Shown: positions 1 to 64,000 of the stretch, piece after piece
How the letters are laid out: every line of letters begins with the position of its first letter
Position numbering within the stretch: the stretch's first letter is position 1
Source of the DNA: an uncultured Bacilli bacterium
GTDB taxonomy: Bacteria > Bacillota_I > Bacilli_A > RF39 > UBA660
NCBI GenBank assembly: GCA_934097015.1
Contig: CAKONF010000001.1
Span: forward strand, 65,082-129,081
Length of the DNA: 64,000 nucleotides
Direction of reading: 5' to 3'
Program-made: the position numbers and the translations under genes
Notes under the pieces: model-generated
What the model saw: the letters and a program-made list of their open reading frames with translations, nothing else
What the model was told of the DNA's origin: nothing
Databases searched by the model: none

Positions 1-319
1 AAATTTTAGGTATTTTTATACCCATACTAGTCCAATTTTCTAATATAGATATACCTTCGTTTGCGATAAACATATATATTACAATATTTCTGATATTACC
101 TGTACTATTTAATAATTTATCTAATAATGCTGCAAGTATTACTATAAATATATATCCTACTTTTTTTATTATACCTTTTGCTCCAATTTTACTACTTAAT
201 TTTTTTGTGTATATGGCCCTTAAAATGCCTGTAATATAATCTATTATTATAAACACTAATAATGTTTTAAATAGTATATCGCATCCGCCAATTATAAAAT
301 CTATAGAAAAGTTACTCAT
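1..319 (-). CDS. Holin, clostridial/TcdE-like family; partial because the C-terminus runs off the window start
   Basis: Minus-strand translation from the ATG (reverse complement of 317-319) reads MSNFSIDFIIGGCDILFKTLLVFIIIDYITGILRAIYTKKLSSKIGAKGIIKK... The 'DYITG..A..TKKLSSKIG.KG..KK' pattern is characteristic of this small 3-TM holin family. The ORF continues past position 1. Confidence 0.6.
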   Translation of the reverse strand, partial: MSNFSIDFIIGGCDILFKTLLVFIIIDYITGILRAIYTKKLSSKIGAKGIIKKVGYIFIVILAALLDKLLNSTGNIRNIVIYMFIANEGISILENWTSMGIKIPKI

Positions 320-469
320 AAAAATCATTCCTTTTCTAATATATAATATGTATAATATAAAATTGATTATATGCTTTTGACTTGGTTAAAATAACATATG
401 TTATTTATCTTATATAGTTGAATATATTAAAAAAATATAATATATTATTGTTATATAAAAGAGGTTGTT

Positions 470-2008
470 ATGAGTAGTAATAGTAGTATTAAAGAAAGAG
501 CGAAGAGAAAAATTAAATATAATTATTGGCATAGTGTAATTATTAGTTTTCTTTTTGTAATTGTAGTTAGTGGTGGATATAAATATAATAGTTTTATATC
601 TGATAGTTTTAGTAGTATTGGTAATGATATTTTAAGTAAGAATAATGTATTTATTTATAATAATATAATGAAGTCTGCTAAAAAAGTTATTAGTATTACT
701 AAAAATTATAAACCTACTAGAGGAGTATTATCTGTTTTCTTTAATAAAATGAATGGTAGTAGTTCTTTGGTATTAGGTTTTGTTGATGCCATATTAGAAT
801 TTATTACTATTAAATCTATACCTAAATTTTTTATAAAAATATTTGGATTTTTGTTATTTATTTTAATTTATATATTTATACAGAATATTATATTGGTTGG
901 TAAAAATAGATATTATTTGGAACATAGTAGATATAAAAAAGTTAATGTTGATAGAATAATGTTTGTTTATAAAGTTAAAAAGACTATTAATGTTGCTTAT
1001 ATAATGTTATGTAAAACAATTTATTTGTTTTTGTGGTTTTTAACTATTTTTGGTGGAGTTATTAAGTATTATTCATATTTTATGATAGATTATATTGTAA
1101 GTGAAAATCCTACTATAAGTAGAAAAGATGCTTTTATATTGAGTAATGAAATGATGAATGGTAATAAATTTAATTTGTTTAAAATACAATTTAGTTTTAT
1201 TGGATATATTATTTTAGGAGCTTTAACATTTAATATTAGTAATATATTTTATTTTGATGTTTATAGAGAAAGTATCTATTCAGAATTTTATTTTAATATT
1301 AGAAATGAATTTTTAAAAAAAAATAAAAAGAAATATAGAAAATATTTTAAAGATGAAATGTTAGATGGTAATAAGTATAATGATGGTTATTATCCTAATG
1401 ATAAGTATTTTATACCTGAAAAGAAAATGTTTAATTTTTTAAAGTTAGATTATAAGACTGATTATGATGTTTGGACTATAATAATGTTTTTCTTCACGTG
1501 TGCTATGATTGGTTGGTGTTGGGAAGTACTTTTAAATTTATTTGTTCAAGGAAAATTTGTTAATAAAGGTACGATGTATGGACCTTGGCTTCCAATATAT
1601 GGTTATGGTGCAACTTGTGTTATAGTTTTATTTAAAAAGTATAGAAATAAACCTTGGAAAGTATTTTTGTATTCAACTATCTTATGTGGTTTGATAGAAT
1701 ACTTTACTGCTGTTTATTTAGAAACGTTTTTACATAATAGATATTGGGATTATGATGGATTCTTTTTAAATATACAAGGTAGAATTTGTTTAGAAGGATT
1801 ATTAGTATTTGGACTTGGATGTATGGTATTTACATATTTTCTAGCGCCTTTATTAAATAATATATATAGTAAAATTAATTTGAAATCTAAGAAAATAATT
1901 GTTATTATATTGGTAGTGTTATATTTAATAGATTTATGTTTTACTAAAATAAGACCTAATAGTGGAGAAGGTATAACGTTTTATATAATGTTAAAGGAGT
2001 GGTTATGA
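470..2008 (+). CDS. Polytopic membrane protein; the C-terminal about 180 aa is a CmpB/DUF1113-like domain ('putative ABC transporter type IV')
   Basis: The long ORF is highly hydrophobic. Its C-terminal half ('WEVLLNLFVQGKFVNKGTMYGPWLPIYGYG...LIEYFTAVYLE') is paralogous to the next ORF, with the GP(W/Y)LPIYG(F/Y)G motif. Confidence 0.5.
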   Translation: MSSNSSIKERAKRKIKYNYWHSVIISFLFVIVVSGGYKYNSFISDSFSSIGNDILSKNNVFIYNNIMKSAKKVISITKNYKPTRGVLSVFFNKMNGSSSLVLGFVDAILEFITIKSIPKFFIKIFGFLLFILIYIFIQNIILVGKNRYYLEHSRYKKVNVDRIMFVYKVKKTINVAYIMLCKTIYLFLWFLTIFGGVIKYYSYFMIDYIVSENPTISRKDAFILSNEMMNGNKFNLFKIQFSFIGYIILGALTFNISNIFYFDVYRESIYSEFYFNIRNEFLKKNKKKYRKYFKDEMLDGNKYNDGYYPNDKYFIPEKKMFNFLKLDYKTDYDVWTIIMFFFTCAMIGWCWEVLLNLFVQGKFVNKGTMYGPWLPIYGYGATCVIVLFKKYRNKPWKVFLYSTILCGLIEYFTAVYLETFLHNRYWDYDGFFLNIQGRICLEGLLVFGLGCMVFTYFLAPLLNNIYSKINLKSKKIIVIILVVLYLIDLCFTKIRPNSGEGITFYIMLKEWL

Positions 2009-2730
2009 TGTCTTGGTTTTTATATTTTGTATTTATATTTTTTATAGGAAGTACATTTGGATATGTATTAGAATTGTTTTTTAGAAGAATAGTTCATAAA
2101 AAATGGGTTAATCCAGGTTTTTTAGTTGGACCTTATTTGCCTATATATGGTTTTGGACTTTGTACTTTAACCGTTATATATTTAATATTTTCTAAGTTGG
2201 TTGTTAATCCTTTTTTGATAATTATATTAATGGGGTTGTCTATGACTTTGATTGAATTAATTGGTGGATTAATGTTTATTGAAGCTGGTGGAGTTAAATT
2301 ATGGGATTATAGTGATATGCCTGGTAATTTTAAAGGAATTATATGTCCTCAATTTACACTTATATGGACTTTGTTAGGAGCTGTATATTATTACTTTGTT
2401 GCTGATAAGATTATGACTGCTTTAGATTGGTTTAAAGTTAATCAATCATTCTCATTTATTTTAGGAATATTCTTTGGAATAATAGTATTAGATTATATTT
2501 ATTCTACTAAAGTATTGGTTAAGATAAGACGTTTTGCTAAGGATAATGATTTAGTTGTAAAATATGAAGAATTAAAAAAACATATTAAAGATATACAAGA
2601 TAAAAATAGAGAAAAGTATTCGTTCTTGTTTCCTTTTAAACAAAGTAAAGCTTTAGGTGAATATTTAAATTTGTATAAGAAGAAAAAAGTTAATAATAAA
2701 AAAGGATTTTTGTTATTTGGTAAAAAGTAG
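1999..2730 (+). CDS. CmpB/DUF1113-like membrane protein, a tandem paralog of the C-terminus of the previous ORF
   Basis: 'VNPGFLVGPYLPIYGFG' and 'IELIGGLMFIEAGGVKLWDY' match 'GPWLPIYGYG' and 'IEYFTAVYLETFLHNRYWDY' upstream. It overlaps the upstream ORF by 10 nt, so the two are likely translationally coupled. Confidence 0.5.
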   Translation: MVMMSWFLYFVFIFFIGSTFGYVLELFFRRIVHKKWVNPGFLVGPYLPIYGFGLCTLTVIYLIFSKLVVNPFLIIILMGLSMTLIELIGGLMFIEAGGVKLWDYSDMPGNFKGIICPQFTLIWTLLGAVYYYFVADKIMTALDWFKVNQSFSFILGIFFGIIVLDYIYSTKVLVKIRRFAKDNDLVVKYEELKKHIKDIQDKNREKYSFLFPFKQSKALGEYLNLYKKKKVNNKKGFLLFGKK

Positions 2731-2813
2731 TACATTGTGTGCTTTTTTTTTGAATTATACTTTATTTTTATAATATATTGTAGTATAATCGATAATTCTG
2801 AAAGGGGATATTT

Positions 2814-3521
2814 ATGAGTTATACGACTTTTTTAATTAGAATTAGTGTTTGTTTTATATTAAGTTTATTAGTTGGATTAGAAAGACAATATAGACATAGA
2901 TTGGTAGGTTTGAGAACTAATGTGTTAGTTTGTTTGGGGGCATTTATGTTTGTTACTGTGTCTTTTGGTATTGGAGTAAATGATCATGCTAGAATTGCAG
3001 CTCAAGTTGTAAGTGGTATAGGTTTTTTAGGTGCTGGAGTTATTTTAAGAGATGGTTCAAAGATAAAAGGACTTAATACTGCTGCTACTTTGTGGTGTGT
3101 TGCTGCTATAGGTGTTTTGTGTTCTGCTGGAATGCTTTTTGAGGCTAGTGTTGGAACTTTATTTGTGTTGATATCCAATGTTGTTTTAAGAATTGTATCT
3201 ATTAAAATTATGGATGTTATTAAGAAAAATAATTTAGAATTATGTAGTATAAGAATTGAATGTAAAAAAGATGCAGAAATGGATATTAGAAATATTTTAT
3301 ATAATTCTTTAGAGAATAATAGATTAACTTTAGAAAGTTTAGAAAAGAATGAAATAACTAAAGATGAAGTTAAATTACGTGCTAATATTATTACTAATGA
3401 ACCTAATAGAGTAGAAAGTGTTGTTAATGTTCTTAGTTCTAATGTAAATATTATAAGTATAAAATGGGCTCACTTTAATTATAAAGATTTAAATAATGAA
3501 GATGAAGATGATAGAGATTAA
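2814..3521 (+). CDS. mgtC: MgtC/SapB-family membrane protein
   Basis: The N-terminal 'LLVGLERQYRHRLVGLRTNVLVCLGAFMFV' is the MgtC signature (GLEREWRHK.AGLRT..LV). It is followed by a soluble C-terminal domain. Confidence 0.8.
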   Translation: MSYTTFLIRISVCFILSLLVGLERQYRHRLVGLRTNVLVCLGAFMFVTVSFGIGVNDHARIAAQVVSGIGFLGAGVILRDGSKIKGLNTAATLWCVAAIGVLCSAGMLFEASVGTLFVLISNVVLRIVSIKIMDVIKKNNLELCSIRIECKKDAEMDIRNILYNSLENNRLTLESLEKNEITKDEVKLRANIITNEPNRVESVVNVLSSNVNIISIKWAHFNYKDLNNEDEDDRD

Positions 3522-3579
3522 AAAATAATTGCAATGTATGTTTATAGTTTTTGCAATTATTTTTTTATAGTGAATAATT

Positions 3580-4014
3580 TTATAATTTTGTTTTACATAT
3601 TTCATCCATTGATACGTTAAATTGTTTACAAAATTCAACTAAAAATATAGTTAATATTAAGGTTTTTCCATTTTCGTATGCGCTTATAGTTGAATGAGTA
3701 GTATTAAAAATACTTGCTATATATTCTTGATTTACATTATTATCTTTTCTTATTTTTTTTAAATTACTTCCTATTAATTTTTTATCTAATTCTTTTATAA
3801 TTGGATATTTTTTATTTTGTTTAGATAATCCCATTAAGTAATCCATACTTATATTATATTTATTACAAATAGTATTTAATTTTGTTAGAGGAATATATTG
3901 TTCTAATGTTTCCCATCTAGCGTATGTTGATTTACTTACATTTAATTCGTTTGCCATTGCTCTTTGTGATAGGTTTTTCTTTTCTCTTATTTCAATTAGT
4001 TTATTTAAAGACAT
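3580..4014 (-). CDS. XRE-family transcriptional regulator with two helix-turn-helix domains
   Basis: Two Cro/C1-type HTH segments are present: 'LSQRAMANELNVSKSTYARWE' and 'VNQEYIASIFNTTHSTISAYENGK'. The gene is divergent from the 4193 ORF. Confidence 0.75.
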   Translation of the reverse strand: MSLNKLIEIREKKNLSQRAMANELNVSKSTYARWETLEQYIPLTKLNTICNKYNISMDYLMGLSKQNKKYPIIKELDKKLIGSNLKKIRKDNNVNQEYIASIFNTTHSTISAYENGKTLILTIFLVEFCKQFNVSMDEICKTKL

Positions 4015-4192
4015 GTAATCACCAATTAAATTGTCCCATTATTTTTACATTTTTATTCACTTGCCCCTAGCATACGACAAAATATTTTGCTATAATTTAA
4101 TTGTAATGATAGGAGTGGTTGTGGAGAGTATTATGTTTTTAGGTTGTTTAGTGTGAATGATTTATTAAATTATAGGAAAGAAGGAAATAAAT

Positions 4193-4771
4193 ATGAATTT
4201 AGAAAATATAATAAAAAAGGAATTAGAGAAAAGAAATAGATTAATTGATTATGATATGAAATCTTTTGAAAAATTTACGAAAGATTATATAACAGTTGAA
4301 AAATTAAATGATGGAAATAAAACTACTCATTTAGATATTGATAAAATTAAAGCTGATGGTAAAGAAGATGAATATAATTTTATTATTTCTTGTTGTAATA
4401 ATTCTCAAATTAGAAGACAAATTTTGACTGATTTAATTAGAGAAAATTCCAATTTGGATTATAATTCAATTAATATTAACACTGTAACTGAGATGATTGA
4501 AAGGAATAAATATCGTGATTCGAGATATAGTGCATTTACTGATGTTGTTTCTATTAATGATCAAAGAGAATTTGCAATGTATTTTGGTAAAGAGATTGAT
4601 GTATCTAATTTAAAAGATTTAAGTTCTGAAGAGCAAGTAAAAACATTTACAAATTATCTTTTAAAAACAATATATGATATGGGATTTACTAATGAAGATT
4701 TGTATCAAGCTTGTAATAGTATTGGTATGGAATTTGGTGGAGTAGAAAAAGAGCATTCTAGAAGTTTATAA
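4193..4771 (+). CDS. Hypothetical protein
   Basis: Clean ORF with RBS 'gaaagaaggaaataaatATG'. No recognisable motif. Confidence 0.5.
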   Translation: MNLENIIKKELEKRNRLIDYDMKSFEKFTKDYITVEKLNDGNKTTHLDIDKIKADGKEDEYNFIISCCNNSQIRRQILTDLIRENSNLDYNSININTVTEMIERNKYRDSRYSAFTDVVSINDQREFAMYFGKEIDVSNLKDLSSEEQVKTFTNYLLKTIYDMGFTNEDLYQACNSIGMEFGGVEKEHSRSL

Positions 4772-4942
4772 TATAAAAGAATTAAAATTTTATTGTGATA
4801 TTTGATAAAATTTAATTCTTTTTCTATTTTATAAATTAGTTAGTTATTAGGTTAATACTTTTTGATTTTATTTTTATAAATCGTTTACTTGACTCTCCAG
4901 TTAGATGTAATGTTATATTACTTAACGAAGGGAGAGATTAAT

Positions 4943-5131
4943 ATGAAAAATTTAAAAGAAATTAAGAATATTATAAGTTCATTAATTTATAAAAATAATT
5001 TGTTAACCTCTATTAATCGAGAACAGAAAAGAATAATAGATGAATTAATGTATAAGAATGAACAACTAGAAAGTGATTTAGAATATAGTAAAGTTAATGG
5101 TGGAATTAAAAAGAAAATATTAAAGTATTAA
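4943..5131 (+). CDS. Small coiled-coil hypothetical protein (62 aa from the RBS-supported ATG)
   Basis: RBS 'agggagag' lies 7 nt before the ATG at 4943. The tracked ORF from 4889 has no RBS. Confidence 0.4.
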   Translation: MKNLKEIKNIISSLIYKNNLLTSINREQKRIIDELMYKNEQLESDLEYSKVNGGIKKKILKY

Positions 5132-5170
5132 CTTATTATGTTATACTTAATTTAGAGAGTGTGGGTTAAT

Positions 5171-5560
5171 ATGTATAAGATAGGAGAATTTGCAAATGTA
5201 GTTAAATCTAATATTAAAACAATTAGATATTATGATGAAATAGATTTATTAAAACCTAAAGTTATAGATAAATTTACTTCATATAGATACTATGATGAAG
5301 ATAATGTTAGAGAATACTATGCAATTATATTATTAAAACAAATGGGTTTTAGTTTAGAAGAAATAAAAATATATAAAGATGATTTAAGTGATGATATATT
5401 TTTAAAACAAAGAGAAAAATTATTAAATAATATAATTGAAATGAAAAATACAATAAAAATGATAGATAAAACAAGAAGTAATATTGTTAATGGTAAAATA
5501 AAATTAGATAATTTTGATTATGAAATAAGTAATATAGATACTAGAAAAAAGGAGAGATAA
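5171..5560 (+). CDS. MerR-family transcriptional regulator
   Basis: 'MYKIGEFANVVKSNIKTIRYYDEIDLLKP...YRYYDEDNV...LKQMGFSLEEIK' is the canonical MerR HTH plus the start of the coiled coil. The start is taken at the ATG giving MYKIGEF. Confidence 0.75.
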   Translation: MYKIGEFANVVKSNIKTIRYYDEIDLLKPKVIDKFTSYRYYDEDNVREYYAIILLKQMGFSLEEIKIYKDDLSDDIFLKQREKLLNNIIEMKNTIKMIDKTRSNIVNGKIKLDNFDYEISNIDTRKKER

Positions 5561-5563
5561 AAT

Positions 5564-6469
5564 ATGAAAAAGAAATTATATGAAGATTTTGAAAGTACTG
5601 GTAAAACAAATGCAATAAAGAAAAGAGTTAGTGAGTTAATAAATAAAAATAAGAGTATGGTAATACTTGATACTAAGAAAGAATATGAAGAATTATTTAA
5701 AAATACTAATTATGAAATAATTAAATTAGATATAAGTGATTTAAATAGCGATATTGCTTATAATCCTTTATATGATGCAGAAAAATTATTTAAAAATGGA
5801 AATATAGATGATTCAATAGAAAAGATAGTAAATTTTGGAAAACTATTAATTCATACTGAAGATAGTGTTGATCCTTATTGGGATAATGCTGCTAGAAGTA
5901 TGTTTACTGGAATATGTTTATATGTTTTAAATAATAATAGAAGTTTAAATTTAAAAGAAATAATAAAAGTAAGTATAGATGAAATGGATGAGATGACTAA
6001 ATATATTAATAATTTAGATGTTTTGAATTATATAAATATAATTACATCAAGTGTAATAAATGCACCTGTAGAAACTAAGGGTGGAATAATGTCTGTTTTA
6101 AAACAATATTTAGGACATTTTGCACATAGACCTAATTTATTAGATAAAATTAGTGTTGATAGAGGTATTGAATTAAAGAGTAAAAATCAAGTTATATTAT
6201 TAACTAATTTTAGTCAAAAGACTATATTTAATATTATTATAGAGAATGCTTTAATTAATATTATAAATGAAATGATTGATAGTAAAGAAGAATATGTAGT
6301 TGTGCTAGATAACTATGATAGTATAATGAATACTGAAGAATTTACTAAGTTATTTAAATCTTATTTATCTGATAACATAGAATGTATTGTTGGTGTAAGA
6401 GATAATAGTTTAGTTAAACCTTTAGATGAGTTTTTAGTTATGTACAGAAAAGGTAAATTAACTGAATAA
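5564..6469 (+). CDS. Soluble, degenerate TraG/VirD4-type coupling-protein-like ATPase domain protein
   Basis: 'VILDTKKEY...DIAYNPLYDAEKL...DPYWDNAARSMFTGICLYVL' resembles the T4CP core (vvDpKGE...NPL...DPFW..aA..Ll). The Walker A is degenerate ('STGKT'), a Walker-B-like 'VVVLDNYD' is present, and there are no N-terminal TM helices. Confidence 0.4.
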   Translation: MKKKLYEDFESTGKTNAIKKRVSELINKNKSMVILDTKKEYEELFKNTNYEIIKLDISDLNSDIAYNPLYDAEKLFKNGNIDDSIEKIVNFGKLLIHTEDSVDPYWDNAARSMFTGICLYVLNNNRSLNLKEIIKVSIDEMDEMTKYINNLDVLNYINIITSSVINAPVETKGGIMSVLKQYLGHFAHRPNLLDKISVDRGIELKSKNQVILLTNFSQKTIFNIIIENALINIINEMIDSKEEYVVVLDNYDSIMNTEEFTKLFKSYLSDNIECIVGVRDNSLVKPLDEFLVMYRKGKLTE

Positions 6470-6518
6470 TAACAAAAAAGCATTTGACAAAACTAATATC
6501 AAATGCTATTATTTGATT

Positions 6519-6602
6519 AAGTAGAACGTCTACCCCCTGTAGGTTAGATTGTCTACCTTTGTGTTAGTAGAAATCCGTCCTAACTGAGTGGCGGATGTTT
6601 TT
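6519..6602 (+). ncRNA. Predicted convergent antisense sRNA of module A (candidate antitoxin RNA)
   Basis: The TTGACA (6484-6489), a 17-nt spacer and TATTAT (6507-6512) sit inside the sense terminator hairpin. The hairpin 6573-6597 is followed by TTTTT. The RNA is fully complementary to the sense 3'UTR. Confidence 0.5.
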
Positions 6603-6610
6603 ATTTTAAT

Positions 6611-6688
6611 TTAATTATCTTTATCTAAGAAGAGTAATATTAAAATAACAATGATTCTATTCATAAATTTTTCTAAATTTTTGAACAT
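6611..6688 (-). CDS. 25-aa hydrophobic peptide MFKNLEKFMNRIIVILILLFLDKDN (candidate type I toxin)
   Basis: The peptide is conserved in all three repeat copies. The SD 'aaggtggtg' lies 5-6 nt upstream of the ATG. Confidence 0.6.
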   Translation of the reverse strand: MFKNLEKFMNRIIVILILLFLDKDN

Positions 6689-6854
6689 AATATCACCACC
6701 TTACTGCTTATACTCTTTAATAATTCAGTTAGTAAGGTAGACATCAAACCAGACGTTCGATTAGTTATACTAATATAAATTAATTTTAATTTAAAGATTT
6801 TCGACAATACTTCTAAAAACTTATCAAATTGTGACAAATATTGTCTTTTTTTAT

Positions 6855-6883
6855 TGCAATGTAGTTTAAAATGTAGTATAGTA
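6855..6883 (+). promoter_or_regulatory. Sigma-A promoter of the perR-rbr operon
   Basis: TTGCAA (6855-6860), a 17-nt spacer, then TATAGT (6878-6883). Confidence 0.5.
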
Positions 6884-6886
6884 TTA

Positions 6887-6903
6887 TTAGTAATCATTAC
6901 TAA
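6887..6903 (+). promoter_or_regulatory. PerR/Fur-type operator (7-1-7 inverted repeat)
   Basis: TTAGTAATcATTACTAA is a perfect palindrome, close to the Per box TTATAATnATTATAA. It lies just downstream of the -10 of perR. Confidence 0.55.
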
Positions 6904-6917
6904 TAAGAGGTGATTGT

Positions 6918-7286
6918 TTGAGAAATACTAAACAAAAAGAAGTAATACTTAATATAATAAATAATAGTTCTAATCATCTAAATGCAAATGGAGTTTATTT
7001 AGAGGCAAGAAAAGTAATTCCTAATATTAGTTTAGGTACTGTGTATAGGAATTTAAATAATTTGGTTGATGAAAATAAAATTATTAGATTAAAAATGAGT
7101 GATGGTGTTGATAGATTTGATAAAAATATAATTCATGCTCATGTTGTATGTAGTATTTGTGGTAAGATAGAAGATGTTATGTATGATTATATAAAAAAAT
7201 TACCTAATATAAAAGATTATGAAGTAATGAATTACGATTTACGTTTTATTGGAAAATGTAAAGAATGTTTAGAGAAGGAGAAATGA
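6918..7286 (+). CDS. perR: Fur-family regulator, PerR-like
   Basis: Fur-family length and architecture, with two CxxC pairs ('CSICGK...CKEC'). It is operonic with rubrerythrin. The start is TTG with RBS 'aagaggtg'. Confidence 0.7.
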
Positions 7287-7290
7287 AGAA

Positions 7291-7830
7291 ATGGAATTAA
7301 AAGGAAGTAAAACAGAAGCTAATTTAATGGCTGCTTTTGCAGGGGAAAGTCAAGCAAGAAACAAATATACTTATTATGCTAGTAAAGCTAAAAAAGATGG
7401 GTTTGAACAAATAGCAGAAATATTTTTAGAAACTGCTGATAACGAAAAGGAACATGCTAAAATGTGGTTTAAGGAATTACATGGTGGAGAAGTTCCTAGT
7501 ACTAGTGAAAATTTATTAGATGCTGCAAATGGAGAAAATTTTGAATGGACTGATATGTATAAAGAGTTTGCAGAAACTGCACGTGAAGAAGGATTTGATA
7601 GAATTGCTAATTTATTTGAAGGAGTAGCTGAAATTGAAAAACATCATGAAGAAAGATATAGAGCATTATTAAGTAATGTTGATAATGAATTAGTATTCTC
7701 TAAAGATGGAGATAAAATTTGGCAATGTAGAAATTGTGGACATATTTGTATAGGAAAAAAAGCTCCAGAAGTTTGTCCTGTATGTAGTCACCCACAAAGT
7801 TATTTTGAAATAAAGAAAGAAAATTACTAG
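7291..7830 (+). CDS. rbr: Rubrerythrin
   Basis: Ferritin-like N-domain ('[22 protein letters not shown]...EKEHAKMW...[10 protein letters not shown]') plus a C-terminal rubredoxin-like 'CRNCGH...CPVCSH'. Confidence 0.85.
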
Positions 7831-7864
7831 TAGTTTGGTTAACTACTTTTTTTCTTTAAATTAA

Positions 7865-7891
7865 TTAGCACAAACTATTGACAAGTGCTAA
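7865..7891 (+). promoter_or_regulatory. CIRCE (HrcA operator) overlapping the htpG promoter
   Basis: TTAGCACAA-actattgac-AAGTGCTAA matches the CIRCE consensus TTAGCACTC-N9-GAGTGCTAA. The embedded TTGACA and a downstream TATAT-rich region serve as -35 and -10. Confidence 0.7.
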
Positions 7892-7928
7892 AATATATTA
7901 TATAACTTAGATATAGGAGATGTTATAA

Positions 7929-9800
7929 ATGAAAAAAAGAGAATTTAAAAGTGAATCAAAAAGATTATTAGATTTAATGATTAATTCTATATATACTAAT
8001 AAAGATATATTTTTAAGAGAATTAATTAGTAATGCTAGTGATGCAATTGATAAATTATATTATAAAAGTTTAACTGATAAATCTATTAAAGTTAATAAAG
8101 ATGATTTAGAAATTAATATTAATTTTGATAAAGATTTAAAAACTATAACTGTTAGTGATAATGGTTGTGGTATGAGTGAAAGTGATTTAGAGAATAATTT
8201 AGGTACTATTGCTAAAAGTGGTTCTTTAGCTTTTAAAGAGATAAATGAAGTAAAGAATAAAGATATTGATATAATAGGACAATTTGGTGTAGGTTTTTAT
8301 AGTGCATTTATGGTTGCAGATGAAATAACTGTTATAAGTAGAGCATATGATAGTGAAGATGCTTATAGATGGAATTCTAAAGGATTAGAAGGTTATACAC
8401 TAGAAAAATGTGATAAGAGTAGTGTTGGTACTGATATAATTTTACATATTAAAGATAATACTGATGATGATAATTATGATGATTATTTAACTGAGTTCAA
8501 ATTAAAAGATTTGATTAAAAAATATAGTGATTATATTAGATATCCAATTAAGATGGAAGTAAGTCATAGTCATAAAAAAGATGATAGTGATGAGTATGAA
8601 ACTGTTAAAGAAATTGAAACTATTAATAGTATGATTCCTATTTGGAAAAAGAATAAAAAAGACGTTAGTAATGAAGAATATGAACATTATTATACAGATA
8701 CTTATTATGATTATGAGAAACCTTTAAAAGTTATTAGTACTAGTGTAGAAGGTGCTGTTAGTTATAAAGGGTTATTATTTGTGCCAAGCCATGCTCCTTA
8801 TGATTTTTATACTAAAGAATATGAAAAAGGATTAAGTTTATATTCTAATGGTGTATTAATTATGGATAAATGTAGTGAATTATTACCTGATTATTTTAGT
8901 TTTATAAAAGGTGTAATTGATACTGAAGATGTATCCTTAAATATAAGTCGTGAGATGCTTCAAAAAACTAAAGCAGTTAGTTTAATTGCTAAAAATATTG
9001 AAAATAAGATAATTAAAGAATTTAAAGATATGTTAGAAAATGACAGAGAAAATTATGTAAAGATGTTTAAGGTATTTGGAACTAATATTAAATTTGGTAT
9101 TTATAATAATTATGGAATGGATAAAGATAAATTACAAGATTTAATAATGTTTAATTCTAGTAAAACTAAAGATTTAATTACTTTAAAAGAATATGTTTCT
9201 AATATGAAAGAAGACCAAAAAGATATTTATTATGCTAGTGGTGAAAGTGTTGATAAGATAGATTTACTTCCTCAAATAGAACAAGTTAAAGATAAAGATT
9301 ATGAAATATTATATTTAACTGATTATGTTGATGAATTTACATTACAAGCATTAAGAGAATATGATGGTAAAAGTTTTAAAAATGTTAGTGATGCTGACTT
9401 AGATTTAGAAGATAAAAAAGAAGATATTGAAAAATTAAATACTGACAATAAAGATTTATTAACTTTAATGAAAGATACTATTGGTATTAGTGGTGTTAGA
9501 TTTACTGGTAAGTTAAAAAATCATCCTGTTTGTTTAACAAGTAAAGGTAATGTTTCTGTTGAAATGCAAAAGGTAATTAATTCTATGCCAGGAGATGAAA
9601 GTGTTAATGCAGAAATTGTGTTAGAAATTAATGAAAATCATCCTATTGCTGACAAATTAAAATCATTATATGAAACAGATAAAGAAGAATTAAAGAAATA
9701 TAGTAAAGTTTTATATAGTGAAGCAAGACTTATAGAAGGACTTGGAATAGATAATCCTACTGAGATAAGTAATTTAATATGTGATTTGATTTCAAAATAG
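7929..9800 (+). CDS. htpG: Molecular chaperone HtpG (Hsp90)
   Basis: 'ESKRLLDLMINSIYTNKDIFLRELISNASDAIDKL...GQFGVGFYSAFMVAD' is the Hsp90 N-terminal ATPase signature. Length 623 aa. Confidence 0.9.
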   Translation: MKKREFKSESKRLLDLMINSIYTNKDIFLRELISNASDAIDKLYYKSLTDKSIKVNKDDLEININFDKDLKTITVSDNGCGMSESDLENNLGTIAKSGSLAFKEINEVKNKDIDIIGQFGVGFYSAFMVADEITVISRAYDSEDAYRWNSKGLEGYTLEKCDKSSVGTDIILHIKDNTDDDNYDDYLTEFKLKDLIKKYSDYIRYPIKMEVSHSHKKDDSDEYETVKEIETINSMIPIWKKNKKDVSNEEYEHYYTDTYYDYEKPLKVISTSVEGAVSYKGLLFVPSHAPYDFYTKEYEKGLSLYSNGVLIMDKCSELLPDYFSFIKGVIDTEDVSLNISREMLQKTKAVSLIAKNIENKIIKEFKDMLENDRENYVKMFKVFGTNIKFGIYNNYGMDKDKLQDLIMFNSSKTKDLITLKEYVSNMKEDQKDIYYASGESVDKIDLLPQIEQVKDKDYEILYLTDYVDEFTLQALREYDGKSFKNVSDADLDLEDKKEDIEKLNTDNKDLLTLMKDTIGISGVRFTGKLKNHPVCLTSKGNVSVEMQKVINSMPGDESVNAEIVLEINENHPIADKLKSLYETDKEELKKYSKVLYSEARLIEGLGIDNPTEISNLICDLISK

Positions 9801-9823
9801 ACTTTATGGTCTATTTTTTTGAT
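9798..9823 (+). terminator. Intrinsic terminator of htpG
   Basis: Hairpin atagac-tttatg-gtctat followed by TTTTTTT. Confidence 0.6.
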
Positions 9824-9835
9824 GTTTGTTTTTTG

Positions 9836-9881
9836 TAGTGTGAAACTTTTTTTACAAAATACGAGAAAATAGTTTCACACT
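9836..9881 (+). promoter_or_regulatory. 11-bp perfect inverted repeat (TAGTGTGAAACT...AGTTTCACACT) in the ABC-F leader
   Basis: The arms are separated by 23 nt. The right arm overlaps a TTCACA -35-like hexamer, with TATAAT-like -10s downstream. It is a candidate operator or attenuator. Confidence 0.4.
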
Positions 9882-9920
9882 GTGGTAAAATATAATATAA
9901 TCGTTTTTAGAGGTGGAATT

Positions 9921-11504
9921 ATGTTAAAGGTTATAGATTTAGAATTAAGATTTACTACTAAAACTTTATTTAAAAATGTAAATTTAGAATTTTCAAAAGA
10001 TAATTGTTATGGAATAATTGGTGCTAATGGAGCAGGAAAAAGTACTTTTTTAAAAATATTAGATGGTAGGATAGAACCTACAAATGGAGAAATAATACTT
10101 GGTAAAGGTGAACGTATATCTACTTTAGTTCAAAACCATAATTTATATGATAATTATAAAGTAATTGATACTGTTATTATGGGTAATAAAGAATTATATT
10201 CAATTATTAAAGAAAAAGAAGAAATATATAGTAAAACTGATTTTACAGATGAAGATGGAATTAGAGTTGCAGAGTTAGAAGATAAATTTTTAAACATGAA
10301 TGGTTGGGATGCTGAAAGTGATGCTGAAAAATTATTAAATGGTTTAGGAGTTAGTAAAGATTTATTTTATCTTGAAATGAGTGAATTAAAAGATAGTGAT
10401 AAGGTTAAAGTGTTACTTGCGAGTGCTTTATTTGGTGATCCTGATGTTCTTCTTTTAGATGAACCTACAAATGGTTTAGATGTAAAAAGTAAGATGTGGT
10501 TAGAAGAATTTTTAATTAACTTTAAAAATACTGTGTTAGTTGTTAGCCATGATAGGGCTTTCTTAAATAAAGTTTGTACTCATATGGTTGATATAGATTA
10601 TGAAAAGATTACTATGTTTGTAGGTAATTATGATTTTTGGTATAAATCTAGTCAATTAATACAACAACAAATGAAAGATTCTAATAAGAAAAAAGAAGAT
10701 AAGATAAAAGAATTAGAAGATTTTATTCGAAGATTTAGTGCTAATGCTAGTAAGAGTAAACAGGCTACTAGTAGAAAGAAAGCGTTAGAAAAAATAAAAT
10801 TAGATGAAATAAAGCCTAGTAGTAGAAAATATCCTTATATTAATTTTGATATTGAAAGAGAATTAGGTAATGATGTTATTATTGTGGATAATGTTTGTTA
10901 TAAAGATATTTTACATAATGTTAAGTTTGTTATTAGAAAAGGTGATAAGATAGCACTTATTGGTAATAATGAGATTGCTAAAACTACTCTTCTTAATATA
11001 ATCAGTGGGGAATTAGAACCTGACTCTGGTAGTATTAAATTAGGTTCAACAGTTAAAATGTCTTATTTTGAAAAAAATCATGATAAATATTTTCAAAATA
11101 GTATGAATATGTTGGATTGGTTAAGACAATTTACTGATAGTACTGATGATACTTTTATTAGAGGATTCTTAGGTAGAATGCTATTTAGTGGAGAAGAAGT
11201 TTTTAAAGATGTAAAAGTACTATCTGGTGGAGAAAAAGTTAGATGTATGTTTGCAAAAGTTATGTTAAATCATGGAAATGTTTTGTTATTAGATGAACCT
11301 ACTAATCATTTAGATATTGAAAGTATAACAGCACTTAATGAAGGTTTAGAAAGATATAAAAGTTCGCTAGTTATAAGTACGTTTGATGAAGAAATAATTG
11401 ATACTGTTTGTAATAGACTTATAGAAATAAAAAAGGATGGTACAATAAGAGATAAAGAAATAAGTTATGAAGAATATATAGAAAGATTTGGGATAGAGAG
11501 TTAA
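9921..11504 (+). CDS. ABC-F family ATPase with two NBDs and no TMD (EttA/YfmR-like translation factor or ARE-type)
   Basis: Two Walker A motifs ('GANGAGKST' and 'GNNEIAKTT'), two LSGG signatures, and an inter-domain linker rich in K/E. The start is taken at the ATG with RBS 'agaggtgg'. Confidence 0.8.
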   Translation: MLKVIDLELRFTTKTLFKNVNLEFSKDNCYGIIGANGAGKSTFLKILDGRIEPTNGEIILGKGERISTLVQNHNLYDNYKVIDTVIMGNKELYSIIKEKEEIYSKTDFTDEDGIRVAELEDKFLNMNGWDAESDAEKLLNGLGVSKDLFYLEMSELKDSDKVKVLLASALFGDPDVLLLDEPTNGLDVKSKMWLEEFLINFKNTVLVVSHDRAFLNKVCTHMVDIDYEKITMFVGNYDFWYKSSQLIQQQMKDSNKKKEDKIKELEDFIRRFSANASKSKQATSRKKALEKIKLDEIKPSSRKYPYINFDIERELGNDVIIVDNVCYKDILHNVKFVIRKGDKIALIGNNEIAKTTLLNIISGELEPDSGSIKLGSTVKMSYFEKNHDKYFQNSMNMLDWLRQFTDSTDDTFIRGFLGRMLFSGEEVFKDVKVLSGGEKVRCMFAKVMLNHGNVLLLDEPTNHLDIESITALNEGLERYKSSLVISTFDEEIIDTVCNRLIEIKKDGTIRDKEISYEEYIERFGIES

Positions 11505-11566
11505 TTTAAAATAAATTGACTTTTCTTTTATATTAATATATAATCTCATTTGTTTGGAGGATATTT

Positions 11567-12409
11567 ATGAAAGATATAATAATTGATACTTTAGTTGATG
11601 CTTTGAAAATATTACCGTTTCTTTTTATAACTTTTTTGTTATTAGAACTTTTAGAACATAAATTAAGTAATAAAACTAAAAATGTTATAAGTAAATCTGG
11701 TAAAGTTGGACCTATAATTGGTAGTTTACTTGGAGTAATACCTCAATGTGGTTTTTCTGTTGTTGCAACTAATTTATATATAACACGTGTTATTTCTTTA
11801 GGAACTTTGTTTTCTATTTATCTATCTACTAGTGATGAAATGCTTCCTATTATGTTAAGTCAAAATGTTAGTTTTAAAACCATATTAGTAGTGCTTTTAA
11901 TAAAAGTTATTGCTGGTATGTTGTTTGGTTTTATTATAGATTTAGTTATTAGAAAAAATAATAAAAATAAATATGATTATCATATATGTGAGGAAGAACA
12001 TTGTCATTGTGATCATGGTATTGTTAAATCTAGTTTAAAACATACTTTTAATATAATAATATTTATTATTGGTGTTAGTTTTATATTAAATGTTGTATTT
12101 TTATATTGTGGTAATGATTTAATTAGTAAAATATTTATGAAAGATACTTTATTTGGTCCATTTTTAGGTTCATTAGTTGGTTTAATACCTAATTGTGGGG
12201 CAAGTGTTATTTTAACTGAAATGTTTTTAAAAGGTGCAATTAATTTAGGGACATGTATGGCTGGTTTGTTAACTGGTAGTGGGGTTGCTTTGTTGGTTTT
12301 ATTCAAATTTAATAAAAATATTAAAGAAAGTTTATGTATTTGTTTAACTTTATATTTAATTGGAGTACTCGTTGGTATATTTATTGAATTTATAGGTATA
12401 CTAATATAG
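11567..12409 (+). CDS. Membrane protein with duplicated half-domains and a Cys/His-rich central loop (putative metal permease, ArsP_2-like)
   Basis: Internal repeat 'GVIPQCGFSVVATNLY' and 'GLIPNCGASVILTEMF', with a central 'HICEEEHCHCDHG' loop. Confidence 0.35.
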   Translation: MKDIIIDTLVDALKILPFLFITFLLLELLEHKLSNKTKNVISKSGKVGPIIGSLLGVIPQCGFSVVATNLYITRVISLGTLFSIYLSTSDEMLPIMLSQNVSFKTILVVLLIKVIAGMLFGFIIDLVIRKNNKNKYDYHICEEEHCHCDHGIVKSSLKHTFNIIIFIIGVSFILNVVFLYCGNDLISKIFMKDTLFGPFLGSLVGLIPNCGASVILTEMFLKGAINLGTCMAGLLTGSGVALLVLFKFNKNIKESLCICLTLYLIGVLVGIFIEFIGILI

Positions 12410-12438
12410 GGTACTTTTTTAAATTTTTTTTAAAAAAC

Positions 12439-12465
12439 TTAGCACTTAGTATTGACAAGTGCTAA
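12439..12465 (+). promoter_or_regulatory. CIRCE (HrcA operator) overlapping the hsp20 promoter
   Basis: TTAGCACTT-agtattgac-AAGTGCTAA, nearly identical to the htpG CIRCE. It embeds TTGACA and is followed by GGTATAAT. Confidence 0.7.
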
Positions 12466-12505
12466 AATAGTGGTATAATTATAATTGTGAAAGGAAGAGA
12501 GATAT

Positions 12506-12898
12506 ATGAGTTTAATACCTAGAAAGTATTATTTAGATGATTTTTTTGATGATTTTGTTAGTTCAAAGGATGGGTCAGTTATGAAGTGTGACATTTATGA
12601 AAAGGATGGTAAATGTAATATTGAAGTTGATGTACCTGGATTTGATAAGAAAGACATTAATGTAGAATGTAAAAATGGTTATTTAACTATAACTGCTAAA
12701 AAAGAAGAAACTGAAGAAGATAGTGATAAAAACTATATTAGAAAAGAAAGAAGTTATGGTGAATATTCTAGATCATTCTATGTTGGAGATGTTGATGCTA
12801 ATTTAATTAATGCTAAATTTAATAATGGTACATTATGTATAACTGTTCCTAAAGAAGAAAAACAAGATAATAAAACTGTCATTGAAATCAATGATTAA
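12506..12898 (+). CDS. Hsp20/alpha-crystallin family small heat-shock protein
   Basis: 130 aa with an alpha-crystallin domain pattern ('DIYEKDGKCNIEVDVPGFDKKDINVE...GTLCITVPK'). Confidence 0.8.
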   Translation: MSLIPRKYYLDDFFDDFVSSKDGSVMKCDIYEKDGKCNIEVDVPGFDKKDINVECKNGYLTITAKKEETEEDSDKNYIRKERSYGEYSRSFYVGDVDANLINAKFNNGTLCITVPKEEKQDNKTVIEIND

Positions 12899-12961
12899 GG
12901 ACACTTTTGTCCTTTTTGTTTTGTAAAATTTTATTTTTTATATTATACTAATGGTGAAAGG

Positions 12962-13906
12962 GTGATCTATTTGAAACAATGTGTTATGATATACAATCCT
13001 AACAGTGGTCATACAATGAATGAAGAAAACTTAAAAAGTGCAAAAAAAATATTTCCAGAGTATGGATATAATTTAAAGATTATTCCAACACAATATGCAG
13101 GACATGCTAAAGAAATAGTAAGTCATTTGGAATATGTTGATTTAGTTGTTAGTGTTGGTGGAGATGGAACATTTAATGAAGTAGTTACTGGAAACTATTT
13201 AAGAACTAATAGGCTTTTAATTGCAAACATTCCAGTTGGAACGTGTAATGATGTTGGTACAATGTTTGGATATGGAAAGAATTTCGAAGCAAATTTAAAA
13301 TTACTTCTTGAGGGCGAAGTAAAGAAAATTGATATATGTATTGTAAATGAAAGACCGTTTGTTTATGTTGCTGGGCTAGGTAAATTTATTAATATTGCTT
13401 ATGATACTCCTAGATATTTAAAAAAGAAATATGGTTATTTTGCTTATTTAATAGAAGGTATTAAAGATTATTTTAGACCTATAAAATCTTATTATATAGA
13501 TTTTGAAGTTAATGGACTTAAAAAAAGTGGGTATTATTCTTTTATATTAGTTAGTAATGCTAATAGAATTGCGGGTATAAATAATTTTTATAAAGATGTT
13601 AAATTAGATGATAATCAGTTTGAAGTATTGTTATGTAATTTTCCTAGTAGAAGAAGTATTATAAAAGCATTAAGATTGTTAATAGATCATGATCCTAATA
13701 ACATTAGTGGTATAGAATTTTATAAAACTAATGAGATAGATTTTAAATTTTTACAATATCCTAAAAAGGCATGGTGTATTGATGGTGATAAATTAGATAG
13801 GGCAGTACTAGAATATAATTTTAGTACAGTTAATGATTTTGATGTAATGATGCCTAAAAAGAATGTAAAAAAACTCTTTACTAGAGATATTAATTTAGAT
13901 GATTAA
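12962..13906 (+). CDS. DAGK_cat-family lipid kinase (YegS/DagK-like)
   Basis: 'MIYNPNSGH...DLVVSVGGDGTFNEV' has the GGDGT catalytic motif. The exact start is uncertain (GTG at 12962, TTG at 12971 or ATG at 12986). Confidence 0.75.
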   Translation: MIYLKQCVMIYNPNSGHTMNEENLKSAKKIFPEYGYNLKIIPTQYAGHAKEIVSHLEYVDLVVSVGGDGTFNEVVTGNYLRTNRLLIANIPVGTCNDVGTMFGYGKNFEANLKLLLEGEVKKIDICIVNERPFVYVAGLGKFINIAYDTPRYLKKKYGYFAYLIEGIKDYFRPIKSYYIDFEVNGLKKSGYYSFILVSNANRIAGINNFYKDVKLDDNQFEVLLCNFPSRRSIIKALRLLIDHDPNNISGIEFYKTNEIDFKFLQYPKKAWCIDGDKLDRAVLEYNFSTVNDFDVMMPKKNVKKLFTRDINLDD

Positions 13907-13951
13907 TAAAAGATTATTGTATTTAAATAAAAAAAGTTTAGTTTTAATTTA

Positions 13952-16513
13952 CTAAGCCTTTTTTTGTTGTTTTTTATTGATTACTAAATAAGTTATAGTA
14001 ATTATTAATGTTGTTATACTTATAGATATACCTATATCTAAATTATTAGGAATATATTTTAATTCTATGTTGTTTTCTCCTTTTTTTAAATCAAATCCTA
14101 ATAGACTATCATTAATTTTATAAGTTTTTATTTCTTTATTATTTGAATATACTTTCCATCCTTTATCGTATGGTATAGATGTATATATTGAAGTATCATT
14201 TTGAAGTGTAATATTTCCTTTTATATTATTTTCTTTGAAATTAGTAATGTTTATTCTATTTGAATTTAGTATGTTATAGGCTTCTATAAATTTATTATTT
14301 TCTATAGTATAAATATCTATTTCTTCATTTAAGTATGTTTTATAAGATACATATATTTCTACATTGTTATCATTAGATGTTGTATTTATTATATATTCTT
14401 CATCATATGAATTACATTCTTTAAATGTTCTATTTAGTTTTATTTGTATATCATTTATATTGATATTATTTTTATAATATATTTTATCATTTATTATAAT
14501 ATAATTAATTTGTGTATTGTTTGAATATAGATATATATTATCAAATTCATTTATATAATTATATTTAACTATTGTTTCTTTTTTATTTTGTGTAATTATT
14601 TCTCTGTTGTCAAGTGTTAATCTATGAAATACATTTTCTATATTTGTTCCATAATTTATAAAATTATTTTGATATTCTATTGGATTTATAAAATTATTAG
14701 TCCATTTTTTTATTGATTTATTTACTCCAAACATTAATCCTGTTGTGTAATTAAATTTATATGTTAAAGTATTATTTTTGTTTAATTCTAAATTATATCT
14801 TTTATTATCATTGTTTTTTCCAATCGTATATTTTATATCAAACATTAAATCGTATACTGGTGTATTTTGTTTATAATAATAACTATTGATTCTATTACCT
14901 GGTTGTCCTAAATCATTATTTAATTCTGCTAGACTATTATATGCCATTGATGTAAATGTACTTTGTCCGTAATAGTTATACCATGCTCCATCATTAAGAG
15001 TTAGTATTGTGTTTTTTTCAGTTCTATAAAACAATTCATTATCTTTTTCTTTGATTTCACTTATACTTTCATGTACGTTATTGTATGTTGAATAAAATTC
15101 ATCAATGTATTGTAAAATATCCCAATTATGATTTACTGATATTACACATTCGATAGAGCATACAATTATAAATAAAAGTGTACTTAAATTTTTAAATCTT
15201 GGATAGAAATGATATAGGGTATAGATTAAGAAATAAGTTGATATTAATAAATAATTTATTGTTATCATATTTGATGTTATATTGTTATATTTTGTTAAGT
15301 ATACAAATGTTATGAATAATAGACAAATAACATATGTTATTAAAATTTTTGTAAAAGATATTTCTTTTATGTTTTTTAATGAATAAGCACATGTTAATAT
15401 AAGTATGAAACTATATATAAATGAATATCTATATGGCAAATCATTTGGTACATGGAATGCGTGCCATATATAATCTAAAGGAGCAACATAAAATGAAGTT
15501 AATAAGAATATAAGAATTAATGTGTATACTATTTTTCTTTTAATATTGATTTTTTTATTAAGTATGAATAATAAATATAAGCCTATAGATAGTATTCCGC
15601 ATGATACGTTTGGAGCATTTGATATGTCTGATGCAAATACTGTTTTTGTTATTCCAGTTAAATGATTTTTAAAAAAGTTAATTATAGTGAATGCATAATA
15701 TTGTTCTGTTGGAATAGTTCCCATAGTTGCATTTGTACTTTTTAAAGATTCATACATTGGTATTAGTTCAAATGCTAATAGTAAACCAGCAATTAAAGAA
15801 CATATTGCAAATTTTAAACATTTTTTTGATATTTTTTTAACGTTAAATTTTTTTGTTTTAATTATTAAATATGATAAGAAATATATACATGAATAAATAC
15901 ATATCATATATCCTATAAAATAATTTGTGAATAATATTAATATTAAAGATAGTGTATATAAAACTCCATTATCTTTATTAATTATATTTTCTATACCTAA
16001 CGTTATTAAAGGAAGAATGTACATTCCATCTAACCACATTATATTCCAATAGTATGCTGTAAAATATGCTGAGTATCCGTAAAGAAGTGATATTCCTATC
16101 ATATATAATTTGTTTGTATTAAATTTTTTATGTATATAATATGAGCATGTGATACAAGATAATATACTTTTTAAACCTATTATTATTGAATAAGACATTA
16201 TAATATTTCTTCTTTTGAATAAAAACATTATTATATTTAGTGGTGATGATAAGTAATTAAAAAAGTTTCTGAAATACGGTAGTCCTAATCCTGTATTAAA
16301 ACTATATATAATGTTTGTACCTTTTTTTATTCTGTCGTATAGTTCTGCTAGCATGGGTCCGTATTGATGAAAAAAATCTATTGTTAGAAGTGAATTTCTA
16401 CCAAATGGTGCAACATCTTGTAGTATATATATTGTAGATATTATTGATACTCCTAATATAAATACTACTATTAAATATCCATATTTTTTTAAAAAGTTTT
16501 TCATAAGTACCAC
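13952..16513 (-). CDS. YfhO-family polytopic membrane protein (putative glycosyltransferase)
   Basis: 853 aa with many TM segments. The N-terminal 'DVAPFGRNSLLTIDFFHQYGPML' matches the YfhO N-terminal signature. It has a large C-terminal extracytoplasmic domain. Confidence 0.6.
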   Translation of the reverse strand: MVLMKNFLKKYGYLIVVFILGVSIISTIYILQDVAPFGRNSLLTIDFFHQYGPMLAELYDRIKKGTNIIYSFNTGLGLPYFRNFFNYLSSPLNIIMFLFKRRNIIMSYSIIIGLKSILSCITCSYYIHKKFNTNKLYMIGISLLYGYSAYFTAYYWNIMWLDGMYILPLITLGIENIINKDNGVLYTLSLILILFTNYFIGYMICIYSCIYFLSYLIIKTKKFNVKKISKKCLKFAICSLIAGLLLAFELIPMYESLKSTNATMGTIPTEQYYAFTIINFFKNHLTGITKTVFASDISNAPNVSCGILSIGLYLLFILNKKINIKRKIVYTLILIFLLTSFYVAPLDYIWHAFHVPNDLPYRYSFIYSFILILTCAYSLKNIKEISFTKILITYVICLLFITFVYLTKYNNITSNMITINYLLISTYFLIYTLYHFYPRFKNLSTLLFIIVCSIECVISVNHNWDILQYIDEFYSTYNNVHESISEIKEKDNELFYRTEKNTILTLNDGAWYNYYGQSTFTSMAYNSLAELNNDLGQPGNRINSYYYKQNTPVYDLMFDIKYTIGKNNDNKRYNLELNKNNTLTYKFNYTTGLMFGVNKSIKKWTNNFINPIEYQNNFINYGTNIENVFHRLTLDNREIITQNKKETIVKYNYINEFDNIYLYSNNTQINYIIINDKIYYKNNININDIQIKLNRTFKECNSYDEEYIINTTSNDNNVEIYVSYKTYLNEEIDIYTIENNKFIEAYNILNSNRINITNFKENNIKGNITLQNDTSIYTSIPYDKGWKVYSNNKEIKTYKINDSLLGFDLKKGENNIELKYIPNNLDIGISISITTLIITITYLVINKKQQKKA

Positions 16514-16718
16514 CTAATTAAAATTATATAATATAGGTTATTTTTATTCAATTTTTTATTTGTCTTTTTTTGTTTTATTTTGATAAGTTTTTAGAAGTTT
16601 TGTCGAATGACTTTATTTTATTATTAGATTGTATTAGTATAACTAATCGAACGTCTGGGTTGATGTCTACCTTACGAACTGAATTATAAAAGAGTAAAAG
16701 TAGTAAGGTGGTGATATT

Positions 16719-16793
16719 ATGTTCAAAAATTTAGAAAAATTTATGAATAGAATCATTGTTATTTTAATATTACTCTTCTTGGATAAAGAATAA
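16719..16793 (+). CDS. 24-aa hydrophobic peptide MFKNLEKFMNRIIVILILLFLDKE (candidate type I toxin)
   Basis: ATG start with SD 'aaggtggtg'. It has a charged N-terminus, a 10-13-residue aliphatic core and an acidic tail. Confidence 0.6.
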   Translation: MFKNLEKFMNRIIVILILLFLDKE

Positions 16794-16802
16794 TTAAATT
16801 AA

Positions 16803-16885
16803 AATAAAAACATCCGCCACTCAGTTAGGACGGATGCCTGCAACCAAGGTAGACATCTAACCTACAGGGGGTAGACGTTCTACTT
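16803..16885 (-). ncRNA. Predicted antisense sRNA of module B
   Basis: Minus-strand -35 TTGACA (plus-strand tgtcaa, 16915-16920) and -10 TATTAT (plus-strand ataata, 16892-16897) with a 17-nt spacer. The terminator hairpin (plus-strand 16811-16836) is followed on the minus strand by a T-run. Confidence 0.5.
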
Positions 16886-17098
16886 GATTAAATAATAGCA
16901 TTTGATATAGTGATTGTCAAATGTTTTTTTTATGTAGATTTTACTAAAAATGTAGAAATATGATAAGTTTTTGGAAGTTTTGTCGAAAATCTTTAATTTA
17001 TTATTAGATTGTATTAGTATAACAAATCGAACGTCTGGGTTGATGTCTACCTTACTAACTGAATTATTAGAGAGTAAAAGTAGTAAGGTGGTGATAAT

Positions 17099-17173
17099 GT
17101 GTTCAAAAATTTAGAAAAATTTATGAATAGAATCATTGTTATTTTAATATTACTCTTCTTAGATAAAGAATAA
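17099..17173 (+). CDS. 24-aa peptide (V/M)FKNLEKFMNRIIVILILLFLDKE with a GTG start
   Basis: Identical to the copy B peptide except for the start codon. An upstream out-of-frame ATG gives MCSKI* only. Confidence 0.45.
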   Translation: MFKNLEKFMNRIIVILILLFLDKE

Positions 17174-17182
17174 TTAAATTAA

Positions 17183-17267
17183 AATAAAAACATCCGCCAC
17201 TCAGTTAGGACGGATGTCTTCCAACACAAAGGTAGACATCTAACCTACAGGGGTAGACGTTCTACTT
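17183..17267 (-). ncRNA. Predicted antisense sRNA of module C
   Basis: Minus-strand TTGACA (plus-strand 17298-17303) with a TATTAT-like -10. The hairpin 17191-17216 is followed on the minus strand by a T-run. Confidence 0.45.
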
Positions 17268-17322
17268 TATTAAATAATAACATTTATTATATATAGTTGT
17301 CAATTGATAATGGAGGGTTTTG

Positions 17323-17654
17323 ATGAAAAATAAATTGCAGATAATAAATAAAATGTATCATGATGAAAGTATTAGAACTTATATTGTATTAGAAGATAAA
17401 AAGTATTATATAAGTCTATATGATGTTGTATTAAAATTAACTAATTATAAAAATATACAATCTTTTATAGTACGTTTAAAAAAAAATTATTATTAGAACA
17501 AAATAAAGTTATTTATAATTTTAAAACTTTTAATTTAGTAAAAAAGGGAGAGGGTAGGTATAAAAGAACTGAAATGATAGATTTTGATAGTTTAATTATT
17601 CTATTAGATTATATTCCTGTTAGAAATAAAGAATATGTTAAAGATTTTTTATAG
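17323..17654 (+). pseudogene. Bro-N/KilA-N-like small ORF split by a frameshift at an A9 tract
   Basis: ORF 17323-17496 (MKNKLQIINKMYHDESIRTYIVLEDKKYYISLYDVVLKLTNYKNIQSFIVRLKKNYY*) continues in the -1 frame after A9 (17478-17486) as LLEQNKVIYNFKTFNLVKKGEGRYKRTEMIDFDSLIILLDYIPVRNKEYVKDFL*. RBS is 'ggaggg'. Confidence 0.4.
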
Positions 17655-17817
17655 ATTAAATAACTCTATTTTAAACGTGTTAATTTAATTGATAAGGGTT
17701 TAATATATAACGATACAAATAAATTCATTAAAAATATTTATTTAGATGGTAGAATATTTGTACTTGTAAAACGTTAACATTTATTATAAAATTATTTTAG
17801 AGTAGAAGGTGTTTCTA

Positions 17818-18069
17818 GTGGATAATAAAGTTAATGTTGATTTGATAGTTCCTAGTATTGGAGAGAGATATAATATATTTATTCCAGTAAATAAAACTAT
17901 TGGGGAAGTTATTGTTATTCTTAATAATACAATAAATAATATGACAGGTTATTTTCCTATAGTAAATAATTTATCTATTTTGGATGTTGTTAGTAATAAA
18001 ATATATGGAAGTAATGTAGATGTAAAAAGTGCTGGTATAAAAAATGGTGCTATACTTGCATTAATATAG
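17818..18069 (+). CDS. esaB: YukD/EsaB-like ubiquitin-fold T7SS protein
   Basis: 83 aa starting 'MDNKVNVDLIVPSIGERYNIFIPVNKTIGEVI'. It lies immediately upstream of essC. The start is taken at GTG 17818 with SD 'gaaggtg'. Confidence 0.7.
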   Translation: MDNKVNVDLIVPSIGERYNIFIPVNKTIGEVIVILNNTINNMTGYFPIVNNLSILDVVSNKIYGSNVDVKSAGIKNGAILALI

Positions 18070-18076
18070 GTGTAAT

Positions 18077-21000
18077 ATGAGGTTAGTATTAGAAAGTAAA
18101 GACCAATTAACTATTACTAAATTACCTAACACTGTATCCGGTAATTATTGGATAATTGATGATAATAATAAAAATCTACTTAATGTTAGTGTAGAAAATG
18201 ATAGTTGGGTATTGAATAGCAATACAGAGATAAAAATTAGCAACAACATTAATAATGATAAATTAAGTAATATTAATTATTTAGAAAAAGTTATTTTAGA
18301 AGAAAATAAATATTATTATATTACTAATATAATGACTAAAGAAAATTATATATTATATACTTTACCTAGTTATGAATATTATGAAAACTTTGTTATAGAT
18401 TATAATCAAAACAATAATATAATTATTGGTAATGGTAAAAATAGTGATATAGGAATTAATAATAGTTTGTTTAATGATAAAGATATTAGTATAGAATATG
18501 ATAAAAAAAGCAACAATATATTATTTAAAAACTTAAATGAAAAAAGTAATAGTTTTATAAATTATAGAAAATGTAATAGTTGTTATTTAAGTAATGGAGA
18601 TATTATATTTAAAAATGGTATATTTATTTATTATTTTGGTAGTTTATTGTTAGTTAGTAATAATAAACATGATTTAGTATTTAATTCTTTAAGAGTTAAT
18701 AAAAGATTAATTAAAGAAAATGAAAAAAAGGATTACAGTAATTTAATAGATAAAGATGTTAAAGTATTTGATAAAAATAGTATGTTTCAAAGACCTCCAA
18801 GGTTTAAAAGGAAGATAGAACATAAAGAATTTAATATTGATAGTCCTACACAAAAAGAAAATGACGAAGAAACTCCATTAATATTTACAATAGCTCCTAT
18901 GATGACTATGGGAATGATGAGTTTAGTAACTGGAATGAGTAGTTTAGGAAAAGTATTAAATGGTGAAAGTACAGTAAAACAAGAATTAGGTTCACTTTTA
19001 ATGTGTGGATGTATGTTGCTTTCTATGATAGTGTTTCCGTTAATTCAAAAGTTTTATGATAAAATGAAAAAAGCGCAAAAAGAAAGAAAACGAAGAAGAA
19101 AATATAAAAAGTATATTAGTAGTAAACACGATGAAATATTTAAAGAAATAAATTTTCAAAAACAAGTTATGATAGAAGATAATTTACCTATAGATAAAGT
19201 AAGAGATATAATTTTATCTAGAAGTAGAAATTTATGGGATAGAAAATTAGAACATGAAGATTTTTTAAATTTAAGACTTGGTATTGGAAATACTAAACCC
19301 GATATAGAAATTAAATATCCTGAAAGCCATTTTACTTTAGAAGAAGATGATTTAAAAGATATAATAGATGATTTAGTGAATGAAAGTAAAGATATTACTG
19401 ATGTCCCTATTACACTTAATTTTAGAACTAATAATAAGACTGGTGTAATAGGTGATAATAATAATTTATATAATATGTTAGATAATTTAATGCTACAGAT
19501 AATGGCTTATCATGGATATGATATGTTAAGAATTTGTATATTGACTAATAATAATGTTTATTGGGATAAGTATAGAAACTTACCTTATTTGTGGAATAAT
19601 GATAAAAGTATAAGATATTATGCTAGTAATAAAGAAGATATTAATAAAGTATGTAGTTATTTAATGGAAGAATATAATTATAGAAAAGAAGTATATGAAG
19701 ATGGTACTGTATTTAATCCATATTATTTAATTATTACTGATGATATTAATAGTGTTAAGAATAATGTATTTGTTAGTGAAATATTAAAGAATCGTAGTAA
19801 TTTGGGTTATAGTTTGCTTATGTGCGTTAATAAATTAGATTTATTGCCTAATGAATGTAATATGTTTGTTAATTTAAGTAATGAAGTATGTGGTATATTT
19901 ACTAATCAAATGACTATGGATAATCAAATTGCTTTTAAGAAAGATGTTGTTAATTTTTCTTTAAGAAATGCAATTGCTAATATTAGTAATATTCCTATGG
20001 ATATAAATAATGGTAAATTTGTTTTGCCTAAAAAATATGGTTTCTTAGAAATGTATGATGTTGGAAATGTGAATCAACTTAATATTGTTAATCGTTGGAA
20101 GAATAATGATGTTATCAATAGTTTGAGTTGTCCTGTTGGTATTGATGAACAGGGTGAATTATTCAATATTGATTTACATGAAAAGGCTCATGGACCTCAT
20201 GGATTAGTTGCAGGTATGACTGGTAGTGGTAAGTCTGAATGGATTATTACTTATATATTATCTATGGCAATTAATTATAGTCCTGAAGAAGTTCAATTTG
20301 TACTTATAGATTATAAGGGTGGAGGACTTGCGTTAACATTTGATAATAGAGAAAATAATATTAAATTGCCACATGTAGTTGGTACTATTACGAACTTAGA
20401 TATTGTTGAGATTAAAAGAAGTTTAGCCAGTATAGAGAGTGAACTTAAAAGACGTCAAGCAATGTTTAAGAAAGCTCGTGAAATACTAAATGAAAGTAGT
20501 ATGGATATATATAAATATCAAGATTATTATAGACAAGGTAAACTTAGTGATCCAATGAGTCATTTATTTATAATAAGTGATGAGTTTGCTGAATTAAAAG
20601 TACAACAACCTGAGTTTATGGATAAACTTATTAGTACAGCAAGAATTGGACGTAGTTTAGGAGTGCATTTGATACTTGCTACTCAGAAACCGAGTGGGGT
20701 TGTAGATGACCAAATATGGTCTAACTCTAAATTTAGAGTATGTTTAAAAGTACAAGATAAGAGTGATTCAAATGATATGATTAAATGTCCTGATGCTGCT
20801 ATGATAAAAGAAACTGGTAGATTTTTCTTACAAGTTGGATATAATGAATTATTTATGAAAGGACAAAGTGCTTATGCTGGAATGCCATATTATGAAAGTG
20901 ATAAAAAAATTACCGTTGTTAATTCTAGTATAGATTTTGTTGATGAAATAGGTAGTATTATAAAACGCGGTGATGTTAAAAAGAATAATACTCAATATGT

Positions 21001-22672
21001 TCATAAAGGTGAAGAGTTGCCAAATGTTTTAAATTATATTATAGATACTTTTAAAAATGAAAATTTAAATGTTAAACCATTATGGTTAAGTAGTATACCT
21101 AAAGTAATATATGTAGATAAATTAAAAGAAAAATATAATTATGTAAAAGAAGATTATGTTTTAAATCCTATTATTGGAGAATATGATTATCCTTCTAAAC
21201 AAACACAAGGTTTATTAACATTAGAATTAAGTAAAGAAGGAAATACAATAATATATGGTTCTAGTGGAAGTGGTAAAGAAAATTTAATTACGACAATACT
21301 TTATTCATTGATTAGCAATTACAGTGTATATGAAGTAAATAGTTATATATTAGATTTTGGGAGTGAAATATTAAATAATTTTGAAGCTGCACCACATGTC
21401 GGAGATATTATACATAGTGGTGATGATGAGAAAATAGAAAACTTATTTAAATTTATAAATAATGAGATTAAATTTAGACGTAAAAAGTTTATGAATAGCA
21501 ATGGAAATTATTTAGATTATGTAAAAAATAGTGAAGAAAAAATACCAAATATTGTTGTTATAATAAATTTATTTGAAGTGTTTAGTGATTTATATGATAA
21601 ATATATTGATAATATAGTTGAACTAACTAGAGATTCCTCTAAATATGGTATATTTTTCATTTTAACTAGTGCTAGTAGCACTGGAATTAGAACTAAGATA
21701 ACACAAAATTTTAAAAATTTGATTACTTTACAATTGAATGATGAAATGGATTATAGGAATGTATTGGGAAATACTAACGGTGTTGTTCCTAGCAAATACG
21801 TTGGTAGGGGATTAGTCAAGTTGGATAAAGTTGTAGAGTTTCAAACTGCATATTGTTATCCTAAAGAAAATTTATATGATAATGTAAAAATGCTATGTGT
21901 TAAATTATTTATGGATATGAAGATGAAAGCAAGAGCGATACCTGTATTACCTAATGTTGTAGAATTTAAAGATATTAATAAAAATGAAATAAACATAAAT
22001 AACATACCTATTGGTATAGTTAAAAAAACTTTAGATATTGCTAGTATTAATTTGAAAGATAACATTAGTTATTTAATGAGTAGTAGAAATTTTGATGATA
22101 TGTTAACTTTTATTGATAAATTATTATTTATATTAAATAGTTCTAGTAGTTTTAATACATTTGTATTTGATAGTAAGTTTGTTTATGAGGAAAATAAATT
22201 TAATAATATAACATATTTGAATAATGGATATAGTGATGTGTTAAAACAAATAAGTGAGTATGCAGATAACGTAGATGATGTATTAAAACAAAATAGTAAT
22301 AATAGGAAAAGTATTAGTAATGTAAAAGAAGTTTTAGTTGTATTATTAGGATTAGATAAGTTTGTTAAGTCTTTAAATGACGATGATAAAAAACTATTTG
22401 AAAATATTATTAATAAAACTAAAGATAGTATAAAAATACATTTTGTGTTTGTTGATGGTAGTAATAGTTTAAAGAAGAACGAATATGAATCTTGGTATAA
22501 AGATATAGTTGATTCTAGCAGTGGTTTATGGATTGGTGATGGTTTTGCAGAACAATATAGTATTAAACCTACAAAGATTCAACAATCGTATTATGAATTA
22601 ATTGGTAATAGGTTTGGATATATAGTTTCTAATGGAAACGTAGATTATATTAAAATTATAGAGAAAGAGTAA
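18077..22672 (+). CDS. essC: EssC, the T7SS FtsK/SpoIIIE-family ATPase
   Basis: 1531 aa with an N-terminal FHA-like region and two TM helices near residues 265-325. It has multiple P-loop domains ('GLVAGMTGSGKSE', 'IIYGSSGSGKEN') with Walker B 'FIISDEF'. Confidence 0.9.
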   Translation: MRLVLESKDQLTITKLPNTVSGNYWIIDDNNKNLLNVSVENDSWVLNSNTEIKISNNINNDKLSNINYLEKVILEENKYYYITNIMTKENYILYTLPSYEYYENFVIDYNQNNNIIIGNGKNSDIGINNSLFNDKDISIEYDKKSNNILFKNLNEKSNSFINYRKCNSCYLSNGDIIFKNGIFIYYFGSLLLVSNNKHDLVFNSLRVNKRLIKENEKKDYSNLIDKDVKVFDKNSMFQRPPRFKRKIEHKEFNIDSPTQKENDEETPLIFTIAPMMTMGMMSLVTGMSSLGKVLNGESTVKQELGSLLMCGCMLLSMIVFPLIQKFYDKMKKAQKERKRRRKYKKYISSKHDEIFKEINFQKQVMIEDNLPIDKVRDIILSRSRNLWDRKLEHEDFLNLRLGIGNTKPDIEIKYPESHFTLEEDDLKDIIDDLVNESKDITDVPITLNFRTNNKTGVIGDNNNLYNMLDNLMLQIMAYHGYDMLRICILTNNNVYWDKYRNLPYLWNNDKSIRYYASNKEDINKVCSYLMEEYNYRKEVYEDGTVFNPYYLIITDDINSVKNNVFVSEILKNRSNLGYSLLMCVNKLDLLPNECNMFVNLSNEVCGIFTNQMTMDNQIAFKKDVVNFSLRNAIANISNIPMDINNGKFVLPKKYGFLEMYDVGNVNQLNIVNRWKNNDVINSLSCPVGIDEQGELFNIDLHEKAHGPHGLVAGMTGSGKSEWIITYILSMAINYSPEEVQFVLIDYKGGGLALTFDNRENNIKLPHVVGTITNLDIVEIKRSLASIESELKRRQAMFKKAREILNESSMDIYKYQDYYRQGKLSDPMSHLFIISDEFAELKVQQPEFMDKLISTARIGRSLGVHLILATQKPSGVVDDQIWSNSKFRVCLKVQDKSDSNDMIKCPDAAMIKETGRFFLQVGYNELFMKGQSAYAGMPYYESDKKITVVNSSIDFVDEIGSIIKRGDVKKNNTQYVHKGEELPNVLNYIIDTFKNENLNVKPLWLSSIPKVIYVDKLKEKYNYVKEDYVLNPIIGEYDYPSKQTQGLLTLELSKEGNTIIYGSSGSGKENLITTILYSLISNYSVYEVNSYILDFGSEILNNFEAAPHVGDIIHSGDDEKIENLFKFINNEIKFRRKKFMNSNGNYLDYVKNSEEKIPNIVVIINLFEVFSDLYDKYIDNIVELTRDSSKYGIFFILTSASSTGIRTKITQNFKNLITLQLNDEMDYRNVLGNTNGVVPSKYVGRGLVKLDKVVEFQTAYCYPKENLYDNVKMLCVKLFMDMKMKARAIPVLPNVVEFKDINKNEININNIPIGIVKKTLDIASINLKDNISYLMSSRNFDDMLTFIDKLLFILNSSSSFNTFVFDSKFVYEENKFNNITYLNNGYSDVLKQISEYADNVDDVLKQNSNNRKSISNVKEVLVVLLGLDKFVKSLNDDDKKLFENIINKTKDSIKIHFVFVDGSNSLKKNEYESWYKDIVDSSSGLWIGDGFAEQYSIKPTKIQQSYYELIGNRFGYIVSNGNVDYIKIIEKE

Positions 22673-22717
22673 AATAATGAAAAATGTCAATTATTGTCAA
22701 AAATTACCAAAATAATG

Positions 22718-22746
22718 TTGCATTGGTGAAAAAAATATTTTATACT
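22718..22746 (+). promoter_or_regulatory. Sigma-A promoter for the WXG gene
   Basis: TTGCAT (22718-22723), a 17-nt spacer, then TATACT (22741-22746). It gives an about 180-nt leader. Confidence 0.55.
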
Positions 22747-22874
22747 TTAGTTAGAGTAGTGAGTACTCTAAAAGACAATTATTATTTATGAAAAAATTAG
22801 AGATTATATATAACTAATCTCTTCTCTGGTGAGAAACAAGAGTTTACGAACAAACGTATGCTAAAAAAATCGTC

Positions 22875-22884
22875 GGGGGGGGGG
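22875..22884 (+). repeat. G10 homopolymer tract in the 5' leader of the WXG gene
   Basis: 'cgtcGGGGGGGGGGttatat'. A G10 run is extremely improbable in a roughly 22% GC genome. It sits about 50 nt upstream of the start codon. Confidence 0.9.
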
Positions 22885-22933
22885 TTATATAGAAAATATA
22901 TAATTTTTTTGTTTGGAGAAGGGAGTGTTTTTC

Positions 22934-23542
22934 ATGAATATTAATGTTAGAGATTTGGATTTAGGTTATAGTCAATGTGAGGAATTAAATACTTTATCTA
23001 AGACTAGTGGAACTAATTTAATTAGTAATTTGTCAACTGATATAAACAATTTAAAGGCTCACTGGAAAGGCACTGATGCTACAGCACATATAAACAATTT
23101 AATTAAAGTTTATGATGCTTTGGTTGCCTTGGTGACTGATGCTAAGGTTATTACTTGCAATTCAGGTAGTGCAATAAGCACTATTCAAGAAGTTAGAAGA
23201 AGTAATGGTGGTTCTGGAAATATTGGAGGTCCTTTAGATGGCAATGCGCCTGATGCAAGTAGTTTACCTACTATTGAATCAACAAGCGAATACTTTTGTG
23301 ATCCATCAGCTAGAATAGATTATACGTTATTAGAACAAATTTGTTCTGATTATTCTAGCTTTATTAATAATTTTAGAAGTCAAAAAGATGCTTTAATGTC
23401 AAATTGGACTGCAGGTGCCAACAGAGAAAATGCTGTTAAAGTATTTGATGAATTTGATTCGAATTCTGAGACATATAATAAATATTTAACAGATGCTAAA
23501 GAAAATTTAGGAATTGCTGTAAGTAATTTATCACAATTATAA
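22934..23542 (+). CDS. Tandem (double) WXG100-like T7SS substrate
   Basis: 202 aa from the ATG with SD 'ggagaagggag'. The first half has 'LKAHWKGTDATAH', a W-x-G motif in a helix-turn-helix. The second half has 'LMSNWTAGANRENA', a W-x-x-G variant. A Gly/Ser/Pro linker (RRSNGGSGNIGGPLDGNAPDASS) separates the halves. Confidence 0.6.
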   Translation: MNINVRDLDLGYSQCEELNTLSKTSGTNLISNLSTDINNLKAHWKGTDATAHINNLIKVYDALVALVTDAKVITCNSGSAISTIQEVRRSNGGSGNIGGPLDGNAPDASSLPTIESTSEYFCDPSARIDYTLLEQICSDYSSFINNFRSQKDALMSNWTAGANRENAVKVFDEFDSNSETYNKYLTDAKENLGIAVSNLSQL

Positions 23543-23545
23543 GAG

Positions 23546-23577
23546 TAAGAGTGGCGTAATTGTGTCGCTCTTTTATT
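23546..23577 (+). terminator. Possible attenuator or terminator hairpin after the WXG gene
   Basis: 'aagagtggcgtaattgtgtcgctcttttatt' is an imperfect stem followed by a T-rich run. Confidence 0.35.
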
Positions 23578-23593
23578 AGAGAGGAAAATTGAA

Positions 23594-23890
23594 ATGAATC
23601 AAAAATATGAAAAGTACTTACCAATTGGTAGTGTTGTTTTATTGAAAAATGCAAAAAAAAGAATAATGATTACTGGATTTTGTATAAAAAGTAAGGAATC
23701 TGATTTAGATAAAGTTTTTGATTATATTGGCTGTCTATATCCAGAAGGAATAATAGATTCTGAAAAAAATTTGTTATTTGATCATAATCAAATTGAAACT
23801 ATTTATGCAATAGGATATAGCGATGATGAAGAAAGAGAGTTCAAAAAGAAATTACAAGAAGTTTTAAAAGAGGAAAATAATAATGTCTAA
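23594..23890 (+). CDS. DUF4176-family protein (LXG-associated)
   Basis: 'YLPIGSVVLLKNAKKRIMITGF...FDYIGCLYPEGI' matches the DUF4176 pattern (LP.GSVV.LK.......G......DY.GC.YPEG) from memory. It overlaps the next ORF by 8 nt. Confidence 0.55.
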   Translation: MNQKYEKYLPIGSVVLLKNAKKRIMITGFCIKSKESDLDKVFDYIGCLYPEGIIDSEKNLLFDHNQIETIYAIGYSDDEEREFKKKLQEVLKEENNNV

Positions 23891-24281
23891 ATCTTCTAAC
23901 AATAAAAATACTGAATCTCAATATTGGCGTCAAAAAGAAAGAGAATATCGTGAATTAAAAAAATCATATGAGAAATACAGAGACAAATTATCTTCTTTAA
24001 AAGAAGTTTTGTCTCCCTTAAGTATACATTTAGTTAATTCAAAAAAGTATTTTGAAGATGGTGGATATATTGAAGATAATGGTGAAACATTAGATAGAGG
24101 AAAATTATTAGAAATGAAGAATAGTTTAGAAAAGATTATTGAAAGATTATCAAGTGTTATTTCTGACACAAATTCTAAAATATCTTCTTTACAAGTATTA
24201 ATGAACGATTGTAATAAAAAAGCAAATCAAGCTGTTATAAACGCTTCTAGCAATTGTTATTTTGCTGTTAAACCTAAGTAA
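23883..24281 (+). CDS. Small all-helical protein, candidate Lap-type LXG-targeting partner
   Basis: 132 aa, coiled-coil rich and translationally coupled. Its position between DUF4176 and the LXG toxin is typical of DUF3130/DUF3958/DUF5082-like partners. Confidence 0.4.
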   Translation: MSKSSNNKNTESQYWRQKEREYRELKKSYEKYRDKLSSLKEVLSPLSIHLVNSKKYFEDGGYIEDNGETLDRGKLLEMKNSLEKIIERLSSVISDTNSKISSLQVLMNDCNKKANQAVINASSNCYFAVKPK

Positions 24282-24298
24282 AAGTATGGGTGGTGTAT

Positions 24299-26122
24299 AT
24301 GAAAATTGATGGAATTTTATTTTATAAAGCACAATTAGAAATAAAAAAAGTGTTTGATGTAATTGATGGTAATAAAAATAAAATAGATGATTTGATAAAT
24401 TCTGCTCCTCCTAAAGGTTATCCTTGGAAATCCAAAGTTAATGAGATATGTAATGATTTAGTATCTTTTAATTTAGATGTTTGTAATCTTTCAAAAGCGA
24501 TAGAGAATGCTAGATTAAATATTATTAGTTTACAAGGTAGTGAAAAATTTATAGAAGAGTATGGTAGTATGATTACTAATATATCATTTGGAAATGAGTT
24601 TGGCAATAATGTTTTTGGATTTAGTGGAAGTATTAATGAATCTATAATAAAACTTTCAGATGATGATTATTATGAATATTTGTATTCTTATTTAAAAAGT
24701 ATGGATGTAAAGTTGTTAAATGAAGATCAAAAAAATATTTTAGATCAACTTGAAGCTTCTAAAAAAGGTTTTAAGTCGGTTGAAGAAATGAAAAAATGGG
24801 AGCAAGCAAAGGTGGAATACGAACAAATGAATCTATTTCAACAGGCATTATCTGATACTGGTACTTTTCTGTGTTCAACTGCCTGTGGTATAATTTCTGT
24901 TGCTGAAGAAATTGTTGATGGTTATATTATGTTAGAAAGTTCAACTTTATTATATACTTCCCCTATTGGATGGGGAATTAACGCGATAAGTTTTTTTCAA
25001 GAAAAAAGTGGAATTTCTAAAGATAGAACTTTAAAATCTAAATATCAAGATGTAGTTCAGGATATTATTAATTATAATTTTTCAGATAATTTATATGATT
25101 CAATAGTAGATAGTACTGGATTAAATATATATTCAGCTTATGGCACTTGTCATACTGCTGGATTAACTTTGGGTAATATTGTAGCAGAGGTTGGGATACA
25201 ATTTATACCTGGGGGGAATATATCTTTATTTGCATTACACGCTTTAAAGGCTGCTGGTAAAACATCTCAGAAGGCAATAAAAGAGGTGAAAAAAGCTGAA
25301 AAATTGTATTTGAATGGTGATGTTTCTGCTGAAGAATATAATGATATTATGAGAAAAAAAAGTTTTGGTCATATTGCTTTAACTAGTGGGGCGAATGCAG
25401 TTTTAGAAGGTGGCATATCAACAATATTGTATGGTAAATTTGGATTCGCAAAAGAAACAGGTGGAAAAGCTGTAAATTTTGTTGCAAAAAAAATTCAACC
25501 TTTAATAAAATCTAAAAAGGCTTCAGAAGTTGTCGTTAAATCTGCTATATCTTTTAGTAAGGAATTTGCGAAGGAAGGTATTTCTAGTGTAGGTTATGGA
25601 AAGAAATATGATTTAAAAGAAACGATGAAAAGTGGTTTAACTAGTGTAGCCACTACCGTATTTAATGAAACTGTTGTAGCACCATTAACAGATAAGGTTA
25701 TTAACAAAAAGGGAATAAATTCAAAAAATACTTTTTATAAACAAGAAAATTCTAAATTAAAACATATTAATAGTAATGTAGAAGAAAATATTAAAACTAC
25801 TCAAGAAAAATTATCATTAATTGAAACTAAACGTGCTGCACTATTTGAAAGTGGCTGTGAAGGTAAAGAGAGTATTAAGGGAGCATTTGGTAATTATGAA
25901 CCTCCTAAAACTGATCATGTTGCTGCTTATGATGATGTAATTAAAAAATATACAGGAAAAATAACTATTCAACAGAACATTATTAGTCAAAATAATGATG
26001 CAATTGGAAGAAATTCATTAAATGTATTTGAAAAATTGATTAATAATGGTGCTATTACTAAAATATCAAAAAAAATTGCTTCTAAGTTTGAAAAAGATAT
26101 TATTGCTAATGCTATGAAGTAG
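24299..26122 (+). CDS. LXG-type T7SS polymorphic toxin with a C-terminal domain of unknown type
   Basis: 608 aa with a helical N-terminal about 200 aa ('IISLQGSEKF'). It has a glycine-zipper segment ('AGLTLGNIVAEVGIQFIPGG...ALTSGANAVLEGGISTILYG') like that preceding the toxin module in YeeF/TelE-type LXG proteins. The C-terminal about 200 aa has no recognisable catalytic motif. Confidence 0.55.
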   Translation: MKIDGILFYKAQLEIKKVFDVIDGNKNKIDDLINSAPPKGYPWKSKVNEICNDLVSFNLDVCNLSKAIENARLNIISLQGSEKFIEEYGSMITNISFGNEFGNNVFGFSGSINESIIKLSDDDYYEYLYSYLKSMDVKLLNEDQKNILDQLEASKKGFKSVEEMKKWEQAKVEYEQMNLFQQALSDTGTFLCSTACGIISVAEEIVDGYIMLESSTLLYTSPIGWGINAISFFQEKSGISKDRTLKSKYQDVVQDIINYNFSDNLYDSIVDSTGLNIYSAYGTCHTAGLTLGNIVAEVGIQFIPGGNISLFALHALKAAGKTSQKAIKEVKKAEKLYLNGDVSAEEYNDIMRKKSFGHIALTSGANAVLEGGISTILYGKFGFAKETGGKAVNFVAKKIQPLIKSKKASEVVVKSAISFSKEFAKEGISSVGYGKKYDLKETMKSGLTSVATTVFNETVVAPLTDKVINKKGINSKNTFYKQENSKLKHINSNVEENIKTTQEKLSLIETKRAALFESGCEGKESIKGAFGNYEPPKTDHVAAYDDVIKKYTGKITIQQNIISQNNDAIGRNSLNVFEKLINNGAITKISKKIASKFEKDIIANAMK

Positions 26123-26156
26123 TTAAAAAAATGGTATAATATAAAAGGAGGATACT

Positions 26157-26558
26157 ATGAATCAAGATAAAGAGAGATTTTTTTCTGGTATACAAAAATA
26201 TGTAGATGATGGATTATTAAGAACTATCTATTCTGATGATAACTTGGCGGTTGTTTGTGTGGGGGATTTATTTTACTTAATCTGTCCTTATTTTACTTTA
26301 GATAATGGTGATTACTTTGGTATGTCTATAAAAAAAGATAATATTCATATTGCAATTGAAGATCCTGAATTCTTTTTTAAATCTATTAAAGAAATGAATT
26401 CATCTTTATTCCTTAGTAAAATGTTTAATTTTTCTTATAAATATTATGATGTAGTAAAAGGTATAGTAGATGAATGTCATAAAAAAGGAGATACTGTCGA
26501 TTTAGATTATGAATTTGAAGAAAATTTAAAACAATTATATGTTAACAAAACAAAGTAA
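26157..26558 (+). CDS. Candidate cognate immunity protein (soluble, 133 aa)
   Basis: It lies immediately downstream of the toxin ORF with RBS 'aaaggaggatactATG'. There is no signal peptide or TM segment. Confidence 0.4.
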   Translation: MNQDKERFFSGIQKYVDDGLLRTIYSDDNLAVVCVGDLFYLICPYFTLDNGDYFGMSIKKDNIHIAIEDPEFFFKSIKEMNSSLFLSKMFNFSYKYYDVVKGIVDECHKKGDTVDLDYEFEENLKQLYVNKTK

Positions 26559-26575
26559 GGTGTGTAAAATAATTT

Positions 26576-26707
26576 ATGGAAAAGAAAAAGATTATAATTA
26601 ATGGAATTGAAGAAGAAATATATGTTGTTAGTGATAAAGAAAAGGAAGATAATTTGGATTTAATAAATTTAGAAGATACTGTTGATTTATCTGAGGTAAT
26701 TAATCAT
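26576..26707 (+). CDS. 43-aa acidic small protein overlapping the start of the next gene
   Basis: MEKKKIIINGIEEEIYVVSDKEKEDNLDLINLEDTVDLSEVINHE. Its stop overlaps the ATG at 26706 (ATGAATGA). Confidence 0.35.
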
Positions 26708-28034
26708 GAATGAGTTTTTAGAAAGAATAAAGATAATTGCTAAATATAATCCCGGTTTATTAAATGATGATTTTTATGATATAGTTTATACTGAATTAAT
26801 AGGTTTTAATTTAGGACATAATCAAGAAAAATTTAAAAATATAAGTAATATGTTTAGTAAATGGATTGATAGAAATAATGTTAATGAAAGATTACGTACT
26901 TTTATAGATAATAGATATCCTTATTTTTGTCAATTTGTTAACCGTGGTGCTAAACCTATAAATAAAGATGCAATTAAATTATATATTCCACTTGATGAAG
27001 AGCATTTATATGAGGGTGTTAATAAATTATTTACTTTTATTACTAATATGGGTATTGAACATAATTCTAAAGTTGGTAGTGAAATTAGAAACGATAATGT
27101 TGTTATTAGAGTTAGTAATATTAAGGATGCTGAAACAATTATTAATTATGTTAAAAATGATAAATATTTAAGTGAAGGTTTACTTAATGTTAATCCATTT
27201 ACAATTAATTTAAATGGTGTAGGAATTGCTATGGATGGTATGCGTTCATATAATATAGAATTATCTAAATCTATTGCTAATTTTACTAAAATATTAAGTG
27301 AAAAAAATAGATTGGAAGATTTAAATGTAGATACTTTTAATGAATATTTAAATAATGTGAGAAGTAATGATAGAGATTTAAATATGATTAATGATATTCA
27401 AAAAAGAGTGACTGCAGGTCAAAGTTTTGATATGAGTTATGTTAAAGATATATTTTCTAAATATAATGGAAATGTTAATAATATAAATAAAGAAGGTATT
27501 TTAAAAGAGGCAATAATTGAAACATATAATAAATATCAAAGTATAGATCATGTTATTCATGCAATTGCTAGGTTTAGATATAATGGTGATGCTTGTGGAT
27601 TTACTAGAAATAATGGAGCAAGAGCTAGATTAGAAATGGGTTTAAGTTTAGAAGATGTTAATAATATTTTAAATAATTATCCGTATTATGGTGATAATAA
27701 GATTGAAGCATATATTAATAATTGTATAGGTTTAAATAATACAAAAGATGATAAATATCAATATTTAGTAAATGCTTACAAAGATACATATAATAAATAT
27801 GGTGATAGACAAGCTGATCTTGCTTTAAGAAAATATATTCTTAATAAAGAAGTAAAATACATTACTAATAGTAATGGCGCTAGAACTAATTTAGAAATGT
27901 ATTTAAAAGATAGTGATATAATGCAAACTTTAAAAAATGGAATGAATATAGATAGTTATTGTTCTTTAGAAGATATATGTGAAACTTTTATAAATGAAAT
28001 GCGACAATTGAATATGAGTCGTGGTAGTTATTAA
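26706..28034 (+). CDS. Hypothetical 442-aa protein with internal 'NGAR(A/T)xLEM' repeats, associated with the T7SS island
   Basis: 'GFTRNNGARARLEMGLSLEDVNNIL' and 'YITNSNGARTNLEMYLKDSDIMQTL' are repeated about 95 aa apart. There is no signal peptide or TM. Confidence 0.5.
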   Translation: MNEFLERIKIIAKYNPGLLNDDFYDIVYTELIGFNLGHNQEKFKNISNMFSKWIDRNNVNERLRTFIDNRYPYFCQFVNRGAKPINKDAIKLYIPLDEEHLYEGVNKLFTFITNMGIEHNSKVGSEIRNDNVVIRVSNIKDAETIINYVKNDKYLSEGLLNVNPFTINLNGVGIAMDGMRSYNIELSKSIANFTKILSEKNRLEDLNVDTFNEYLNNVRSNDRDLNMINDIQKRVTAGQSFDMSYVKDIFSKYNGNVNNINKEGILKEAIIETYNKYQSIDHVIHAIARFRYNGDACGFTRNNGARARLEMGLSLEDVNNILNNYPYYGDNKIEAYINNCIGLNNTKDDKYQYLVNAYKDTYNKYGDRQADLALRKYILNKEVKYITNSNGARTNLEMYLKDSDIMQTLKNGMNIDSYCSLEDICETFINEMRQLNMSRGSY

Positions 28035-28062
28035 ATTCTCAATTTTGTTGAGAATTTTTTTG
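28035..28062 (+). terminator. Intrinsic terminator
   Basis: aattctcaa-ttttg-ttgagaatt followed by TTTTTTT. Confidence 0.65.
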
Positions 28063-28077
28063 TGTTTTTGAAAAAGT

Positions 28078-28162
28078 CGTTAGAAAAATGTGTAATTTAG
28101 AACGAAAAATCGTTAGAAAAACGTGATTAGAATTTGACAAAATTCATATTTTTTTGTATTAT
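28078..28162 (+). promoter_or_regulatory. ackA promoter with two upstream 15-bp direct repeats
   Basis: CGTTAGAAAAATGTG (28078-28092) and CGTTAGAAAAACGTG (28111-28125). TTGACA (28134-28139) is followed by a 17-nt spacer and TATTAT (28157-28162). Confidence 0.5.
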
Positions 28163-28191
28163 ATAGGGCAATTACTTAGGAGGGTTTGGTT

Positions 28192-29421
28192 ATGGATAAT
28201 AAGTATTTAGTAATTAATGGTGGTAGTAGTTCATTAAAGTTTTCTTTATATGATAATAATAAAGAAGAAATAGTTAATGGATATATACAAAAAATTGGTT
28301 TAGAAGATAGTTTTTACACATTAAAATATGATGGTAAAAAAGTTGAAAAAAATTGTAAAATTATGAATCATATTGATGCTTGTAATGTTATGATTAATGA
28401 GTTGTTAGATAATGATTTTATTTTTGATATTAATCAAATTGCTGGTGTAGGTCATAGAGTTTTACATGGTGCTGAATTTTATAATGAATCTGTTATAATA
28501 GATGATGAAGTAATAAACAATTTAAAGTCTTTAGTAGATTTAGGTGGACTTCATTTACCTGGGGAAATATCTGTTATAGAATGTATGAAAAATATTCTTC
28601 CTGATGTTAAACAAGTTGCTGTATTTGATACTGCATTTCATCAAACTATGAAGAATGATAGATATATTTATCCAATTAAATATGAATATTATGAAAAATA
28701 TGGCGTACGTAAATATGGTTTTCATGGTACTAGCTATAATTATATTAATAATGTCATGAAAGATAAATTGGGTGTTAATAATCCGAATTTAATAGTTTGT
28801 CACATAGGTAGCGGAGCAAGCATGTGTGCAATAAAAAATGGTGAGTGCGTAGATACAACTATGGGTCTTACTCCATTAGATGGATTAATGATGGGAACCC
28901 GTTCTGGTTCAATTGATCCTGCTATTATAGATTATTTAGTTAATAAAACAGGTAAAAATGTTAGTACTATTACTGATGAATTAAATAAAGAATCTGGTAT
29001 GGTTGGATTGTGTGGTAAGAGTGATTTAAGAGATGTTGATATTTTAATTAATAATGGTGATAAAAAAGCTATACTTGCTATGAAAATTTATATTAATTCA
29101 ATTATTAAATATATTGCAGAATATTATTTCTTATTAAAGGGAGATGTTGATGCGATTGTATTTACTGCTGGTGTTGGAGAAAATAATAGTTATGTTAGAC
29201 GTGAAGTTGTTAATTATATTTCTGATGTTATTGGCAGTAAATTAGATGATGATATGAATAATCAAATTGCTGGTTTTAAAGAAATAAAAGAAGGTATAAT
29301 AACAACTAGTGATTCTAAATGTCCAATATATGTTGTTCCAACAGATGAAGAAAGTATGATATTAACTGATACTATTAGATTATGTGAAACTAATAAAAAA
29401 TTAGTAAAAAAAAGAAATTAA
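28192..29421 (+). CDS. ackA: Acetate kinase
   Basis: 'KYLVINGGSSSLKFSLYD' and 'VGHRVLHGAEFYNESVIIDDEV' are the acetate/propionate kinase signatures. Confidence 0.9.
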   Translation: MDNKYLVINGGSSSLKFSLYDNNKEEIVNGYIQKIGLEDSFYTLKYDGKKVEKNCKIMNHIDACNVMINELLDNDFIFDINQIAGVGHRVLHGAEFYNESVIIDDEVINNLKSLVDLGGLHLPGEISVIECMKNILPDVKQVAVFDTAFHQTMKNDRYIYPIKYEYYEKYGVRKYGFHGTSYNYINNVMKDKLGVNNPNLIVCHIGSGASMCAIKNGECVDTTMGLTPLDGLMMGTRSGSIDPAIIDYLVNKTGKNVSTITDELNKESGMVGLCGKSDLRDVDILINNGDKKAILAMKIYINSIIKYIAEYYFLLKGDVDAIVFTAGVGENNSYVRREVVNYISDVIGSKLDDDMNNQIAGFKEIKEGIITTSDSKCPIYVVPTDEESMILTDTIRLCETNKKLVKKRN

Positions 29422-29446
29422 ATTAAATAAAAAGGGGTTGTTTTAA

Positions 29447-30166
29447 ATGGTAATTAATAATAATTTTGTAGATAAATATGGTCATAAATATGATGGTGTA
29501 ATAGAAAAAGCTTTAACAAAAGATGAATTAAACAATATTGGTATATTTGTAAATCAAACAAAAAGGGAAGAAAATATATTCATAAAAACTAATGGAGTCT
29601 ATATATATCAAGATAAAGATAATTCTAATATTGGCTATAGGATATATGATGAATATGCTGATTATGGTTTTAATGGTTATGGAGATGCTAAGCTTATTTC
29701 TAATTTTAACAAAATAAGAGATAATGTAAAATTGACTGATTTACCTATAGGTGTTGTTAGTTCTGATGGAAATGTAGTTGGTCAGATAATACCTTATTAT
29801 CCTAATTGTGAAAGCGTTTATGATTATGCAAAAAGAACAAAAAATATTAATGTAATCAAATATTATAAAAAAATGATTAATATATTAAAAGAATTATATG
29901 ATAATGGTATGATATATGTAGATACTCATGCTAAAAATTATTTGATAGTTAAAAATGGTATTAAATTAATAGATTTTGATAGTAGCTATATTGATTTTTC
30001 AGATACTAAGTTTAAATATGATAGTATGATTTATACATTTGTTAGAATGCTTAAAATATTAAATGAGTTGCTTGGAATTGATTTTAATATAAACAATAAT
30101 TTTGTTCGTGATTTACAAGATATAGAAGAAGTAGTTGAAGAAATGGAGAAAAAGCTAGTTAGATAG
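29447..30166 (+). CDS. Protein-kinase-like fold protein (APH/Kdo-kinase/RIO-like)
   Basis: 'MIYVDTHAKNYLIVKNGIKLIDFDSS' resembles the catalytic loop (HxDxxxxN) plus the DFG-like 'DFD'. Confidence 0.4.
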   Translation: MVINNNFVDKYGHKYDGVIEKALTKDELNNIGIFVNQTKREENIFIKTNGVYIYQDKDNSNIGYRIYDEYADYGFNGYGDAKLISNFNKIRDNVKLTDLPIGVVSSDGNVVGQIIPYYPNCESVYDYAKRTKNINVIKYYKKMINILKELYDNGMIYVDTHAKNYLIVKNGIKLIDFDSSYIDFSDTKFKYDSMIYTFVRMLKILNELLGIDFNINNNFVRDLQDIEEVVEEMEKKLVR

Positions 30167-30236
30167 CGTTTTTTCTTGCAAAATTAAGTGTTTTGTTGTA
30201 TGATTAACTAGTTATAAAAAAAGGGAAGTGTTTAAA

Positions 30237-32039
30237 ATGGATAAAATAATTAATGTTGCTGTCGTTGCTCACGTTGATGCTGGAAAAAGTACTTTAGTAG
30301 ATGCATTACTTGAACAAAATGGTGTTTTTAGAGAAAATGAAGAAGTTGTAGATTGTGTAATGGATTCTAACGATCTTGAAAGAGAAAGAGGTATTACAAT
30401 TTATTCTAAGAATTGTGCTATAAGATATAAGGATTATAAAATAAATATTGTTGATACTCCAGGACATGCAGATTTTTCAAGTGAAGTTGAACGTGTTATT
30501 AAAACTGTTGATACAGTTATATTGATAGTTGATAGTGCTGAAGGTCCTATGCCTCAAACTAGATTTGTTTTAAATAAAGCTTTAGAGCAAAATTTAAGAC
30601 CTATATTATTTATTAATAAAATAGATAAAAAAGATGCTAGACCAGAAGAAGTTGTTAATATGACATTTGATTTATTCTGTGATTTAAATGCTAATGATGA
30701 ACAATTAGATTTTCCAATTGTTTATGGTATTGCAAAACAAGGTAAATCTACTAGAGATTTAAATAATATGGAAGATTCTATTAGTCCACTTTTGGATACT
30801 GTTTTAGAACAAGTAAAACCATTTGAAGGTAATGAAAATGATGATTTACAATTACAAATAAGTCAATTAGATTATGATGATTATATTGGTAGACTTGGTA
30901 TTGGTAGAGTTAATAAAGGAATGATTAAAGCTGGAGAAAATGTTACTTTAATTAGTAATGATGGTAAAGAATCTAGTTTTAGAATTAGCAAATTATTTGT
31001 TAATGAAGGTATTAATAGAGTAGAGAAGAAAGAAGCATATTATGGTGATATAGTTACTATTGCTGGATGTAGTACTATAAGTATAGGTGATACTGTTTGT
31101 AGCTTAGGAAAACCTAATCCATTACCTCCAATACATATTGATAGACCTACATTATCTATGAATTTCTTAGTTAACAATAGTCCTTTTGCAGGACAAAGTG
31201 GTAAGTTCTTAACTAATAGACATTTAAGAGAAAGATTAGAAAAAGAACTTGAAACTAATGTTGGTTTAGAAGTAGAAGAATTAGAAAATAGTGATGGTTT
31301 TAAAGTTAGTGGTCGTGGAGAATTACATTTATCTGTACTTTTAGAAAATATGAGAAGAGAAGGATATGAATTATCTGTTTCAAAACCTCAAGTATTGATT
31401 AAGGAAATTGATGGTGTTAAATGTGAACCATTTGAAAAAGTAATTGTTAATACTCCTAGCGATTATGCTAGTACAATTATTAGTGATTTACAAGAAAGAA
31501 AAGGATTACTTTTATCAATGCAAACTACTGATGATAATTATACTCATATGGAATTTAGTGCTCCTACACGTGGTTTAATTGGTTATAGAAGTGCATTTAT
31601 AACTAATACTAAGGGTGAAGGTGTTATGGTTCGTAGTTTTGATGAATATAAACCTTATGCTGGTGATTTAACTACTCGTAAGAATGGTGTATTAGTTTCA
31701 ATGGAAACTGGTAAGACTTTAGGATATTCTTTATTTAATTTACAAGATAGAGGTACTTTAATTGTTGGACCAGCAACTGATGTTTATGTAGGTATGGTAG
31801 TTGGTATAAATAATCGTGATAATGACTTAAATGTAAACCCTTGTAAAAATAAAGAAATGTCTAATACAAGAAGTAAAAGTAGTGATGATGCTATTCAATT
31901 AGTACCACCAAAAACATTCTCATTAGAAGAGGCTTTAGAATTTATTGAAGATGATGAATATGTTGAAGTTACTCCTGATGCTATTAGAATAAGAAAATCT
32001 ATATTAGATCCTAAAGATAGATATAGAAATAATAGATAA
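30237..32039 (+). CDS. typA: Translational GTPase TypA/BipA
   Basis: '[22 protein letters not shown]...[13 protein letters not shown]...VDTPGHADF' is the G-domain. Length about 600 aa. Confidence 0.9.
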
Positions 32040-32200
32040 TAAAATGAGTTTCTAGTTTTTAGAACTCTTTTTTTATGCAAAAACATACAAGATAACATAC
32101 AAGATGATTGATAATTTAGTAGTTATTTTATAAAAAATTAGTGTAAAAATTAATTAATAAGTTTAAAGACTATAATAAAAGATGTTCAAGTAATTAAATT

Positions 32201-33445
32201 TTAAACATCTTTTTTCTTTGTAAATTCATTTGATAATAAATTGTTTTTTTCTACTCTTTTAAATCCCCATTTGTTGATTACTAGATCTAATTCTCCAATA
32301 TACTCAACTATTTCTGGATTAAATCCTATTTTAAATCTATTTAATCCTTTGAATTTAGATTCGTTTTCAAAATCATCTGCAATACCATTTATGTCGCATA
32401 TATTATAATCATTTTTATACATTTCAAATATTTTATGATGTAAGAAGTAATTTGGATTTAAATAATTATAATTTTTATCTACGCCAGCAATAAAGATACT
32501 AACTTTGTCCTTATATTTAACAGTAATTGCTCCAGCAATATAAGTGTCTTCACTTCTTTTCATTCCTTCTGTTGCAAATATAACATCTTGTTTAAACTGT
32601 TCTAATGCTCTATCTGAATTCATTTTTTCGTTCAAGTTTTTTTCACTAGTGTCTGTTCTTAAACGTGCATTTAATTCTTCATTTTTGACTTGTTCTTCTT
32701 CTACTCTTTTTTTTGCATTTATTAAATAAGTTTCATAATTTACTTTAACTAATAGTAAATCTGCTTTTTCTTCTCTTTTGAAAGCATTATAAAAATTTCT
32801 ATAATAATTTAAACTTCTATCTTTCATATTTTTAATGAATTCGTATAATATTTCTATTTTTGTTCCGTCTGCTACAACTAATTCTAATCCATTGTCTTCA
32901 CTTTTTAAAATATTACTTCTAAATTTTTTATCTAATTTATTAACATCATAGTCTTTCAAATTTACTAGTGCTGTTAATTTTGGTTGTAATAATTCAAGTG
33001 GATTTAATTCTTTTCTTTTTTTAAATCCTAAACTTTTTAAATTATCTAATATATTTATGTTTTCATTTGTTATTCTTTCAAAATTATTTTTATAATCTAT
33101 AGTAGCGATAGGTATTTCTGGATTAATTTTTAAGAATATTATTTTTTTTCTTTTATAATATTTTATTAGATTTCTTGTAAATTTTCTTACTAATTCAGTA
33201 TCTGTGTAATCAATAATATATCCTTTAGGGCAATATGCATAATAATATATTTTACCTATTTTTTTTGTTAAAAACATACCTGCTGCAAGAATTTCTAAAT
33301 CATTAGTAGTATAAGCAACGAATGAATAATCGAATCCTGTTTCTGACATAACCATACCGTAGCTTGCTGTTTGACAATAATTGCTATATGGATTTTTATT
33401 TGCAAATTCTTCAAATTTTTCTTTACTTATTTCTATCATTCTCAT
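32201..33445 (-). CDS. FemAB-family peptidoglycan interpeptide-bridge aminoacyltransferase
   Basis: 414 aa with FemAB-like N- and C-terminal acyltransferase halves and a central coiled-coil insertion (EEEQVKNEELNARLR...). Confidence 0.65.
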   Translation of the reverse strand: MRMIEISKEKFEEFANKNPYSNYCQTASYGMVMSETGFDYSFVAYTTNDLEILAAGMFLTKKIGKIYYYAYCPKGYIIDYTDTELVRKFTRNLIKYYKRKKIIFLKINPEIPIATIDYKNNFERITNENINILDNLKSLGFKKRKELNPLELLQPKLTALVNLKDYDVNKLDKKFRSNILKSEDNGLELVVADGTKIEILYEFIKNMKDRSLNYYRNFYNAFKREEKADLLLVKVNYETYLINAKKRVEEEQVKNEELNARLRTDTSEKNLNEKMNSDRALEQFKQDVIFATEGMKRSEDTYIAGAITVKYKDKVSIFIAGVDKNYNYLNPNYFLHHKIFEMYKNDYNICDINGIADDFENESKFKGLNRFKIGFNPEIVEYIGELDLVINKWGFKRVEKNNLLSNEFTKKKDV

Positions 33446-33608
33446 GCTTATTCACCTATATATAATTATAACAAATATGAAGCTTATTGACAATTTAATT
33501 TTTGTATGATAGATTAAATTTATATATTTATTATTTATTAGTTGAAATATTTTTTATTTTATGATAAATTAGTTATTGAAATTTGGTGATATAATGGAAG
33601 GTGATTAA

Positions 33609-33824
33609 ATGGAAACTGTATTAATGGTTGTTTCGATATTATTAATAGTATTAGTTTTATTACAAAGCAATAAAGCTAGCAATGGAGCACAAATAATAAG
33701 TGGTGGTAATGCTGATTTATTTTCTAAACAAAAAGAGAGAGGATCAGAATTATTCATTACTAGATTAACTGCTGTTTTAGGTGTTGTATTCTTTATAATA
33801 TCATTTATATTATATATTAAATAA
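33609..33824 (+). CDS. secG: Preprotein translocase subunit SecG
   Basis: 71 aa with two TM helices ('LLIVLVLLQSNKASNG...GG' motif). It sits upstream of rnr-smpB, as in other Firmicutes. Confidence 0.7.
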   Translation: METVLMVVSILLIVLVLLQSNKASNGAQIISGGNADLFSKQKERGSELFITRLTAVLGVVFFIISFILYIK

Positions 33825-33901
33825 GTTTACACTTTTAAGCATGAATATTATAGTATTTATGCTTTTTTAATGGTATAATTTTTAAAAGGGTATGTGATAT
33901 T

Positions 33902-36016
33902 ATGAAAGAACAAATAATTAATGTAATGAGTGACAGATATGAAGCACTTGATGTTATAGAAATTAATGATTTATTAGAATTAACTAGTCCAGAAGATTTA
34001 AGTAGATTAAATAATGTTTTATGTGAATTAGAAAAAGATGGTGTCGTTTATAAAACTAAAAAGAATAAATATATTTTATTTAAGAATTGTCCTAGTTTAA
34101 AATCTGGAGTATTGTCTTTGAATAAAAAAGGTTTTGGATTTTTAATTGTTAAAGATGGAGAAGATATATATATTGATAAAGATAATATTAATGGCGCTGT
34201 TAATGATGATAGAGTATTAGTTGAAATAATTAATAATCATGGTAAAACTGAGGGTAGAGTACTTAGGGTTTTAAATAGGGATTTAAGTAATTTAATTGGT
34301 GAAATATATTTTGCTGATAACAAACCTTTTGTTAAGTTGGAAGATAAGAATAAAAAGTTAGATATTAAGTTAGATTCTAAGAGTACTAATGGACTAGTAG
34401 AAGGTACTAAAGTTATTGTTAGCATAACTAAAGAGATGTCTAAGAATAAATATATGGGAAGAGTTACTACTGTTATAGGTCATAAAGATGATCCAGGTGT
34501 AGATATTAAGTTAGTTGCTTATAAATATAGTATTTATGAAGAATTTAGTAATAAAGCAATCGAACAAACAGAAGCTATACCTAGTGTAGTAAGTGATAAT
34601 GAATTAAAGGGTAGAACTGATTTAACTAATGAAGTTATATTTACTATTGATGGTGATGATACTAAGGATATAGATGACGCAATTAGTTATAAATTTGAAA
34701 ATGGTTTGCATATTTTAGGAGTTCATATTGCAGATGTTTCATACTATGTTACTGAAAATAGTTATCTTGATAAGGACGCTTTAAGTCGTGGTACTAGTTC
34801 TTATTTGGCAGATAGTGTTATACCTATGCTTCCTCATAAATTATCAAATGGTATTTGTTCTTTGAATGAAGGTGTTGTTAGACTTACTCAATCTTGTGTT
34901 ATGAAAATAAATAATGAAGGTAATGTTGTAGACTATGATATATTTCCATCATTTATAAAATCTAGAAAGAAAATGACTTATAAGAAAGTTAATGATATTA
35001 TTATGCGTAATATTGTTGATTCTAGTTATCAAGAATTTAGTGATATTTTAAAACAAATGAATGAGTTAGCTCATATATTACGTAGAAATAAAGTTAAAAG
35101 GGGTTATATTGATTTTGATTTAGACGAAGCAAAGATTATTGTTGATGAAGATAAGAATGTTGTTGGAATAGAAAAAAGAGTTAGAGAAGATGCAGAACGT
35201 ATGATTGAAGATTTTATGATTGCTGCTAATGAAACTGTTGCAACACATATTTATAATATGGATTTACCATTTATTTATAGAGTTCATGATGTTCCTAATG
35301 CTGATAAGATTGATAAATTCTTAAAATTAGTAAGTTTACTTGGATATAAAGTTAATGGAAAAGTTAAAGATTTAACTCCAGTAAGTATGCAAAAATTATT
35401 AAATCAATTAAAAGATGTTCCTCAATATAAAATACTTTCTAGTATGTTATTACGTAGCATGAGAAAGGCTGTTTATCAAAAAGATAATATAGGACACTTT
35501 GGATTAGGTAGCAAATGTTATACTCATTTTACATCACCTATTAGACGTTATCCTGATTTAGAAGTTCATAGATTGTTAAGAAAATATTTATATGAAAATA
35601 AAATTGATAATGAAACTATAGATTATTATAATGCTAACTTGGATTATATTGCAGGACAAGCTAGTGAAAGAGAACAGGCTAGCGTTGATGCAGAACGTGA
35701 AGTTGATGACATGAAAATGGCTGAATATATGGAAAAACATATTGGAGAAGAGTATGATGGTGTTATAAGTGGTGTAGAATCTTTTGGATTGTTTGTTGAA
35801 TTAGATAATTTAATTGAAGGCTTAGTTCATGTAAATAGTTTAAAAGGAGACTATTATAATTATGTTGAAGAACTATTATGTTTGATTGGACAAAATACTA
35901 AAAAACGTTATACTTTAGGAGATAAAGTTCGTGTAAAGGTTGTAGGCGCTAGCAAAGAGGCTAGAACTATTGATTTTGAGTTAGTGGGGGATAAAGATGA
36001 TGGAGATAAAGAATAG
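33902..36016 (+). CDS. rnr: Ribonuclease R
   Basis: RNB-domain motifs ('[16 protein letters not shown]', '[28 protein letters not shown]') and a C-terminal S1 domain. Confidence 0.9.
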
Positions 36017-36434
36017 AAAAGCATATTTTGATTATTTTATTGAAAGAGAAATTGAATGTGGTATAGTTTTATCTGGTACAGAAATTAAATCAATTAGAAA
36101 AGGTAGTGCCAATTTAAAAGATACATATGCTAGAATTAAAAATGGTGAAGTATTTATTATAAATATGTATATTGCCCCTTATGAAGAGGGGAATAGATAT
36201 AATGTTCCTGAAAGAAGAGAAAGAAAACTTTTATTAAAAAGAAATGAAATCGTTAAATTGAAAAGTGAAGTAATGAAAGATGGATATAGTTTGATACCAC
36301 TTAAATTATATTTTAAAGGAAATTATGCTAAAGTACTTCTTGGATTATGTAAGGGCAAAAAACTATATGATAAAAGAGAAAGTATTAAGGAACGTGATTT
36401 AAAAAGAGAAAATAAAAATATTAGTGTTTACTAG
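35997..36434 (+). CDS. smpB: SsrA-binding protein SmpB
   Basis: '[31 protein letters not shown]' is the SmpB signature. It overlaps the end of rnr. Confidence 0.85.
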
Positions 36435-36524
36435 TATTTTTTTTGGAAATTGAAATATTGTGTAAAACTTATTATTTATTAACAATATTTTTATGTTATA
36501 CTTATTATAGTATAGAGGTCTAAT

Positions 36525-39500
36525 ATGATAAAGGATGATGATTTAATAAAAATTATAAGTGAATTTAAAAGTGGAAATATTAATTATTTTATTAATAATT
36601 ATTCTTTTTCTGATAGAAAAATGTTTGTTGATAATATGTATCAATATAATGATGTTTTAGAAAATAATTTTGCGAAAGAACAAGATGTAATTATTTTTTT
36701 ATCATCAATATTTTCATATGAAGAGGCACGCAAAATATTAGTAGAAAATGAAATTAATTTTATTAATAGTGTTAATAGTATCTATATCTCATTATTTACT
36801 TTGCCGGATGAAGAAAAAAAGAAATATTTACATTATTTTAAGTATGATACTGAATTATTTAAAACTTTTGTAAATTCTTTTGCTGATGAGAATGTTTATA
36901 ATGAAAATGTTGTTAAAGGTGATATAAATTTAGAAAATATAAATAAATTAAATGATACTGAAAAAATAGACTTAATTAGACATTATTCAAAATATACTAA
37001 TATTGCAAAAATAATTAGTTCTATGAATGTTGTAAATATAATTACATACTTAAAAAATAATAAAATAGACAATAGAAGTTCTGAATATCTTTTAAAAATT
37101 ATAGATTTTGAAGTTTTAAAAAAAATATTATTTGATAGAGATATTTATGTGGAACAAAATTTTTTAGAATATATTATCAACAAACAAAGCTATTTACAAA
37201 AGATAGAATTATTGAAAAATAATAATATTTTAGAAAGACTAGATTCTTTATATTATTGTAAACTTTTATCTAATTTAAAAATTAATGATATTATACAAAT
37301 ATTAAAAAATATTGATTATAAAAAGCATTTATCAAAATATGATTTCCGATCTATTTTTAATAATAATGATATATATAAGGATAATAATGAGGATGAAGAA
37401 GATATTTCTTTTTTAATAGAGTTATATCAGGAAGGATATATTGATTTTAATACTTTTAAATATTTTCCTGATGATATTAAAGTTTTATGTTTTAACAATG
37501 ATAAATTATTGGATTCAGATAAAAAGATAATTTTATCTTTTATAGAAAATGATTTGATAAAAACTGATTTATATTTTTCTTTTAAAGGGAATAGATTAGC
37601 TAATTTTGATATTCAAGATCAGTATAATATTTTAAAAACATTAAATGATGATAATAAATTAAAACTTATTAAAATAGATAATTTAGATAATGATCTAAAA
37701 ATAAAATTAACAATGTCTTTAAGCGAAGATAATTTAAAATTTGATTATTTAGATTATATAGAACGTGAATATATGATTTCATCTATATTTAATGAGACTG
37801 ATGTATTAAACATTTTAAAAACATTAAATGATGAAAATAAAAGAAAATATATTCTTCAAAATAAATATGGTTTAAGTAAGACATTTATTAGTGATTTAAT
37901 AAGTTCTTTGCAATCAAGTGATATTAATGATAAGTTTATTATTGATAATTTTGAAATGTTTTTAAATCCAGATATAATGACAATGTCTGGAGTATATGTT
38001 TATTATAAAAATATTTTATTTCCTATAAAAGATGTTTCTGTAAAAATCAAATTATTAGAAATATTAAAGGATAAATTAGATGAACAATTTTTCATATCTT
38101 TAATTACAAATATTAAATATGATTATTTAGATGATTATAAAATAAAATTGATAAAAGAATCTTCATTTGAACTTACAGAATCTTATGTTGAATTATTAAA
38201 ATCTTTAAACAATGTATATAGGGGTATTGAAATTTTAGAAAATAATTCTATAGAAAATTCTAATATTATATATTTGAAATTGTTATATGAATTAAATAGT
38301 AAATATGATGAGTTAAAAATAAATTTTTTAAATAATAATATAGAATTATACAAAGATTCTCCTGATATAGTTGTTAGAGAACTTATTCAGAAAATTATTG
38401 ATAGCATTAATGTAGATAATGATATTAACAAGTTAAAATTGAAAATTAAATTTGCAATCAATTACAAGTTTAATAGTGATTTTATATATGATTTAATTAT
38501 ACACAATGAAGAGTTCATTGATAATAATTATGTATTTGATGATTTAATATTATATTGTTCTAAATGTTATAACTGTGACTATGAACGTTTATTAAATTTA
38601 ATTTCTAAATATGGAAATGTTGTTTTTAGATTTTTAAATAATAAAAATATAATTAGTTTTTTGAATTTAGATCAAGATAATTATAATAAAATAAAAAATA
38701 TGTTTGATTTTCAAGAAATGATAAAGACTAATGACCAACATATAGATAATGTATTAAGTGCTTTATTACAAAAAAAGTTTACATTAGATAATAAAGATAT
38801 GTTAGATATTTTTATTAGTATTAAAAATGCTATTATATCTAATAATATAGACGAAGTGTTAGTTATTTTAAATGATATTAGTAGTTATTTGTGTAATTGT
38901 TTATTAAAAAACATAAATTTAGATGATGATAATTATATTTCTAATATTCTTAGAGAATGTGCTTATAATGATATTAATGCTTTTATAAAAGACTTATATG
39001 ATAAGAATAAAATAGATAGTAATTTAAAAATAATAAATAAATTTACTAATAAATATATATTAGAAAAAAGAAATGATTTTGTTAAAAATAATTTTCATAG
39101 TTATAAAGGTAAATTATTGTTAGATGGTACATATGAAAAAAAATCTTTTATTAGATGTTTTATAGAACAAAAATCACAGTCTTTTATTATAGAACATTTA
39201 AAAAAACTAGATTTGAATAAGTTAACTTTAACTGAGAAAAAATTATTAGATAATGAAAAAATATTGTTTGATATAATTTCTTTAAAAAAGGGATTATATG
39301 TTGAAAATAAAGATAATATTTTAAAATTTATTAAAACATTTAATAGTGTTATGGATAAATATTATTTAAGTCATGATAAATTTTACATTAGTATTCAAGG
39401 GTGTAAATTATTATATAATATTCCTTATTCAAAAGAAGATATTTTATCTGTATTAAGTGGATTAGATATTAATTTGTTGAAAAATAAATTACTTAATGAT

Positions 39501-40814
39501 GATAAATTATATAGTGTATTAATTAAGTTATTGAAAAAATATAAACTTGTAGGTTGGGGCAATACTTTTTATAATTTATCAAATGAAGTTGATTTGGAAA
39601 TAGATAATGATACTATTAGTTCTTTCATAAATAATTTTTATAATATTTATCCGACTTTAGTTAAAAAAAACAATTTTGATAATCAAGAGAGAAAAATGAA
39701 TGGTATTATGGATCAGAGAGAAATTTCATTAACAAGCTTACTTAATGAAGCTTTAGTTTATGCTAGCTGTTCGTTTAAATATTCTAAGTTGCTTGGTAAA
39801 GATGATTTTAAATTAATTAAGAGTAATCCAACTCCAAATTCGGCACCTTTTACTAGTAAAGAAAGACTTAATGAGATAACAACTTTAATTAAAGATATGT
39901 ATTTGAGAAATAAAATTTCTATTCCACCATTAAATGAAAAAATAAATATATCTGGAAAAAATATAAATGTTTTAATAAGTAATAGTGTTGATATGACTAA
40001 TGTGACAATGGGTGAGAGAACTGGATCTTGTATGAGAATTAAAGGCCATGCTTATAGTTTGTTTAAATTTTGTTTAACAGATGTTAATGGTTTTCATATT
40101 AAATTTGTTAATGATAATGGTAAGTTTGTTAGTAGAGTAAGTGGTTTTAGGAATGGAAATACAGTATTTTTGAATCAATTGAGATATAGCTTAGATGAAA
40201 ATTATAGTAATGATGATTTAATAAGTTCTTTAAAAATATTTTCAGAGAAATTAATAGAAGAAACAAAAAATGATATTGTTCCTTTAGATAATGTTGTTAT
40301 TTCAAATGGTTATGCAATGGAGTCTTTGTCTAAAGAAAAAATTAATTTGGGTTGTAGTGATATAAAGAAAGGTCTATCGAGTGATTTTTATTCTGATATT
40401 GTTAGAAATGGTATTCTTCTTGCGACAAGTGGAGAAGATTTTATTCCTATTAGAACAACACAACATAATGAAAAATTATTTGATGTTAGTAGACAATCAG
40501 TTAATTATACTGATAACACTAATGAAATTATTGATAATATAGATAAGTTTAAAATGATAAGCGATGCTATTGGTGAAATGAATATTTCTTCCATGTCTGT
40601 TTTTAGTGAAATTTGTGAATATAAGAATGATATATCGTCTATGTATTTTGGAGAAGATTGGTATATAGTTTTTGATAAAAACAATAATATATTGGATGAG
40701 TTTATAATAGATAGAGGTTTTAACAAAGAATTTGTATATAATGAAATGAATGGAGTAAAAAATAATATAATGGGAGCTGTTTATGAGAAAAATAGGGATT
40801 ATAAAAAATTATGA
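36525..40814 (+). CDS. Giant 1429-aa repeat-containing hypothetical protein with no signal peptide
   Basis: A continuous ORF with a good RBS. It has internal repeats ('NILKTLNDDNK', 'NILKTLNDENK') and a less biased C-terminal about 350 aa ('GERTGSCMRIKGHAYSLFKFCL...'). Confidence 0.6.
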   Translation: MIKDDDLIKIISEFKSGNINYFINNYSFSDRKMFVDNMYQYNDVLENNFAKEQDVIIFLSSIFSYEEARKILVENEINFINSVNSIYISLFTLPDEEKKKYLHYFKYDTELFKTFVNSFADENVYNENVVKGDINLENINKLNDTEKIDLIRHYSKYTNIAKIISSMNVVNIITYLKNNKIDNRSSEYLLKIIDFEVLKKILFDRDIYVEQNFLEYIINKQSYLQKIELLKNNNILERLDSLYYCKLLSNLKINDIIQILKNIDYKKHLSKYDFRSIFNNNDIYKDNNEDEEDISFLIELYQEGYIDFNTFKYFPDDIKVLCFNNDKLLDSDKKIILSFIENDLIKTDLYFSFKGNRLANFDIQDQYNILKTLNDDNKLKLIKIDNLDNDLKIKLTMSLSEDNLKFDYLDYIEREYMISSIFNETDVLNILKTLNDENKRKYILQNKYGLSKTFISDLISSLQSSDINDKFIIDNFEMFLNPDIMTMSGVYVYYKNILFPIKDVSVKIKLLEILKDKLDEQFFISLITNIKYDYLDDYKIKLIKESSFELTESYVELLKSLNNVYRGIEILENNSIENSNIIYLKLLYELNSKYDELKINFLNNNIELYKDSPDIVVRELIQKIIDSINVDNDINKLKLKIKFAINYKFNSDFIYDLIIHNEEFIDNNYVFDDLILYCSKCYNCDYERLLNLISKYGNVVFRFLNNKNIISFLNLDQDNYNKIKNMFDFQEMIKTNDQHIDNVLSALLQKKFTLDNKDMLDIFISIKNAIISNNIDEVLVILNDISSYLCNCLLKNINLDDDNYISNILRECAYNDINAFIKDLYDKNKIDSNLKIINKFTNKYILEKRNDFVKNNFHSYKGKLLLDGTYEKKSFIRCFIEQKSQSFIIEHLKKLDLNKLTLTEKKLLDNEKILFDIISLKKGLYVENKDNILKFIKTFNSVMDKYYLSHDKFYISIQGCKLLYNIPYSKEDILSVLSGLDINLLKNKLLNDDKLYSVLIKLLKKYKLVGWGNTFYNLSNEVDLEIDNDTISSFINNFYNIYPTLVKKNNFDNQERKMNGIMDQREISLTSLLNEALVYASCSFKYSKLLGKDDFKLIKSNPTPNSAPFTSKERLNEITTLIKDMYLRNKISIPPLNEKINISGKNINVLISNSVDMTNVTMGERTGSCMRIKGHAYSLFKFCLTDVNGFHIKFVNDNGKFVSRVSGFRNGNTVFLNQLRYSLDENYSNDDLISSLKIFSEKLIEETKNDIVPLDNVVISNGYAMESLSKEKINLGCSDIKKGLSSDFYSDIVRNGILLATSGEDFIPIRTTQHNEKLFDVSRQSVNYTDNTNEIIDNIDKFKMISDAIGEMNISSMSVFSEICEYKNDISSMYFGEDWYIVFDKNNNILDEFIIDRGFNKEFVYNEMNGVKNNIMGAVYEKNRDYKKL

Positions 40815-41004
40815 TGGTAATGTAGGTAGTGTGATAGAATTAGATAATTTTGATGAAAAAAACATAAAAAAATATTTATTAATGAAAAAAGATATTCTTT
40901 ATAACTATGCAAAAAATGGTGATATTGTTAAATTTGATGCTGAGATGTTTTCATCTATTTGTGATGATGTTTTAGTAGCAAGATTTGTAAAAAAATTAAA
41001 ATAG
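40783..41004 (+). CDS. 73-aa hypothetical protein overlapping the 3' end of the giant ORF
   Basis: ATG within the last 32 nt of the upstream gene. The 'GIIKNYDGNVGSVIELDNFD' beta-rich start looks like a small domain. Confidence 0.4.
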   Translation: MRKIGIIKNYDGNVGSVIELDNFDEKNIKKYLLMKKDILYNYAKNGDIVKFDAEMFSSICDDVLVARFVKKLK

Positions 41005-41024
41005 AATGTATAAGATAGTACATT

Positions 41025-41303
41025 CTATTTGTTTGTAAATTCATAATAATTTCTTTCTGATAATTTATCTAATAAATCAACTAATTCTGGTATATCTTCT
41101 TCATAATCTAAAATATCTTCTATTTTTATCATTAAGTCTCTTAGACTATTTGATGTTTCGTAATCAATATTATATCTTTTTAATATTTCTATTTGATTAT
41201 TTGTTAAATACAGATTGTTATTTATTTTAATAAGTTTATTGTTGTCAAAGTCTATGTTATTTAATATATTTTTAATTTCTTCATTCATTTTTTTCACTCT
41301 CAA
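41025..41303 (-). CDS. Small helical hypothetical protein
   Basis: 92 aa. It overlaps the upstream minus-strand ORF by 23 nt. Confidence 0.4.
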   Translation of the reverse strand: MRVKKMNEEIKNILNNIDFDNNKLIKINNNLYLTNNQIEILKRYNIDYETSNSLRDLMIKIEDILDYEEDIPELVDLLDKLSERNYYEFTNK

Positions 41304-41697
41304 ACACTTTATTATTAATTATAATGTTGTAATTATTATCAATTTTTCCTGTTATGTCGTTGCTAAATATAACATTATTATTTTTGATTGTAATATTTCC
41401 TTCGTAATATTCTTTTTCACAATTATCATTTGTTATGTTCATTGTATATGATTTATCTTTATTTATTATTATGTAATCTTTAGTATTACATTCTGTAATA
41501 TTTATTTTCTTGCCTGTTATTTTATTTATATTTGTTGCATTTATATATGGTAATAACTTGTTATATGTTAAATGAATAACAAGTGTTATTAATATAATAA
41601 TTACTATTATTATGAGTATTTTTAATGGATTAGTTTTTTTCTTTTCTACATATGGTAGAGAATCAACAGTTTTTATTTTTTGTTTTAAAGTAGTCAT
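41281..41697 (-). CDS. Membrane-anchored (signal-anchor) Asn-rich hypothetical protein
   Basis: N-terminal TM 'ILIIIVIIILITLVIHL', then a beta-rich N/I/K domain containing two Cys. Confidence 0.45.
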   Translation of the reverse strand: MTTLKQKIKTVDSLPYVEKKKTNPLKILIIIVIIILITLVIHLTYNKLLPYINATNINKITGKKINITECNTKDYIIINKDKSYTMNITNDNCEKEYYEGNITIKNNNVIFSNDITGKIDNNYNIIINNKVFESEKNE

Positions 41698-41838
41698 ACA
41701 GTCACTTCCTAGAAATATTATAATATATATTTATTAAACAAACTAGCATTATATTTAATTTTGTAGAAACTTAGATAAAACAATTGTTTTCATGTAAAAA
41801 ATATGGTATAATTTTTATAGTATGGGAGGCTAGATATT

Positions 41839-42801
41839 ATGTATATCAATTCCTTTATAACAGAGTTATCTAAGAAAATAGATACTGTTGATGAGCAGTT
41901 AAAAGATTTTCAAAGTAAGATGGATAAAATAAATGATGTAAAAAATATGCTTACATTGAAAACATTAAAGGATATAGATGATTTAAAAGGGGAGGATTTG
42001 GCCTTACTTGATAAAGATGACTTCATGAAAATATTAGAAGTATTTAATTTTGATGAAAAAGAAGAAAAGATGAAAATTTTCTTTAATGCTAGTGTTAGTA
42101 TTAAAGTTAATCAAAAGTTGGTTAGTGATGGAGAAATTGATGTTGATAATAAAGAACAAGTTTCTACATATGTTAATTGGCTTAATGAACAAATAAAATA
42201 TATTAAAGAATATATAAAAGATTTTAATAATAATAATAAAGAATATTATAATAGTTTAAAAATAAGTGATACTTTATATAAAAAATATATAAGTTATTTT
42301 AAAAATGATAAATTAATTAAGCCTATATATGATATAGAAGAATTTAATGAAGTTCTTAAAAAGAGTGGAATTATAACTAGTGAAAAGTGGCAAATTTTAG
42401 AATATATTGGTGAAAAAAATATAGATTTTGCTAGAAAAAGTGAAGCTGATAAAAAGAATGACATTATAGAGTATAGTGATGAAGAAATATTATCATTTGT
42501 TGAAAGCATATTAATTAGAGAGAAAAATTTAATTAACAATATTACTGATGAAATACTAAAAACATCTTTAGAAATAATGGATTATGATGATGAAAAATTA
42601 GAAAAAATGAATTTAACTAATGATATGTTGGTTAAATATCAAAAAGTTCCTATATTAGATACAATGAATAAGATGTATAAGGAAACTAAAATGATGTTAA
42701 AGGAAGATAAAGATAGTGATGCTATTAAGATAGAGAAGAATTTAAAAGATTTACTTGAATTAGTAGATAGTTACGACGTTATTAAAAAAATTGAAAGTTA
42801 G
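41839..42801 (+). CDS. Hypothetical protein (first gene of a 4-gene operon upstream of pcrA)
   Basis: RBS 'atgggaggctagatattATG'. Acidic and helical. Confidence 0.5.
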   Translation: MYINSFITELSKKIDTVDEQLKDFQSKMDKINDVKNMLTLKTLKDIDDLKGEDLALLDKDDFMKILEVFNFDEKEEKMKIFFNASVSIKVNQKLVSDGEIDVDNKEQVSTYVNWLNEQIKYIKEYIKDFNNNNKEYYNSLKISDTLYKKYISYFKNDKLIKPIYDIEEFNEVLKKSGIITSEKWQILEYIGEKNIDFARKSEADKKNDIIEYSDEEILSFVESILIREKNLINNITDEILKTSLEIMDYDDEKLEKMNLTNDMLVKYQKVPILDTMNKMYKETKMMLKEDKDSDAIKIEKNLKDLLELVDSYDVIKKIES

Positions 42802-42812
42802 GAGGTTATATC

Positions 42813-43727
42813 TTGGAATTTATTAATGTATTATTAGAATATTTTTCTATGTTTAAAAAATATGAAGAGTCAAATGAAAATGATAAAATTATTTTGAAGA
42901 ATATAGATAATATTATTAATATTTTAAATAATGTTAAAAATCGTACTGATAAAATTCAATATATTACTAATTATAAAGAAGTTAGTAAGATTGCTACTAA
43001 ATGTGATTTAAGTAGTATATTGGATGATTATTTGAAAGAAAAATATGATATAACAAAGGATAGTGTTAGTGGTTATCTAAGAGATATTGTTAATAATATA
43101 AATAAAGGTATAGATTTTATTATGTATGATATTATGCTTAATTTAAATAGGTATAATATATATTTGATGAATAAGAAAGTTAAATCACAAGATATACCAA
43201 TTACTTCTGATATTAATTTTAATACTATTGATGTTAAATTAAAAGATGTATTAAGTTATTTAGAGGTTAGTGAAAACGATATAGATAAAGATTTATTAAG
43301 TGATTTAAGTAAATATGTTAATCTAGATAAATTTAAAGCTTTTGCTATAAGTATTAAGACTGATAGTGGTATGAGAAGAGTTTTATTTGATAAATTAGAA
43401 GATAAAAATGTTTTAATTAGTATTATGCTTCATTCAAGTTTAGAAAATGTTGATAATATTATTAAAATTTTTATGAGTGAAAATGCTAATATTAATAAAG
43501 TTATTTCAAATATTCCTTCTATATTTATTAAAGATTTGGTTAGCAGCAAATGCAAATATAATTGTGTTATGTGTAATTATGATAACTTTGTTAATAATTA
43601 TAGCTTGATTAAAGAAAATGGTGTAGATTTTAAGAAAATGCTTAATTTTGATATTTTCTTTATAAATGATTTTAATGTTAATAGGGGTTTAGTAGATAAA
43701 TTAAATAAAATGGAGGTAAGTAATTAA
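42813..43727 (+). CDS. Hypothetical protein
   Basis: RBS 'ttaggagg'. Contains 'CKYNCVMC'. Confidence 0.5.
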   Translation: MEFINVLLEYFSMFKKYEESNENDKIILKNIDNIINILNNVKNRTDKIQYITNYKEVSKIATKCDLSSILDDYLKEKYDITKDSVSGYLRDIVNNINKGIDFIMYDIMLNLNRYNIYLMNKKVKSQDIPITSDINFNTIDVKLKDVLSYLEVSENDIDKDLLSDLSKYVNLDKFKAFAISIKTDSGMRRVLFDKLEDKNVLISIMLHSSLENVDNIIKIFMSENANINKVISNIPSIFIKDLVSSKCKYNCVMCNYDNFVNNYSLIKENGVDFKKMLNFDIFFINDFNVNRGLVDKLNKMEVSN

Positions 43728-44401
43728 TGGGGGCAATATGTAAAAATGTTTTAGAACATGTAGGTGGGATTCTAGTTAGTAATCCTAATGTTGTTTTTGA
43801 AAATATACATGTTTTAAATAGATATGGTATTGATTTGACTAATGATAGTAATAATAATGGTTATGTAATACTAGGTATGCAATCTTTACCTCTTAGATTA
43901 GATTATTTAATTGAAAAAGGATTATGGAAAAAAAGTGATGGTATTACTTTAGATAATATAGATTTTATCAGAGGACTTAACATACAAAAGACTTATGGAG
44001 AAGCTAAGGCTTGCAAAGATAAATCACTTTATGGTAAAATAGATATTGCTTCGTCTGATGAAGAGGTTTTACTTGATAAAATGTTTGTCAATGAAAACTT
44101 TGACGAAGTACGTTTAGAAAATCTTTTTAATGACCATAATGTAATAAAGGATATAGTTTTAGAACTTGATAATAAATATTTAAATAAAGAAGGAACTTAT
44201 TCTTTTGGAGTACATGTAGTTAGTAGAGAGAGAGTATTACGTAATTTATGTAATTATAGAGGTAAAGAAAAAGACTTGGATATGTTTGTTAGTTGTTTAA
44301 AATATAAAAATAATGTGGCAGATATAGATGAAGTTATTAATGCTGTAAAACCTCTATTAGAAATGGGTGAGGAAAGTGTTAAGTTATCTCAAAGAATATG
44401 A
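43727..44401 (+). CDS. Hypothetical protein
   Basis: Translationally coupled (TAATG). RBS 'ggaggtaag'. Confidence 0.5.
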   Translation: MGAICKNVLEHVGGILVSNPNVVFENIHVLNRYGIDLTNDSNNNGYVILGMQSLPLRLDYLIEKGLWKKSDGITLDNIDFIRGLNIQKTYGEAKACKDKSLYGKIDIASSDEEVLLDKMFVNENFDEVRLENLFNDHNVIKDIVLELDNKYLNKEGTYSFGVHVVSRERVLRNLCNYRGKEKDLDMFVSCLKYKNNVADIDEVINAVKPLLEMGEESVKLSQRI

Positions 44402-44672
44402 TTTAAGTGATGATCAGATTAAAGATATAATTAATACTTATGATAATGTTCTTCTTAAGAATTTAAATTTTTCTAAGAGAAACGTTAAAGAAATTATAAA
44501 ATATTTGAAAGATTTTGGTGTGGAAGATATTTATAATGTAATTAAAAATAGAATAGATTTATTTTTCTTACCATTATCATTAGTTAAGCAAAATTTTACT
44601 AAATTAGATAAAAATATGCTTTTATATTTATTGAATAATTCTATAGATGATTTAATAAATTATAATATTTAA
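44367..44672 (+). CDS. Hypothetical small protein
   Basis: Overlaps the upstream gene. The start is uncertain. Confidence 0.35.
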   Translation: MRKVLSYLKEYDLSDDQIKDIINTYDNVLLKNLNFSKRNVKEIIKYLKDFGVEDIYNVIKNRIDLFFLPLSLVKQNFTKLDKNMLLYLLNNSIDDLINYNI

Positions 44673-44783
44673 ATAACTGCCTATGGTGGTTGTTTTTTTG
44701 TGAACAAATGTTTTTGTTTTGTTAAAAAAAGTATTTAATAATAGATTGATATTTGATATAATAGTTAATATGTGAGGTAGAAT

Positions 44784-46865
44784 ATGGAACTATTAAATAA
44801 TTTGAATAAACAACAGATAGAAGCTGTTAAACATATAGATGGACCATGCTTAGTAATGGCTGGTGCTGGTAGTGGTAAAACTAAAGTACTTACTACTAGA
44901 ATTGCATATTTGATTGAAAATGGAATAAGAGATTATAATATACTTGCAATAACATTTACAAATAAAGCTGCTAAAGAAATGAAAGAGAGAGTTAATAAAA
45001 TATTTGGATATGATATATCTAGTTTTATAGGAACATTTCATTCATTTGGACTTAGAATAATAAGAGAAAATTATATGTATTTAGGATTAGATAAAAACTT
45101 CACTATAATAGATAGTGATGATGTTTTAAGTATAATAAAAAAAATACTTAAAGATAAGAATTTAGACCCTAAACATTATAGTCCTTATTATATAAGAAAT
45201 AAGATTAGTTTGATTAAAAGTCAGATGTTAAGTGATATGGAAATAGAAAAGTGTTTTAATACTGATATAGATTTAGTTGTTAAAGAAGTTTATCATATAT
45301 ATTTAGATAAAATGATTAAGAATAATAGTATAGACTTTGACGACTTATTATGTAAACCTGTAATATTATTTAGTGAACATAGAGATATATTAGAACAATA
45401 TCAGAATAGATATAAATATATTTTAATAGATGAGTATCAAGATACTAATCCAGTACAGTATAAATTAACTAAGTTGCTTGCAAATAAGAATAAAAATATA
45501 TTTGTTGTTGGAGATATGAATCAAAGTATTTATGCTTTTAGGCAAGCTGATTATAGAAACATATTAAATTTTGAAAGAGATTATAAAGATTGTAAGGTTA
45601 TTAAGTTGGAAGAAAATTATAGAAGTACTAATAATATACTTAATGCTGCTAACTCTGTAATAAAAAATAATAAAGAGAGAAAAGATTTAAAATTATGGAG
45701 TGAAAAGGGTGAAGGTATTAAGATTAAGTATATGAGAGCCTATGATGAAAAACATGAGATAACACTTGTTATTGAAGAAATAAATAAGCTTTTAAATGAA
45801 GGATATGATAGAAAAGATATTGGAATACTTTATAGAACAAATGCACAAAGTCGTGTAGTTGAAGAGGGAATGCTTGCTAAAGGGATACCTTATAAAGTTG
45901 TTGGTAGCTATTACTTTTATAATAGAAAAGAAATTAAAGATTTAATTAGTTATTTAAGACTTATATATAATAATAATGATGAAGTTAGTTTGAGAAGAAT
46001 TATTAATGTTCCTAAACGTGGTATAGGAGATGCTGCTATTAAAAATTTAGAGAATGTTAGTATGTTAGAAGGTATAAGTATGTTTGATGCTTTATCTACT
46101 AATAAAGAAATTGAATTTAAGAATTTAATAACTGATTTAGTTAATGATAGCAATAACATGAGTTTGACAGAATTAATTGATAGTGTTTTAACTAAAACTG
46201 GTTTGAGACGTGAGTTAGAAGAAGATAAAACGTTAGAAAATGAATTAAGACTCGATAACTTGATGGAATTTAAAAGTATAACTGCTTCGTTTGAAGAGAG
46301 AACTGGTATGGTTAGTTTAGGTGAGTTCTTGGAAGAAATAAGTCTGATTAGTGATATGTCTAGTCATAAAGAAGATGGTGATGAAGTGACTTTGATGACT
46401 ATACATAGTGCTAAAGGTTTAGAGTTTGATGTGGTATTCTTAATTGGTATGGAAGAAGGATTATTTCCACATACAATGAGTTTGATGGAAAATGGTATTG
46501 AAGAAGAGAGACGTTTGTGTTATGTTGGTATTACAAGAGCTAGAGAAAGATTATATATCACTAATGCCAAAAGAAGGATGTTATACGGTAAAGATACAAT
46601 GAATATGCCTAGTAGATTTATAGATGAAATCGATAGCAATTGTATTGAAGAAAATGATGTTTGTGTCAAAGTAGAAAAGAAAATTGATGCTAAAAAAATG
46701 TATAACAAAAGTGAAAATGCAGAAATTAAAATAGGTGATATCATTAGTCATGAAAGTTTGGGTACTGGTGTTGTTGTAAATATGAATGGAGATTTAATTG
46801 ATGTTGCATTTAAAAGTGGAGTTAAAAAATTAATGAAGAATCATAAAAGTATTAGTAAATTATAG
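44784..46865 (+). CDS. pcrA: ATP-dependent DNA helicase PcrA/UvrD
   Basis: 'LNKQQIEAVKHIDGPCLVMAGAGSGKTKVLTTRIAYL' (motif I), 'ILIDEYQDTNPVQY' (motif II) and 'VTLMTIHSAKGLEFDVVFLIG'. Confidence 0.9.
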   Translation: MELLNNLNKQQIEAVKHIDGPCLVMAGAGSGKTKVLTTRIAYLIENGIRDYNILAITFTNKAAKEMKERVNKIFGYDISSFIGTFHSFGLRIIRENYMYLGLDKNFTIIDSDDVLSIIKKILKDKNLDPKHYSPYYIRNKISLIKSQMLSDMEIEKCFNTDIDLVVKEVYHIYLDKMIKNNSIDFDDLLCKPVILFSEHRDILEQYQNRYKYILIDEYQDTNPVQYKLTKLLANKNKNIFVVGDMNQSIYAFRQADYRNILNFERDYKDCKVIKLEENYRSTNNILNAANSVIKNNKERKDLKLWSEKGEGIKIKYMRAYDEKHEITLVIEEINKLLNEGYDRKDIGILYRTNAQSRVVEEGMLAKGIPYKVVGSYYFYNRKEIKDLISYLRLIYNNNDEVSLRRIINVPKRGIGDAAIKNLENVSMLEGISMFDALSTNKEIEFKNLITDLVNDSNNMSLTELIDSVLTKTGLRRELEEDKTLENELRLDNLMEFKSITASFEERTGMVSLGEFLEEISLISDMSSHKEDGDEVTLMTIHSAKGLEFDVVFLIGMEEGLFPHTMSLMENGIEEERRLCYVGITRARERLYITNAKRRMLYGKDTMNMPSRFIDEIDSNCIEENDVCVKVEKKIDAKKMYNKSENAEIKIGDIISHESLGTGVVVNMNGDLIDVAFKSGVKKLMKNHKSISKL

Positions 46866-46877
46866 GAGGAAAGATTT

Positions 46878-47762
46878 ATGACATTATTAATATTAGCTGC
46901 TGGAATGGGTAGCAGATTTGGTGGTTTAAAACAAATGGAGCCTATGGGTCCTAACGGAGAATTTATTATTGATTATTCAGTGTATGATGCTAAGAAGGCA
47001 GGATTTAATAAGATAGTATTTGTTATTAAAGAAGAAATGTATGAAGATTTTAAAAATACTATTGGTAAAAGAGTAGAAGATAAGATTGATGTAGAATATG
47101 TATTTCAAAAGATGGAAGATGTGCCAGTTAATATAGATTTTGAAAGAGTTAAACCTTGGGGAACTGGACATGCTATTTTGGAATGTAAAAATGCTATTAA
47201 TGAGCCTTTTGCAATTATAAATGCTGATGATTTTTATGGAAGAAATTCATTTGTTAAAGCTTATCAATTCTTGAGTGATGGAATTAGTGATAAAAAATTT
47301 GGTTTGATTGGTTATAGAGCATGTAATACTATAACAGAGAATGGTAGTGTTAAACGTGGTGTTTGTGAAATTGAAGACGGTGTACTTATTGGTATAAATG
47401 AGAGTAGTATAGAAAAAGTTGATGAACATATACATTGTAAGTCTCTAGTAAATGGTGAAGAATATGATGTAGAACTTAATAGATTAGTTAGTATGAATAT
47501 GTTATTGTTTACTCCTAAAATATTTAATTATTTAGAGAATGATTTTGTTAGTTTCTTAAATAATATTAAAGATAAAGAAAAAGACGAATTTTTAATTCCT
47601 GAAGTGGTTGATTTACATATCAAGTCTGGTGATATAAGTGTTAAAGTTATTGAAACAGATAGTGTTTGGTATGGAGTTACTTATAAAGAAGATAAAGATA
47701 GTGTTAAAAATGCAATAAATAATTTAATTAATAATGGTGAATATAGTAAGAATTTATGGTGA
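46878..47762 (+). CDS. Sugar-phosphate nucleotidyltransferase family protein
   Basis: The N-terminal 'LILAAGMGSRFGGLKQ' is the G-x-G-x-R nucleotide-binding signature of NTP_transferase enzymes. Confidence 0.6.
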   Translation: MTLLILAAGMGSRFGGLKQMEPMGPNGEFIIDYSVYDAKKAGFNKIVFVIKEEMYEDFKNTIGKRVEDKIDVEYVFQKMEDVPVNIDFERVKPWGTGHAILECKNAINEPFAIINADDFYGRNSFVKAYQFLSDGISDKKFGLIGYRACNTITENGSVKRGVCEIEDGVLIGINESSIEKVDEHIHCKSLVNGEEYDVELNRLVSMNMLLFTPKIFNYLENDFVSFLNNIKDKEKDEFLIPEVVDLHIKSGDISVKVIETDSVWYGVTYKEDKDSVKNAINNLINNGEYSKNLW

Positions 47763-47765
47763 TAA

Positions 47766-49748
<1,983 letters not shown>

Positions 49749-49845
49749 ATTTGCTTTTGTGAATCTATTTTAATTTGTCTAAGAAATGTTATAATTGAAT
49801 AAACATTAATTATATTGTATAATTATTTTATTAAAGAGGTGGATT

Positions 49846-50319
49846 ATGAAAAAATTTAAAGAATTTTATAAAAGAAATAGAGTATATTCTATTTTAATGA
49901 TTGTATCTTTAGTTTGTATTGTATCCATATTAGTTGGTGTTATTGTTTATTTTGTAGGTCAAACAACTAGAGACAAATATGGTAATAGATTAGAAGGTAT
50001 TGATAATGTAAAAATTAGTGATACTAAAAAAAATGAAGTGATAAATAAAATAAAAGAAAATGAATTGGTGGACAGTGCTGATATTGATATTAAAGGTAAA
50101 TTGATTTATGTTAATATTACTTTAAAAACTGGAAAACATACTGATAGTGAAGCAATATGTCAAACTTCATTAGAAGCATTTAGTGAAGATGAAAAGAAAT
50201 TTTATGATATTCAATATATAGTATCTAATAAAGATAATAATATAGAAGAAAATTTTCCAGTTATGGGCTATATTAAAGCAGGCAATTCTGTTATAAAATG
50301 GACTAATTATGTTCAATAG
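49846..50319 (+). CDS. Membrane-anchored hypothetical protein
   Basis: N-terminal TM 'ILMIVSLVCIVSILVGVIVYF'. Confidence 0.45.
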   Translation: MKKFKEFYKRNRVYSILMIVSLVCIVSILVGVIVYFVGQTTRDKYGNRLEGIDNVKISDTKKNEVINKIKENELVDSADIDIKGKLIYVNITLKTGKHTDSEAICQTSLEAFSEDEKKFYDIQYIVSNKDNNIEENFPVMGYIKAGNSVIKWTNYVQ

Positions 50320-50327
50320 GTGATGTT

Positions 50328-52358
50328 ATGAAAAAATTTAAAAAAATTATTATTATTTCTGTTATTGCTTTGTTATTTATATCTGGTATAGTTTTTGGTA
50401 TTTATAAAATATTTAAAGATGAAAATAGTTTAACTATAAGTGAAAAAACATGGATAAGTAATAATAAGAATAGTGTTTATACAATTAATGTTTTAAATGA
50501 TGTTAATGTTTTTGGAAAAAGTGGTAATGGAGTATTTTTTGATTTTGTTAATGATTTAGATGAAGAATTAGATTTAAAATTAAATAGTACTGTTTATTCA
50601 ATAGATAATAAAAATGATTCTTTTGGATTTAATGTTAGTACAAATTATGATAAACGAGATTTATTAATATATACTGATTACTATGTATTATTAAGTTTAG
50701 ATGATAATACAATTTATGATATTAAAGATATTAAAGAACAAAATGTTGGAGTTAATAGTTCTGATTTAAGTTATATAAGTAATTATTATAACATAAGTGG
50801 AACAATAAAATCATATGAAAATATGGATACTTTATTTCAAGAATTTAATGAAAATAAAGTTTCTTATATAATTGTTCCTTTAAATCAATATAAAGATAAA
50901 ATTATTAATAAAGGATATAATGTTTGTTATTTCTTTAATGATGCTAAAATTTATTATTATTTACATTTAGGTGGAGATGATACATTAAATTCCATTGTTA
51001 AAAAGTATTATAATAAGTGGATTGATAATAATTATTTAGATAGCTATAATGAAAACAATTATAAATTATTTATAGAAAGCTTAAATATTAGTGATGCTGA
51101 AGAAGATAAATTAACAGATAAAAATTATAAATTTGATTTTTTGGTTTATCAACCTTATCAATTATTATCTAAAGGAAAATTAACTGGTATAGTAAATGAG
51201 TATTTAAAATCATTTAATGAATTTAGTGATATTGATTTTGATTATAATAGAGTTAGAAAATATAAAGACTTAAAATTTGATATAGATAAAAATAAAATAG
51301 ATTTATTCTTTAATCAAAATGCTTATACTGGAAAATATAGTAAAATTAATACTAATTTATTAATTAATTATTATTTAATTAGTGATAGGAAATTAGGCAT
51401 AAATTTAGATTCTTTGAAATCTTATAATGGTGAAATATATGTTTTAGAAAATTCTAATTTGTATCAATATCTTAGTCAATATAATAATATTATTACTAAA
51501 ACATATAAAAAATCTGGTGATGTTAAAAGATTAATAAAAAAGGGTAATTTAGTTTTAGTTGATAAATATTATTATGATAGCTATTTAGTTGATAGTTTAA
51601 ATAATATTGATATTATTTTAGAAGATGTTGCTAAAGACCAAACTTATAGTTTTTATTATAAAAATAATAGTGATGTTTTTTATAGATTATTTAAGAATTA
51701 TGTAAATACTTTAAATCCTAATATAATTATTGATAGTGGATTAAATGAGTATTATAAAACTTATGAGACTGGTAGTAGAACAGTTAAACTTGCAAAATAT
51801 ATTATTTTGTTAGTTGTAGTTATTATTATTGGAATAATAATTTTGATTAGAAATAAGAAGAAGATAGTTTTAAATACAAAAATAAAAAATAATGAAAAAA
51901 TTAGATATGTAGATATGCTTACTAGTTTGAAAAATAGAAATTATTTAAATGATAGACTTGATATATGGAATCAAAATACTGTTTATCCACAATGTGTTAT
52001 AGTTATTGATTTAAATAATATTAAGTATTTAAATGATACTTTTGGACATGAAGAAGGAGATAAACAAATTAAGGCTGCTGCTAATGCGTTATTTAAAACT
52101 CAACTTGAAAATACTGAATTGTTACGTACTGATGGTAATGAATTTATGATATATATGGTTGGATATACTGAAAAACAAATTGTTAATTATATTAAAAAAT
52201 TAATTAAGGAATTTAAAAAGTTACCTTATGAATATGGTGTTGCAATTGGTTTTAGTATGATAAATGATGATTTAAAATTGGTTGAAGATGCTTTTAATGA
52301 GGCAACTATACAAATGAGAAAAAATAAGAGCGCTTTTGAGGATAATGATGATAAATAA
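50328..52358 (+). CDS. Membrane protein with a periplasmic sensor-like domain and a C-terminal degenerate GGDEF domain
   Basis: Signal-anchor TM, an about 450-aa extracytoplasmic region, a second TM, then 'LTSLKNRNYLNDRL...IDLNNIKYLNDTFGHEEGDKQI...RTDGNEFMIY'. The GGDEF motif reads DGNEF. Confidence 0.6.
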   Translation: MKKFKKIIIISVIALLFISGIVFGIYKIFKDENSLTISEKTWISNNKNSVYTINVLNDVNVFGKSGNGVFFDFVNDLDEELDLKLNSTVYSIDNKNDSFGFNVSTNYDKRDLLIYTDYYVLLSLDDNTIYDIKDIKEQNVGVNSSDLSYISNYYNISGTIKSYENMDTLFQEFNENKVSYIIVPLNQYKDKIINKGYNVCYFFNDAKIYYYLHLGGDDTLNSIVKKYYNKWIDNNYLDSYNENNYKLFIESLNISDAEEDKLTDKNYKFDFLVYQPYQLLSKGKLTGIVNEYLKSFNEFSDIDFDYNRVRKYKDLKFDIDKNKIDLFFNQNAYTGKYSKINTNLLINYYLISDRKLGINLDSLKSYNGEIYVLENSNLYQYLSQYNNIITKTYKKSGDVKRLIKKGNLVLVDKYYYDSYLVDSLNNIDIILEDVAKDQTYSFYYKNNSDVFYRLFKNYVNTLNPNIIIDSGLNEYYKTYETGSRTVKLAKYIILLVVVIIIGIIILIRNKKKIVLNTKIKNNEKIRYVDMLTSLKNRNYLNDRLDIWNQNTVYPQCVIVIDLNNIKYLNDTFGHEEGDKQIKAAANALFKTQLENTELLRTDGNEFMIYMVGYTEKQIVNYIKKLIKEFKKLPYEYGVAIGFSMINDDLKLVEDAFNEATIQMRKNKSAFEDNDDK

Positions 52359-53229
52359 AATATTAGATTTGTTAGCTAAAATATTTAATAAAAACAGGAA
52401 ATATTTTAAAGACTTTTTTAGTAAAGTATGGGAAATAATGTTTAAACCTGAAATGTGTTTTTTACCAGGACATCTTGCATTTTCTGTCATACTTAGTGTT
52501 GTTCCAATTTTATCTATTGTGACTGCTATTGCTAGTTCTTTTGGTTTAACAGTTGAAGATTTAAGCTCGTTTTTAAATAGAATATTTAGTAGTATTAATT
52601 TTGAAGTAATAGTTCCTAATATTATGGGACAAGAAATTAGCTTAAAATATATTAGTGTTATTTGTATTTTATTCTTTATAGCCGCTAATGGTGCAAGTAG
52701 TATTATAGTGGCAAGTGATCAGATATATGGTATTAAACAAACAGATTATTTTAGAAGAAGAATGAAAGCAATTGTAATGACTATGCTTCTTTGTATATTA
52801 TATATATTTGTGTTGTTAGTTCCACTTTTAGGTAATAAAATTATTTCTAGTTTTGATTATTTCAATTTTAAAAATATAATTGATCCTATTTTAACTATTA
52901 TTAGAGGACCAATAACTTGGTTTATTATATATTTCTTTGTAAAATCAATATACGTTATTGCTCCTGATAAAGAAGTTGATACTAGAGGTATGAATTTGGG
53001 AGCAATATTTACGACTGTGTTTTGGTTAATTGCAACTTATTTATATAGTGGATGGATTAATAATTTTACTGCTTATGATAAATATTATGGTAGTTTAAGT
53101 GGGCTTGCAATTTTGATGTTATGGATATATTGGCTATGTTATATATTTGTGATTGGATTATGTTTAAACGTTAAAGTTGAAAATCATGAAATGGAAAAAA
53201 CTGGTATTATAAAAGAAGTAAAAAAGTAG
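52336..53229 (+). CDS. YihY/BrkB-family membrane protein
   Basis: Multi-TM with the 'GHLAFSVILSVVPILSIV' start typical of YihY (ribonuclease BN-like) proteins. Confidence 0.55.
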   Translation: MRIMMINKILDLLAKIFNKNRKYFKDFFSKVWEIMFKPEMCFLPGHLAFSVILSVVPILSIVTAIASSFGLTVEDLSSFLNRIFSSINFEVIVPNIMGQEISLKYISVICILFFIAANGASSIIVASDQIYGIKQTDYFRRRMKAIVMTMLLCILYIFVLLVPLLGNKIISSFDYFNFKNIIDPILTIIRGPITWFIIYFFVKSIYVIAPDKEVDTRGMNLGAIFTTVFWLIATYLYSGWINNFTAYDKYYGSLSGLAILMLWIYWLCYIFVIGLCLNVKVENHEMEKTGIIKEVKK

Positions 53230-53357
53230 ATACTAAAAATGTACTCACGAGTATTATTTGAGTACCGATTGTTTACGATATTAAATTAATTTGATGTTTT
53301 AAATTAAAAAATATTGTAGAATAATATTCAAGGGATACATTCTAGTTAATGTGTTTC

Positions 53358-53374
53358 TTTTTTTTTTTTTTTTT
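53358..53374 (+). repeat. T17 homopolymer in the intergenic region upstream of the ORF6N gene
   Basis: 'gtgtttcTTTTTTTTTTTTTTTTTacaaa'. Confidence 0.9.
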
Positions 53375-53513
53375 ACAAATTTCAATAATTTATAGTGTAT
53401 GTAATTTTGTATTGATAAAGTATATAATGGATGATATAATAAATTTTAAAAGAAAATAATATGCAGTTATGAATACAGATATTTTAAGTTTGTAAATTTT
53501 AGGAGGGTTTTGA

Positions 53514-54725
53514 ATGGATATAAAAGATAAAATATATGAAATACGTGGTATAAAAATAATGTTAGATAGAGATTTGGCAGGTTTGATTGGCTATGAAACA
53601 CGAGTTTTAAATCAAATTATGAAAAGAAATTTATATAAATTTAATATGGAAGATTATTTTCAATTGTCATCTTTTGAATTTAATAATTGGAAATCACAAA
53701 TTGTGACTTCCAAAGAAGATAAAATAGGTCTTAGAAAACTTCCATATGCGTTTACAAAAAATGGAATTAAAGTGTTAAGTACTATTTTAAAAAAAGAAAA
53801 TTCTTTAAAAATTATTAATAAAATATTAGAAAATTTTGAAGATAAAAATGAATTGATTTTATCTGGCAAAACTTCTTTAAACTCCCTAAATATGGGAGAT
53901 TATATACAAAATAAGATATATGAAATTAGAGGACAACTTGTAATGTTTGATAGTGATTTGGCAAGAATTTATGAATGTACAAATGGAACAAAAACAATAA
54001 ATTTAGCAGTTAAAAGACATGCAAATAAATTTCCAGAAAGGTTTATGTTTCAATTAACGGAAAGTGAATATTATAGTTTGCGGTTTCAATTTGAAACCGC
54101 AAATACAAAAACTAGAAGTCTTCCATATGTTTTTACTGAACAAGGTGTTGCAATGCTTGCAACAGTATTAAGAACTAATGTTGCAGATGAGATAAGTGTA
54201 AAAATAATGGATGCATTTGTAAAAATGAGAAGATATATTTCTAATTCATTAATAGAACAAAAATACATTAATGAATTAGTATTAAAAGATAATAAAAGAA
54301 TAGAACTATTAGAAGAAACTTTTAATCAACTAGAAGTTAAGAAAGAACATTTATTCTTTGAAGGTCAGATATACGATGCTTATTCATTATTAATTAAAAT
54401 ATTAAGTGTTGCAAAAGAAGAAATAATTATAATAGATAATTATGCTGGCAGAGAACTATTTGATATATTAAGAGATGTAGAATGTAATATAAAAGTAATA
54501 ACAAAAAATATAAGTGAAGAATTAATAAAAAAATATAATAAACAATATAACAATGTTAGTGTAATAAAAAATGATGTATTTCATGATAGATTTATAATAA
54601 TAGATAAAAAAATATTATATCATTCAGGGTCAAGTTTTAAAGACTTAGGTAAAAAGTGTTTTGCAATAAATAAAATTCAAGGTAAAGATTTTTTAGAACT
54701 TTTGTTAAACAAAGTAAAGTTATAA
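53514..54725 (+). CDS. Protein with two tandem ORF6N (KilA-N-related) domains
   Basis: 'IYEIRGIKIMLDRDLAGLIGYETRVLNQIMKRN' and 'IYEIRGQLVMFDSDLARIYECTNGTKTINLAVKRHANKFPERFMFQLTESE'. Confidence 0.6.
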   Translation: MDIKDKIYEIRGIKIMLDRDLAGLIGYETRVLNQIMKRNLYKFNMEDYFQLSSFEFNNWKSQIVTSKEDKIGLRKLPYAFTKNGIKVLSTILKKENSLKIINKILENFEDKNELILSGKTSLNSLNMGDYIQNKIYEIRGQLVMFDSDLARIYECTNGTKTINLAVKRHANKFPERFMFQLTESEYYSLRFQFETANTKTRSLPYVFTEQGVAMLATVLRTNVADEISVKIMDAFVKMRRYISNSLIEQKYINELVLKDNKRIELLEETFNQLEVKKEHLFFEGQIYDAYSLLIKILSVAKEEIIIIDNYAGRELFDILRDVECNIKVITKNISEELIKKYNKQYNNVSVIKNDVFHDRFIIIDKKILYHSGSSFKDLGKKCFAINKIQGKDFLELLLNKVKL

Positions 54726-54788
54726 CGTGTAAATGGACATTGTCTATTTTTTTTGATAAAATTTAATTAGTTAGGGTGTGATGGTATT

Positions 54789-55532
54789 ATGGATATTAGT
54801 ATTAAGCATTTAGATATAAATATAAAATCTGGAGAACTTGTTGGTATTATAGGTACTAACGGGTGTGGGAAAACTATACTTTTAAAAATGATATGTGGAA
54901 AATTTAAGAATAATAGTATACTTATTAATGAAAAAAATATTAATAATTATAGTTTAGAATATAAAAAAAATAATATAGTTTGCGTATTTGATGATAATAT
55001 TTATAATACGGATAATCCTTTGAAAGAATTAAGATATTACTTAAATAAAATAAATATTAATACAGAAGAAATTGATAATAGAATAAGAGATTTTATAGAT
55101 TATTTTGTATTAGAAAATATTATAAATAAAAAGTTTATAGAACTAAATACTGAATCTAGAGTATATATTAAAATATTATCATTATTAATAATAAGTCCTT
55201 CTCTTATTTGTATAGATGATTTATTAACGTATTTAGATTTAGATAAAAAAACAAAAATATTAAATTATATAAAAGAAAAAAATATTACCTTAATTAATGT
55301 TAGTAGTGATATGGAAGAATTACTTTATATGGATAAAATTCTTATTATGAATAAGGGCAAGAAAGAAATATATGATAAAACTGATATAGTTTTAAGTAAA
55401 GAAGATATATTTAAAGAGTTAGGATTATCACTACCATTTATTTATGACATAAATAATTTGTTAAAGAGCTACGAGTTAATAAATGAAAATCATATAGTTA
55501 TAAAAGAATTGGTGGATTTATTATGGAAATAA
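54789..55532 (+). CDS. Degenerate ABC ATPase (EcfA1-like)
   Basis: Walker A 'GTNGCGKT' is present. There is no LSGGQ signature, and Walker B 'ICIDD' lacks the catalytic Glu. Confidence 0.5.
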   Translation: MDISIKHLDINIKSGELVGIIGTNGCGKTILLKMICGKFKNNSILINEKNINNYSLEYKKNNIVCVFDDNIYNTDNPLKELRYYLNKININTEEIDNRIRDFIDYFVLENIINKKFIELNTESRVYIKILSLLIISPSLICIDDLLTYLDLDKKTKILNYIKEKNITLINVSSDMEELLYMDKILIMNKGKKEIYDKTDIVLSKEDIFKELGLSLPFIYDINNLLKSYELINENHIVIKELVDLLWK

Positions 55533-56155
55533 TGTATAGTAATAAAAATAATGATATATTTAAAAATAATACTATTACTGGTGTTTATGGTGATAAATTA
55601 GATTTAATAAATAAAGGTTGTGAATTTTACGGAATAGAATATGATGATGAATGGACTGTAAAAAGATTTCTTAATGGATATAAATTAAAGATAGATAATA
55701 ATATATTAGAATTATTTAGTGAATTAGAAGTTAGTTATAGTTTGCTTAAAAGAAAAATAAAAGAATTAAGTAAAGGACAATTTAAGTTAGTATTGTTAAT
55801 ATATACAATATTAAATAAAAAAACGATTGTTATTTTAGATTATTTTGATAAAGGTTTATCTTACAAATATAAAAAAAGAGTAATTAATTATTTAAAGAGT
55901 AAATATAATGGAAGTTTAGTTGTTATTAGTAATGATTTAGTATTTTTAAATAATTTATGCAGTAAATTAATTGTATTTGATAATGGTGAAATAGTATTTA
56001 ATGATGAGTTAAAAAAAATATATAATAGTGATATAAAAATAGATTATCCTGCAATTATTAAATTTATTAAAATTGCAAATGAAAATAATGCAAAATTATC
56101 TTATACTGTTGATAATAAGGAATTATTAAAGGATATATATAGGAGTGTAAGATGA
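55523..56155 (+). CDS. Degenerate ABC ATPase (EcfA2-like)
   Basis: Signature-like 'LSKGQ' is present. There is no Walker A, and the Walker-B-like motif is 'IVILDYFD'. It overlaps the upstream gene and ends at the truA start. Confidence 0.45.
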   Translation: MEIMYSNKNNDIFKNNTITGVYGDKLDLINKGCEFYGIEYDDEWTVKRFLNGYKLKIDNNILELFSELEVSYSLLKRKIKELSKGQFKLVLLIYTILNKKTIVILDYFDKGLSYKYKKRVINYLKSKYNGSLVVISNDLVFLNNLCSKLIVFDNGEIVFNDELKKIYNSDIKIDYPAIIKFIKIANENNAKLSYTVDNKELLKDIYRSVR

Positions 56156-56874
56156 AGTATTTAATTACAGTTAGTTATGATGGTAGCAAATACTATGGAT
56201 TTCAAAGATTAAATGATTTACCTAGTATACAAAAAGAATTGGAAGATGCATTAAGTGTTATAAATAAAGATAAAGTAGAAGTAAAAGGTAGTGGTAGAAC
56301 AGATAGAGGTGTTCATGCTTTAGGACAAAGATGTCATTTTGAACTTAAATATGATATACCATGTGATAGACTTATTAATGCTATAAATAGTTTGTTAAGT
56401 AATTATGTTAGGGTAATTGATTGTATTAAAATTGATGATGATTTTCATGCTAGATTTAATGTTAAAAGAAAAAAGTATAAATATATAATTAATATGGGAA
56501 AATATGATGTTATTAAAGAAGATTATTTATATAATTATTGTAAAAAGTTAGATATTAAGAGTATGAAGAGAGCTAGTAAATATTTAATTGGTAAACATTC
56601 TTATAAGGTTTTTGTTAGTGGTGAAAGAGAAAATTATAATAGTGAAATATTTAATATTAATTTTAATAGAGATAAAGATATTTTAACAATAGAATTTACT
56701 GGTAAAAGTTTTTATAGATATATGGTTAGGAATATGGTTGGTGCTTTAATCTTAGTTGGATGTGGTAAAATAAGTGTAGAGGAATTTAGAAATATGATAG
56801 ATAATGAAAATAAAGAATATAGTTATTTAACCGTACCTGCAAATGGTTTATATTTAGAAAGTGTGGAATATTAA
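56152..56874 (+). CDS. truA: tRNA pseudouridine(38-40) synthase TruA
   Basis: 'YLITVSYDGSKYYGFQRL...GSGRTDRGVHALGQ' contains the catalytic Asp motif. Confidence 0.85.
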   Translation: MKYLITVSYDGSKYYGFQRLNDLPSIQKELEDALSVINKDKVEVKGSGRTDRGVHALGQRCHFELKYDIPCDRLINAINSLLSNYVRVIDCIKIDDDFHARFNVKRKKYKYIINMGKYDVIKEDYLYNYCKKLDIKSMKRASKYLIGKHSYKVFVSGERENYNSEIFNINFNRDKDILTIEFTGKSFYRYMVRNMVGALILVGCGKISVEEFRNMIDNENKEYSYLTVPANGLYLESVEY

Positions 56875-57245
56875 TGAATAAAAAAGGATTTACTTTAATT
56901 GAATTAATAACTGTTATAGCATTATTAAGTATTGTTGGAATAATTACTTTACCTAAAATAAATAAAGCTTTTAAAAGTTCTAGAGCAGATCAATTAGAAG
57001 AAGTAAGAGAAAACATAGTTAAAAGTACAGAAGTATACTTAAATAGTAGTTGTGGTAAAGATAATTATAATAAATTAATAAATGATGATAGTATAAGAAT
57101 ATATTTAAGTAGTATTAAAGATTGTGGATTAATTGATAATAAAATATATAATCCTGTTAGTGGTGACTATTTTAATATTGATAATGAATATGTTGATGTT
57201 AAAATAGATGAAGTTGGTATATTAGATTATAAATTAAGTTTTTAG
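56874..57245 (+). CDS. Type IV pilin-like protein (ComGC-like prepilin)
   Basis: 'MNKKGFTLIELITVIALLSIVGIIT' is the class III signal with a G/FTLIE cleavage-methylation motif. Confidence 0.75.
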   Translation: MNKKGFTLIELITVIALLSIVGIITLPKINKAFKSSRADQLEEVRENIVKSTEVYLNSSCGKDNYNKLINDDSIRIYLSSIKDCGLIDNKIYNPVSGDYFNIDNEYVDVKIDEVGILDYKLSF

Positions 57246-57287
57246 TATAAAATAGATATTATTTTTCATAATAATAATGGTGATATT

Positions 57288-57725
57288 ATGAATGAAAATA
57301 AAGAATTCTTAACTTATTTATATCAAGATAGTGATATGGCTTTAAATAATTTAACTTTGTTGATTAAGAAAATTAATAAGAAAGATAATAAAATTAAAAG
57401 AGTAATAGAAGATATTATTAAAGGATATGAAGAATACTTAAAAAAGATTAAGAAGTATATGAAAGATAATAAATATAGTATTGAAGGAAAAACTTTAATT
57501 AGTAAAATGGGTGCATATTTAGGAATAAATATGGAAATTATGAAAGATAATAGTGATAGTCGTATTGCTGATATGTTGATACAAGGTATGACTATGGGAG
57601 TACTTAGTGTTAGTAAGAAAATAGATAATTACAAAGATAGAATTGATAAAGAATTAATTAAATTAGGAGAAGAATTTAAAGAATATCAACAAAAAAGTAT
57701 TGATAAATTGAAAGTATATTTATAA
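57288..57725 (+). CDS. Hypothetical helical protein
   Basis: 145 aa with a good RBS. Confidence 0.45.
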   Translation: MNENKEFLTYLYQDSDMALNNLTLLIKKINKKDNKIKRVIEDIIKGYEEYLKKIKKYMKDNKYSIEGKTLISKMGAYLGINMEIMKDNSDSRIADMLIQGMTMGVLSVSKKIDNYKDRIDKELIKLGEEFKEYQQKSIDKLKVYL

Positions 57726-57842
57726 ATATTCGTTATCGAATAAGATGTCTTAAAAGTGATTGAAATATATCATTTTTTATTTTATAATTTTATTAGAGTA
57801 GTAGCCTACTTAAAAATAATATATGATAGGAGAGAGTCAATT

Positions 57843-59435
57843 ATGAATAGACTTCAAAAAATTATAGTTAGTGTAACAGGAATATTTTTAGTACTTTTAA
57901 TTCTTGTAGGATTAACTTACGCATATTTTCTAACAAGAATAAATGGAAATAGGAACGATAAAAGTATAAGTGTATCAACAGCAAACTTAGAATTAAAATA
58001 TGATGATATAGAACAAGTATTAATAAGTGAAGAGAATGTAGAACCAGGTAAAACATGGATTAAAAAATTTAGTGCAACAAATACAGGAAATAAAAAAGTA
58101 GAGTCATATGGAGTTGCACTCGAAAATGTAATAAATACATTAAAAAGAACAGAGGATTTAGTATATACATTAAATTGTACTAGTAGTTTAGGAACTACTT
58201 GCAATAAAGTAGAAGATGAACAAGAGTTTCCAACAATAGGAAAAATATTAATTACAAATTCAATAGAATCAAAAGAAGTACAAAGTTATGAATTAACTAT
58301 TACATACAAAGATCAAAATATAGATCAAAGTATAGATATGAATAAACAATTTAGTGGAAAAATAAATATAGTAAACCCAAGTACATTTAATCCATATGTT
58401 GGTTCAATGTTAAATAGTGTAATAATTGGAAGTGCAAAAACTGCAAGTGAAAGTAGTGACGCAACAAGAACAACATTTGGTAGTGAAGTGACTGAATTCA
58501 CATCAATATCAGGAGAAAATGAAAAGGTATTAAATAATGCCCCAGATGATTATGGAATAAGTTATTACTTTAGAGGAAATGTAATAGATAATTATGTATC
58601 ATTTGCAAACAAAACATGGAGAATCGTTAGAATAAATGGAGATGGAAGTATAAGACTTGTACTTGATGATGTGGCAAGAGATTCAAGTGGAAATATAATA
58701 AAATCATCATTTAATTCTAGTTTTAATGATAATGCATATGTAGGATATATGTATGGAACAGCAGGAAGTACAACATATGATGCAACACATAAGAATATTA
58801 ATGATAGTACAATAAAAACTAAAGTAGATAAATGGTATGAAGATAATATAAAAACAAATTATGCAAATTATTTATCAGATACATTATTCTGTAATGATAA
58901 AACTCTTGCATCAAATGGAATAGGTGGGGTAGCAACTCAATTGGGTTATGGAACTAGTAAAACATATTATGCATCAACAGAGAGATTACAATATAGCACA
59001 GGAACAACAGCGATAACAACATCAAAACCAACATTCAAATGTGCAGAAAATGCAACAAATACATATTCAAGATTTACAGTAAATGAAACAACATTATTAA
59101 ATGGAAATAAAACAAATGGAGATTTAACATATCCAATTGGTTTACTCTCAGCAGATGAAGTAGCATATGCAGGAGCATATAAATATAATCAAACAAATAA
59201 AACATATTATTTATATAATTCATCTATAACTTCTAATTGGTGGCTTTCGTCTCCGTTCGTCTCTAGTGGTTCGGTTGCTTACGGGTGGTGCGTTATTTAT
59301 TCGGATGTTGACTTCAACAACTTCTACGTCTTCGACACTTTTGCTTTCCGCCCTAGTTTGAGTCTAAAGGCTAGTGTGCTAATAAATGGTGGAGATGGAA
59401 CTAGTTCAAATCCTTACACAGTGAAGTTGAGTTAA
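57843..59435 (+). CDS. Secreted protein with a SipW-cognate-class signal peptide (TasA/camelysin-like N-terminus) and a C-terminal 'NWWLSSP' motif
   Basis: Start at ATG 57843 (SD 'aggagag'). 'IFLVLLILVGLTYAYFLTRINGN' matches the SipW-cognate signal consensus (...GTYAYF.D). The last about 70 codons use GC-rich codons atypical of this genome. Confidence 0.6.
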   Translation: MNRLQKIIVSVTGIFLVLLILVGLTYAYFLTRINGNRNDKSISVSTANLELKYDDIEQVLISEENVEPGKTWIKKFSATNTGNKKVESYGVALENVINTLKRTEDLVYTLNCTSSLGTTCNKVEDEQEFPTIGKILITNSIESKEVQSYELTITYKDQNIDQSIDMNKQFSGKINIVNPSTFNPYVGSMLNSVIIGSAKTASESSDATRTTFGSEVTEFTSISGENEKVLNNAPDDYGISYYFRGNVIDNYVSFANKTWRIVRINGDGSIRLVLDDVARDSSGNIIKSSFNSSFNDNAYVGYMYGTAGSTTYDATHKNINDSTIKTKVDKWYEDNIKTNYANYLSDTLFCNDKTLASNGIGGVATQLGYGTSKTYYASTERLQYSTGTTAITTSKPTFKCAENATNTYSRFTVNETTLLNGNKTNGDLTYPIGLLSADEVAYAGAYKYNQTNKTYYLYNSSITSNWWLSSPFVSSGSVAYGWCVIYSDVDFNNFYVFDTFAFRPSLSLKASVLINGGDGTSSNPYTVKLS

Positions 59436-59475
59436 AGTATGGATAAAGGATTCAAAAAGCATAGGCACATGCTGT

Positions 59476-59727
59476 TTGAGAGGATATCTAATGGCGAAGT
59501 CGCACCGTAGATGTGTGGGTGTAAATCTAAAAAAATTGGGTACTTCTAATTGGTGGCTTTTGTCTCCAAACAATTATAGTGGTTCAAACGCGAACGAATG
59601 GAACGTTAATGGTTTGAATGGAACATCGACAACAACAACGTCAACAACTCTAACGCTTTTCGCCCTAGATTCCTACTATGTAGAATATTTAATAATATTT
59701 GCTATACTGAGTATTAAAAATATATAA
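59476..59727 (+). pseudogene. Diverged, frameshifted partial copy of the 3' end of the upstream gene
   Basis: 'TSNWWLLSPNNYSGSNANEWNVNG' parallels 'TSNWWLSSPFVSSGSVAYGWCV' upstream. In another frame 'NNSNAFRPRF' parallels 'FDTFAFRPSL'. The same atypical codon usage is present. Confidence 0.5.
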
Positions 59728-60100
59728 TTTTTAATGAGATGAAGTAAATGCTATATGCATTAATCTAAATAGATTGGAAACAAGATTTATTCCCTGATTT
59801 AATTATAATTAAACTAAAAATAGAGTAAGTACACAATATAGTTTATTGTAATCTATGTTGTTATATGGCTTACTAATTTTTTTGTGAAAATATAAAAACA
59901 AAATTAGAATTAGAAGAAAATTAGACTATTTTAAAAAGTATGACGTTGATAAGTATAAAGTAGTTGTTAATAGTTATAAGGATATTTTTTAATGTGTAAT
60001 AGACAAAAATGGTTAAAAAAATATATTTGTTTAGTGTACCAAACAAAATCATCAAAAAAGGCAATTTTGTTTAATGTGCAAAACAAAATAGGATTAAATA

Positions 60101-60160
60101 TTCGTTATAACTCCAAAAAAGTATGAAAATATTTGATTTTTTTGGAGTTATAAAAAAAAA
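60101..60160 (-). terminator. Bidirectional terminator with a 16-bp perfect inverted repeat
   Basis: TTATAACTCCAAAAAA, a 16-nt loop, then TTTTTTGGAGTTATAA followed by A-runs and T-runs. It lies immediately 3' of the minus-strand LemA gene. Confidence 0.65.
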
Positions 60161-60709
60161 TCAAAGTTTAAAATCTTTGATTTCATCATCAAACATATTT
60201 TTTCCATCAAAATAGTTTCTAAGTTTTATTTTATGAAATTTAGCAATTATGTTTGTTGGAAATTTTTTTATTAATAAATTTATTTCTGTTGTGTATTTAT
60301 TATAAAATGCTTTTGCTGCTTCTAATATTTCATCACTATCTTTTAAATCATTTATTATACTGATATATTCTTCATTATCTTCTAAAGATTTATAATCATT
60401 TTTTACTTGATGAATTAAGTTTTCACCTTCTACAATTTTTCTATCTAAATCAAAATTTGATATATTATCTTTTTTTAATTTTTCTAAATCTTTAAAATAT
60501 GTAACTTCTTTTTTTAATAATTTATTTATTGTTGTAGAAGATTTCATTATTAAATCATATTTATTTCTTAATTCATTATCTATTATACTTTCTGATTCAT
60601 TAATTTTTATATTCTTTTCTTGTAAATTATTAAAATTATATATATAACTTATTATTAATATTCCTATAAGTATTATTGCAATTAAAATTATTATCATTAT
60701 TATATTCAT
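60161..60709 (-). CDS. LemA-family membrane protein
   Basis: N-terminal TM 'IIMIIILIAIILIGILIISYI' followed by an about 150-aa helical domain. Size and topology are typical of LemA. Confidence 0.5.
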   Translation of the reverse strand: MNIIMIIILIAIILIGILIISYIYNFNNLQEKNIKINESESIIDNELRNKYDLIMKSSTTINKLLKKEVTYFKDLEKLKKDNISNFDLDRKIVEGENLIHQVKNDYKSLEDNEEYISIINDLKDSDEILEAAKAFYNKYTTEINLLIKKFPTNIIAKFHKIKLRNYFDGKNMFDDEIKDFKL

Positions 60710-60765
60710 TTACATCACCTACTATATAAGTATAGCATAAATATTAAAAAAATTGTAAAATAATA

Positions 60766-61293
60766 TTGGTGATATATGTGAATATTAAAAAAGTTGTTGT
60801 TGGTGAATTAGAAACTAATTGTTATATTGTAGAAAATGATAATGAATGTTTGATAATAGATCCTGGTAGTGAAAGTGATAAAATAATTAAAAATATTGAT
60901 AAAAAAGTAGTTGGTATACTTTTAACACATAGACATTTTGACCATGTTGGAGCATTAGAAAACATTTCTAAGTATTATAAAGTTTCTGTATATGATATTA
61001 ATAATTTACATGAGGGTATGAATGTTATTGGTAGTTTTAAATTTGAAGTTAGATATAATTTAGGACATACTATGGATTCTATAAGTTTTATTTTTGATAA
61101 TATTATGTTTAGTGGAGATTTTATATTTAAAGGTTGCATTGGTAGATGCGATTTAGGTGGAGATTTTACTTTGATGAAGGAAAGTATTAAATCTATTTTG
61201 AAATCTAATGTAAATTATAAAATATATCCTGGACATGGAGATAGTACTTATTTATTTGATGAAAAAAATATGCTTGAAAGTTATATAAAATAA
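60766..61293 (+). CDS. MBL-fold metallo-hydrolase
   Basis: 'VGELETNCYIVEN...LIIDPG' and 'LLTHRHFDHVGA' (HxHxDH). The true start is possibly the GTG at 60778. Confidence 0.8.
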   Translation: MVIYVNIKKVVVGELETNCYIVENDNECLIIDPGSESDKIIKNIDKKVVGILLTHRHFDHVGALENISKYYKVSVYDINNLHEGMNVIGSFKFEVRYNLGHTMDSISFIFDNIMFSGDFIFKGCIGRCDLGGDFTLMKESIKSILKSNVNYKIYPGHGDSTYLFDEKNMLESYIK

Positions 61294-61312
61294 AAATGCT
61301 CTAGGGCATTTT

Positions 61313-61642
61313 TTAAATGGAATAATTTATTTTTTCTTCAAATTCTACATAGTTTAAATAAATCATTAGAATTAGATACCACTTACCTGTTGTTGGGTCA
61401 CTTATAATTAAGTGGTCTCTTCCTGCTTGTTCTATTATTCCTGTATATACAGAATCTTTCCAATCTATAGAATCAGGATAACTAACATATGCTTTTACTT
61501 TCTTTCCTTTATTTAATCTTAAAATATTTTCTATGTAGCTTTGTTCCATAGGTAAGTCATTTCCTACTGGTACAATTGTATCTTGATAGTTAGATGTTGT
61601 AGCAGCGGGAAAAGTTGGATTTTGATAATATGTTCCGTTCAT
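61313..61642 (-). CDS. gerQ: GerQ-like spore coat protein
   Basis: 'YIENILRLNKGKKVKAYVSY...GIIEQAGRDHLIISDPTTGKWYLILMIYLNYVEFEE' matches the GerQ/YwdL C-terminal conserved region from memory. Confidence 0.55.
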   Translation of the reverse strand: MNGTYYQNPTFPAATTSNYQDTIVPVGNDLPMEQSYIENILRLNKGKKVKAYVSYPDSIDWKDSVYTGIIEQAGRDHLIISDPTTGKWYLILMIYLNYVEFEEKINYSI

Positions 61643-61746
61643 TAATTTCACCTCTTTAAAATATATGAAATATATAATTTTATATTCTTTGTATTGATTT
61701 TTTTTTAGTTTATCGATATACTAGTTAACGAAAGAAGTTGATTAAT

Positions 61747-63213
61747 ATGCGTGAATATTCTGAGCAAGAACAAGTTAGACGTGATAAATTAAAAGAAATA
61801 GAAAAAGTTTGTAATCCTTATCCTGATAGTTTTAAAAGAACACATACTTTAAAAGATGCTTCTAAATTAGAAGATGGTATTACTGAAGTTAGTGTATGTG
61901 GAAGAATTATGTTTATGAGAAAGATGGGTAAATTATCTTTTATACGTATTCGTGATTTGGAAGGAAGTTTACAATTAGAATTAAAAGTTGATGAAGTTGG
62001 AGAAGAAAAATATGCATTCTTTAAGAAAATGTTTGATTCTGGTGACTTTATGGGTGCAACTGGTGAAATGTTTACAACTCAAACTGGTGAGAAAACTTTA
62101 AGAGTTAAAAGTTTTGAATTTTTAGGTAAAGCATTAAGACCTCTTCCTGAAAAGTTTCATGGACTTACAGATCAAGAAATGAAGTATAGACAAAGATATA
62201 CTGATTTAATAATGAATGAAGAATCTAGAAAAGTATTTTTAGGTAGAAGTAAATTTTATTCATTTTTACATAGATATTTAGGCGAAAATGGATTCTTAGA
62301 AGTTGAAACTCCTATACTTCAAAATGCTGTATGTGGTGCAAGTGCTAAACCATTCTTTACACATCATAATGCTCTTGATATGGAATGTAATTTAAGAATT
62401 GCTCCAGAAACTTATTTAAAACAATGTATAGCTGGTGGATTTGATAGAGTTTATGAACTTGCAAAATGTTTTAGAAATGAAGGAATGGATACAGAACATT
62501 TACAAGAATTTACACAAGTTGAATGGTACGTTGCTTATTGGAATTTTGAAGATAATATAAAATTTTATCAAGGATTTATTAAGAATTTATTATTAGAATT
62601 ACTTGGTACTACTACTATAGAATATCAAGGATATAGTTTAGATTTTGGAAAAGAAAATTGGAATAGAATAAATTATGTTGAAGAGATGAATAAAGTATTT
62701 GGATTTGAATTCTTAGATATTACTGATCCAATTGAATTAAAGGATAAAATAGTTGAAAAAGGATTATTTAGTTATGAAGATTTAGAAGATTATAAATCTT
62801 TAAGTCAAATAATTGATTTCTGTTATAAAAAGAAAATTAGAGAAGGTATAATGGAACCAACAATTATATATAATTATCCTGCAGTTATGATACCTTTAGC
62901 TCGTAGAAATGATGAAGATAAGAGAAGAATAGATGTATTCCAAGTACTTGCTGCTGGAACAGAGTTATGTAAAGCTTATTCAGAGTTAGTTAATCCAATA
63001 GAGCAAAGAGAAGCATTTATGGAACAATTAAAAGCTAAGGCTCAAGGTGATGATGAAACTATGGATATGGATGAAAGTTTCTTAATGGCTATGGAACAAG
63101 GTATGCCACCTATAAGTGGATTAGGATTTGGAATAGATAGATTAATGATGTTAATATTTAATCAACCATCTATAAGAGATGTTGTGTTATTCCCACAAAT
63201 GAAAAATAAATAG
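61747..63213 (+). CDS. lysS: Lysyl-tRNA synthetase, class II
   Basis: N-terminal anticodon-binding OB fold, class II motifs, and 'PPISGLGFGIDRLMML' (motif 3). Confidence 0.9.
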   Translation: MREYSEQEQVRRDKLKEIEKVCNPYPDSFKRTHTLKDASKLEDGITEVSVCGRIMFMRKMGKLSFIRIRDLEGSLQLELKVDEVGEEKYAFFKKMFDSGDFMGATGEMFTTQTGEKTLRVKSFEFLGKALRPLPEKFHGLTDQEMKYRQRYTDLIMNEESRKVFLGRSKFYSFLHRYLGENGFLEVETPILQNAVCGASAKPFFTHHNALDMECNLRIAPETYLKQCIAGGFDRVYELAKCFRNEGMDTEHLQEFTQVEWYVAYWNFEDNIKFYQGFIKNLLLELLGTTTIEYQGYSLDFGKENWNRINYVEEMNKVFGFEFLDITDPIELKDKIVEKGLFSYEDLEDYKSLSQIIDFCYKKKIREGIMEPTIIYNYPAVMIPLARRNDEDKRRIDVFQVLAAGTELCKAYSELVNPIEQREAFMEQLKAKAQGDDETMDMDESFLMAMEQGMPPISGLGFGIDRLMMLIFNQPSIRDVVLFPQMKNK

Positions 63214-63227
63214 TTTTTATAGTATAA

Positions 63228-63926
63228 ATGATAAATTTTACAAATTGCGTTGAAGAATTAAATAAATTTATTAGTTCTGAAAAGAAAAAAACTTTAATTT
63301 TTGAAGATAAAAGATATTTAGTAAAATTTCCGAATCCAATTTTAGATAAAAATATTTCTTATATAAATAATTCATTGTCTGAATATGTTAGTAGCAATAT
63401 ATTTAGATTAGTAGGTTTTGAAACTCAAGAAACTTTATTAGGCAAATATAAATTTAATGGTGTAGAAAAAAACAGTTTGTGCTTGTTTAGATTTTACAGA
63501 TGATGAAAATGAATTATATGAATTTGAAAGTATTGCATTAAGTGCTAATCCTGATAAAAAAATCGGTACTGAATTAGAAGATATTTTAGAAATACTTAGA
63601 AATAATAAATTATTTGATTATAATTTTATACAAGAAAAATTTTGGGACATGTTTATAATTGATAGTATTATTGGTATACAGATAGACATAATGGGAATTG
63701 GTGCTTTTTAGTTAATAAAAAGACTAAAAAAATTGAATTTTCTCCGATTTATAATTGTGGTTCATGTTTAAATCCAATGCTTGAAGATAGTGATATTGAA
63801 AAAATTGAAGATTTTATAAATGATGTTTTACGTATTTCTGATGTTAGAAAAGATTTTTATAAAAAAATAATTTCTATGAGAAATGATGTATTAAAAAAAG
63901 TATATAATGGACTAAATGATTGTTAA
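63228..63926 (+). pseudogene. HipA-like/CtkA-family Ser/Thr kinase pseudogene with at least 2 frameshifts
   Basis: Frame 0 (63228-63503) ends at TGA. It continues in frame +1 ('TDDENELYEF...FWDMFIIDSIIG'). It then shifts frame again and reads 'DRHNGNWCFLVNKKTKKIEFSPIYNCGSCL', the catalytic-loop signature of HipA-like kinases. It ends at 63926. Confidence 0.6.
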
Positions 63927-64000
63927 CTAGATGTGTTAGCAATCTTTTTATTTTAAAATAAGAATAGTACATTATATAACACATAAAAATTAAGTTGTTA

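Follow-up and report, generated by a model that had tools for sequence, protein, structure and literature searches.

A ~350-bp module present in three copies in the 64-kb window (the whole stretch of DNA that was analysed) probably represents a previously undescribed chromosomal, multi-copy family of the type I toxin-antitoxin-like kind. An earlier note on this DNA had described three copies of a module composed of an SD-preceded ORF for a 24-residue hydrophobic peptide, a consensus antisense promoter inside the sense terminator, a stable hairpin that terminates the opposite strand, a ~83-nt antisense RNA fully complementary to the sense 3'UTR, and a 5'UTR complementary to the 3'UTR. All three copies could be located, each with the ORF (24 or 25 codons), and the sequence supports the presence of all the structural parts that had been named (Table 1), most of them being backed by 20 further full copies from other genomes.

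Table 1. Features of the module in the three copies of the window. Positions are those of the window, and arrows follow the direction of reading.
Copy	Feature	Position	Strand	Remark
A	Whole copy	16581..16935	+	
A	Conserved upstream block TTGATAAGTTTTTAGAAGTTTTGTCGAA	16580..16607	+	Kept in both types; candidate regulator site
A	-10-like TATAAC, putative weak sense promoter	16638..16643	+	Inferred; without -35
A	P1, 5' strand GAACGTCTG	16649..16657	+	Pairs with 16872-16880
A	P2, 5' strand GGTTGATGTCTACCT	16658..16672	+	Pairs with 16847-16862
A	P3, 5' strand CGAACTGA	16675..16682	+	Complements the internal hairpin loop
A	SD region AAGGTGGTGA	16705..16714	+	Predicted base-paired
A	ORF, 24 codons, MFKNLEKFMNRIIVILILLFLDKE and TAA	16719..16793	+	ATG at 16719, stop 16791-16793
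A	Internal hairpin CATCCGCC..GGACGGATG, antisense terminator	16811-16836	-	Followed by T5AT4 on the opposite strand
A	3'UTR partner region	16847..16880	+	P2 3' strand 16847-16862, loop 16865-16871, P1 3' strand 16872-16880
A	Predicted antisense RNA, ~83-87 nt	16803..16885	-	Promoter; fold z-score -3.9; covariance-model match 101 bits
A	Antisense promoter TTGACA-17-TG-TATTAT, inside sense terminator hairpin	16892..16920	-	11/12, TG present
A	Sense terminator, hairpin GCATTTGA..TCAAATG and T8	16898..16931	+	Fold
B	Whole copy (tandem)	16961..17306	+	Holds the ORF, P1 and antisense entries below; see text for terminator
B	P1	17029-17037 with 17254-17262	+	Pairing
B	ORF	17099-17173	+	Same peptide as copy A, start GTG
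B	Predicted antisense RNA	~17267->17183	-	Covariance model
B	Antisense promoter, 18-nt spacer	17303->17274	-	Promoter scan
C	Whole copy	6474..6826	-	Sequence match to copy A
C	P1	6758->6750 with 6532->6524	-	Pairing
C	ORF	6688->6611	-	25 aa, C-terminal ...DKDN
C	Internal hairpin	6597->6572	-	Fold position
C	Predicted antisense unit	6484..6605	+	Promoter 6484-6512, TTGACA-17-TG-TATTAT, 11/12; RNA ~6519-6605; 100.9 bits
C	Sense terminator and T-run	6507->6479	-	Detected by terminator scan

Copies A and B lie in tandem with a period of 380-bp, and copy A shares ~91-92% identity with each of copies B and C. By chance, 0 occurrences are expected for the 23-nt and 28-nt boxes of the module. The window was also searched by tblastn, nhmmer and covariance model for copies that have diverged and for antisense genes standing alone, and this returned only the three known copies. 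A 74-codon ORF that lies over copy C (6673-6897, - strand) is considered spurious, being below the 60-codon listing threshold in copies A and B and not called in related loci. The search of related genomes that had been recommended yielded, among species-representative genomes, 20 full and 2 partial copies in four related genomes, all of which are uncultured Bacilli/'Tenericutes' gut MAGs from a lineage with a very low GC content (23%). The copies occur as tandem arrays of 1-3, with an array size that differs among strains, and each genome contains at least 3-7 dispersed copies belonging to 2-3 co-resident sequence types. One of the copies, L011:19312-19553, is a deletion derivative in which the antisense gene is lost and both the SD and the P1 box are damaged. 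Retrieval of the homologues relied on a pattern built on the ORF, and the sample is thereby biased towards intact ORFs. When an ORF-independent loop pattern was used on metagenome contigs, a single contig was obtained, equal in length (108,574 bases) to the UMGS1124 contig URLV01000001.1 already found, with no diversity beyond it. Covariation was evaluated on 23 distinct copies, and the counts for the ORF and the -10-like box refer to 25 copies. Since the homologues are confined to a single narrow lineage, much of the covariation reflects two or three ancestral types and not many independent events.

An interrupted helix of ~30-bp, designated P1, P2 and P3, is predicted to form between the very 5' end of the mRNA and three segments of its own 3'UTR, and it would clamp the two ends of the molecule together. 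The 5' strand of P3 is CTAACTGA in nearly all copies other than A, and the internal loop of the 3'UTR partner region is an invariant CAGGGGG. In the alignment of the 23 distinct copies (A2), compensatory changes are found in 4 of the 9 pairs of P1 and 99% of the cells are paired, while the slid controls give 29-43%. For P2, 98.8% of the cells are paired, including 40 G-U cells that become A-C mismatches if read on the other strand. Reading the antisense strand lowers the pairing to 92% for P1 and 87% for P2. P3 is recovered by RNAalifold, which pairs columns 32-39 of A2 with columns 193-200, and it lacks covariation because half of its pairs never vary, with compensatory changes being zero. 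The duplex between the 5'UTR and the 3'UTR has a predicted energy of -38.8 kcal/mol, versus -19.2 +/- 3.3 kcal/mol for shuffled sequences, and this value together with the z-score of the whole-mRNA fold (-5.5) bears out the complementarity between the two regions that had been noticed. The compensatory changes, and the G-U pairs that fit the sense strand only, support a long-range helix that acts as RNA on that strand.

The antisense promoter, TTGACA-17/18-TGnTATTAT, which is near-consensus and of the extended -10 type, is kept in 22 of the 23 copies, and the U-run after the antisense terminator in all of them. The internal hairpin pairs better when read as antisense (94%) than as sense (87%), and it has the make-up of a terminator on the opposite strand only. 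The predicted antisense RNA comprises a 5' hairpin with an invariant CCCCCUG loop, followed by the terminator hairpin and the U-run, and the 5' hairpin covaries in the consensus structure. The 3'UTR of the mRNA contains the full complement of this ~85-nt RNA, and ~10 nt remain between the end of the RNA and the stop codon. The 5'UTR of the mRNA and the predicted antisense RNA share the blocks GAACGUCU, GAUGUCUACCUU and CUAACUGA, which makes the former, at the sequence level, a collinear mimic of the latter in the same sense. Given that both match a single 3'UTR target, the two must compete for it. Complementarity of the antisense RNA above chance was found only with its own 3'UTR target. Pairing with the SD and start codon, of the type described for SprA1AS or par, was considered and rejected, the energy with the 5' part of the mRNA being -29.7 kcal/mol for a shuffle mean of -30.1 kcal/mol.

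With the -10-like box and the terminator as its limits, the predicted sense RNA measures ~290 nt. No canonical sense promoter was detected, and the promoter scan gave no convincing sigma-70 site (at least 9/12) for this strand. In copy A, the paired part of the mRNA begins 5 nt after the TATAAC box. Of the 25 copies, 22 keep this box, two others have a single change in it and the remaining one has an unread base. The upstream block holds two AAGTTTT repeats, 10 bp apart, and within the window it occurs only at the three module copies. By visual inspection, the upstream block and the P1 box do not correspond in spacing or consensus to LexA (Cheo box), sigma-H or ECF-type sites. Folding of the two transcripts, which had been advised as a check, gave a z-score of -3.9 for the antisense RNA of copy A and of -5.5 for its mRNA, and two further mRNA variants gave -5.0 and -6.1, the three sharing one 5'-3' architecture. 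In the predicted folds, local helices enclose both the SD and the start codon. The probability that the SD is unpaired ranges from 0.04 to 0.41 over six variants, being 0.05-0.12 in type 1 (winA, winC and L034) and 0.21-0.41 in type 2 (L041b, L028 and L044), and the helix between the SD and the ORF is paired in 100% of cases on the sense strand versus 55% on the antisense strand (23 copies). Masking or deleting the 3'UTR in constrained folding leaves the predicted accessibility of the SD unchanged, and a hok-like unlocking of the SD by the clamp finds no support in these calculations. The likeness to hok/sok that had been proposed is only partial, as the SD is predicted to stay sequestered with or without the 3'UTR partner. 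In copy B, the sense terminator is degenerate, with no T-run, and the copy runs into the SD and ATG of a 57-codon ORF. The claim of the earlier note that every copy has the full set of parts holds for copies A and C and is slightly too strong for copy B for this reason.

No match was found in Rfam for the whole window at the gathering threshold, and a permissive search of positions 16500-17400 gave a best score of 23.4 bits for a threshold of 81.9 bits, with hits to unrelated families at E values of at least 0.18. The module does not, therefore, reach a gathering-threshold score for any cis-regulatory RNA or sRNA of Rfam, including the riboswitches and leaders that would have contradicted the original proposal. 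For the peptide, no match at E<=10 was obtained in Pfam and NCBIfam with three variants, in PHROGs and PADLOC with two variants, or in the PDB with one variant. Searches of plasmids and phages by blastn gave no match and those of IMG/VR viral contigs with two patterns gave 0 matches, and a phage or plasmid origin of the module was dropped on these grounds.

[quoted passage not shown] The predicted ~290-nt RNA and the 24-codon ORF fall within these ranges, and the predicted folds reveal a structured mRNA with such a sequestered SD. A related layout is that of txpA/RatA, bsrG/SR4, bsrE/SR5 and yonT/SR6 of Bacillus subtilis, which are also convergent and have an antisense RNA complementary to the 3' part of the mRNA, and the module likely shares their mode of action, in which an RNase III-sensitive duplex leads to mRNA decay (PMC3531473, PMC5848175, PMC8594479). 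In those systems the 3' overlap is partial and the antisense RNA also covers the ORF (PMC8594479), whereas in the module the predicted antisense RNA covers 3'UTR sequence only, without reaching the ORF, and its promoter lies in the mRNA terminator. Neither the peptide nor the RNA is similar in sequence to these systems (Pfam, NCBIfam, Rfam), and with an overlap that excludes the ORF and no homologous peptide or antitoxin, the module does not belong to any of the four families. The toxins of these families other than YonT are longer than the peptide of the module. The peptide is also much shorter than the YonT toxin, with 24 aa compared with 58 aa (PMC5848175).

Toxin mRNAs with a 5'-3' lock have been described for AapA1 and hok (PMC5416894). 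The module is like hok/sok of R1 and aapA1/IsoA1 of Helicobacter pylori in having such a lock, a sequestered SD and what would be a stable, inert mRNA (PMC5416894, PMC9841398), and the covariation of P1 and P2 substantiates the lock, this resemblance being functional only. In hok/sok and aapA1/IsoA1, the antisense RNA is directed against an mRNA already processed at its 3' end, at the 5'UTR or the initiation region, and the 3' partner is only a lock. The predicted antisense RNA of the module lies opposite the 3'UTR instead, and what it complements is the 3' side of the lock. For this reason, the 5'UTR and the predicted antisense RNA of the module are at once competitors and mimics. Unlike hok, the module has no mok-like leader ORF and the predicted access to the SD is independent of the lock, and the peptide has no match to HOK_GEF or any other Pfam family.

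With par (fst/RNA II of Enterococcus faecalis pAD1, from the Fst/Ldr superfamily), the module shares the Firmicute-type convergent layout. In par, a 5'-UH helix sequesters and stabilises the 5' end of the toxin mRNA, there is an SD stem-loop, and complementary terminator loops act as the kissing site (PMC7472228), all of which have putative counterparts in the module. Nonetheless, par has one shared bidirectional terminator and direct repeats that pair RNA II with the initiation region, while the RNAs of the module each have their own terminator and the complementarity between the antisense RNA and the initiation region is not above chance. The peptide contains no P, G, C or W, and thus has neither the PXXXG(C) motif nor the conserved Trp of Fst (PMC7472228), and it ends in DKE only, with no long charged C-terminal tail; neither the peptide features nor the terminator and direct-repeat arrangement of Fst/RNA II are found. 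The Ibs/Sib and ShoB-type systems of enterobacteria are similar in having very short hydrophobic peptides, multi-copy tandem loci and, as proposed for the module, paralogue-specific antisense recognition. Their toxins have about 18-26 aa. Unlike the antisense RNA of the module, Sib spans the entire ibs ORF (PMC8594479), and these systems belong to another phylum and have no sequence similarity to the module.

The clamp is proposed to hide both ends of the mRNA, which would result in a stable, untranslated toxin mRNA. An abundant antisense RNA would nucleate at the single-stranded parts of the clamp, by interaction of the CAGGGGG loop with its CCCCCUG apical loop, with the hairpin loop as a possible second nucleation site. 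It would then displace the 5'UTR to form a duplex of ~85-bp, RNase III would cut this duplex, and exonucleases would then have access to the mRNA at its unclamped 5' end and at a 3' end left without its terminator. When antisense transcription stops, the mRNA would outlive the antisense RNA and the membrane-active peptide would be made. Control at the level of mRNA stability and degradation is favoured over hok-type translational unlocking given that the predicted SD access is independent of the clamp, and from the folding models it is more likely that the clamp governs mRNA stability and antisense access than translation. The two or three sequence types within one genome differ mainly in P1 and would behave as orthogonal pairs.

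It is possible, and we put it forward tentatively, that the toxin mRNA carries its own same-sense copy of the antitoxin, which would occupy the antitoxin target in cis; the clamp would determine both the threshold and the timing of antitoxin action. The genuine antisense RNA would have to prevail over the clamp in a strand-displacement contest, starting at CAGGGGG/CCCCCUG, and the binding of the antitoxin would be coupled directly to the unmasking of both mRNA ends for decay. In this view, the divergence of P1 would give rise to orthogonal toxin/antitoxin pairs in one genome. This principle of competition between a mimic in cis and an antisense RNA was not found described for any type I toxin-antitoxin family.

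The RNA evidence is silent on toxicity, and the same RNA architecture could control a small membrane peptide with a regulatory, signalling or envelope function, with no addiction or killing. The N-terminal half of the peptide is charged and its core is purely hydrophobic (IIVILILLFL), and these ~10-11 residues are short for a transmembrane helix, which would suit a non-toxic peptide, as would the one module site, beside type VII secretion genes, that is kept in four species, and the orphan copy L027, which has an intact SD without any antisense gene. [quoted passage not shown]

A non-coding RNA pair (such as sponge and sRNA) or a selfish RNA element, in which the ORF is incidental and conserved through the RNA structure, appears more doubtful still. 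Three observations can be read in this way: no other part of the module is as conserved in nucleotide sequence as the ORF, many of its synonymous sites included; a segment of the ORF pairs with the region of the SD and start codon; and the apical loop of the antisense RNA is rich in C. Such loops are used by trans-acting sRNAs of Firmicutes. Nonetheless, the antisense RNA has no partner above chance besides its 3'UTR target, and the ORF shows conservation of the coding type: the start is ATG or GTG and the stop TAA or TAG in 25 of 25 copies, and the SD is properly spaced in both types despite their different flanking sequences. Variation avoids the second codon position, with 7/1/7 variable sites by position (7/1/5 in codons free of the constraint of the search pattern), a bias that is modest (p ~0.02-0.04 by our own binomial estimate). 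The replacements are F/L, L/M, I/V, I/M and I/L, and hydrophobicity is kept in all but one outlier.

A MITE-like miniature mobile DNA repeat, with the internal inverted repeat as a DNA feature such as a transposase binding site, would account for a dispersed element of this size and copy number with insertion sites adjoining unrelated housekeeping genes. It is, nonetheless, very unlikely, given that the inverted repeat lies well inside the element (65 nt from its 5' edge, 55 nt from its 3' edge), is interrupted and lacks symmetry (34 nt vs 65 nt), that T/C changes are tolerated only where a G-U pair results on one strand, and that the element contains two transcription units delimited by promoters and terminators. 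Neither terminal inverted repeats at the unit ends nor target-site duplications at the unit borders were seen in the alignments, and the phage, plasmid and IMG/VR collections had no match. A cis-regulatory leader, attenuator or riboswitch of a downstream gene, as might be suggested by copy B and its orthologues, which have no sense terminator and lead into the 57-codon ORF upstream of type VII secretion genes, is the least credible explanation, as most copies are terminated and lie in unrelated contexts and orientations, and Rfam is empty at both thresholds.

As a type I toxin-antitoxin-like family, the module would be a new one from an uncultured, very low-GC lineage of gut Bacilli/'Tenericutes', with a candidate toxin of 24 aa that is among the shortest. 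In the databases and genomes searched so far, it is found only in this lineage. Its architecture joins two features that have been described separately, the 5'-3' lock of hok and aapA1 and the 3'-side antisense RNA of Gram-positive systems, with the predicted antisense RNA aiming at the lock itself. Competition between the mimic in cis and the antisense RNA in trans is directly testable, given that the type 1 and type 2 variants are natural compensatory mutants, and the module could double as a compact orthogonal RNA switch. Should the peptide turn out to be harmless, the locus would still represent a well-supported new family of antisense-regulated small-protein genes.

The three copies of the module (A, B and C) occur in the window as units of about 350 bp, with B and C being approximately 91-92% identical to A. 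A 23-nt box of the 5'UTR and a 28-nt hairpin are each found three times in the window, against zero occurrences expected by chance. The parts listed in the earlier note, namely an ORF with a Shine-Dalgarno sequence (SD), an internal hairpin, an antisense promoter and a sense terminator, were all found. The claim that each copy holds the full set has to be relaxed for copy B, which lacks a functional-looking sense terminator and reads into the SD and ATG of a 57-codon ORF; its antisense promoter has an 18-nt spacer. The 57-codon ORF is a called gene in related contigs with no Pfam match on record, and the stretch between it and the YukD-like gene contains no called gene in those contigs. A 74-codon ORF at copy C is probably spurious, since in copies A and B it is too short to pass the 60-codon listing threshold and related loci have no called gene there.

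Positions of the module copies, their parts and neighbouring features in the window
Feature	Position	Strand	Description
Copy A	16581-16935	+	~350-bp unit
Copy B	16961-17306	+	tandem with A, 380-bp period
Copy C	6826-6474	-	~350-bp unit
28-nt upstream block	16580-16607, 16960-16987	+	TTGATAAGTTTTTAGAAGTTTTGTCGAA; 5' edge of each copy
28-nt upstream block	6827-6800	-	same block, copy C
SD			AAGGTGGTG, 5' of the 24-codon ORF
Copy A ORF	16719-16793	+	24 codons, MFKNLEKFMNRIIVILILLFLDKE
Copy B ORF	17099 (start)	+	GTG start
Copy C ORF			C-terminal end DKDN
Copy A P1	16649-16657 with 16872-16880		alignment columns 6-14 with 250-258
Copy A P2	16658-16672 with 16847-16862		
Copy A internal hairpin	16811-16836		T-run on opposite strand only
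Copy A antisense promoter	16920->16892	-	TTGACA-17-TG-TATTAT, score 11/12
Copy A sense terminator	16898-16931	+	hairpin and T8; contains -35 of antisense promoter
57-codon ORF	17324-17497		MKNKLQIINKMYHDES...; GGAGGG SD; begins just past copy B, which lacks the sense terminator
74-codon ORF	6673-6897	-	overlaps copy C upstream block and 5'UTR, different frame
Type VII secretion-like cluster	17818-23890, on to ~30000		immediately follows copies A and B
YukD/EsaB-like protein	17818 (start)		GTG start, 83 aa
FtsK/SpoIIIE (EssC-like) ATPase			type VII-like cluster, 1531 aa
WXG100-like (faint) and DUF4176 proteins			type VII-like cluster
Mobile-element remnant	3580-6469		adjoins copy C; double-HTH XRE-type regulator, MerR-family regulator, 301-aa TrwB/T4SS coupling-protein fragment (TrwB_AAD_bind)

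Sequence comparison indicates that the long-range helix between the two ends of the mRNA is real. Among the 23 distinct full-length copies that were aligned, two main sequence types and some intermediates can be told apart, with two or three types per genome. In P1, the outermost segment at the mRNA 5' end, four of the nine pairs are compensatory, both sides changing with pairing kept. The changes include A-U to G-C, G-C to A-U, C-G to U-A and U-A to C-G, the intermediate copies carrying an independent U-A to C-G change. P1 cells are paired in 99% of cases, versus 29-43% for slid 3' partners used as control. P2 is 98.8% paired and contains 40 G-U cells that would be A-C mismatches if read on the other strand. 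For P3, formed by the 5'UTR segment CUAACUGA and the internal-hairpin loop, covariation argues neither for nor against pairing, because half of its pairs are invariant and none is compensatory. Single-sequence folds of three variants gave a common architecture (z-scores -5.0 to -6.1), and the 5'UTR:3'UTR duplex energy is -38.8 kcal/mol versus -19.2 +/- 3.3 for shuffles. The 5'UTR/3'UTR pairing noticed earlier is borne out by covariation, folds and duplex energy.

The helices differ in the strand on which they pair best. Pairing is higher in the sense than in the antisense reading for P1 (99% versus 92%), P2 (98.8% versus 87%) and the SD/ORF helix (100% versus 55%), while the internal hairpin shows the opposite (87% versus 94%); in type 2 its sense A-C mismatch is an antisense G-U pair. 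This asymmetry supports two putative transcripts. Of the module's transcription signals, those of the antisense unit are conserved best: 22/23 copies have the promoter TTGACA-17/18-TGnTATTAT, and in every copy the terminator is followed by a U-run. In the consensus fold of the predicted antisense RNA, the terminator is preceded by a 5' hairpin that has two covarying pairs and an invariant CCCCCUG loop. The complement of this loop, CAGGGGG, lies in an internal loop between P2 and P1, single-stranded in the predicted clamped mRNA. The antisense-RNA covariance model recovered the three copies alone from the window, and from related loci it yielded no orphan antisense genes. It also gave weak sense-strand matches (~20-33 bits) at 16846-16931 (+) and at equivalent positions in the other copies. 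These cover the P2/P1 3' strands and the sense terminator, a layout of GGTAGAC-type box followed by terminator hairpin, and this likeness may go back to an internal duplication when the module arose.

Losses of the antisense gene were seen among related loci. In a deletion derivative (L011:19312-19553) the loop of the antisense terminator and all that follows it are gone, and the SD and P1 box are also damaged, a single case that would fit toxin inactivation accompanying antitoxin loss; a second orphan (L027) has kept its SD. Some strains have a different sequence beyond the YfhO gene (L011:19312-20400 and L014:10075-11160 versus 16581-17809 of the window). In these, 136-aa and 141-aa ORFs stand where the type VII cluster would begin, and the module is a deletion derivative without antisense gene and with mutated SD and P1 box.

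ATG or GTG opens the ORF in 25/25 copies, with A/G the only variation at this codon. The stop, TAA or TAG, keeps its position in 23 copies, and near-C-terminal frameshifts occur in two. The SD is retained in both types despite the different surrounding leader. The count of variable sites at codon positions 1, 2 and 3 is 7/1/7, or 7/1/5 in codons unconstrained by the search pattern, and except in one outlier copy the replacements are F/L, L/M, I/V, I/M and I/L. This suggests coding-type conservation of a hydrophobic peptide, modestly significant by a binomial estimate (p ~0.02-0.04) that is subject to ascertainment bias, given that the homologues were retrieved via the ORF. The peptide had been described as belonging to no recognised family, and indeed it matches nothing in Pfam, NCBIfam, PHROGs, PADLOC or PDB; the RNAs have no match in Rfam, where a riboswitch or leader family would have spoken against the earlier reading.

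A sense promoter can be assigned only tentatively. The sole candidate signal is a conserved TATAAC located 5 nt upstream of P1, and the promoter scan found no -35 for it. The 28-nt upstream block is carried by both types, has two AAGTTTT repeats 10 bp (one helical turn) apart and does not occur elsewhere in the window; speculatively, it might be the site of a regulator, perhaps an activator.

The mRNA 5'UTR mimics the predicted antisense RNA, in the same sense and in collinear order, with the common blocks GAACGUCU, GAUGUCUACCUU and CUAACUGA. Both are complementary to identical 3'UTR segments and must therefore compete for them, as had been proposed. The hok-like part of that proposal looks less likely: local sequestration of the SD and start codon is predicted, with equal accessibility in the full-length, antisense-target-masked and 3'-truncated RNA, so that the predictions do not support translational unlocking of the hok/aapA1 type (PMC5416894). 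Complementarity of the antisense RNA to the translation initiation region is not above chance (duplex energy versus shuffles). Since predicted SD access is independent of the clamp and the antisense RNA does not match the initiation region, control by mRNA stability and degradation is favoured. The clamp would conceal both mRNA ends and keep the mRNA stable and silent; in par RNA I, the 5'-UH helix has this end-hiding, stabilising role (PMC7472228). The antisense RNA would nucleate at the exposed CAGGGGG loop, and perhaps also at the hairpin loop, and displace the 5'UTR to form a duplex of ~85 bp. This duplex would be cut by RNase III, as occurs in B. subtilis systems (PMC3531473, PMC5848175), and exonucleases would complete the decay.

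The window has a GC content of 18-26% (~23% overall) and a strongly positive GC skew throughout all 64 kb (0.23-0.48); large ORFs in its first 30 kb are mostly on the + strand. The TrwB fragment of the mobile-element remnant is followed by Fur/PerR and rubrerythrin genes. The source lineage belongs to the uncultured human-gut Bacilli/'Tenericutes' and uses standard stop codons, and proteins encoded in the window have identical counterparts on human gut metagenome contigs (Hadza and other cohorts). Strain variants carry the module at the same two sites with variable array size; the L005 strain has one A/B recombinant copy and another genome three copies in tandem. When a single representative genome of each GTDB species was scanned for FKNLEKxxNRI with a degenerate pattern, the module was found in just four of them: three MAGs labelled 'uncultured Bacilli bacterium', all from Hadza samples, and 'uncultured Tenericutes bacterium UMGS1124'. 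The remaining pattern matches (Flavobacteria and others) had no nhmmer match to the module and were taken as chance. Terminator-less copy B occupies the same site upstream of the type VII-like cluster in all four species. Related genomes have at least 3-7 copies, some in tandem arrays and others dispersed beside unrelated housekeeping genes (recA-, lexA-, RNase J- and nusG-like, judged by eye). Plasmids, phages and IMG/VR gave no match, and the JGI metagenome set in practice none. As far as seen, the module thus appears restricted to one uncultured gut lineage.

Where sequence can bear on it, the module appears to agree with the definition of the type I toxin-antitoxin (TA) class (PMC8594479), while it falls outside each specific family compared. 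In contrast to Fst/par, the peptide has neither the PXXXG(C) motif nor Trp, and the module lacks both the shared bidirectional terminator and repeats pairing at the initiation region. It shows no homology to the TxpA, BsrG and YonT types and differs from them in having an antisense RNA that stays clear of the ORF, wholly nested in the mRNA. For a Hok or AapA type, the antisense RNA would have to lie on the other side of the mRNA. The feature is real and well supported. The named parts, helix covariation, conserved antisense signals and coding-type ORF conservation favour the type I TA-like reading made at the outset, and the module most likely represents a new type I TA-like family of variant architecture. 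It does not amount to a categorically new class of system, and would interest specialists in RNA regulation and TA systems. The module shares the 5'-3' lock with hok and aapA1 and the 3'-side antisense RNA with Gram-positive systems; its function would combine both features, with the antisense RNA directed at the lock itself.

Follow-up and report, generated by a model that had tools for sequence, protein, structure and literature searches.

The T7SS locus analyzed here, from an uncultured low-GC gut bacterium, probably represents a reduced system of a lineage that is distinct from T7SSb and sister to the kinase-regulated T7SSd/e/j-type systems, with dedicated machinery that would comprise the motor ATPase EssC/TsxC, a small ubiquitin-like partner (TsxB) and a fused double WXG100 protein. 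Our best reading is that of a reduced, kinase-independent variant outside the published T7SSa-j scheme, as judged from a tree without ATPases of subtypes T7SSc, f, g, h and i, and the locus could be the simplest T7SS version seen so far. It lies within a 64-kb window (the whole stretch of DNA that was analyzed), flanked by yfhO and, on its cargo side, by ackA (Table 1). The gene order given by the first-pass annotation holds, with an EsaB-like, ubiquitin-fold gene directly 5' of EssC, and EssC running straight into substrate genes, which in the ORF layout are of cargo type.

Table 1. Features of the T7SS locus and its flanks, with positions in the 64-kb window.
Feature	Position	Strand	Basis or remark
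yfhO	13952-16513	minus	Pfam YfhO, 507 bits
TsxB/EsaB-like ubiquitin-fold protein, 83 aa	17818-18069	+	86 aa with start at 17809
EssC/TsxC, FtsK-SpoIIIE-type T7SS ATPase, 1531 aa	18077-22672	+	TIGR03928, Pfam FtsK_SpoIIIE
G10 homopolymer	22875-22884	+	~50 bp upstream of tandem-WXG gene
Tandem double-WXG100 protein, 202 aa, candidate TsxA	22934-23542	+	AF2 model, Pfam WXG100 in C-terminal half
DUF4176 protein, 98 aa, cargo-associated small T7SS partner	23594-23890	+	Pfam PF13780, 98 bits
Helical small protein, 132 aa, candidate Lap-like targeting partner	23883-24281	+	Position
Candidate secreted effector, 610 aa	24290-26122	+	Position; homology to 894-aa protein of locus L007
Candidate immunity or accessory protein, 133 aa	26157-26558	+	Position directly 3' of 610-aa protein
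442-aa protein, function unknown, final gene before ackA	26706-28034	+	Locus membership uncertain
ackA	28186-29421		Flanks cargo side of locus

Two features by which T7SSs are generally recognized are encoded side by side, namely an EccC/EssC-type membrane-bound ATPase of the FtsK/SpoIIIE family with multiple P-loop domains, and a WXG100-family protein, here with two WXG-type helical hairpins. EssC scores 994 bits against NCBIfam TIGR03928 (cut-off 778) and 3.5e-43 against Pfam FtsK_SpoIIIE. From its N-terminus it consists of two degenerate FHA domains (~aa 1-235), two TM helices (residues ~266-288 and ~302-325), a DUF region and the ATPase domains, with no additional fused domain, in line with the earlier description of an unfused protein of 1531 aa. 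The D1 motifs are intact (Walker A GMTGSGKS, 713-720; Walker B LFIISDE, 830-836), and the D2 P-loop reads GSSGSGKE (residues 1061-1068). Of the 27 proteins in its 90%-identity cluster, the majority are full length.

The AF2 model of TsxB, built from database homologues, has a beta-grasp topology (pLDDT 89.6), and its top Foldseek matches in the PDB are ubiquitin-like proteins, including the ubiquitin-like domain of EccD (7np7_D2, 4kv2); a C-terminal Gly-Gly is absent. Since searches of Pfam and NCBIfam (no YukD match) and a profile search of PDB sequences (nothing meaningful) came up empty, the fold was settled by structure prediction only. By this model and its Foldseek matches, TsxB is a free ubiquitin-like protein of the EsaB/YukD kind that characterizes T7SSb. 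It is homologous to the 83-aa EssC-adjacent genes of two T7SSe/j-type loci (L013 and L015; phmmer E 2e-7 and 3e-6), and its gene adjoins EssC in all full-length loci of our tree but one (21 of 22), as well as in three contigs with a truncated EssC (L010, L021, L023). The exact 83-aa sequence is also present in a public protein collection.

The WXG component is most plausibly the 202-aa tandem double-WXG100 protein, a candidate TsxA, whose AF2 model (pLDDT 94.6, pTM 0.89) predicts four long helices (8-43, 47-90, 126-157, 164-201). W44-x-G46 and W158-x-x-G161, which are invariant in 33 homologues, are placed at both hairpin turns of this model. Pfam WXG100 matches the C-terminal half at 26.7 bits (E 7e-6), slightly under the 27.3 cut-off, homologues of the protein carry PF06013, and the one in locus L026 shows two WXG100 stretches (46 bits). 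The family comprises 206 clusters, nearly all of 200-210 aa. Foldseek returned just generic four-helix bundles from the PDB, e.g. ferritin and Dps, and was uninformative because WXG100 dimers are two-chain entries there. A WXG gene was not seen in several of the minimal loci described below (L016, L010/L021) within the available flank, and literature searches for a tandem WXG100 protein or a minimal T7SS subtype led no further than Garrett et al. 2024 (PMC11217815). The ATG at 22934 is preceded by an RBS (GGAGAAGGGAG) and, farther upstream, by a G10 tract, and the 64-kb window has no other G or C run of at least 8. A relative (L006) has G11 at the homologous tract, which may possibly serve as a length-variable regulatory switch.

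EssC scans of genome contigs and of metagenome contigs yielded 7 and 8 loci, respectively, a small neighbourhood survey. In a distance (NJ) tree of 22 loci, with a partial YukB as outgroup, 13 minimal loci form one clade (bootstrap 99/100) that is sister to the kinase-linked systems (100/100). Over the TM2-DUF-D1 region, identity of the window EssC is 44-48% to the kinase-linked EssCs and 50-88% inside the minimal clade; over its full length it is 38-39% identical to P0101 and P0107, and 39% to P0092. Overall EssC identity across the minimal clade is roughly 40-97%, with full-length intact ORFs kept throughout. Only EssC and TsxB are conserved in the 13 minimal loci, 9 of which have full +/-10-kb flanks, and their chromosomal contexts are unrelated, one of them being the inside of a conjugative element.

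The FHA domains provide an internally consistent marker, with loss of the phosphothreonine-binding motifs tracking loss of the kinase module. At the aligned motif positions the window EssC has GN for GR, and SxxH and NG are both absent; at least one of these three motifs is lost in 13/13 minimal loci, and all are intact in 8/8 kinase-linked ones, a pattern that matches the motif frequencies in Table S1 of Garrett et al. (PMC11217815). When the motifs were used for prediction, P0092 (motifs intact) proved to be located in a full T7SSe-type cluster, and P0087 and P0099 (motifs degraded) in clusters without a kinase, PP2C or FHA protein. The degeneracy of these motifs argues that the kinase circuit was truly lost rather than relocated.

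The absence of EssB, EsaA and EssA homologues, which had been the starting observation, was confirmed for ORFs of at least 100 aa in the window, and for 10 kb further upstream. No such ORF in the window matches Pfam YukC/EssB, no ~400-aa ORF with the EssB-like layout of a single mid-protein TM lies near the locus, and neither Pfam nor NCBIfam gave EsaA/YueB or EssA/YueC matches in the window; EsaA and EssA are likewise absent from the recorded Pfam annotation of six minimal loci (L002-L004, L014, L025, L026). Because the closest relatives are T7SSe/j-type clusters, the partners to be expected are TsxD/F/J/H/I/K in the nomenclature of PMC11217815. The Pfam scan of all window ORFs of at least 100 aa gave no PP2C, FHA or DUF6382 domain, and phmmer searches with TsxD/F/J/I and the neighbouring proteins of L013, L015 and L024 found none of them in the window and none in the loci of the minimal clade, nor did the L024 TsxI fragment and its two small downstream proteins have a window homologue. 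No conserved TM protein adjoins EssC in the minimal loci, with the proviso that small (<45 aa) or highly divergent membrane proteins could escape such searches. Known partners are absent within about 74 kb.

Two ORFs were considered as candidate partners and rejected. The one kinase-like ORF of the window (239 aa, 29447-30166), as an EssB/TsxD remnant, scores 22 bits, below the cut-off, and lacks a TM helix; ackA lies between it and the locus, and none of the related loci carries a homologue. A 1429-aa ORF (36525-40814), as EsaA/TsxI, has no TM helix, signal peptide or domain match. The host itself is apparently sporulating and surrounded by a peptidoglycan wall (FemAB, YfhO, GerQ), yet no protein that would span this wall, as EsaA or TsxI would, is evident, which counts against a minimal system.

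The first-pass annotation had left two options, i.e. partners encoded elsewhere, or a reduced or novel architecture. The first of these, in which the locus is the linked part of a larger machine and known or novel membrane or regulatory subunits act in trans from other parts of the genome, is in our judgment unlikely, while deserving serious weight. Every T7SSa or T7SSb machine that has been studied by experiment depends on additional membrane proteins, several of them being essential in each, and Garrett et al. warn that neighbourhood analysis can miss components (PMC11217815); the DNA inspected amounts to ~74 kb of the host genome and +/-10 kb around the relatives, and some of these relatives retain a large surface protein of Ig-like type in the vicinity of EssC (L025). 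On the other hand, an accessory gene is linked in 0/13 minimal loci, in spite of very different contexts that include a conjugative element, component genes are clustered in every described T7SS subtype, and the motif loss points to a kinase circuit that is gone rather than moved. The second option, a reduced architecture, is favored by the recurrence of the same two-gene core in 13 loci with unrelated contexts, although the T7SSb premise from which it had been drawn did not stand.

That premise, a canonical firmicute T7SSb whose EssB/EsaA/EssA genes were deleted or moved, is now very improbable and largely refuted. It accounts for the FHA domains, the EsaB-like gene and the DUF4176 cargo, which are as in T7SSb, and EssC passes the NCBIfam model T7_EssCb_Firm (TIGR03928); however, the same NCBI name is also carried by the T7SSe/j-type-cluster EssCs P0101 and P0107, and the model therefore does not discriminate subtypes. 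B. subtilis YukB, the one T7SSb sequence (partial) in this comparison, aligns only to residues 298-941 (TM2-DUF-D1) at 36% identity and with 390 bits, where three EssCs from kinase/phosphatase/FHA-protein clusters of T7SSe/j type reach 621-642. It does not align to the N-terminal FHA region, and in the tree it is the outgroup to all other sequences. Among the relatives that come with accessory genes, the nearest carry kinase, PP2C and DUF6382-FHA genes, and never YukC/EssA/EsaA.

Least probable of all is a decaying, non-functional remnant of a once complete T7SS, since the missing accessory genes, the degraded FHA motifs and an EssC N-terminal region that evolves faster than the remainder (dN/dS 0.28 vs 0.15) are set against intact full-length ORFs across so divergent a clade, intact catalytic motifs, purifying selection on both EssC and TsxB (dN/dS 0.15 and 0.13 vs L006, at 85% EssC identity), which contradicts a pseudogenized EssC, and turnover of cargo beside the core, as expected of an active polymorphic-toxin locus.

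The genes 3' of the tandem WXG gene look like such a cargo module. The DUF4176 gene has an equivalent position in L002 and L007, lies farther downstream in L008, and upstream of EssC in L026. The 132-aa protein, which has homologues at the equivalent position in L002 and L007 and only weak coiled-coil-type matches in Pfam, is by its position a candidate Lap-like targeting partner. The 610-aa protein matches neither LXG nor any domain of Pfam or NCBIfam; homology of its central region is to the protein of 894 aa at the equivalent position in L007 (E 7e-30), and its slot is occupied in relatives by large variable proteins, e.g. one of 1949 aa in L002, so that we regard it as a candidate secreted effector. 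The 133-aa protein (no significant Pfam family match, one weakly hydrophobic segment) is a candidate immunity or accessory protein, solely by its place directly 3' of the large protein, and the 442-aa protein has neither a Pfam or NCBIfam match nor a homologue in any related locus. On the opposite side of the locus, a 1.3-kb non-coding/small-ORF stretch lies between yfhO and TsxB. The "TA repeats" reported there are real and correspond to a 380-bp tandem duplication, each copy of which carries a hydrophobic ORF of 24 aa together with a promoter-like site in convergent orientation, with no credible Rfam match and, in a promoter/terminator scan, a signal no better than in shuffled sequence; the "Bro-N-like pseudogene" found no match in Pfam and none by blastx to a real Bro-N protein, and was dropped.

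If the system is indeed as reduced as its gene content suggests, EssC, the ubiquitin-fold protein and a single-chain double-WXG100 substrate/activator may, as a more tentative extension, constitute a self-sufficient minimal translocon that would have evolved by shedding the kinase/phosphatase/FHA circuit and all other membrane subunits, and that is widespread among uncultured gut Bacilli of low GC content, with occasional carriage on conjugative elements. In the mechanism that we propose for the locus, the 12 TM helices of an EssC hexamer would form the channel, with the ATPase domains as its motor, and TsxB would clamp the N-terminal FHA domains onto the DUF domain, analogous to YukD, whose binding sites on YukB are the FHA and DUF domains; YukB itself is modelled as the central channel (PMC12637312). 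A complete T7SSb structure is lacking, and the B. subtilis core complex failed to form a hexamer in vitro (PMC12637312). Loss of the phosphothreonine-binding residues would have freed assembly from the Ser/Thr kinase, the phosphatase and the FHA-adaptor protein. The tandem WXG protein could mimic an EsxA/EsxB dimer, activate EssC and leave with the effector complex, and the cargo module would supply the DUF4176 protein, the small helical partner, the 610-aa effector candidate and the candidate immunity gene, with interbacterial competition in the gut as the likely use.

These considerations bear on which T7SS parts form the channel, and which scaffold or regulate. A lineage with only an ATPase, a ubiquitin-like clamp and a WXG protein would be a far simpler object for reconstitution and cryo-EM, and would support EccC/EssC alone as the translocon, while the single-chain double-WXG100 proteins, as a naturally occurring "fused EsxA-EsxB", could be used to study ATPase activation by WXG dimers. 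The T7SSa-j scheme, built from RefSeq genomes (PMC11217815), is also extended into uncultured gut Bacilli.

Compared with T7SSb (S. aureus Ess; B. subtilis Yuk/Yue), the locus shares N-terminal FHA domains without phosphothreonine-binding residues, a free ubiquitin-like EsaB/YukD protein, cargo partners of DUF4176 type and, presumably, an antibacterial toxin function, but EssB/YukC, EsaA/YueB and EssA/YueC were not found here, and its WXG protein is a tandem fusion where T7SSb has a 100-aa homodimer. In its few predicted components it resembles T7SSg and T7SSf, which are the simplest among the subtypes that Garrett et al. 2024 describe. In T7SSf a kinase is missing and the FHA domains are without GR and SxxH; its components include TsfF (PP2C phosphatase), TsfJ (DUF6382-FHA membrane protein) and TsfV (AAA+/TadZ-like ATPase) (PMC11217815). 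TsfC, however, keeps the NG motif (88%, PMC11217815) that the minimal clade has lost, and the window gave no PP2C, DUF6382, FHA or TadZ-type matches that would correspond to TsfF, TsfJ and TsfV. T7SSg consists essentially of A1, A2, B, C and one further protein, with an ATPase without FHA domains, the DUF5050 beta-propeller TsgL and adjacent Tad genes (PMC11217815), whereas the N-terminal 235 residues of the window EssC align to the FHA domains of its relatives (PF00498, PF16697), and no beta-propeller or Tad cluster adjoins the locus. Unlike T7SSe/T7SSj, the locus has no TsxD Ser/Thr kinase, TsxF PP2C phosphatase or TsxJ DUF6382-FHA protein within reach, and neither a large Ig-like TsxI nor the small TM proteins TsxH/K; its EssC has lost the phosphothreonine-binding motifs and belongs to the separate, well-supported clade, TsxB is encoded upstream of EssC, not downstream, and both WXG100 units are fused in one chain. 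What it has in common with T7SSe/T7SSj (PMC11217815) is an FHA-bearing TsxC with an adjoining, homologous 83-aa TsxB, a WXG content equivalent to two WXG100 units, and polymorphic cargo downstream.

The window is ~23% G+C with a strongly positive GC skew and carries housekeeping genes all along; its EssC is recorded as an identical protein on human-gut (Hadza) metagenome contigs. EssC passes the NCBIfam model TIGR03928 (994 bits, cut-off 778) and has two TM helices, intact Walker A (GMTGSGKS, 713-720) and Walker B (LFIISDE, 830-836) motifs in D1, a P-loop in D2 and, as the first-pass annotation had supposed, no extra fused domain. For the 83-aa protein, Pfam, NCBIfam and PDB sequences gave no match; its AlphaFold2 model is a confident beta-grasp (pLDDT 89.6), for which Foldseek returned ubiquitin-like proteins, the corresponding domain of mycobacterial EccD among them, and its C-terminus is LALI, with Gly-Gly absent. 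In comparison with a relative whose EssC is 85% identical, EssC has a dN/dS of 0.15 and the 83-aa protein one of 0.13. Neither gene is a pseudogene, and the option that EssC is a remnant is set aside by this ratio and by the intact ORF and D1 motifs.

Features of the T7SS locus and of the remaining window
Feature	Position	Strand	Remarks
Coupling protein fragment	5564-6469		301 aa; adjoins MerR regulator
yfhO	13952-16513	minus	
Stretch between yfhO and 83-aa ORF			1.3 kb; contains 380-bp tandem duplication
Duplication copies	16581-16911, 16961-17293		
Supposed Bro-N	17320-17660		
83-aa ORF	17818-18069		5' of EssC
EssC	18077-22672		240-bp gap at 3' side, before 202-aa ORF
G10 homopolymer	22875-22884		~50 bp upstream of 202-aa ORF
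202-aa ORF	ATG at 22934		
ORFs of 98, 132, 610, 133, 442 aa			follow 202-aa ORF in this order, before ackA
ackA	28186-29421		
Kinase-like ORF	29447-30166		239 aa; between ackA and typA
1429-aa ORF	36525-40814		
Small ORF		minus	between the 1429-aa ORF and the four-ORF run
Four ORFs (320, 304, 224, 101 aa)	41839-44672	plus	
Gene run	53514-59435		

No Pfam match to YukC/EssB, EssA or EsaA was obtained from a scan of all window ORFs of at least 100 aa, a hydropathy scan revealed no membrane protein of EssB-like or EsaA-like type near the locus, and the genes of the 10 kb preceding the window are sporulation genes or unrelated ones. With no T7SSb partners in the window or these 10 kb, the earlier observation of a partner-less locus is therefore confirmed. 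The kinase-like ORF is soluble (Pkinase 22 bits, below cut-off; no TM helix), has HAKN at the catalytic-loop Asp position and a DFD motif, and has no counterpart adjoining EssC in any relative.

Upstream of the locus, the two duplication copies (94% identical over 266 nt) encode the same 24-aa hydrophobic plus-strand ORF, MFKNLEKFMNRIIVILILLFLDKE, and each has a minus-strand sigma-70-like promoter (11/12, extended -10) directed back across it. The layout of each copy resembles a type I toxin-antitoxin pair, and the TA repeats are real as a tandem duplication; Rfam gave no match. The Bro-N-like pseudogene is not supported: Pfam gave nothing for the region at E up to 0.5, blastx showed no similarity between it and a genuine Bro-N protein of a related contig, and the public contig has a 57-aa gene annotated at this place. 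Elsewhere in the window, the type IV secretion coupling protein fragment (TrwB_AAD_bind / T4SS-DNA_transf) is probably a conjugative element remnant, the 1429-aa ORF is cytosolic (no Pfam domain or TM segment), and the four-ORF run has no meaningful Pfam match. The 53514-59435 run encodes an ORF6N-domain protein, an ABC ATPase, a pseudouridine synthase, a type IV pilin-like protein with an N-terminal methylation motif and a 559-aa camelysin-like (Peptidase_M73) protein.

T7SSs have been split into subtypes a-j, across which TsxA (WXG100), TsxB (YukD-like) and TsxC (EccC/EssC) are near-universal, each subtype having its own accessory set (Garrett, Higginson & Palmer 2024, PMC11217815). The nearest EssC homologues with an organism-named source record and accessory genes at the locus share 38-39% full-length identity with the window protein. 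Their clusters encode EssC, an 83-aa protein, two WXG100 proteins, a DUF6382-FHA protein, a PP2C phosphatase and a Ser/Thr kinase (which carries TPR repeats in the Clostridium case), plus a 1915-aa Ig-like protein on contig L024, which is the T7SSe/j pattern; their TsxB genes are detectably homologous to the 83-aa window gene. B. subtilis YukB (PDB 9qks) aligned only with EssC residues 298-941, at 390 bits; over this segment the scores are 621-642 bits for T7SSe/j-type EssCs and 567 bits for a Coriobacteriales EssC. NCBI also names the T7SSe/j-type proteins EssC; its "EssC" model cannot tell subtypes apart.

Among 22 loci with full-length EssC relatives, all-against-all ORF clustering found only EssC and a ~85-aa gene broadly common. 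With phmmer, queries from L013, L015 and L024 (kinase, phosphatase, FHA protein, Ig-like protein and small proteins encoded nearby) divided the loci cleanly into eight kinase-linked ones, with kinase and/or PP2C (L013, L015, L017-L020, L022, L024), and 13 minimal ones with neither (window, L002-L004, L006-L009, L012, L014, L016, L025, L026). Neither was detected in the Coriobacteriales locus (L011), whose 8.7-kb contig shows no ubiquitin-like gene; T7SSd lacks one too. Gene maps of the minimal loci showed no membrane protein conserved by position, and their contexts are mutually unrelated. On L014 (1-20700; 43%-identical relative) the EssC-TsxB-WXG module sits inside a conjugative element, amid genes for a TraC-like protein, a VirB4-like ATPase, an NlpC/P60 hydrolase and a T4SS coupling protein, and integrative conjugative elements may thus be vehicles of the minimal module. 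Two pairs of divergent homologues, ~66-68% and 45-47% identical to window EssC, come from same-size longest contigs (P0015 and P0058, 74,409 bp; P0020 and P0063, 36,348 bp), suggesting that some genomes hold two paralogous copies of this EssC type.

In a neighbour-joining (distance) tree of 622 columns (TM2-DUF-D1), rooted on YukB and built from taxa other than T7SSc, f, g, h and i, the minimal and kinase-linked loci were each monophyletic (bootstrap 99/100 and 100/100), with the Coriobacteriales sequence beside the kinase clade. Over these columns window EssC is 36% identical to YukB, 41-48% to the kinase clade and 50-88% to the minimal clade. The original T7SSb label is abandoned, YukB being more distant than the T7SSe/j-type EssCs and the minimal clade being sister to the T7SSd/e/j-type. 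Table S1 of Garrett et al. gives the phosphothreonine-binding FHA motifs GR, SxxH and NG as ~100% conserved in kinase-bearing subtypes d, e and j and lost in b and f (PMC11217815). In our alignment GR, xxH and NG are kept in 8/8 kinase-linked EssCs, and at least one motif is lost in 13/13 minimal ones; the window protein has GN for GR and lacks SxxH and NG. Motif state served as a prediction before three further gene contexts were looked up: P0092 (motifs intact) lies within a complete T7SSe-type cluster, and P0087 and P0099 (degraded) lie in contexts without kinase, PP2C or FHA protein. At the sequence level, FHA motif loss is an independent signature of kinase-module loss that matches Table S1, and remnants in deeper minimal members (GR and SxxH in L025; SxxH alone in L003, L009, L014 and L026) suggest descent from a phospho-regulated ancestor.

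The 202-aa gene has a good RBS, and all 49 database homologues of its product are ~202-205 aa, with W44-x-G46 and W158-x-x-G161 invariant. Its AlphaFold2 model (pLDDT 94.6, pTM 0.89) consists of two hairpins built from four long helices, the W motifs lying at the turns; Pfam WXG100 falls slightly below cut-off on the C-terminal half, and the L026 homologue has two WXG100 stretches (46 bits). An exhaustive profile search gave 206 clusters, nearly all 200-210 aa, so the fusion is not a one-off but defines a small, distinct family. We read the protein as a putative single-chain counterpart of the two WXG100 proteins in T7SSe-type clusters. No other G or C run in the 64 kb reaches 8 nt besides the G10 tract, whose homologue in a related species (L006, 13859-13869) is G11; it may be a slipped-strand phase-variation switch of the cargo operon. 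Downstream come a DUF4176 protein (98 bits) and a small helical one, then a 610-aa protein that matches no known domain and is partly homologous to the 894-aa protein at the equivalent place in L007, and further small ORFs. These are laid out as the usual polymorphic-toxin cargo module, their individual roles being assigned from position only.

In B. subtilis, the YukB FHA and DUF domains hold YukD between them, and YukB is modelled as a central hexameric channel surrounded by YukC dimers (PMC12637312). By analogy, EssC would be channel and motor in one, TsxB its assembly clamp and the tandem WXG protein activator and co-substrate, and phospho-control would be absent. The organism seems walled and spore-forming (FemAB, YfhO, GerQ), yet no EsaA/TsxI-like component for crossing the wall is seen at the locus, and partner genes could lie unlinked elsewhere in the genome, the search having covered the window and 10 kb upstream. 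We consider this rather unlikely; that 13 minimal loci form their own clade, with only EssC and the ubiquitin-like gene conserved, supports the reduced or novel architecture offered as the alternative. Literature searches found no description of a kinase-independent T7SS of TsxA, TsxB and TsxC only, which is how we classify this locus, its clade being placed by sequence as sister to the T7SSd/e/j-type systems.

Follow-up and report, generated by a model that had tools for sequence, protein, structure and literature searches.

A length-variable poly-G tract within a predicted leader hairpin upstream of a WXG100-like gene in an uncultured bacterium of the Bacilli

The stretch of DNA analyzed here (64,000 nucleotides of contig CAKONF010000001.1, hereafter the window) contains a gene for a 202-amino acid protein that lies downstream of essC (TIGR03928, 994 bits) and heads a cassette in which it is followed by a DUF4176 gene and by genes for 132- and 610-amino acid proteins. 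The 202-amino acid protein is made up of two weakly similar halves, each with a W-x-G-like motif, and the residues W44/G46 and W158/G161 are invariant. A first-pass annotation, made from the letters of the sequence, had called this gene a WXG-type substrate of a type VII secretion system (T7SS). The genomic context (essC, DUF4176) and the invariant Trp and Gly residues support that call, but the WXG100 profiles match the C-terminal half only and their scores fall below the curated cut-offs (26.9 vs 27.3 bits for Pfam PF06013; 24.9 vs 44.85 for TIGR03930), and the product is best described as a putative WXG100-like tandem protein. T7SSb effector cassettes serve in contact-dependent competition among Firmicutes. 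To our knowledge, little is understood of how gut commensals regulate these cassettes, the uncultured Bacilli with AT-rich, reduced genomes in particular. The features of the leader that precedes the gene are collected in Table 1.

Table 1. Features of the leader and the downstream gene, with positions in the window.
Feature	Position	Strand	Basis
Three hexamers TGTCAA / TGTCAA / TACCAA in exact 10-nt phasing, 7 nt before the -35	22685..22710	+	read from sequence
Putative sigma-A promoter TTGCAT-17-TATACT (TTGCAT 22718-22723, TATACT 22741-22746)	22718..22746	+	positional conservation
SL1, 5'-terminal stem-loop AGAGUA-GUGAG-UACUCU at the predicted transcript 5' end	22753..22769	+	-5.0 kcal/mol, conservation
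P1 5' strand GACAAUUAUUAUUUAUGAAAAA, complementary to the start-codon region	22774..22795	+	all MFE folds
9-codon uORF MKKLEIIYN-stop, without Shine-Dalgarno	22788..22817	+	read from sequence
Imperfect-palindrome module, one long predicted hairpin (GAAAAAAUUA ... UAAUUUUUUUG)	22790..22911	+	fold, comparison with relatives
C/U tract UCUCUUCUCU, 5' strand of the predicted C/U:G helix	22818..22827	+	MFE, consensus and per-lineage folds
Apical region, variable, containing an A6-7 run and a small ACG/CGU stem	22828..22874	+	alignment of variants
G10 tract, 3' strand of the predicted C/U:G helix	22875..22884	+	read from sequence; lengths across assemblies, G9 to G11
3' arm UUAUAUAGAAAAUAUAUAAUUUUUUUG, pairing back to the 5' arm; U7 opposite 5' A6	22885..22911	+	folds
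Shine-Dalgarno region GGAGAAGGGAG, unpaired in the MFE fold	22915..22925	+	sequence, fold
P1 3' strand, including AUG 22934-22936	22928..22948	+	folds
202-aa WXG100-like gene	22934..23542	+	profile scores, gene context

The putative promoter had been proposed before as a good sigma-A promoter. Its position is conserved, as TTGCAT-N17-TATAAT/TATACT/TATACA is found at the same place in the related sequences L013, L012, L006, L025 and L026 and in both L030 paralogs, L043 has TTGACT-17-TATTCT there, and the position is retained in relatives down to 71% amino acid identity. By sequence, however, the promoter is not good, because it agrees with the consensus at just 8 of 12 positions and is absent from the list produced by a consensus scan. 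The phased hexamers upstream of the -35 recur in L026 (CGTCAA/TGTCAA/TATCAA) and are a possible binding site for an activator. Transcription is predicted from the conserved promoter to start near position 22753, which would place SL1 at the very 5' end of the mRNA. This hairpin, also proposed previously, is indeed present and recurs with its stem kept and its loop variable in L012, L013, L025, L026, both L030 paralogs, L032 and L043, with a single T-A to T.G change in one of the L030 paralogs (L030b). By analogy with precedent from Bacillus subtilis, SL1 is likely a stabilizer of the mRNA 5' end.

The earlier description of a long structured leader is supported by folding of the 199-nt leader, which gives -50 kcal/mol (z = -5.8). 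Within the predicted structure, the helix P1 consists of 20 base pairs, 19 of which are invariant, and is formed in every minimum free energy (MFE) fold whatever the number of G residues in the poly-G tract, with an unpaired probability of 0.00-0.01 for the AUG. An analogous predicted hairpin that sequesters the AUG and leaves the Shine-Dalgarno (SD) sequence in its loop is found in L006, L032 and the upstream paralog of L030 (L030a), all of which lack the palindromic module described below. The short uORF stops 1 nt before the C/U tract, sits within an invariant block of 55 nt and is probably not translated; attenuation through a leader peptide was set aside, as the uORF has no SD and shows no variation from which a coding constraint could be read.

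The central feature of the leader is the imperfect palindrome, a discrete insertion that, together with its pyrimidine tract, had been missed by the first-pass annotation, which did see the G tract. The insertion is absent from L012, L006, L032 and L030a, and these sequences keep the same promoter and SL1; the relatives without the module share at most 75% amino acid identity, and the remaining case is a tandem paralog. Nine variants of the module from seven lineages share the same architecture and range in size from 82 to 122 nt. The 122-nt module of the window folds at -32.6 kcal/mol (z = -5.7) as sense RNA, whereas its antisense strand reaches -17.4 kcal/mol (z = -2.9) and leaves the C tract unpaired. 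The same asymmetry is seen in all nine variants (-26 to -34 kcal/mol for sense vs -10 to -19 kcal/mol for antisense), and the palindrome is good only as sense RNA, because of its G.U pairs.

Comparison of the variants points to selection on the arms of the hairpin. Across module carriers, 54-55 of the 55 positions in the 5' block and 26-30 of the 30 in the 3' arm are identical, while the apex between the arms is about 60% identical with indels and identity at third codon positions in the adjacent gene falls as low as 66%. The length of the apex is free (4 to 45 nt). In L026 and L030b, 25-27 of 42-43 apical positions are identical to the window, a 30-column deletion reduces the loop to 10 nt in L013, and in L043 the apex is a GAAC-AAUC-GUUC tetraloop hairpin (loop of 4 nt) with a rewritten 3' arm, yet the long hairpin of L043 is still predicted at -30.7 kcal/mol. 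In the consensus structure 98.4% of cells are paired, compared to 46-61% in slid controls. The four base pairs adjoining the C/U:G helix (GGUG/UCGUC) co-vary, and pair 89:130 beside this helix is G-C in three sequences and A-U in three, the switch having occurred in two lineages. Because most stem pairs never vary, the covariation support comes from three pairs and L043.

In the predicted structure the partner of the G10 tract is a run of 10 pyrimidines, TCTCTTCTCT, and the helix formed by the two is common to the MFE, consensus and per-lineage folds. This helix is composed of G-C and G.U pairs and is therefore present in sense RNA only. Pyrimidine tracts of this kind are rare, as only three C/T 10-mers with at least four C are found on the + strand of the window, and at a distance of up to 100 nt from the G tract about 0.005 would be expected. 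In L043 the tract reads UCCUUUCUC, which differs by C/U swaps only and retains all pyrimidines. A second hairpin, proposed previously, rests on a real complementarity between AGAGATTA (22799-22806) and TAATCTCT (22815-22822); its 3' half, however, has several alternative partners, of which this is one, and in the MFE and consensus structures it pairs with the G tract. Taken alone this candidate (AGAGAUUA/UAAUCUCU, -7.1 kcal/mol, z = -2.2) is out-competed by the long hairpin, and it is degraded rather than maintained in L043. Inspection shows that the SD region, too, could pair with the C/U tract (8 Watson-Crick and 2 G.U pairs). An anti-SD pairing of the C/U tract with GGAGAAGGGA reaches at most 0.2 in the partition function at any number of G and is a minor possibility.

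The G10 tract is exceptional in the window, the GC content of which is 23.5%, rather than the roughly 22% given previously. It is the sole G or C run longer than 6 (no other G run exceeds 6 residues, as at 25211-25216, and C runs reach at most 5), and with 10,318 G in the window about 5e-4 runs of 10 or more would be expected by chance under independent or first-order models, bearing out the earlier remark that the tract is striking. Tract length was recorded in 20 other assemblies. The tract is uninterrupted in all 17 other intact assemblies, where it is G9, G10 or G11 only. Homopolymers of about 8 nt or more are long enough for slippage, a length reached in the window and in each of the 17.

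Variation in tract length between isolates, a check suggested by the first-pass annotation, is apparent across independent assemblies. One case is the set L026, L027 and L028, which carry G10, G9 and G9, respectively, with no further differences over 2.9-3.6 kb; 8-10 other A or T runs of 7-9 nt are all unchanged in length among them, and the G9 and G10 calls come from Logan assemblies, in which a homopolymer miscall is possible. Haplotype 1 contains five G10 sequences and one G11 sequence (L036), and L036 differs from a G10 member (L037) by two SNPs in 2.5 kb. All five members of haplotype 2 are G11, as are L025, L013, L030b and L043. Switching of length may be slow, since the consensus tract length at the assembly level is constant within haplotypes (5/5 and 5/6 contigs).

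Poly-G is known as an artefact of two-color Illumina chemistry, and four contigs terminate in or at the tract (L004, L005, L029, L044), an observation also in keeping with a mutable tract. An origin of the tract in sequencing or assembly has nevertheless a practically negligible probability, as the tract is internal and flanked on both sides by matching unique sequence in 17 independent assemblies from differing studies and assemblers, and its length is reproducible per haplotype.

The observed variation in length could also be read as the classical phase-variation switch suggested by the first-pass annotation. Such a switch would act through -35/-10 spacing or the reading frame and set the gene to an ON or OFF state. 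The tract is located 128 nt 3' of the conserved -10 and 49 nt 5' of the ATG, and is therefore in neither the spacer of the conserved upstream promoter nor a reading frame; no ORF includes it. A perfect TATAAT at 22899-22904, 14 nt 3' of the tract, would fit a switch acting on an internal promoter, but the sequence 17 nt 5' of it falls in the G run. This internal promoter was rejected, as it lacks a -35-like hexamer as well as a TG extension and the scan does not report it. Consequently, an ON/OFF switch of this kind is very unlikely.

Two further suggestions of the first-pass annotation, that the leader is a riboswitch-like sensor or that the G run forms a G-quadruplex, draw on the length and strong predicted structure of the leader. 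The Rfam scan proposed for the former idea returned no match at gathering score in the 64 kb, and in the region 22600-23000 the lone match at E <= 10 (14.8 bits, E = 9.7) lies over the start codon. Furthermore, the apex, where any binding pocket would be located, is variable and dispensable while the stems are invariant, the opposite of a conserved unpaired core. With regard to a quadruplex, the motif of four runs of at least three G with short loops is absent; there is one run of 9-11 G, and the next G runs, GG and GGG, belong to the SD at a distance of 30 nt. An intramolecular quadruplex of three tiers cannot be built from a single run, and the predicted folds strongly favor the C/U:G duplex with which it would compete. 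Taken together, a sensor or quadruplex has very little probability of accounting for the leader.

The module could alternatively be a miniature mobile or selfish palindromic element (similar to Correia, ERIC or RUP elements) that landed in the leader, was tolerated because it folds on itself, and brought the G tract as part of its sequence. Correia elements of Neisseria and ERIC elements of enterobacteria, imperfect palindromes about 100-150 nt in length, are transcribed as part of 5'UTRs together with a downstream gene, form long hairpins and alter mRNA processing or stability; both are multi-copy mobile families. The module resembles them as an imperfect palindrome in a 5' leader, predicted to be transcribed and to fold into a long hairpin. 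Its size, the inverted-repeat termini AAAAAATTA ... TAATTTTTT and its presence as a discrete indel with respect to relatives and to a paralog on the same contig also fit. In contrast to these families, the module occurs in single copy, always at the WXG100-like gene, in every sequence searched: no second copy was found in the 64-kb window (exact or 3-mismatch search) or in 266 kb of loci (4-mismatch regular expression), and a covariance model (R1) run over 231 kb gave best non-self matches of at most 23 bits (E >= 0.07). BLAST searches of plasmid and phage collections did not find the module, nor did searches of JGI metagenomes and IMG/VR, although the two JGI scans say little because the close lineage seems to be absent there. 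A palindrome that is good on the sense strand only is unexpected for terminal repeats acting at the DNA level, and the arms are more conserved than the neighboring sequence. On this evidence a mobile element is improbable.

The consequences of tract length for the stem were explored by folding a series with different numbers of G. The pairing probability of the C/U:G helix is 0.64 at G9, 0.97 at G10 and 0.35 at G11. At G10 the predicted stem is a continuous 18-bp helix, at G11 it consists of 14 bp and 9 bp flanking a 3-nt UAA bulge, and at G9 it contains a 5-nt bulge at a cost of about 3 kcal/mol. SD accessibility is 0.43-0.64 across the series, and the AUG is predicted to be paired at every length. 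Changing the number of G has little thermodynamic effect, and the predicted states are near-degenerate.

These results bear on the proposal that the hairpin has a fixed role, as an mRNA stabilizer, an RNase III site or an attenuator. The G run would then owe its presence solely to the ability of G to pair with either C or U, and its changes in length would be neutral or mildly deleterious slippage noise. The strong conservation of the arms, the stability of tract length within haplotypes and the small predicted response of SD and AUG accessibility to the number of G are all consistent with such a role, and the tract is kept at 9-11, close to the 10-nt length of its partner; a range so narrow could indicate that selection maintains a fixed stem and does not favor variability. 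In addition, double-strand-specific RNases recognize long, nearly continuous duplexes, and a nearly continuous duplex of about 35-40 bp is predicted here. However, an equal or stronger stem could be built without a slippage-prone homopolymer, yet at least nine uninterrupted G are kept in seven lineages at 23% GC, and changes in the tract are among the few differences that separate near-identical contigs. The attenuator form of the proposal finds some support in the terminator-like A6 ... U7 flanks. The terminator scan, on the other hand, reports none in the leader. A terminator made of the local 3' hairpin (UUAUAUA/UAUAUAA) and the U7 was considered unlikely, as this hairpin is too weak (-2.1 kcal/mol alone, -7.2 kcal/mol with a G.U extension) and is not conserved in L043. 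Although a U7 does come after the hairpin, in the full fold it is paired with the 5' A6, and the adjacent stem base is A-U only. We regard a fixed role as plausible but unlikely.

The reading that we prefer is that the G tract is one strand of a C/U:G leader hairpin formed in cis, through which slippage tunes expression of the WXG100-like gene. The tract differs in length among near-identical assemblies and is therefore probably a mutable tuning knob for the gene; we put the prospect that slippage acts on the gene in this manner at about even. Control of this kind by a homopolymer in a leader is already known elsewhere. In the espR 5'UTR of Mycobacterium tuberculosis a 7G tract lies in a G/C hairpin, single-G indels recur in isolates, and the +1 allele, with its longer hairpin and remodeled UTR, increases translation at an unchanged mRNA level, thereby tuning ESX-1 (PMC11898584). 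In both cases a G homopolymer forms a hairpin strand (here by prediction) in the 5'UTR of a T7SS-linked gene and exists in alleles that differ by 1 nt, with the transcribed leader here deduced from the conserved promoter. In contrast to espR, which encodes a regulator and belongs to an actinobacterial ESX system, the present gene is a substrate-like WXG100 gene of an EssC-type T7SSb in an uncultured gut member of the Bacilli with 23% GC, the partner is a C/U tract with many G.U pairs, and the hairpin, as seen in sequence and predicted folds, is a discrete insertion of 82-122 nt.

A second precedent is the tlpB leader of Helicobacter pylori, in which a variable G-repeat (6-16 G) is paired by a C/U-rich RNA loop to give gradual, length-dependent control (PMC8295292). 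The G9-11 repeat of the present leader is similarly predicted to pair with a 10-nt C/U tract, but this partner lies in cis, 47 nt upstream, whereas in H. pylori the C/U-rich segment is the terminator loop of an sRNA that acts in trans. Rfam reported no sRNA family in the 64-kb window. A tract of G residues has also been described inside essC of the T7SSb locus of group B Streptococcus (PMC9900821). The poly-G/C loci of Campylobacter, Neisseria and Haemophilus and the streptococcal essC tract are hypermutable homopolymers with heritable, reversible variants, and the present tract resembles them in length and probably in mutability. They differ from it in that they frameshift coding sequence or alter promoter spacing, while the present tract lies in an untranslated leader.

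Based on these comparisons, a mechanism can be proposed. First, the conserved and probably activator-dependent promoter would give rise to a transcript starting near position 22753 and beginning with the short 5' stem-loop. Next, P1 would pair the upstream strand with the start-codon region, leaving the SD in its loop, where the palindromic module is also placed, with the helix of the 9-10-nt C/U tract and G9-11 at its core. Slipped-strand mispairing at the G run would then change tract length and, according to the predicted folds, reset the register of the stem. Length would in this manner tune expression of the T7SS cassette gradually, heritably and post-transcriptionally, more as a rheostat than as an ON/OFF switch, either through accessibility of the translation start or through processing or stabilization of the long duplex as an RNase III-type substrate; the direction of such an effect could be either way.

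Going further, it is possible, if rather unlikely, that the module is a self-contained palindromic "rheostat cassette" that carries its own hypermutable G tract and a matching C/U tract and was acquired as a unit in the P1 loop. Such a cassette would provide graded, reversible and heritable control of the T7SS effector operon, for example by altering how a double-strand-specific RNase separates the leader from the ribosome-binding site. If the length variation proves to be noise, what remains is an ordinary, if unusual, hairpin in a leader. The obvious stem partner and the natural G9, G10 and G11 alleles, together with controls that lack the module (the paralog and the sister lineages), make the case a clean and testable one. 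A conserved G tract that is prone to slippage and set in a leader hairpin would let a clonal population maintain sub-populations that differ in effector output, with no need for a dedicated sensor, as M. tuberculosis does for ESX-1 through the leader of espR. If true, the rheostat cassette would represent a cis version of the RepG/tlpB logic in an uncultured gut member of the Bacilli, and it would be the first instance of such control at a T7SSb substrate cassette.

The run of ten G residues singled out by the first-pass annotation is present in the leader of the 202-aa WXG100-like gene, as is the first hairpin (SL1), and the observation is confirmed and proves richer than was first seen. The window has a G+C content of 23.5%, with G in strong excess over C; apart from the G10 tract, its longest G run measures 6 nt and its longest C run 5 nt. 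As only about 5e-4 runs of ≥10 G are expected in the window, chance does not account for the G10 tract. Across the whole window the GC skew is uniform and very strong (about +0.35 to +0.55), with nearly all ORFs on the + strand, and therefore C-rich tracts are extremely rare on this strand; C/T 10-mers with at least four C number 3 on the + strand vs 73 on the − strand. Folding of the leader (−50 kcal/mol, z = −5.8) predicts that the G tract pairs with one of these three 10-mers, the pyrimidine tract UCUCUUCUCU; by chance alone, about 0.005 such 10-mers would lie no farther than 100 nt from the G tract.

Both tracts lie within an imperfect palindrome, referred to here as the module. Folded alone, the module forms a single long hairpin (−32.6 kcal/mol, z = −5.7), while in its reverse complement the C run is unpaired and the fold reaches just −17.4 kcal/mol. 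The predicted core helix is composed of G-C and G.U pairs, confining the structure to the sense RNA. Because the fold exists only in the sense RNA, these predictions argue for a module that acts at the RNA level and not as a DNA-level palindrome. In the surrounding leader, a long-range helix, P1, between an upstream strand and the start-codon region is predicted at every G number. Module-less leaders (L006, L030a and L032; L numbers denote retrieved loci or contigs with a homologous gene) fold alike with the SD in the hairpin loop, which places the module in the loop of P1.

Coordinates of the leader elements and other features of the window
Feature	Position	Strand	Description
T7SS locus	13952-29421		86-aa ORF, essC, WXG-like gene, DUF4176, unknown ORFs of 132, 610, 133 and 442 aa
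Tandem direct repeat	16581-16846 and 16961-17226		About 380 bp, 94% identical; good SD and 24-aa hydrophobic ORF MFKNLEKFMNRIIVILILLFLDKE in each copy (16719-16793 and from GTG 17099)
86-aa ORF	17809-18070		No Pfam match; position that of a YukD/EsaB-like gene
Phased hexamers	22685-22710		TGTCAA, TGTCAA, TACCAA; exact 10-nt phasing
Putative promoter	22718-22723 and 22741-22746	+	TTGCAT and TATACT, 17 nt apart; consensus match 8/12
First hairpin (SL1)	22753-22769		AGAGTA-GTGAG-TACTCT
P1	22774-22795 with 22928-22948		Predicted long-range helix
Module	22790-22911	+	122-nt imperfect palindrome GAAAAAAUUA ... UAAUUUUUUUG, enclosing G tract and C/U tract
Complementary octamers	22799-22806 and 22815-22822		AGAGATTA / TAATCTCT
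C/U tract	22818-22827	+	Predicted partner of G tract
A run	22868-22874		5 nt upstream of G tract
G10 tract	22875-22884	+	
SD, strong	22915-22925	+	GGAGAAGGGAG, 8 nt before ATG at 22934
202-aa WXG100-like gene	22934-23542		
T17 run	53358-53374		Longest homopolymer in window; intergenic, directly 3′ of hairpin GGGATACATT...AATGTGTTTC

The comparison drew on the same gene in species-level relatives and in 20 additional assemblies. The module is absent from relatives at ≤75% protein identity (L032, L012, L006), and L030 carries two tandem paralogs (524-1132 and 1501-2109) that share promoter and first hairpin but differ in the module, which is present only in the downstream one; this pair offers a natural with/without comparison. 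All of these module-less leaders keep the promoter and first hairpin, with '...tatttat' directly joined to the SD, which indicates that the module was either inserted as a discrete unit or deleted elsewhere. Among carriers (79-100% identity), a 55-nt block that takes in the C/U tract, the 5′ arm and the upstream strand of P1 has 54-55/55 identical positions and the 3′ arm has 26-30/30, while the apex is only about 60% identical, with a 30-column deletion in L013, and third-codon-position identity of the adjacent gene drops to 66%. Since the variable apex sits between invariant arms, recent homogenisation is ruled out as the source of arm conservation, and the arms are under selection.

The most informative copy is the 82-nt version in L043 (81% identity), in which the C/U tract (UCCUUUCUC) is changed by C/U swaps only, the apex is a GAAC-AAUC-GUUC tetraloop hairpin and the 3′ arm is rewritten. 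The long hairpin is still predicted (−30.7 kcal/mol vs −12.8 antisense). In contrast, L043 does not preserve the local 3′-arm hairpin UUAUAUA/UAUAUAA (−2.1 kcal/mol in the window) or the second hairpin of the first-pass annotation, whose octamers are complementary in the window; these losses indicate that the long predicted hairpin is the conserved fold. In an 8-sequence alignment, 98.4% of cells pair, vs 46-61% for slid controls, and two-sided changes occur at three pairs; one of these, immediately next to the C/U:G helix, goes from G-C to A-U in two lineages. As most stem pairs are invariant, covariation lends only thin support.

The G tract is uninterrupted in 18 of 18 intact copies (the window and 17 other assemblies), in which it is G9, G10 or G11. 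Haplotype 1, which has A7 upstream, carries G10 in the window, L001/L034, L037, L038 and L039; its member L036 (A7+G11) is separated from L037 by 2 SNPs over 2.5 kb and has lost a TA from the (TA)n of its 3′ arm. Five samples of haplotype 2 (A6) carry G11, as do L025, L013, L030b and L043. Three sibling runs, L026, L027 and L028, carry G10, G9 and G9, with zero other differences over 2.9-3.6 kb and 8-10 other A/T runs of 7-9 nt unchanged. Because length alleles differ between otherwise near-identical contigs, the tract appears to change faster than its surroundings, and the reproducible consensus length within haplotypes indicates that the calls are not random noise. Four contigs (L004, L005, L029, L044) stop inside or at the tract, as would be expected if reads there were heterogeneous or of lower quality. 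The length range is narrow and centred on the partner-tract length. The upstream A run also varies (A7, or A6 in L002, L033, L041 and L042), and A7+G10 and A6+G11 in the two main haplotypes cancel to leave intergenic length unchanged. The main polymorphism of the leader is indels in simple repeats.

The elements of the putative sigma-A promoter are at their annotated positions, but it is weaker than the 'good' promoter described and is unlisted by a consensus scan. TTGCAT-N17-TATAAT/TATACT/TATACA occurs at the equivalent position in relatives with as little as 71% protein identity. Phased hexamers abut the weak −35 in the window and in L026 (CGTCAA/TGTCAA/TATCAA), which suggests that the promoter is activator-dependent; the TGTCAA-like hexamers may be bound by a response regulator or an activator. 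The predicted +1 falls at the first hairpin, which is retained, with variable loops, in all relatives sharing the promoter. The probable role of this hairpin, judging from 5′ stem-loops in B. subtilis, is to protect the mRNA 5′ end.

The gene upstream of the leader encodes EssC (TIGR03928, 994 bits), and a DUF4176 gene, a 132-aa ORF and a 610-aa ORF follow the 202-aa gene. The 202-aa protein, twice the usual 'WXG' size, scores just below WXG100 cut-offs; its two halves resemble each other weakly (26% identity, E = 0.001) and both contain an invariant W..G (W44/G46 and W158/G161), and it appears to be a tandem WXG100-like fusion protein. Homologs were found only in uncultured gut MAGs of roughly 24-30% GC labelled Bacilli, Erysipelotrichaceae or Tenericutes. 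Lying between yfhO and ackA, the T7SS locus appears to be minimal, with no recognised EsaA, EssA or EssB homologs nearby. Around each 24-aa ORF of the tandem repeat lie a GC-containing hairpin and segments with long-range complementarity (GAACGTCTGGG..GATGTCTACCTT upstream, AAGGTAGACATC..GTAGACGTTC downstream); an Rfam search gave no match, and the layout resembles that of type I toxin-antitoxin loci. The T17 run and its hairpin are most simply read as an intrinsic terminator whose T tract is very long.

Several roles were considered for the leader. The riboswitch and G-quadruplex ideas were not supported, as the leader failed riboswitch tests and the tract the G-quadruplex test, and as far as searched the module is not multi-copy in the manner of a MITE. 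The phase-variation proposal holds insofar as the tract is mutable, but the tract lies outside the coding sequence and the promoter spacer and is not a classical switch. It is in this respect unlike classical contingency loci; the Gn tract of group B Streptococcus lies inside essC and acts by frameshift (PMC9900821).

In per-lineage folds, the number of G residues sets the stem register. A continuous 18-bp helix (UAA:UUA, then C/U:G10, then GGUGA:UCGUC) is predicted for G10, 14 bp and 9 bp around a 3-nt UAA bulge for G11, the extra G pairing with the C of AAC, and a 5-nt bulge costing about 3 kcal/mol for G9 (L026 vs L027). When G number was varied in the window leader, C/U:G pairing probability was 0.64, 0.97 and 0.35 for G9, G10 and G11, and SD accessibility shifted modestly (0.43 to 0.64). 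Because G number sets the register and shifts the predicted C/U:G pairing, a graded post-transcriptional tuning role is favoured for the module, although we infer the step from structure to expression. Tract length would tune expression through the translation-initiation region or through the processing and stability of a long duplex, about 35-40 bp in length. In the chief competing reading, the role of the hairpin is fixed and slippage is incidental to it.

The closest functional parallel to the window tract is the M. tuberculosis espR 5′UTR, where a 7G tract lies within a G/C hairpin and a +1 G allele lengthens the hairpin, relieves UTR-dependent translation repression and tunes ESX-1 (PMC11898584). 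In pairing chemistry, the closest parallel is the H. pylori tlpB leader, where the sRNA RepG binds a variable G-repeat through its C/U-rich loop, giving length-dependent gradual control (PMC8295292); in the window leader the C/U partner is instead in cis. A distant clade (L019-L023, 32-33% identity) has a different leader hairpin, GGATAT...ATATCC, in the corresponding position about 40-70 nt upstream of the homologous gene, with a stem that changes compatibly between loci, and this gene family may have structured leaders in general. The element described here most likely belongs to a known class, the 5′UTR homopolymer tuning elements, as a new member whose phylogenetic and genetic setting is also new.

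Follow-up and report, generated by a model that had tools for sequence, protein, structure and literature searches.

A putative type VII secretion effector without an LXG signature domain and with a conserved glycine-zipper-like module

The nuclease EsaD of Staphylococcus aureus is accompanied by separate single-domain WXG100 partners (EsxB/EsxD) and by EsaE. [quoted passage not shown] TelE and EsxX, T7SS toxins with a glycine zipper, cause depolarisation or permeabilisation of membranes. The published zipper patterns are (G/A/S)xxxGxxxG or GxxxGxxx(G/S/T), located near the C-terminus, and soluble proteins counteract EsxX inside the cytoplasm (PMC10434224, PMC12744356). Here we describe a putative effector of the T7SSb branch that is encoded in the window (that is, in the whole stretch of 64,000 nucleotides that was analysed) and compare it with these systems. 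A preliminary description of the DNA had presented it as an LXG-type polymorphic toxin with a glycine-zipper region.

The effector gene and its cassette

The effector gene (24299..26122, + strand) is an open reading frame (ORF) for 607 aa followed by a stop codon, and not for the 608 aa given in the preliminary description; all peptides quoted there were located in the protein, at residues 289-306, 360-379, 406-422 and 600-607. Because 607 codons in DNA of 23-29% GC exclude chance, the ORF is regarded as real. A Shine-Dalgarno-like GGGTGGTG stands just 5' of its ATG, and on five independent contigs from metagenomes the gene callers placed the start at the identical codon. A copy with 98% identity (P0001) is present on 6-7 gut metagenome contigs. 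The scan for promoters and terminators gave 117 sites against 105 expected, which is uninformative in AT-rich DNA, and PADLOC returned nothing meaningful.

The neighbouring genes, all on the + strand, place the effector in what is, on sequence grounds, a well-supported T7SS cassette of EssC, WXG100-like protein, DUF4176 protein, 132-aa protein, effector and 133-aa protein. EssC (18077..22672; 1531 aa), an FtsK/SpoIIIE-type motor ATPase of T7SSb, matches TIGR03928 (T7_EssCb_Firm) of NCBIfam with an E-value of 9.9e-299 and a score of 994 bits, the cutoff being 778. The effector lies 1.6 kb 3' of the end of EssC on the same strand, and linkage to EssC was also found in the related loci L006, L009 and L016. 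Directly 5' of essC, in the position of EsaB/YukD, is an ORF of 83-86 aa (17809..18069) with 66-72% identity to 84-aa ORFs at the equivalent position in L006 and L009; as it has no Pfam match, its naming follows position and size only. The 202-aa protein encoded 3' of essC (22934..23542) is a tandem WXG100-like protein with HWKG in its first half and NW..G.NR in its second. Pfam WXG100 matches its residues 139-201 (6e-6), two stretches of its ortholog in L006 (1e-10), the first half of that in L009 (3.7e-5) and, above the gathering score, that in L012 (1.6e-8), and W44-K45-G46 is invariant in an alignment of the WXG100-like proteins (A8). Next comes a small DUF4176 protein of 98 aa (23594..23890; PF13780, E 2.5e-28; PDB 9dcs, E 4.5e-7), and every related cassette seen (L006, L009, L012, L016) has one or two genes of this kind. 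It is followed by the gene for a helical protein of 132 aa (23883..24281) with weak coiled-coil-type matches only, a candidate Lap-like targeting partner. ORFs of 117-173 aa occupy the same position in these four loci and have a central F-x-[ND]-G-G-[HYC] motif in common with it.

Starting 34 nt 3' of the effector, a further gene encodes a soluble acidic protein of 133 aa (26157..26558), which is a candidate immunity or neutralising protein. Neither the protein nor its family matches Pfam, the PDB or a known immunity family, and at the equivalent position L006 and L009 have orthologs of 129 and 130 aa with 26-28% identity to it. This ORF, to which the preliminary description had already drawn attention, thus keeps its place next to the effector while evolving fast, which is what would be expected if it encoded an immunity protein. 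Further downstream, an acidic ORF of 45 aa (26576..26713), called in L001-L004 and with a 44-aa equivalent in L009, overlaps the start of the gene for a conserved protein of 442 aa (26706..28034). The latter travels with the locus, is 49% identical to a 438-aa ORF at the equivalent position of L009 and has no Pfam or NCBIfam match. It was considered as an analog of EssB and rejected, having no transmembrane-like stretch by eye and no pseudokinase match; its 133-aa and 45-aa neighbours are likewise without Pfam match and without a long hydrophobic stretch by eye. None of the window's ORFs that were scanned was recognisable as EsaA, EssA or EssB, and no T7SS-core Pfam families are listed near EssC in L006, L009 and L016.

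The same gene set, in slightly varying order, flanks distant homologs of the effector next to EssC in L006 and L009. It is present twice in tandem in L016, and paralogous tandem cassettes also occur in L012. Across loci, identities within the effector set are 25% for the 607-aa protein, 26-28% for the 133-aa protein and 33% for the WXG100-like protein, compared with 64-68% for EssC and 64-67% for the DUF4176 protein among the conserved cassette genes. Judged by these values, the effector set evolves fast compared with the secretion machinery. The effectors of two strains differ by 13 amino acids, 11 of which lie within residues 438-598 (binomial 3.6e-5), and its pN/pS is 0.55 against 0-0.29 in neighbouring genes (19 substitutions, Fisher p = 0.08).

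Architecture of the effector family

According to our analysis, the effector belongs to a family that is unannotated and so far found only in metagenomes and uncultured bacteria. All 20 homolog clusters looked up were unnamed and metagenome-only, two scans of genome contigs found no relative, and the metagenome locus scan gave three loci only. A word-index homology search with the 607-aa effector retrieved near-identical copies only. Searches of the same kind with a 36-sequence alignment of the central module and with a single typical module gave no matches; most probably the list of candidates fills up with words rich in Ala and Gly.

The N-terminal domain (residues 1-160; 24299..24778) is helical, in agreement with the preliminary description: AlphaFold2 (AF2) predicts helices at residues 5-34 and 43-78 with pLDDT of 60-69, and its confidence is low for residues 76-120. 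N-termini homologous to it are found in 12 other representatives, with F84 and Y88 invariant and a conserved motif near residue 80, L-[DN]-x-x-F-A-x-E-Y, in the 13-sequence alignment (A7). The effector has L78-Q79-G80 at the end of helix 2; in the 13 sequences the Gly column of this tripeptide contains S, P, Q, N, D or E, and LxG is not conserved. PF04740 matched neither the whole effector (E <= 1), nor its residues 1-200 (E <= 10), nor the effector cut into thirds, nor any of 60 family members, namely the effector and 59 homologs (E <= 1). NCBIfam gave nothing for the effector, the N-terminal sequence profile gave only noise and no solved LXG protein against the PDB, and hhalign found no relation between the N-terminal domain and the tandem WXG100-like protein. 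For Lap-type upstream factors only weak matches were obtained (YwqH-like, E 0.7; DUF3958/Lap2, E 0.031, for the L006 ortholog of the 132-aa protein). The label "LXG-type" that the protein had been given is therefore not supported; judging from its sequence, it is built like the LXG toxins but without the LXG signature domain.

Residues ~161-436 (24779..25606) form a conserved helical module that is common to ~60 representatives of the family and in which E203, D207, Y266 and G320 are nearly invariant. AF2 models residues ~161-378 as all helical with pLDDT of 85-95; a single-sequence AF2 run of the effector (pLDDT 40) was useless. Within the module lies a glycine-zipper-like helical hairpin (residues 281-322; 25139..25264) of the form YG..H..G288xxxG292xxxA296...P304-G305-G306...G320, with AF2 helices at 283-301 and 306-338. 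Across 35 representatives, G288 is found in 31 and G292 in 32, and position 296 is G in 24 and A in 7; of the turn columns, G305 is found in 31, G306 in 30 and G320 in all 35. A canonical GxxxGxxxG occupies the zipper columns in 23 of 36 sequences, so the family-wide hairpin reads GxxxGxxxG-PGG, with Ala (A296) as the third position in the effector. Strict GxxxG occurs twice in the whole effector, at residues 98 and 288, and the zipper pattern is not due to chance because its columns are conserved across the 35 homologous representatives.

The Gly-rich segment that the preliminary description had placed before the toxin region thus exists as a small-residue hairpin, but it is part of the conserved module of ~270 residues and not a loose linker. 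Of the two stretches quoted as G-x3-G repeats, the first contains G288xxxG292xxxA296, while the glycines of the second are spaced 7, not 4. The proposed likeness to segments of YeeF and TelE could not be shown, as no PDB chain is similar in sequence. When the PDB was searched with the effector itself and with profiles of the module and of the subgroup (E <= 10), the two profiles gave noise only and no TelE or EsxX chain appeared, a negative result that covers those members with a sequence in the PDB copy; recent T7SS entries are included in it, as seen from the match of the cassette's DUF4176 protein to 9dcs. None of the 19-residue Kyte-Doolittle windows of the effector exceeds 1.38, and the protein therefore has no classical transmembrane helix. 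A hydrophobic or amphipathic middle region is present, which AF2 models as folded.

In place of the toxin domains of other family members, the effector has a subgroup-specific, Lys-rich helical tail (residues 437-607; 25607..26119). It has this tail in common with P0006, P0008/P0063, P0009, P0013, P0015, P0023, P0025 and P0055. Residues 379-607 contain 40 K+R versus 24 D+E, a net charge of ~+16. The only invariants of the tail group are Tyr and Lys (Y378, K414, K421, K588, K592), and no invariant His, Cys, Asp or Glu was found in the tail among the nine proteins that have it. The AF2 prediction for the tail consists of long helices at low to moderate confidence; Foldseek against the PDB returned no match below E 0.2 (TM ~0.1), which leaves the tail without a fold match. 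The C-terminus had been described as having no recognisable toxin motif, and indeed no known toxin family matches this region.

Across the family, at least 14 clusters of mutually unrelated C-terminal extensions follow the one conserved module. The first ten homologs picked as possible carriers of toxin domains had no Pfam matches. A second, motif-guided pick provided the three transferase-bearing members checked (P0014, P0046, P0056), each with an ADPrib_exo_Tox domain at the extreme C-terminus, and the P0056 gene is followed by a 67-aa ORF and then by an ADP-ribosylglycohydrolase gene. TNT domains are present in 3-4 family members, probably also in the tail position. With ADP-ribosyltransferase and TNT domains in some of its homologs, the family behaves as polymorphic toxins; these domains and the nearby EssC cassette bear out the earlier assignment to this kind of toxin.

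Proposed function and alternative explanations

We favour, with moderate confidence, the reading that the protein is an exported T7SSb effector of a new, non-LXG family that is chaperoned by the DUF4176 protein, active on membranes and neutralised by the 133-aa protein. The gene, its well-supported cassette, the build of the family and the lack of an LXG domain are shown by the sequence data; for export, partner binding, toxicity, membrane target, immunity and thus the mechanism, we infer the following. Residues 1-160 would be a helical targeting domain for recognition by EssC, probably pairing with the tandem WXG100-like and the 132-aa helical proteins. In the producer cell, the DUF4176 protein would most likely shield the hydrophobic or amphipathic surfaces of the module, whose centre may be seen as a small-residue hairpin of a GxxxGxxx(G/A) helix, a PGG turn and an Ala/Gly-rich helix, and the soluble 133-aa protein would neutralise the effector. 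At the target cell, the zipper hairpin would depolarise or pierce the membrane by pore formation. It would be assisted by the basic amphipathic tail, the Lys-rich helical element without catalytic-type invariants in the toxin-domain position of other members.

That the effector is probably membrane-active is suggested by the tail invariants, restricted to Tyr and Lys, by the net positive charge of residues 379-607 and by the precedent of the glycine-zipper toxins TelE and EsxX. Several observations argue against it. C284xxxG288xxxG292xxxA296 fails both published zipper patterns by one residue, and the zipper is central (288-296 of 607), whereas those of TelE and EsxX lie close to the C-terminus. 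A classical transmembrane helix is lacking, as the Kyte-Doolittle values show. Unlike the loci of TspA, EsxX and TelE, this locus contains no gene for a polytopic membrane immunity protein. Furthermore, the folded state that AF2 predicts for the module contrasts with the DUF4176-binding middle domains known to date, which are disordered in isolation, and Foldseek against the PDB gave no structural match that would indicate toxicity or a membrane target. Since the zipper module is also found in members with enzymatic toxin domains, it may be a delivery element and not the toxic part.

A toxin acting in the cytoplasm, which we regard as possible though doubtful, would take up this last point. 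Residues 437-607 would then represent a new helical domain, enzymatic or target-binding, the zipper module a family-wide membrane-translocation domain, and the 133-aa protein a classical cytoplasmic immunity protein. In other members the module precedes cytoplasm-acting ADP-ribosyltransferase domains or co-occurs with TNT, and for the DUF4176-dependent LXG toxins investigated to date the site of action is the cytoplasm of the target (PMC12478183). The sole candidate immunity protein is soluble, the cassette encodes no membrane protein, and the differences between strains cluster in residues 438-598, a pattern resembling that of toxin domains. Against this reading, the tail has no His, Cys, Asp or Glu that is invariant among nine proteins, and ~170 residues of Lys-rich helix are unusual for an enzyme; the long helices, predicted at low to moderate confidence, also remain without a fold match.

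The long helical hairpin that AF2 predicts at the N-terminus, the LQG tripeptide at the end of helix 2 and a cassette logic of helical partners, DUF4176, toxin and immunity as in LXG operons (PMC12478183; bioRxiv 10.64898/2026.03.12.711312) would suit a true LXG toxin, whose N-terminal domain had diverged past profile detection and still folds and pairs in an LXG-like manner. We consider this unlikely, given that PF04740 matches 0 of 60 family members even at E <= 1, that the LxG column is unconserved, that neither Foldseek nor the N-terminal profile recovers a solved LXG structure, and that the upstream partner is tandem WXG100-like and not a Lap pair of DUF3130, DUF3958, DUF5344 or DUF5082. 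Still less credible, and in our view very improbable, is a protein without toxin function that would instead be a secreted or membrane-associated part of a reduced secretion system, such as a subunit of a translocon or pore or a substitute for EsaA, EssA or EssB, on which the working of the system would depend. Its single copy by EssC in the same place in three species, with EssC proteins 64-76% identical, the failure to recognise EsaA, EssA and EssB in the window or T7SS-core families near EssC in the related loci, and a tail without enzymatic signature could be read in this way. Such a role is at odds with an effector that evolves far faster than the machinery (25% versus 64-68% identity) and has no true transmembrane segment, with the tandem paralogous cassettes of L016 and L012, and with family members that end in toxin domains, one of them adjoining an immunity-type gene.

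The family bears on the question of how cytoplasm-acting T7SSb toxins cross the target membrane. The hydrophobic hairpins of colicin pore domains and of the diphtheria toxin T domain provide an analogy for a translocation domain, and the present family offers a large conserved middle module (confident for ~161-378) with an obvious candidate for membrane insertion, the zipper hairpin. As a tentative and more far-reaching possibility, the module, with its GxxxGxxxG-PGG hairpin lying within a bundle of helices, might be a self-inserting membrane-translocation domain of a so far unrecognised, LXG-independent T7SSb branch with a reduced apparatus, in which the subgroup of the window would be stand-alone pore formers. 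If so, it would be the module that takes toxin domains of the ADP-ribosyltransferase, NADase-type and other kinds through the membranes of target cells. The apparatus would consist of EssC, the YukD-position protein, the tandem WXG100-like protein and the 442-aa protein, with EsaA, EssA and EssB not recognisable, and the host organisms may manage type VII secretion with unusually few genes. Because the module is combined with toxin domains in some members and with a bare helical tail in others, the family would allow a clean test of cargo translocation, pore formation or a combination of the two. It also shows that entire families of effectors from uncultured gut Firmicutes escape searches based on the LXG profile.

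Comparison with described type VII toxins

Like TelA and TelB (PMC12478183), the effector is encoded beside essC, with upstream helical partners and DUF4176 in the operon and a small gene after the toxin, and it combines a helical N-terminus, a hydrophobic or amphipathic middle and a variable C-terminus. Members of its family carry ADP-ribosyltransferase and NADase-type (TNT) domains, as do LXG/DUF4176 toxins. It differs from TelA and TelB in having neither a PF04740 domain nor a conserved LxG motif, and in its partners, which are the 202-aa tandem WXG100-like protein and an F-x-N-G-G-H hairpin protein and not the recognised Lap1-4 families. A further difference is the DUF4176 protein, which is of the "small" class, and the short disordered amphipathic helix of TelA and TelB is contrasted here by a module of ~270 residues that AF2 folds at ~161-378.

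With TelE of S. gallolyticus, EsxX of S. aureus and TspA, the effector shares an all-helical build, the absence of an enzymatic signature and a conserved small-residue helix of the GxxxG type, and with TelE also DUF4176 in the operon. A soluble neutraliser, as TipE or ExiAB, is plausible for it. Unlike in these toxins, with which it has no detectable sequence similarity, its zipper is central, has the form GxxxGxxxA and is followed by a PGG hairpin. Its locus lacks a gene for a polytopic membrane immunity protein, neither DUF5085 nor DUF443 is present among its neighbours, and its zipper module is also found in family members with enzymatic toxins. Compared with EsaD, the partner is covalently tandem WXG100-like, and the effector has a zipper module and no nuclease domain; the two systems nevertheless resemble each other in that a large toxin without Pfam LXG is encoded together with a chaperone and partners of the WXG100 family and has an immunity gene after it, here the candidate 133-aa ORF.

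Candidate effector gene, secretion cassette and surroundings

The gene at 24299-26122 (+) was confirmed as an open reading frame of 607 residues and a stop codon; the coordinates of the preliminary description thus stand, while its length of 608 aa does not. Chance cannot account for 607 codons here, because the DNA of the region has a GC content of only 23-29%. The ATG, preceded by GGGTGGTG, is the start picked by gene callers on five independent metagenome contigs, the other possible start being a GTG three codons upstream. A 98% identical protein, P0001, is encoded on 6-7 human gut metagenome contigs, Hadza samples among them. The source is a low-GC Firmicute occurring in such metagenomes.

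The effector lies within a cassette whose genes are all on its strand (+) and separated by short gaps. An 86-aa ORF in EsaB/YukD position (17809-18069, +; no Pfam match) and EssC (18077-22672, +; TIGR03928, E 1e-298) are followed by a 202-aa tandem WXG100-like protein (22934-23542, +), of which the second half matches WXG100 (6e-6) and the first contains HWKG; its orthologs confirm the WXG100-like nature of both halves. A small DUF4176 protein (23594-23890, +; E 2.5e-28; PDB 9dcs, 4.5e-7) and a 132-aa helical protein with only weak coiled-coil matches (23883-24281, +) precede the effector. Downstream are a 133-aa soluble acidic protein without family match (26157-26558, +) and a called 45-aa acidic ORF (26576-26713, +), which overlaps the ORF of a 442-aa protein without Pfam or NCBIfam match (26706-28034, +). 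Housekeeping genes border the block, yfhO on its upstream side and the pair ackA and bipA on its downstream side.

The distant homologs P0063 and P0013, from metagenome loci L006 and L009, are found in the same gene context, consisting of YukD-position ORF, EssC, 204-aa WXG100-like protein, 138-173-aa helical protein, effector and ~130-aa protein, together with one or two DUF4176 genes. In L009, a 44-aa and 438-aa pair beside the cassette is the counterpart of the 45-aa and 442-aa pair. The 442-aa protein carries the motif NGAR(A/T)xLEM twice, and its 438-aa ortholog shows a weak IreB-like match (7.5e-5). The 204-aa gene is present in two copies in locus L012, and locus L016 (6835-19000) holds two complete tandem cassettes directly upstream of YukD-EssC, each comprising a 204-aa WXG100-like protein, a 122-128-aa helical protein, a 999/1106-aa effector, a 77/125-aa protein and DUF4176. 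An IS-type DDE transposase adjoins these cassettes.

A central F-x-[ND]-G-G-[HYC] motif is common to the small helical proteins encoded ahead of the respective effectors (23883-24281 in the window, 9572-9988 in L006, 9453-9974 in L009, 5324-5677 in L012, 7487-7855 and 12577-12963 in L016); neither BLAST nor jackhmmer linked the 132-aa protein to its counterparts. Those of L006 and L009 possess a hydrophobic N-terminal segment, which is absent from the rest. EsaA, EssA and EssB were not recognised among the window ORFs scanned, and the Pfam listings of called genes near EssC in L006, L009 and L016 contained no T7SS-core family; there, as in the window, the recognisable machinery consists only of EssC and the ~84-aa YukD-position ORF. 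The core genes may be located elsewhere, or the lineage may have a reduced or divergent apparatus.

Several further features of the window were recorded. Between yfhO and the secretion genes lies a ~380-nt unit duplicated in tandem (16581-17293; 266-nt core, 94% identical), each copy containing a 25-nt hairpin and ending in a strong promoter-like site on the minus strand (TTGACA, 17-18 nt, TG-TATTAT). It matched no Rfam family and may be a small RNA or a regulatory element that has been duplicated. Downstream of ackA, a 239-aa ORF (29447-30166), conserved in the 98% identical strain L001, has HxxN / DFD-like motifs and a weak protein-kinase match (E 1.2e-4, residues 119-181). A 1429-aa ORF without Pfam match at E <= 1e-5 (36525-40814) sits in the most AT-rich stretch (17-19% GC at 37-40 kb), followed by three more ORFs (320, 304 and 224 aa) without matches. 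A 403-aa protein (53514-54725) contains two ORF6N domains (E 3.4e-53); because this domain is often phage-associated, a mobile element may be present in this part of the window.

Proposed effector family and its domains

A word-index search with the 607-aa protein returned near-identical copies only. When 1.84 billion representatives were scanned exhaustively with HMMER, 61 proteins were found at E <= 1e-3. The homolog clusters examined are all metagenome-only and unnamed (20/20), and two peptide-pattern scans of limited sensitivity found no relatives in 185,579 species genomes. Common to the homologs is a middle module (residues ~170-340 in pairwise matches, ~161-436 by iterated profile) with near-invariant E203, D207, Y266 and G320 and the consensus TF..S...G...V.E.IVDG ... 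DFV..D.S...YD..V...G.N..IAYG..HT.G...G...GY.AL...PGG........GL.AAG. Within its hairpin (residues 281-322), 35 representatives retain G288 in 31, G292 in 32, P304 in 25, G305 in 31, G306 in 30 and G320 in all 35, and position 296 is G in 24 and A in seven. These counts indicate that the glycine zipper is a real, conserved family feature. The canonical GxxxGxxxG occurs in 23 of 36 representatives, and the 607-aa protein carries a GxxxGxxxA variant.

All four peptides quoted in the preliminary description were found in the protein (residues 289, 360, 406 and 600), and its first Gly-rich segment is the module core. The G-x3-G repeats it reported were overstated, since strict GxxxG is confined to two sites of the 607-aa protein (residues 98 and 288) and the second segment has its glycines spaced by seven; the zipper itself is conserved across the family. 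Its assignment to the LXG type was not borne out: PF04740 matched neither the full protein nor, at E <= 10, its N-terminal 200 residues, nor any of 60 family members at E <= 1, and NCBIfam gave no match to the protein. Twelve other representatives have N-termini homologous to the N-terminal domain (residues 1-160). An alignment of these regions shows an L-[DN]-x-x-F-A-x-E-Y motif in which F84 and Y88 are invariant; the Gly of L78-Q79-G80 is not conserved in it. A profile of the domain found no solved LXG or Tel protein, and hhalign detected no relation to the WXG100-like partner.

The C-terminal extensions beyond the shared region form at least 14 unrelated clusters, with ADPrib_exo_Tox in four members and TNT in three or four. 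In P0014, P0046 and P0056, an ADP-ribosyltransferase domain makes up the last ~130-190 residues. Downstream of the P0056 gene (locus L015, 36-2945) come a 67-aa ORF and then a gene for an ADP-ribosylglycohydrolase, as would be expected of an immunity partner; P0056 and the glycohydrolase are a likely toxin-immunity pair. In its repeated cassette, the family shows the behaviour of polymorphic toxins.

In the 607-aa protein the family-wide core reaches about residue 436, and the subgroup-specific part (~437-607) lies exactly at the toxin-domain position of other members. Residues ~373-602 show 22-26% identity with eight other representatives (P0006, P0008/P0063, P0009, P0013, P0015, P0023, P0025 and P0055). 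After the hairpin, the sole invariant residues of this nine-sequence alignment are Y378, K414, K421, K588 and K592, with no invariant His, Cys, Asp or Glu, and residues 379-607 contain 40 Lys+Arg versus 24 Asp+Glu. AF2 with a 33-sequence alignment (mean pLDDT 68) predicted an all-helical module (residues 161-378, pLDDT 85-95) and a tail mostly below 55, with helices at ~480-520 and ~540-570 reaching 77-84.

Evolutionary rates and proposed function

Between the window and L006/L009, identity is 64-68% for EssC, 66-72% for the YukD-position ORF, 64-67% for DUF4176 and 49% for the 442-aa protein (L009 only), and 33% for the WXG100-like protein, 26-28% for the 133-aa protein and 25% for the effector; the 132-aa helical protein gave no BLAST match at 1e-3. 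Compared with L001, the effector gene has 13 nonsynonymous and six synonymous differences, and residues 438-598 hold 11 of the 13 (binomial p = 3.6e-5). Its pN/pS is 0.55 versus 0-0.29 in eight neighbouring genes, an excess that is not significant (Fisher p = 0.08). This pattern fits an effector with private partners, not a machine part. Given these rates, the occurrence of cassettes in tandem and the relatives that carry toxin domains, a structural, non-toxic role is unlikely.

Recruitment of T7SSb toxins proceeds via helical partners that bind the toxin's N-terminal domain, and some toxins also require a DUF4176 chaperone, which binds an amphipathic middle domain (PMC12478183). The glycine-zipper toxins TelE and EsxX are helical and either permeabilise or depolarise membranes; a soluble heterodimer neutralises EsxX in the producing cell by sequestering its zipper (PMC10434224, PMC12744356). 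By analogy with this literature, we posit that the 202-aa and 132-aa proteins may target the effector N-terminal domain to EssC, that the DUF4176 protein would shield part of the module, that the 133-aa protein would neutralise the effector, and that the zipper hairpin, aided by the basic tail, may attack the target membrane; all four steps are thus proposed roles. The main alternative to membrane attack is that the whole family uses the module for translocation, with residues 437-607 forming a new toxin that acts in the cytoplasm. This alternative is favoured by the same module preceding enzymatic toxin domains in other members, by the solubility of the sole immunity candidate, the 133-aa protein, and by the cytoplasm being the site of action of the DUF4176-dependent toxins characterised so far (PMC12478183).

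Relation to known systems

In its mode of working, the cassette would resemble the LXG/Lap/Ltc cassette, in which Lap proteins are helical targeting partners and Ltc proteins DUF4176 chaperones, but the 607-aa protein has neither of the two sequence-defining LXG features examined. With the TelE/EsxX class the family shares a conserved zipper, but no sequence similarity was detected among the PDB chains searched, the zipper is placed elsewhere and the neighbours are different. While T7SSb polymorphic effectors as such are of an already-known kind, the family described here is judged a new one: its N-terminus is not of the LXG type, its partner is a tandem WXG100-like protein, and its conserved middle module is itself new.
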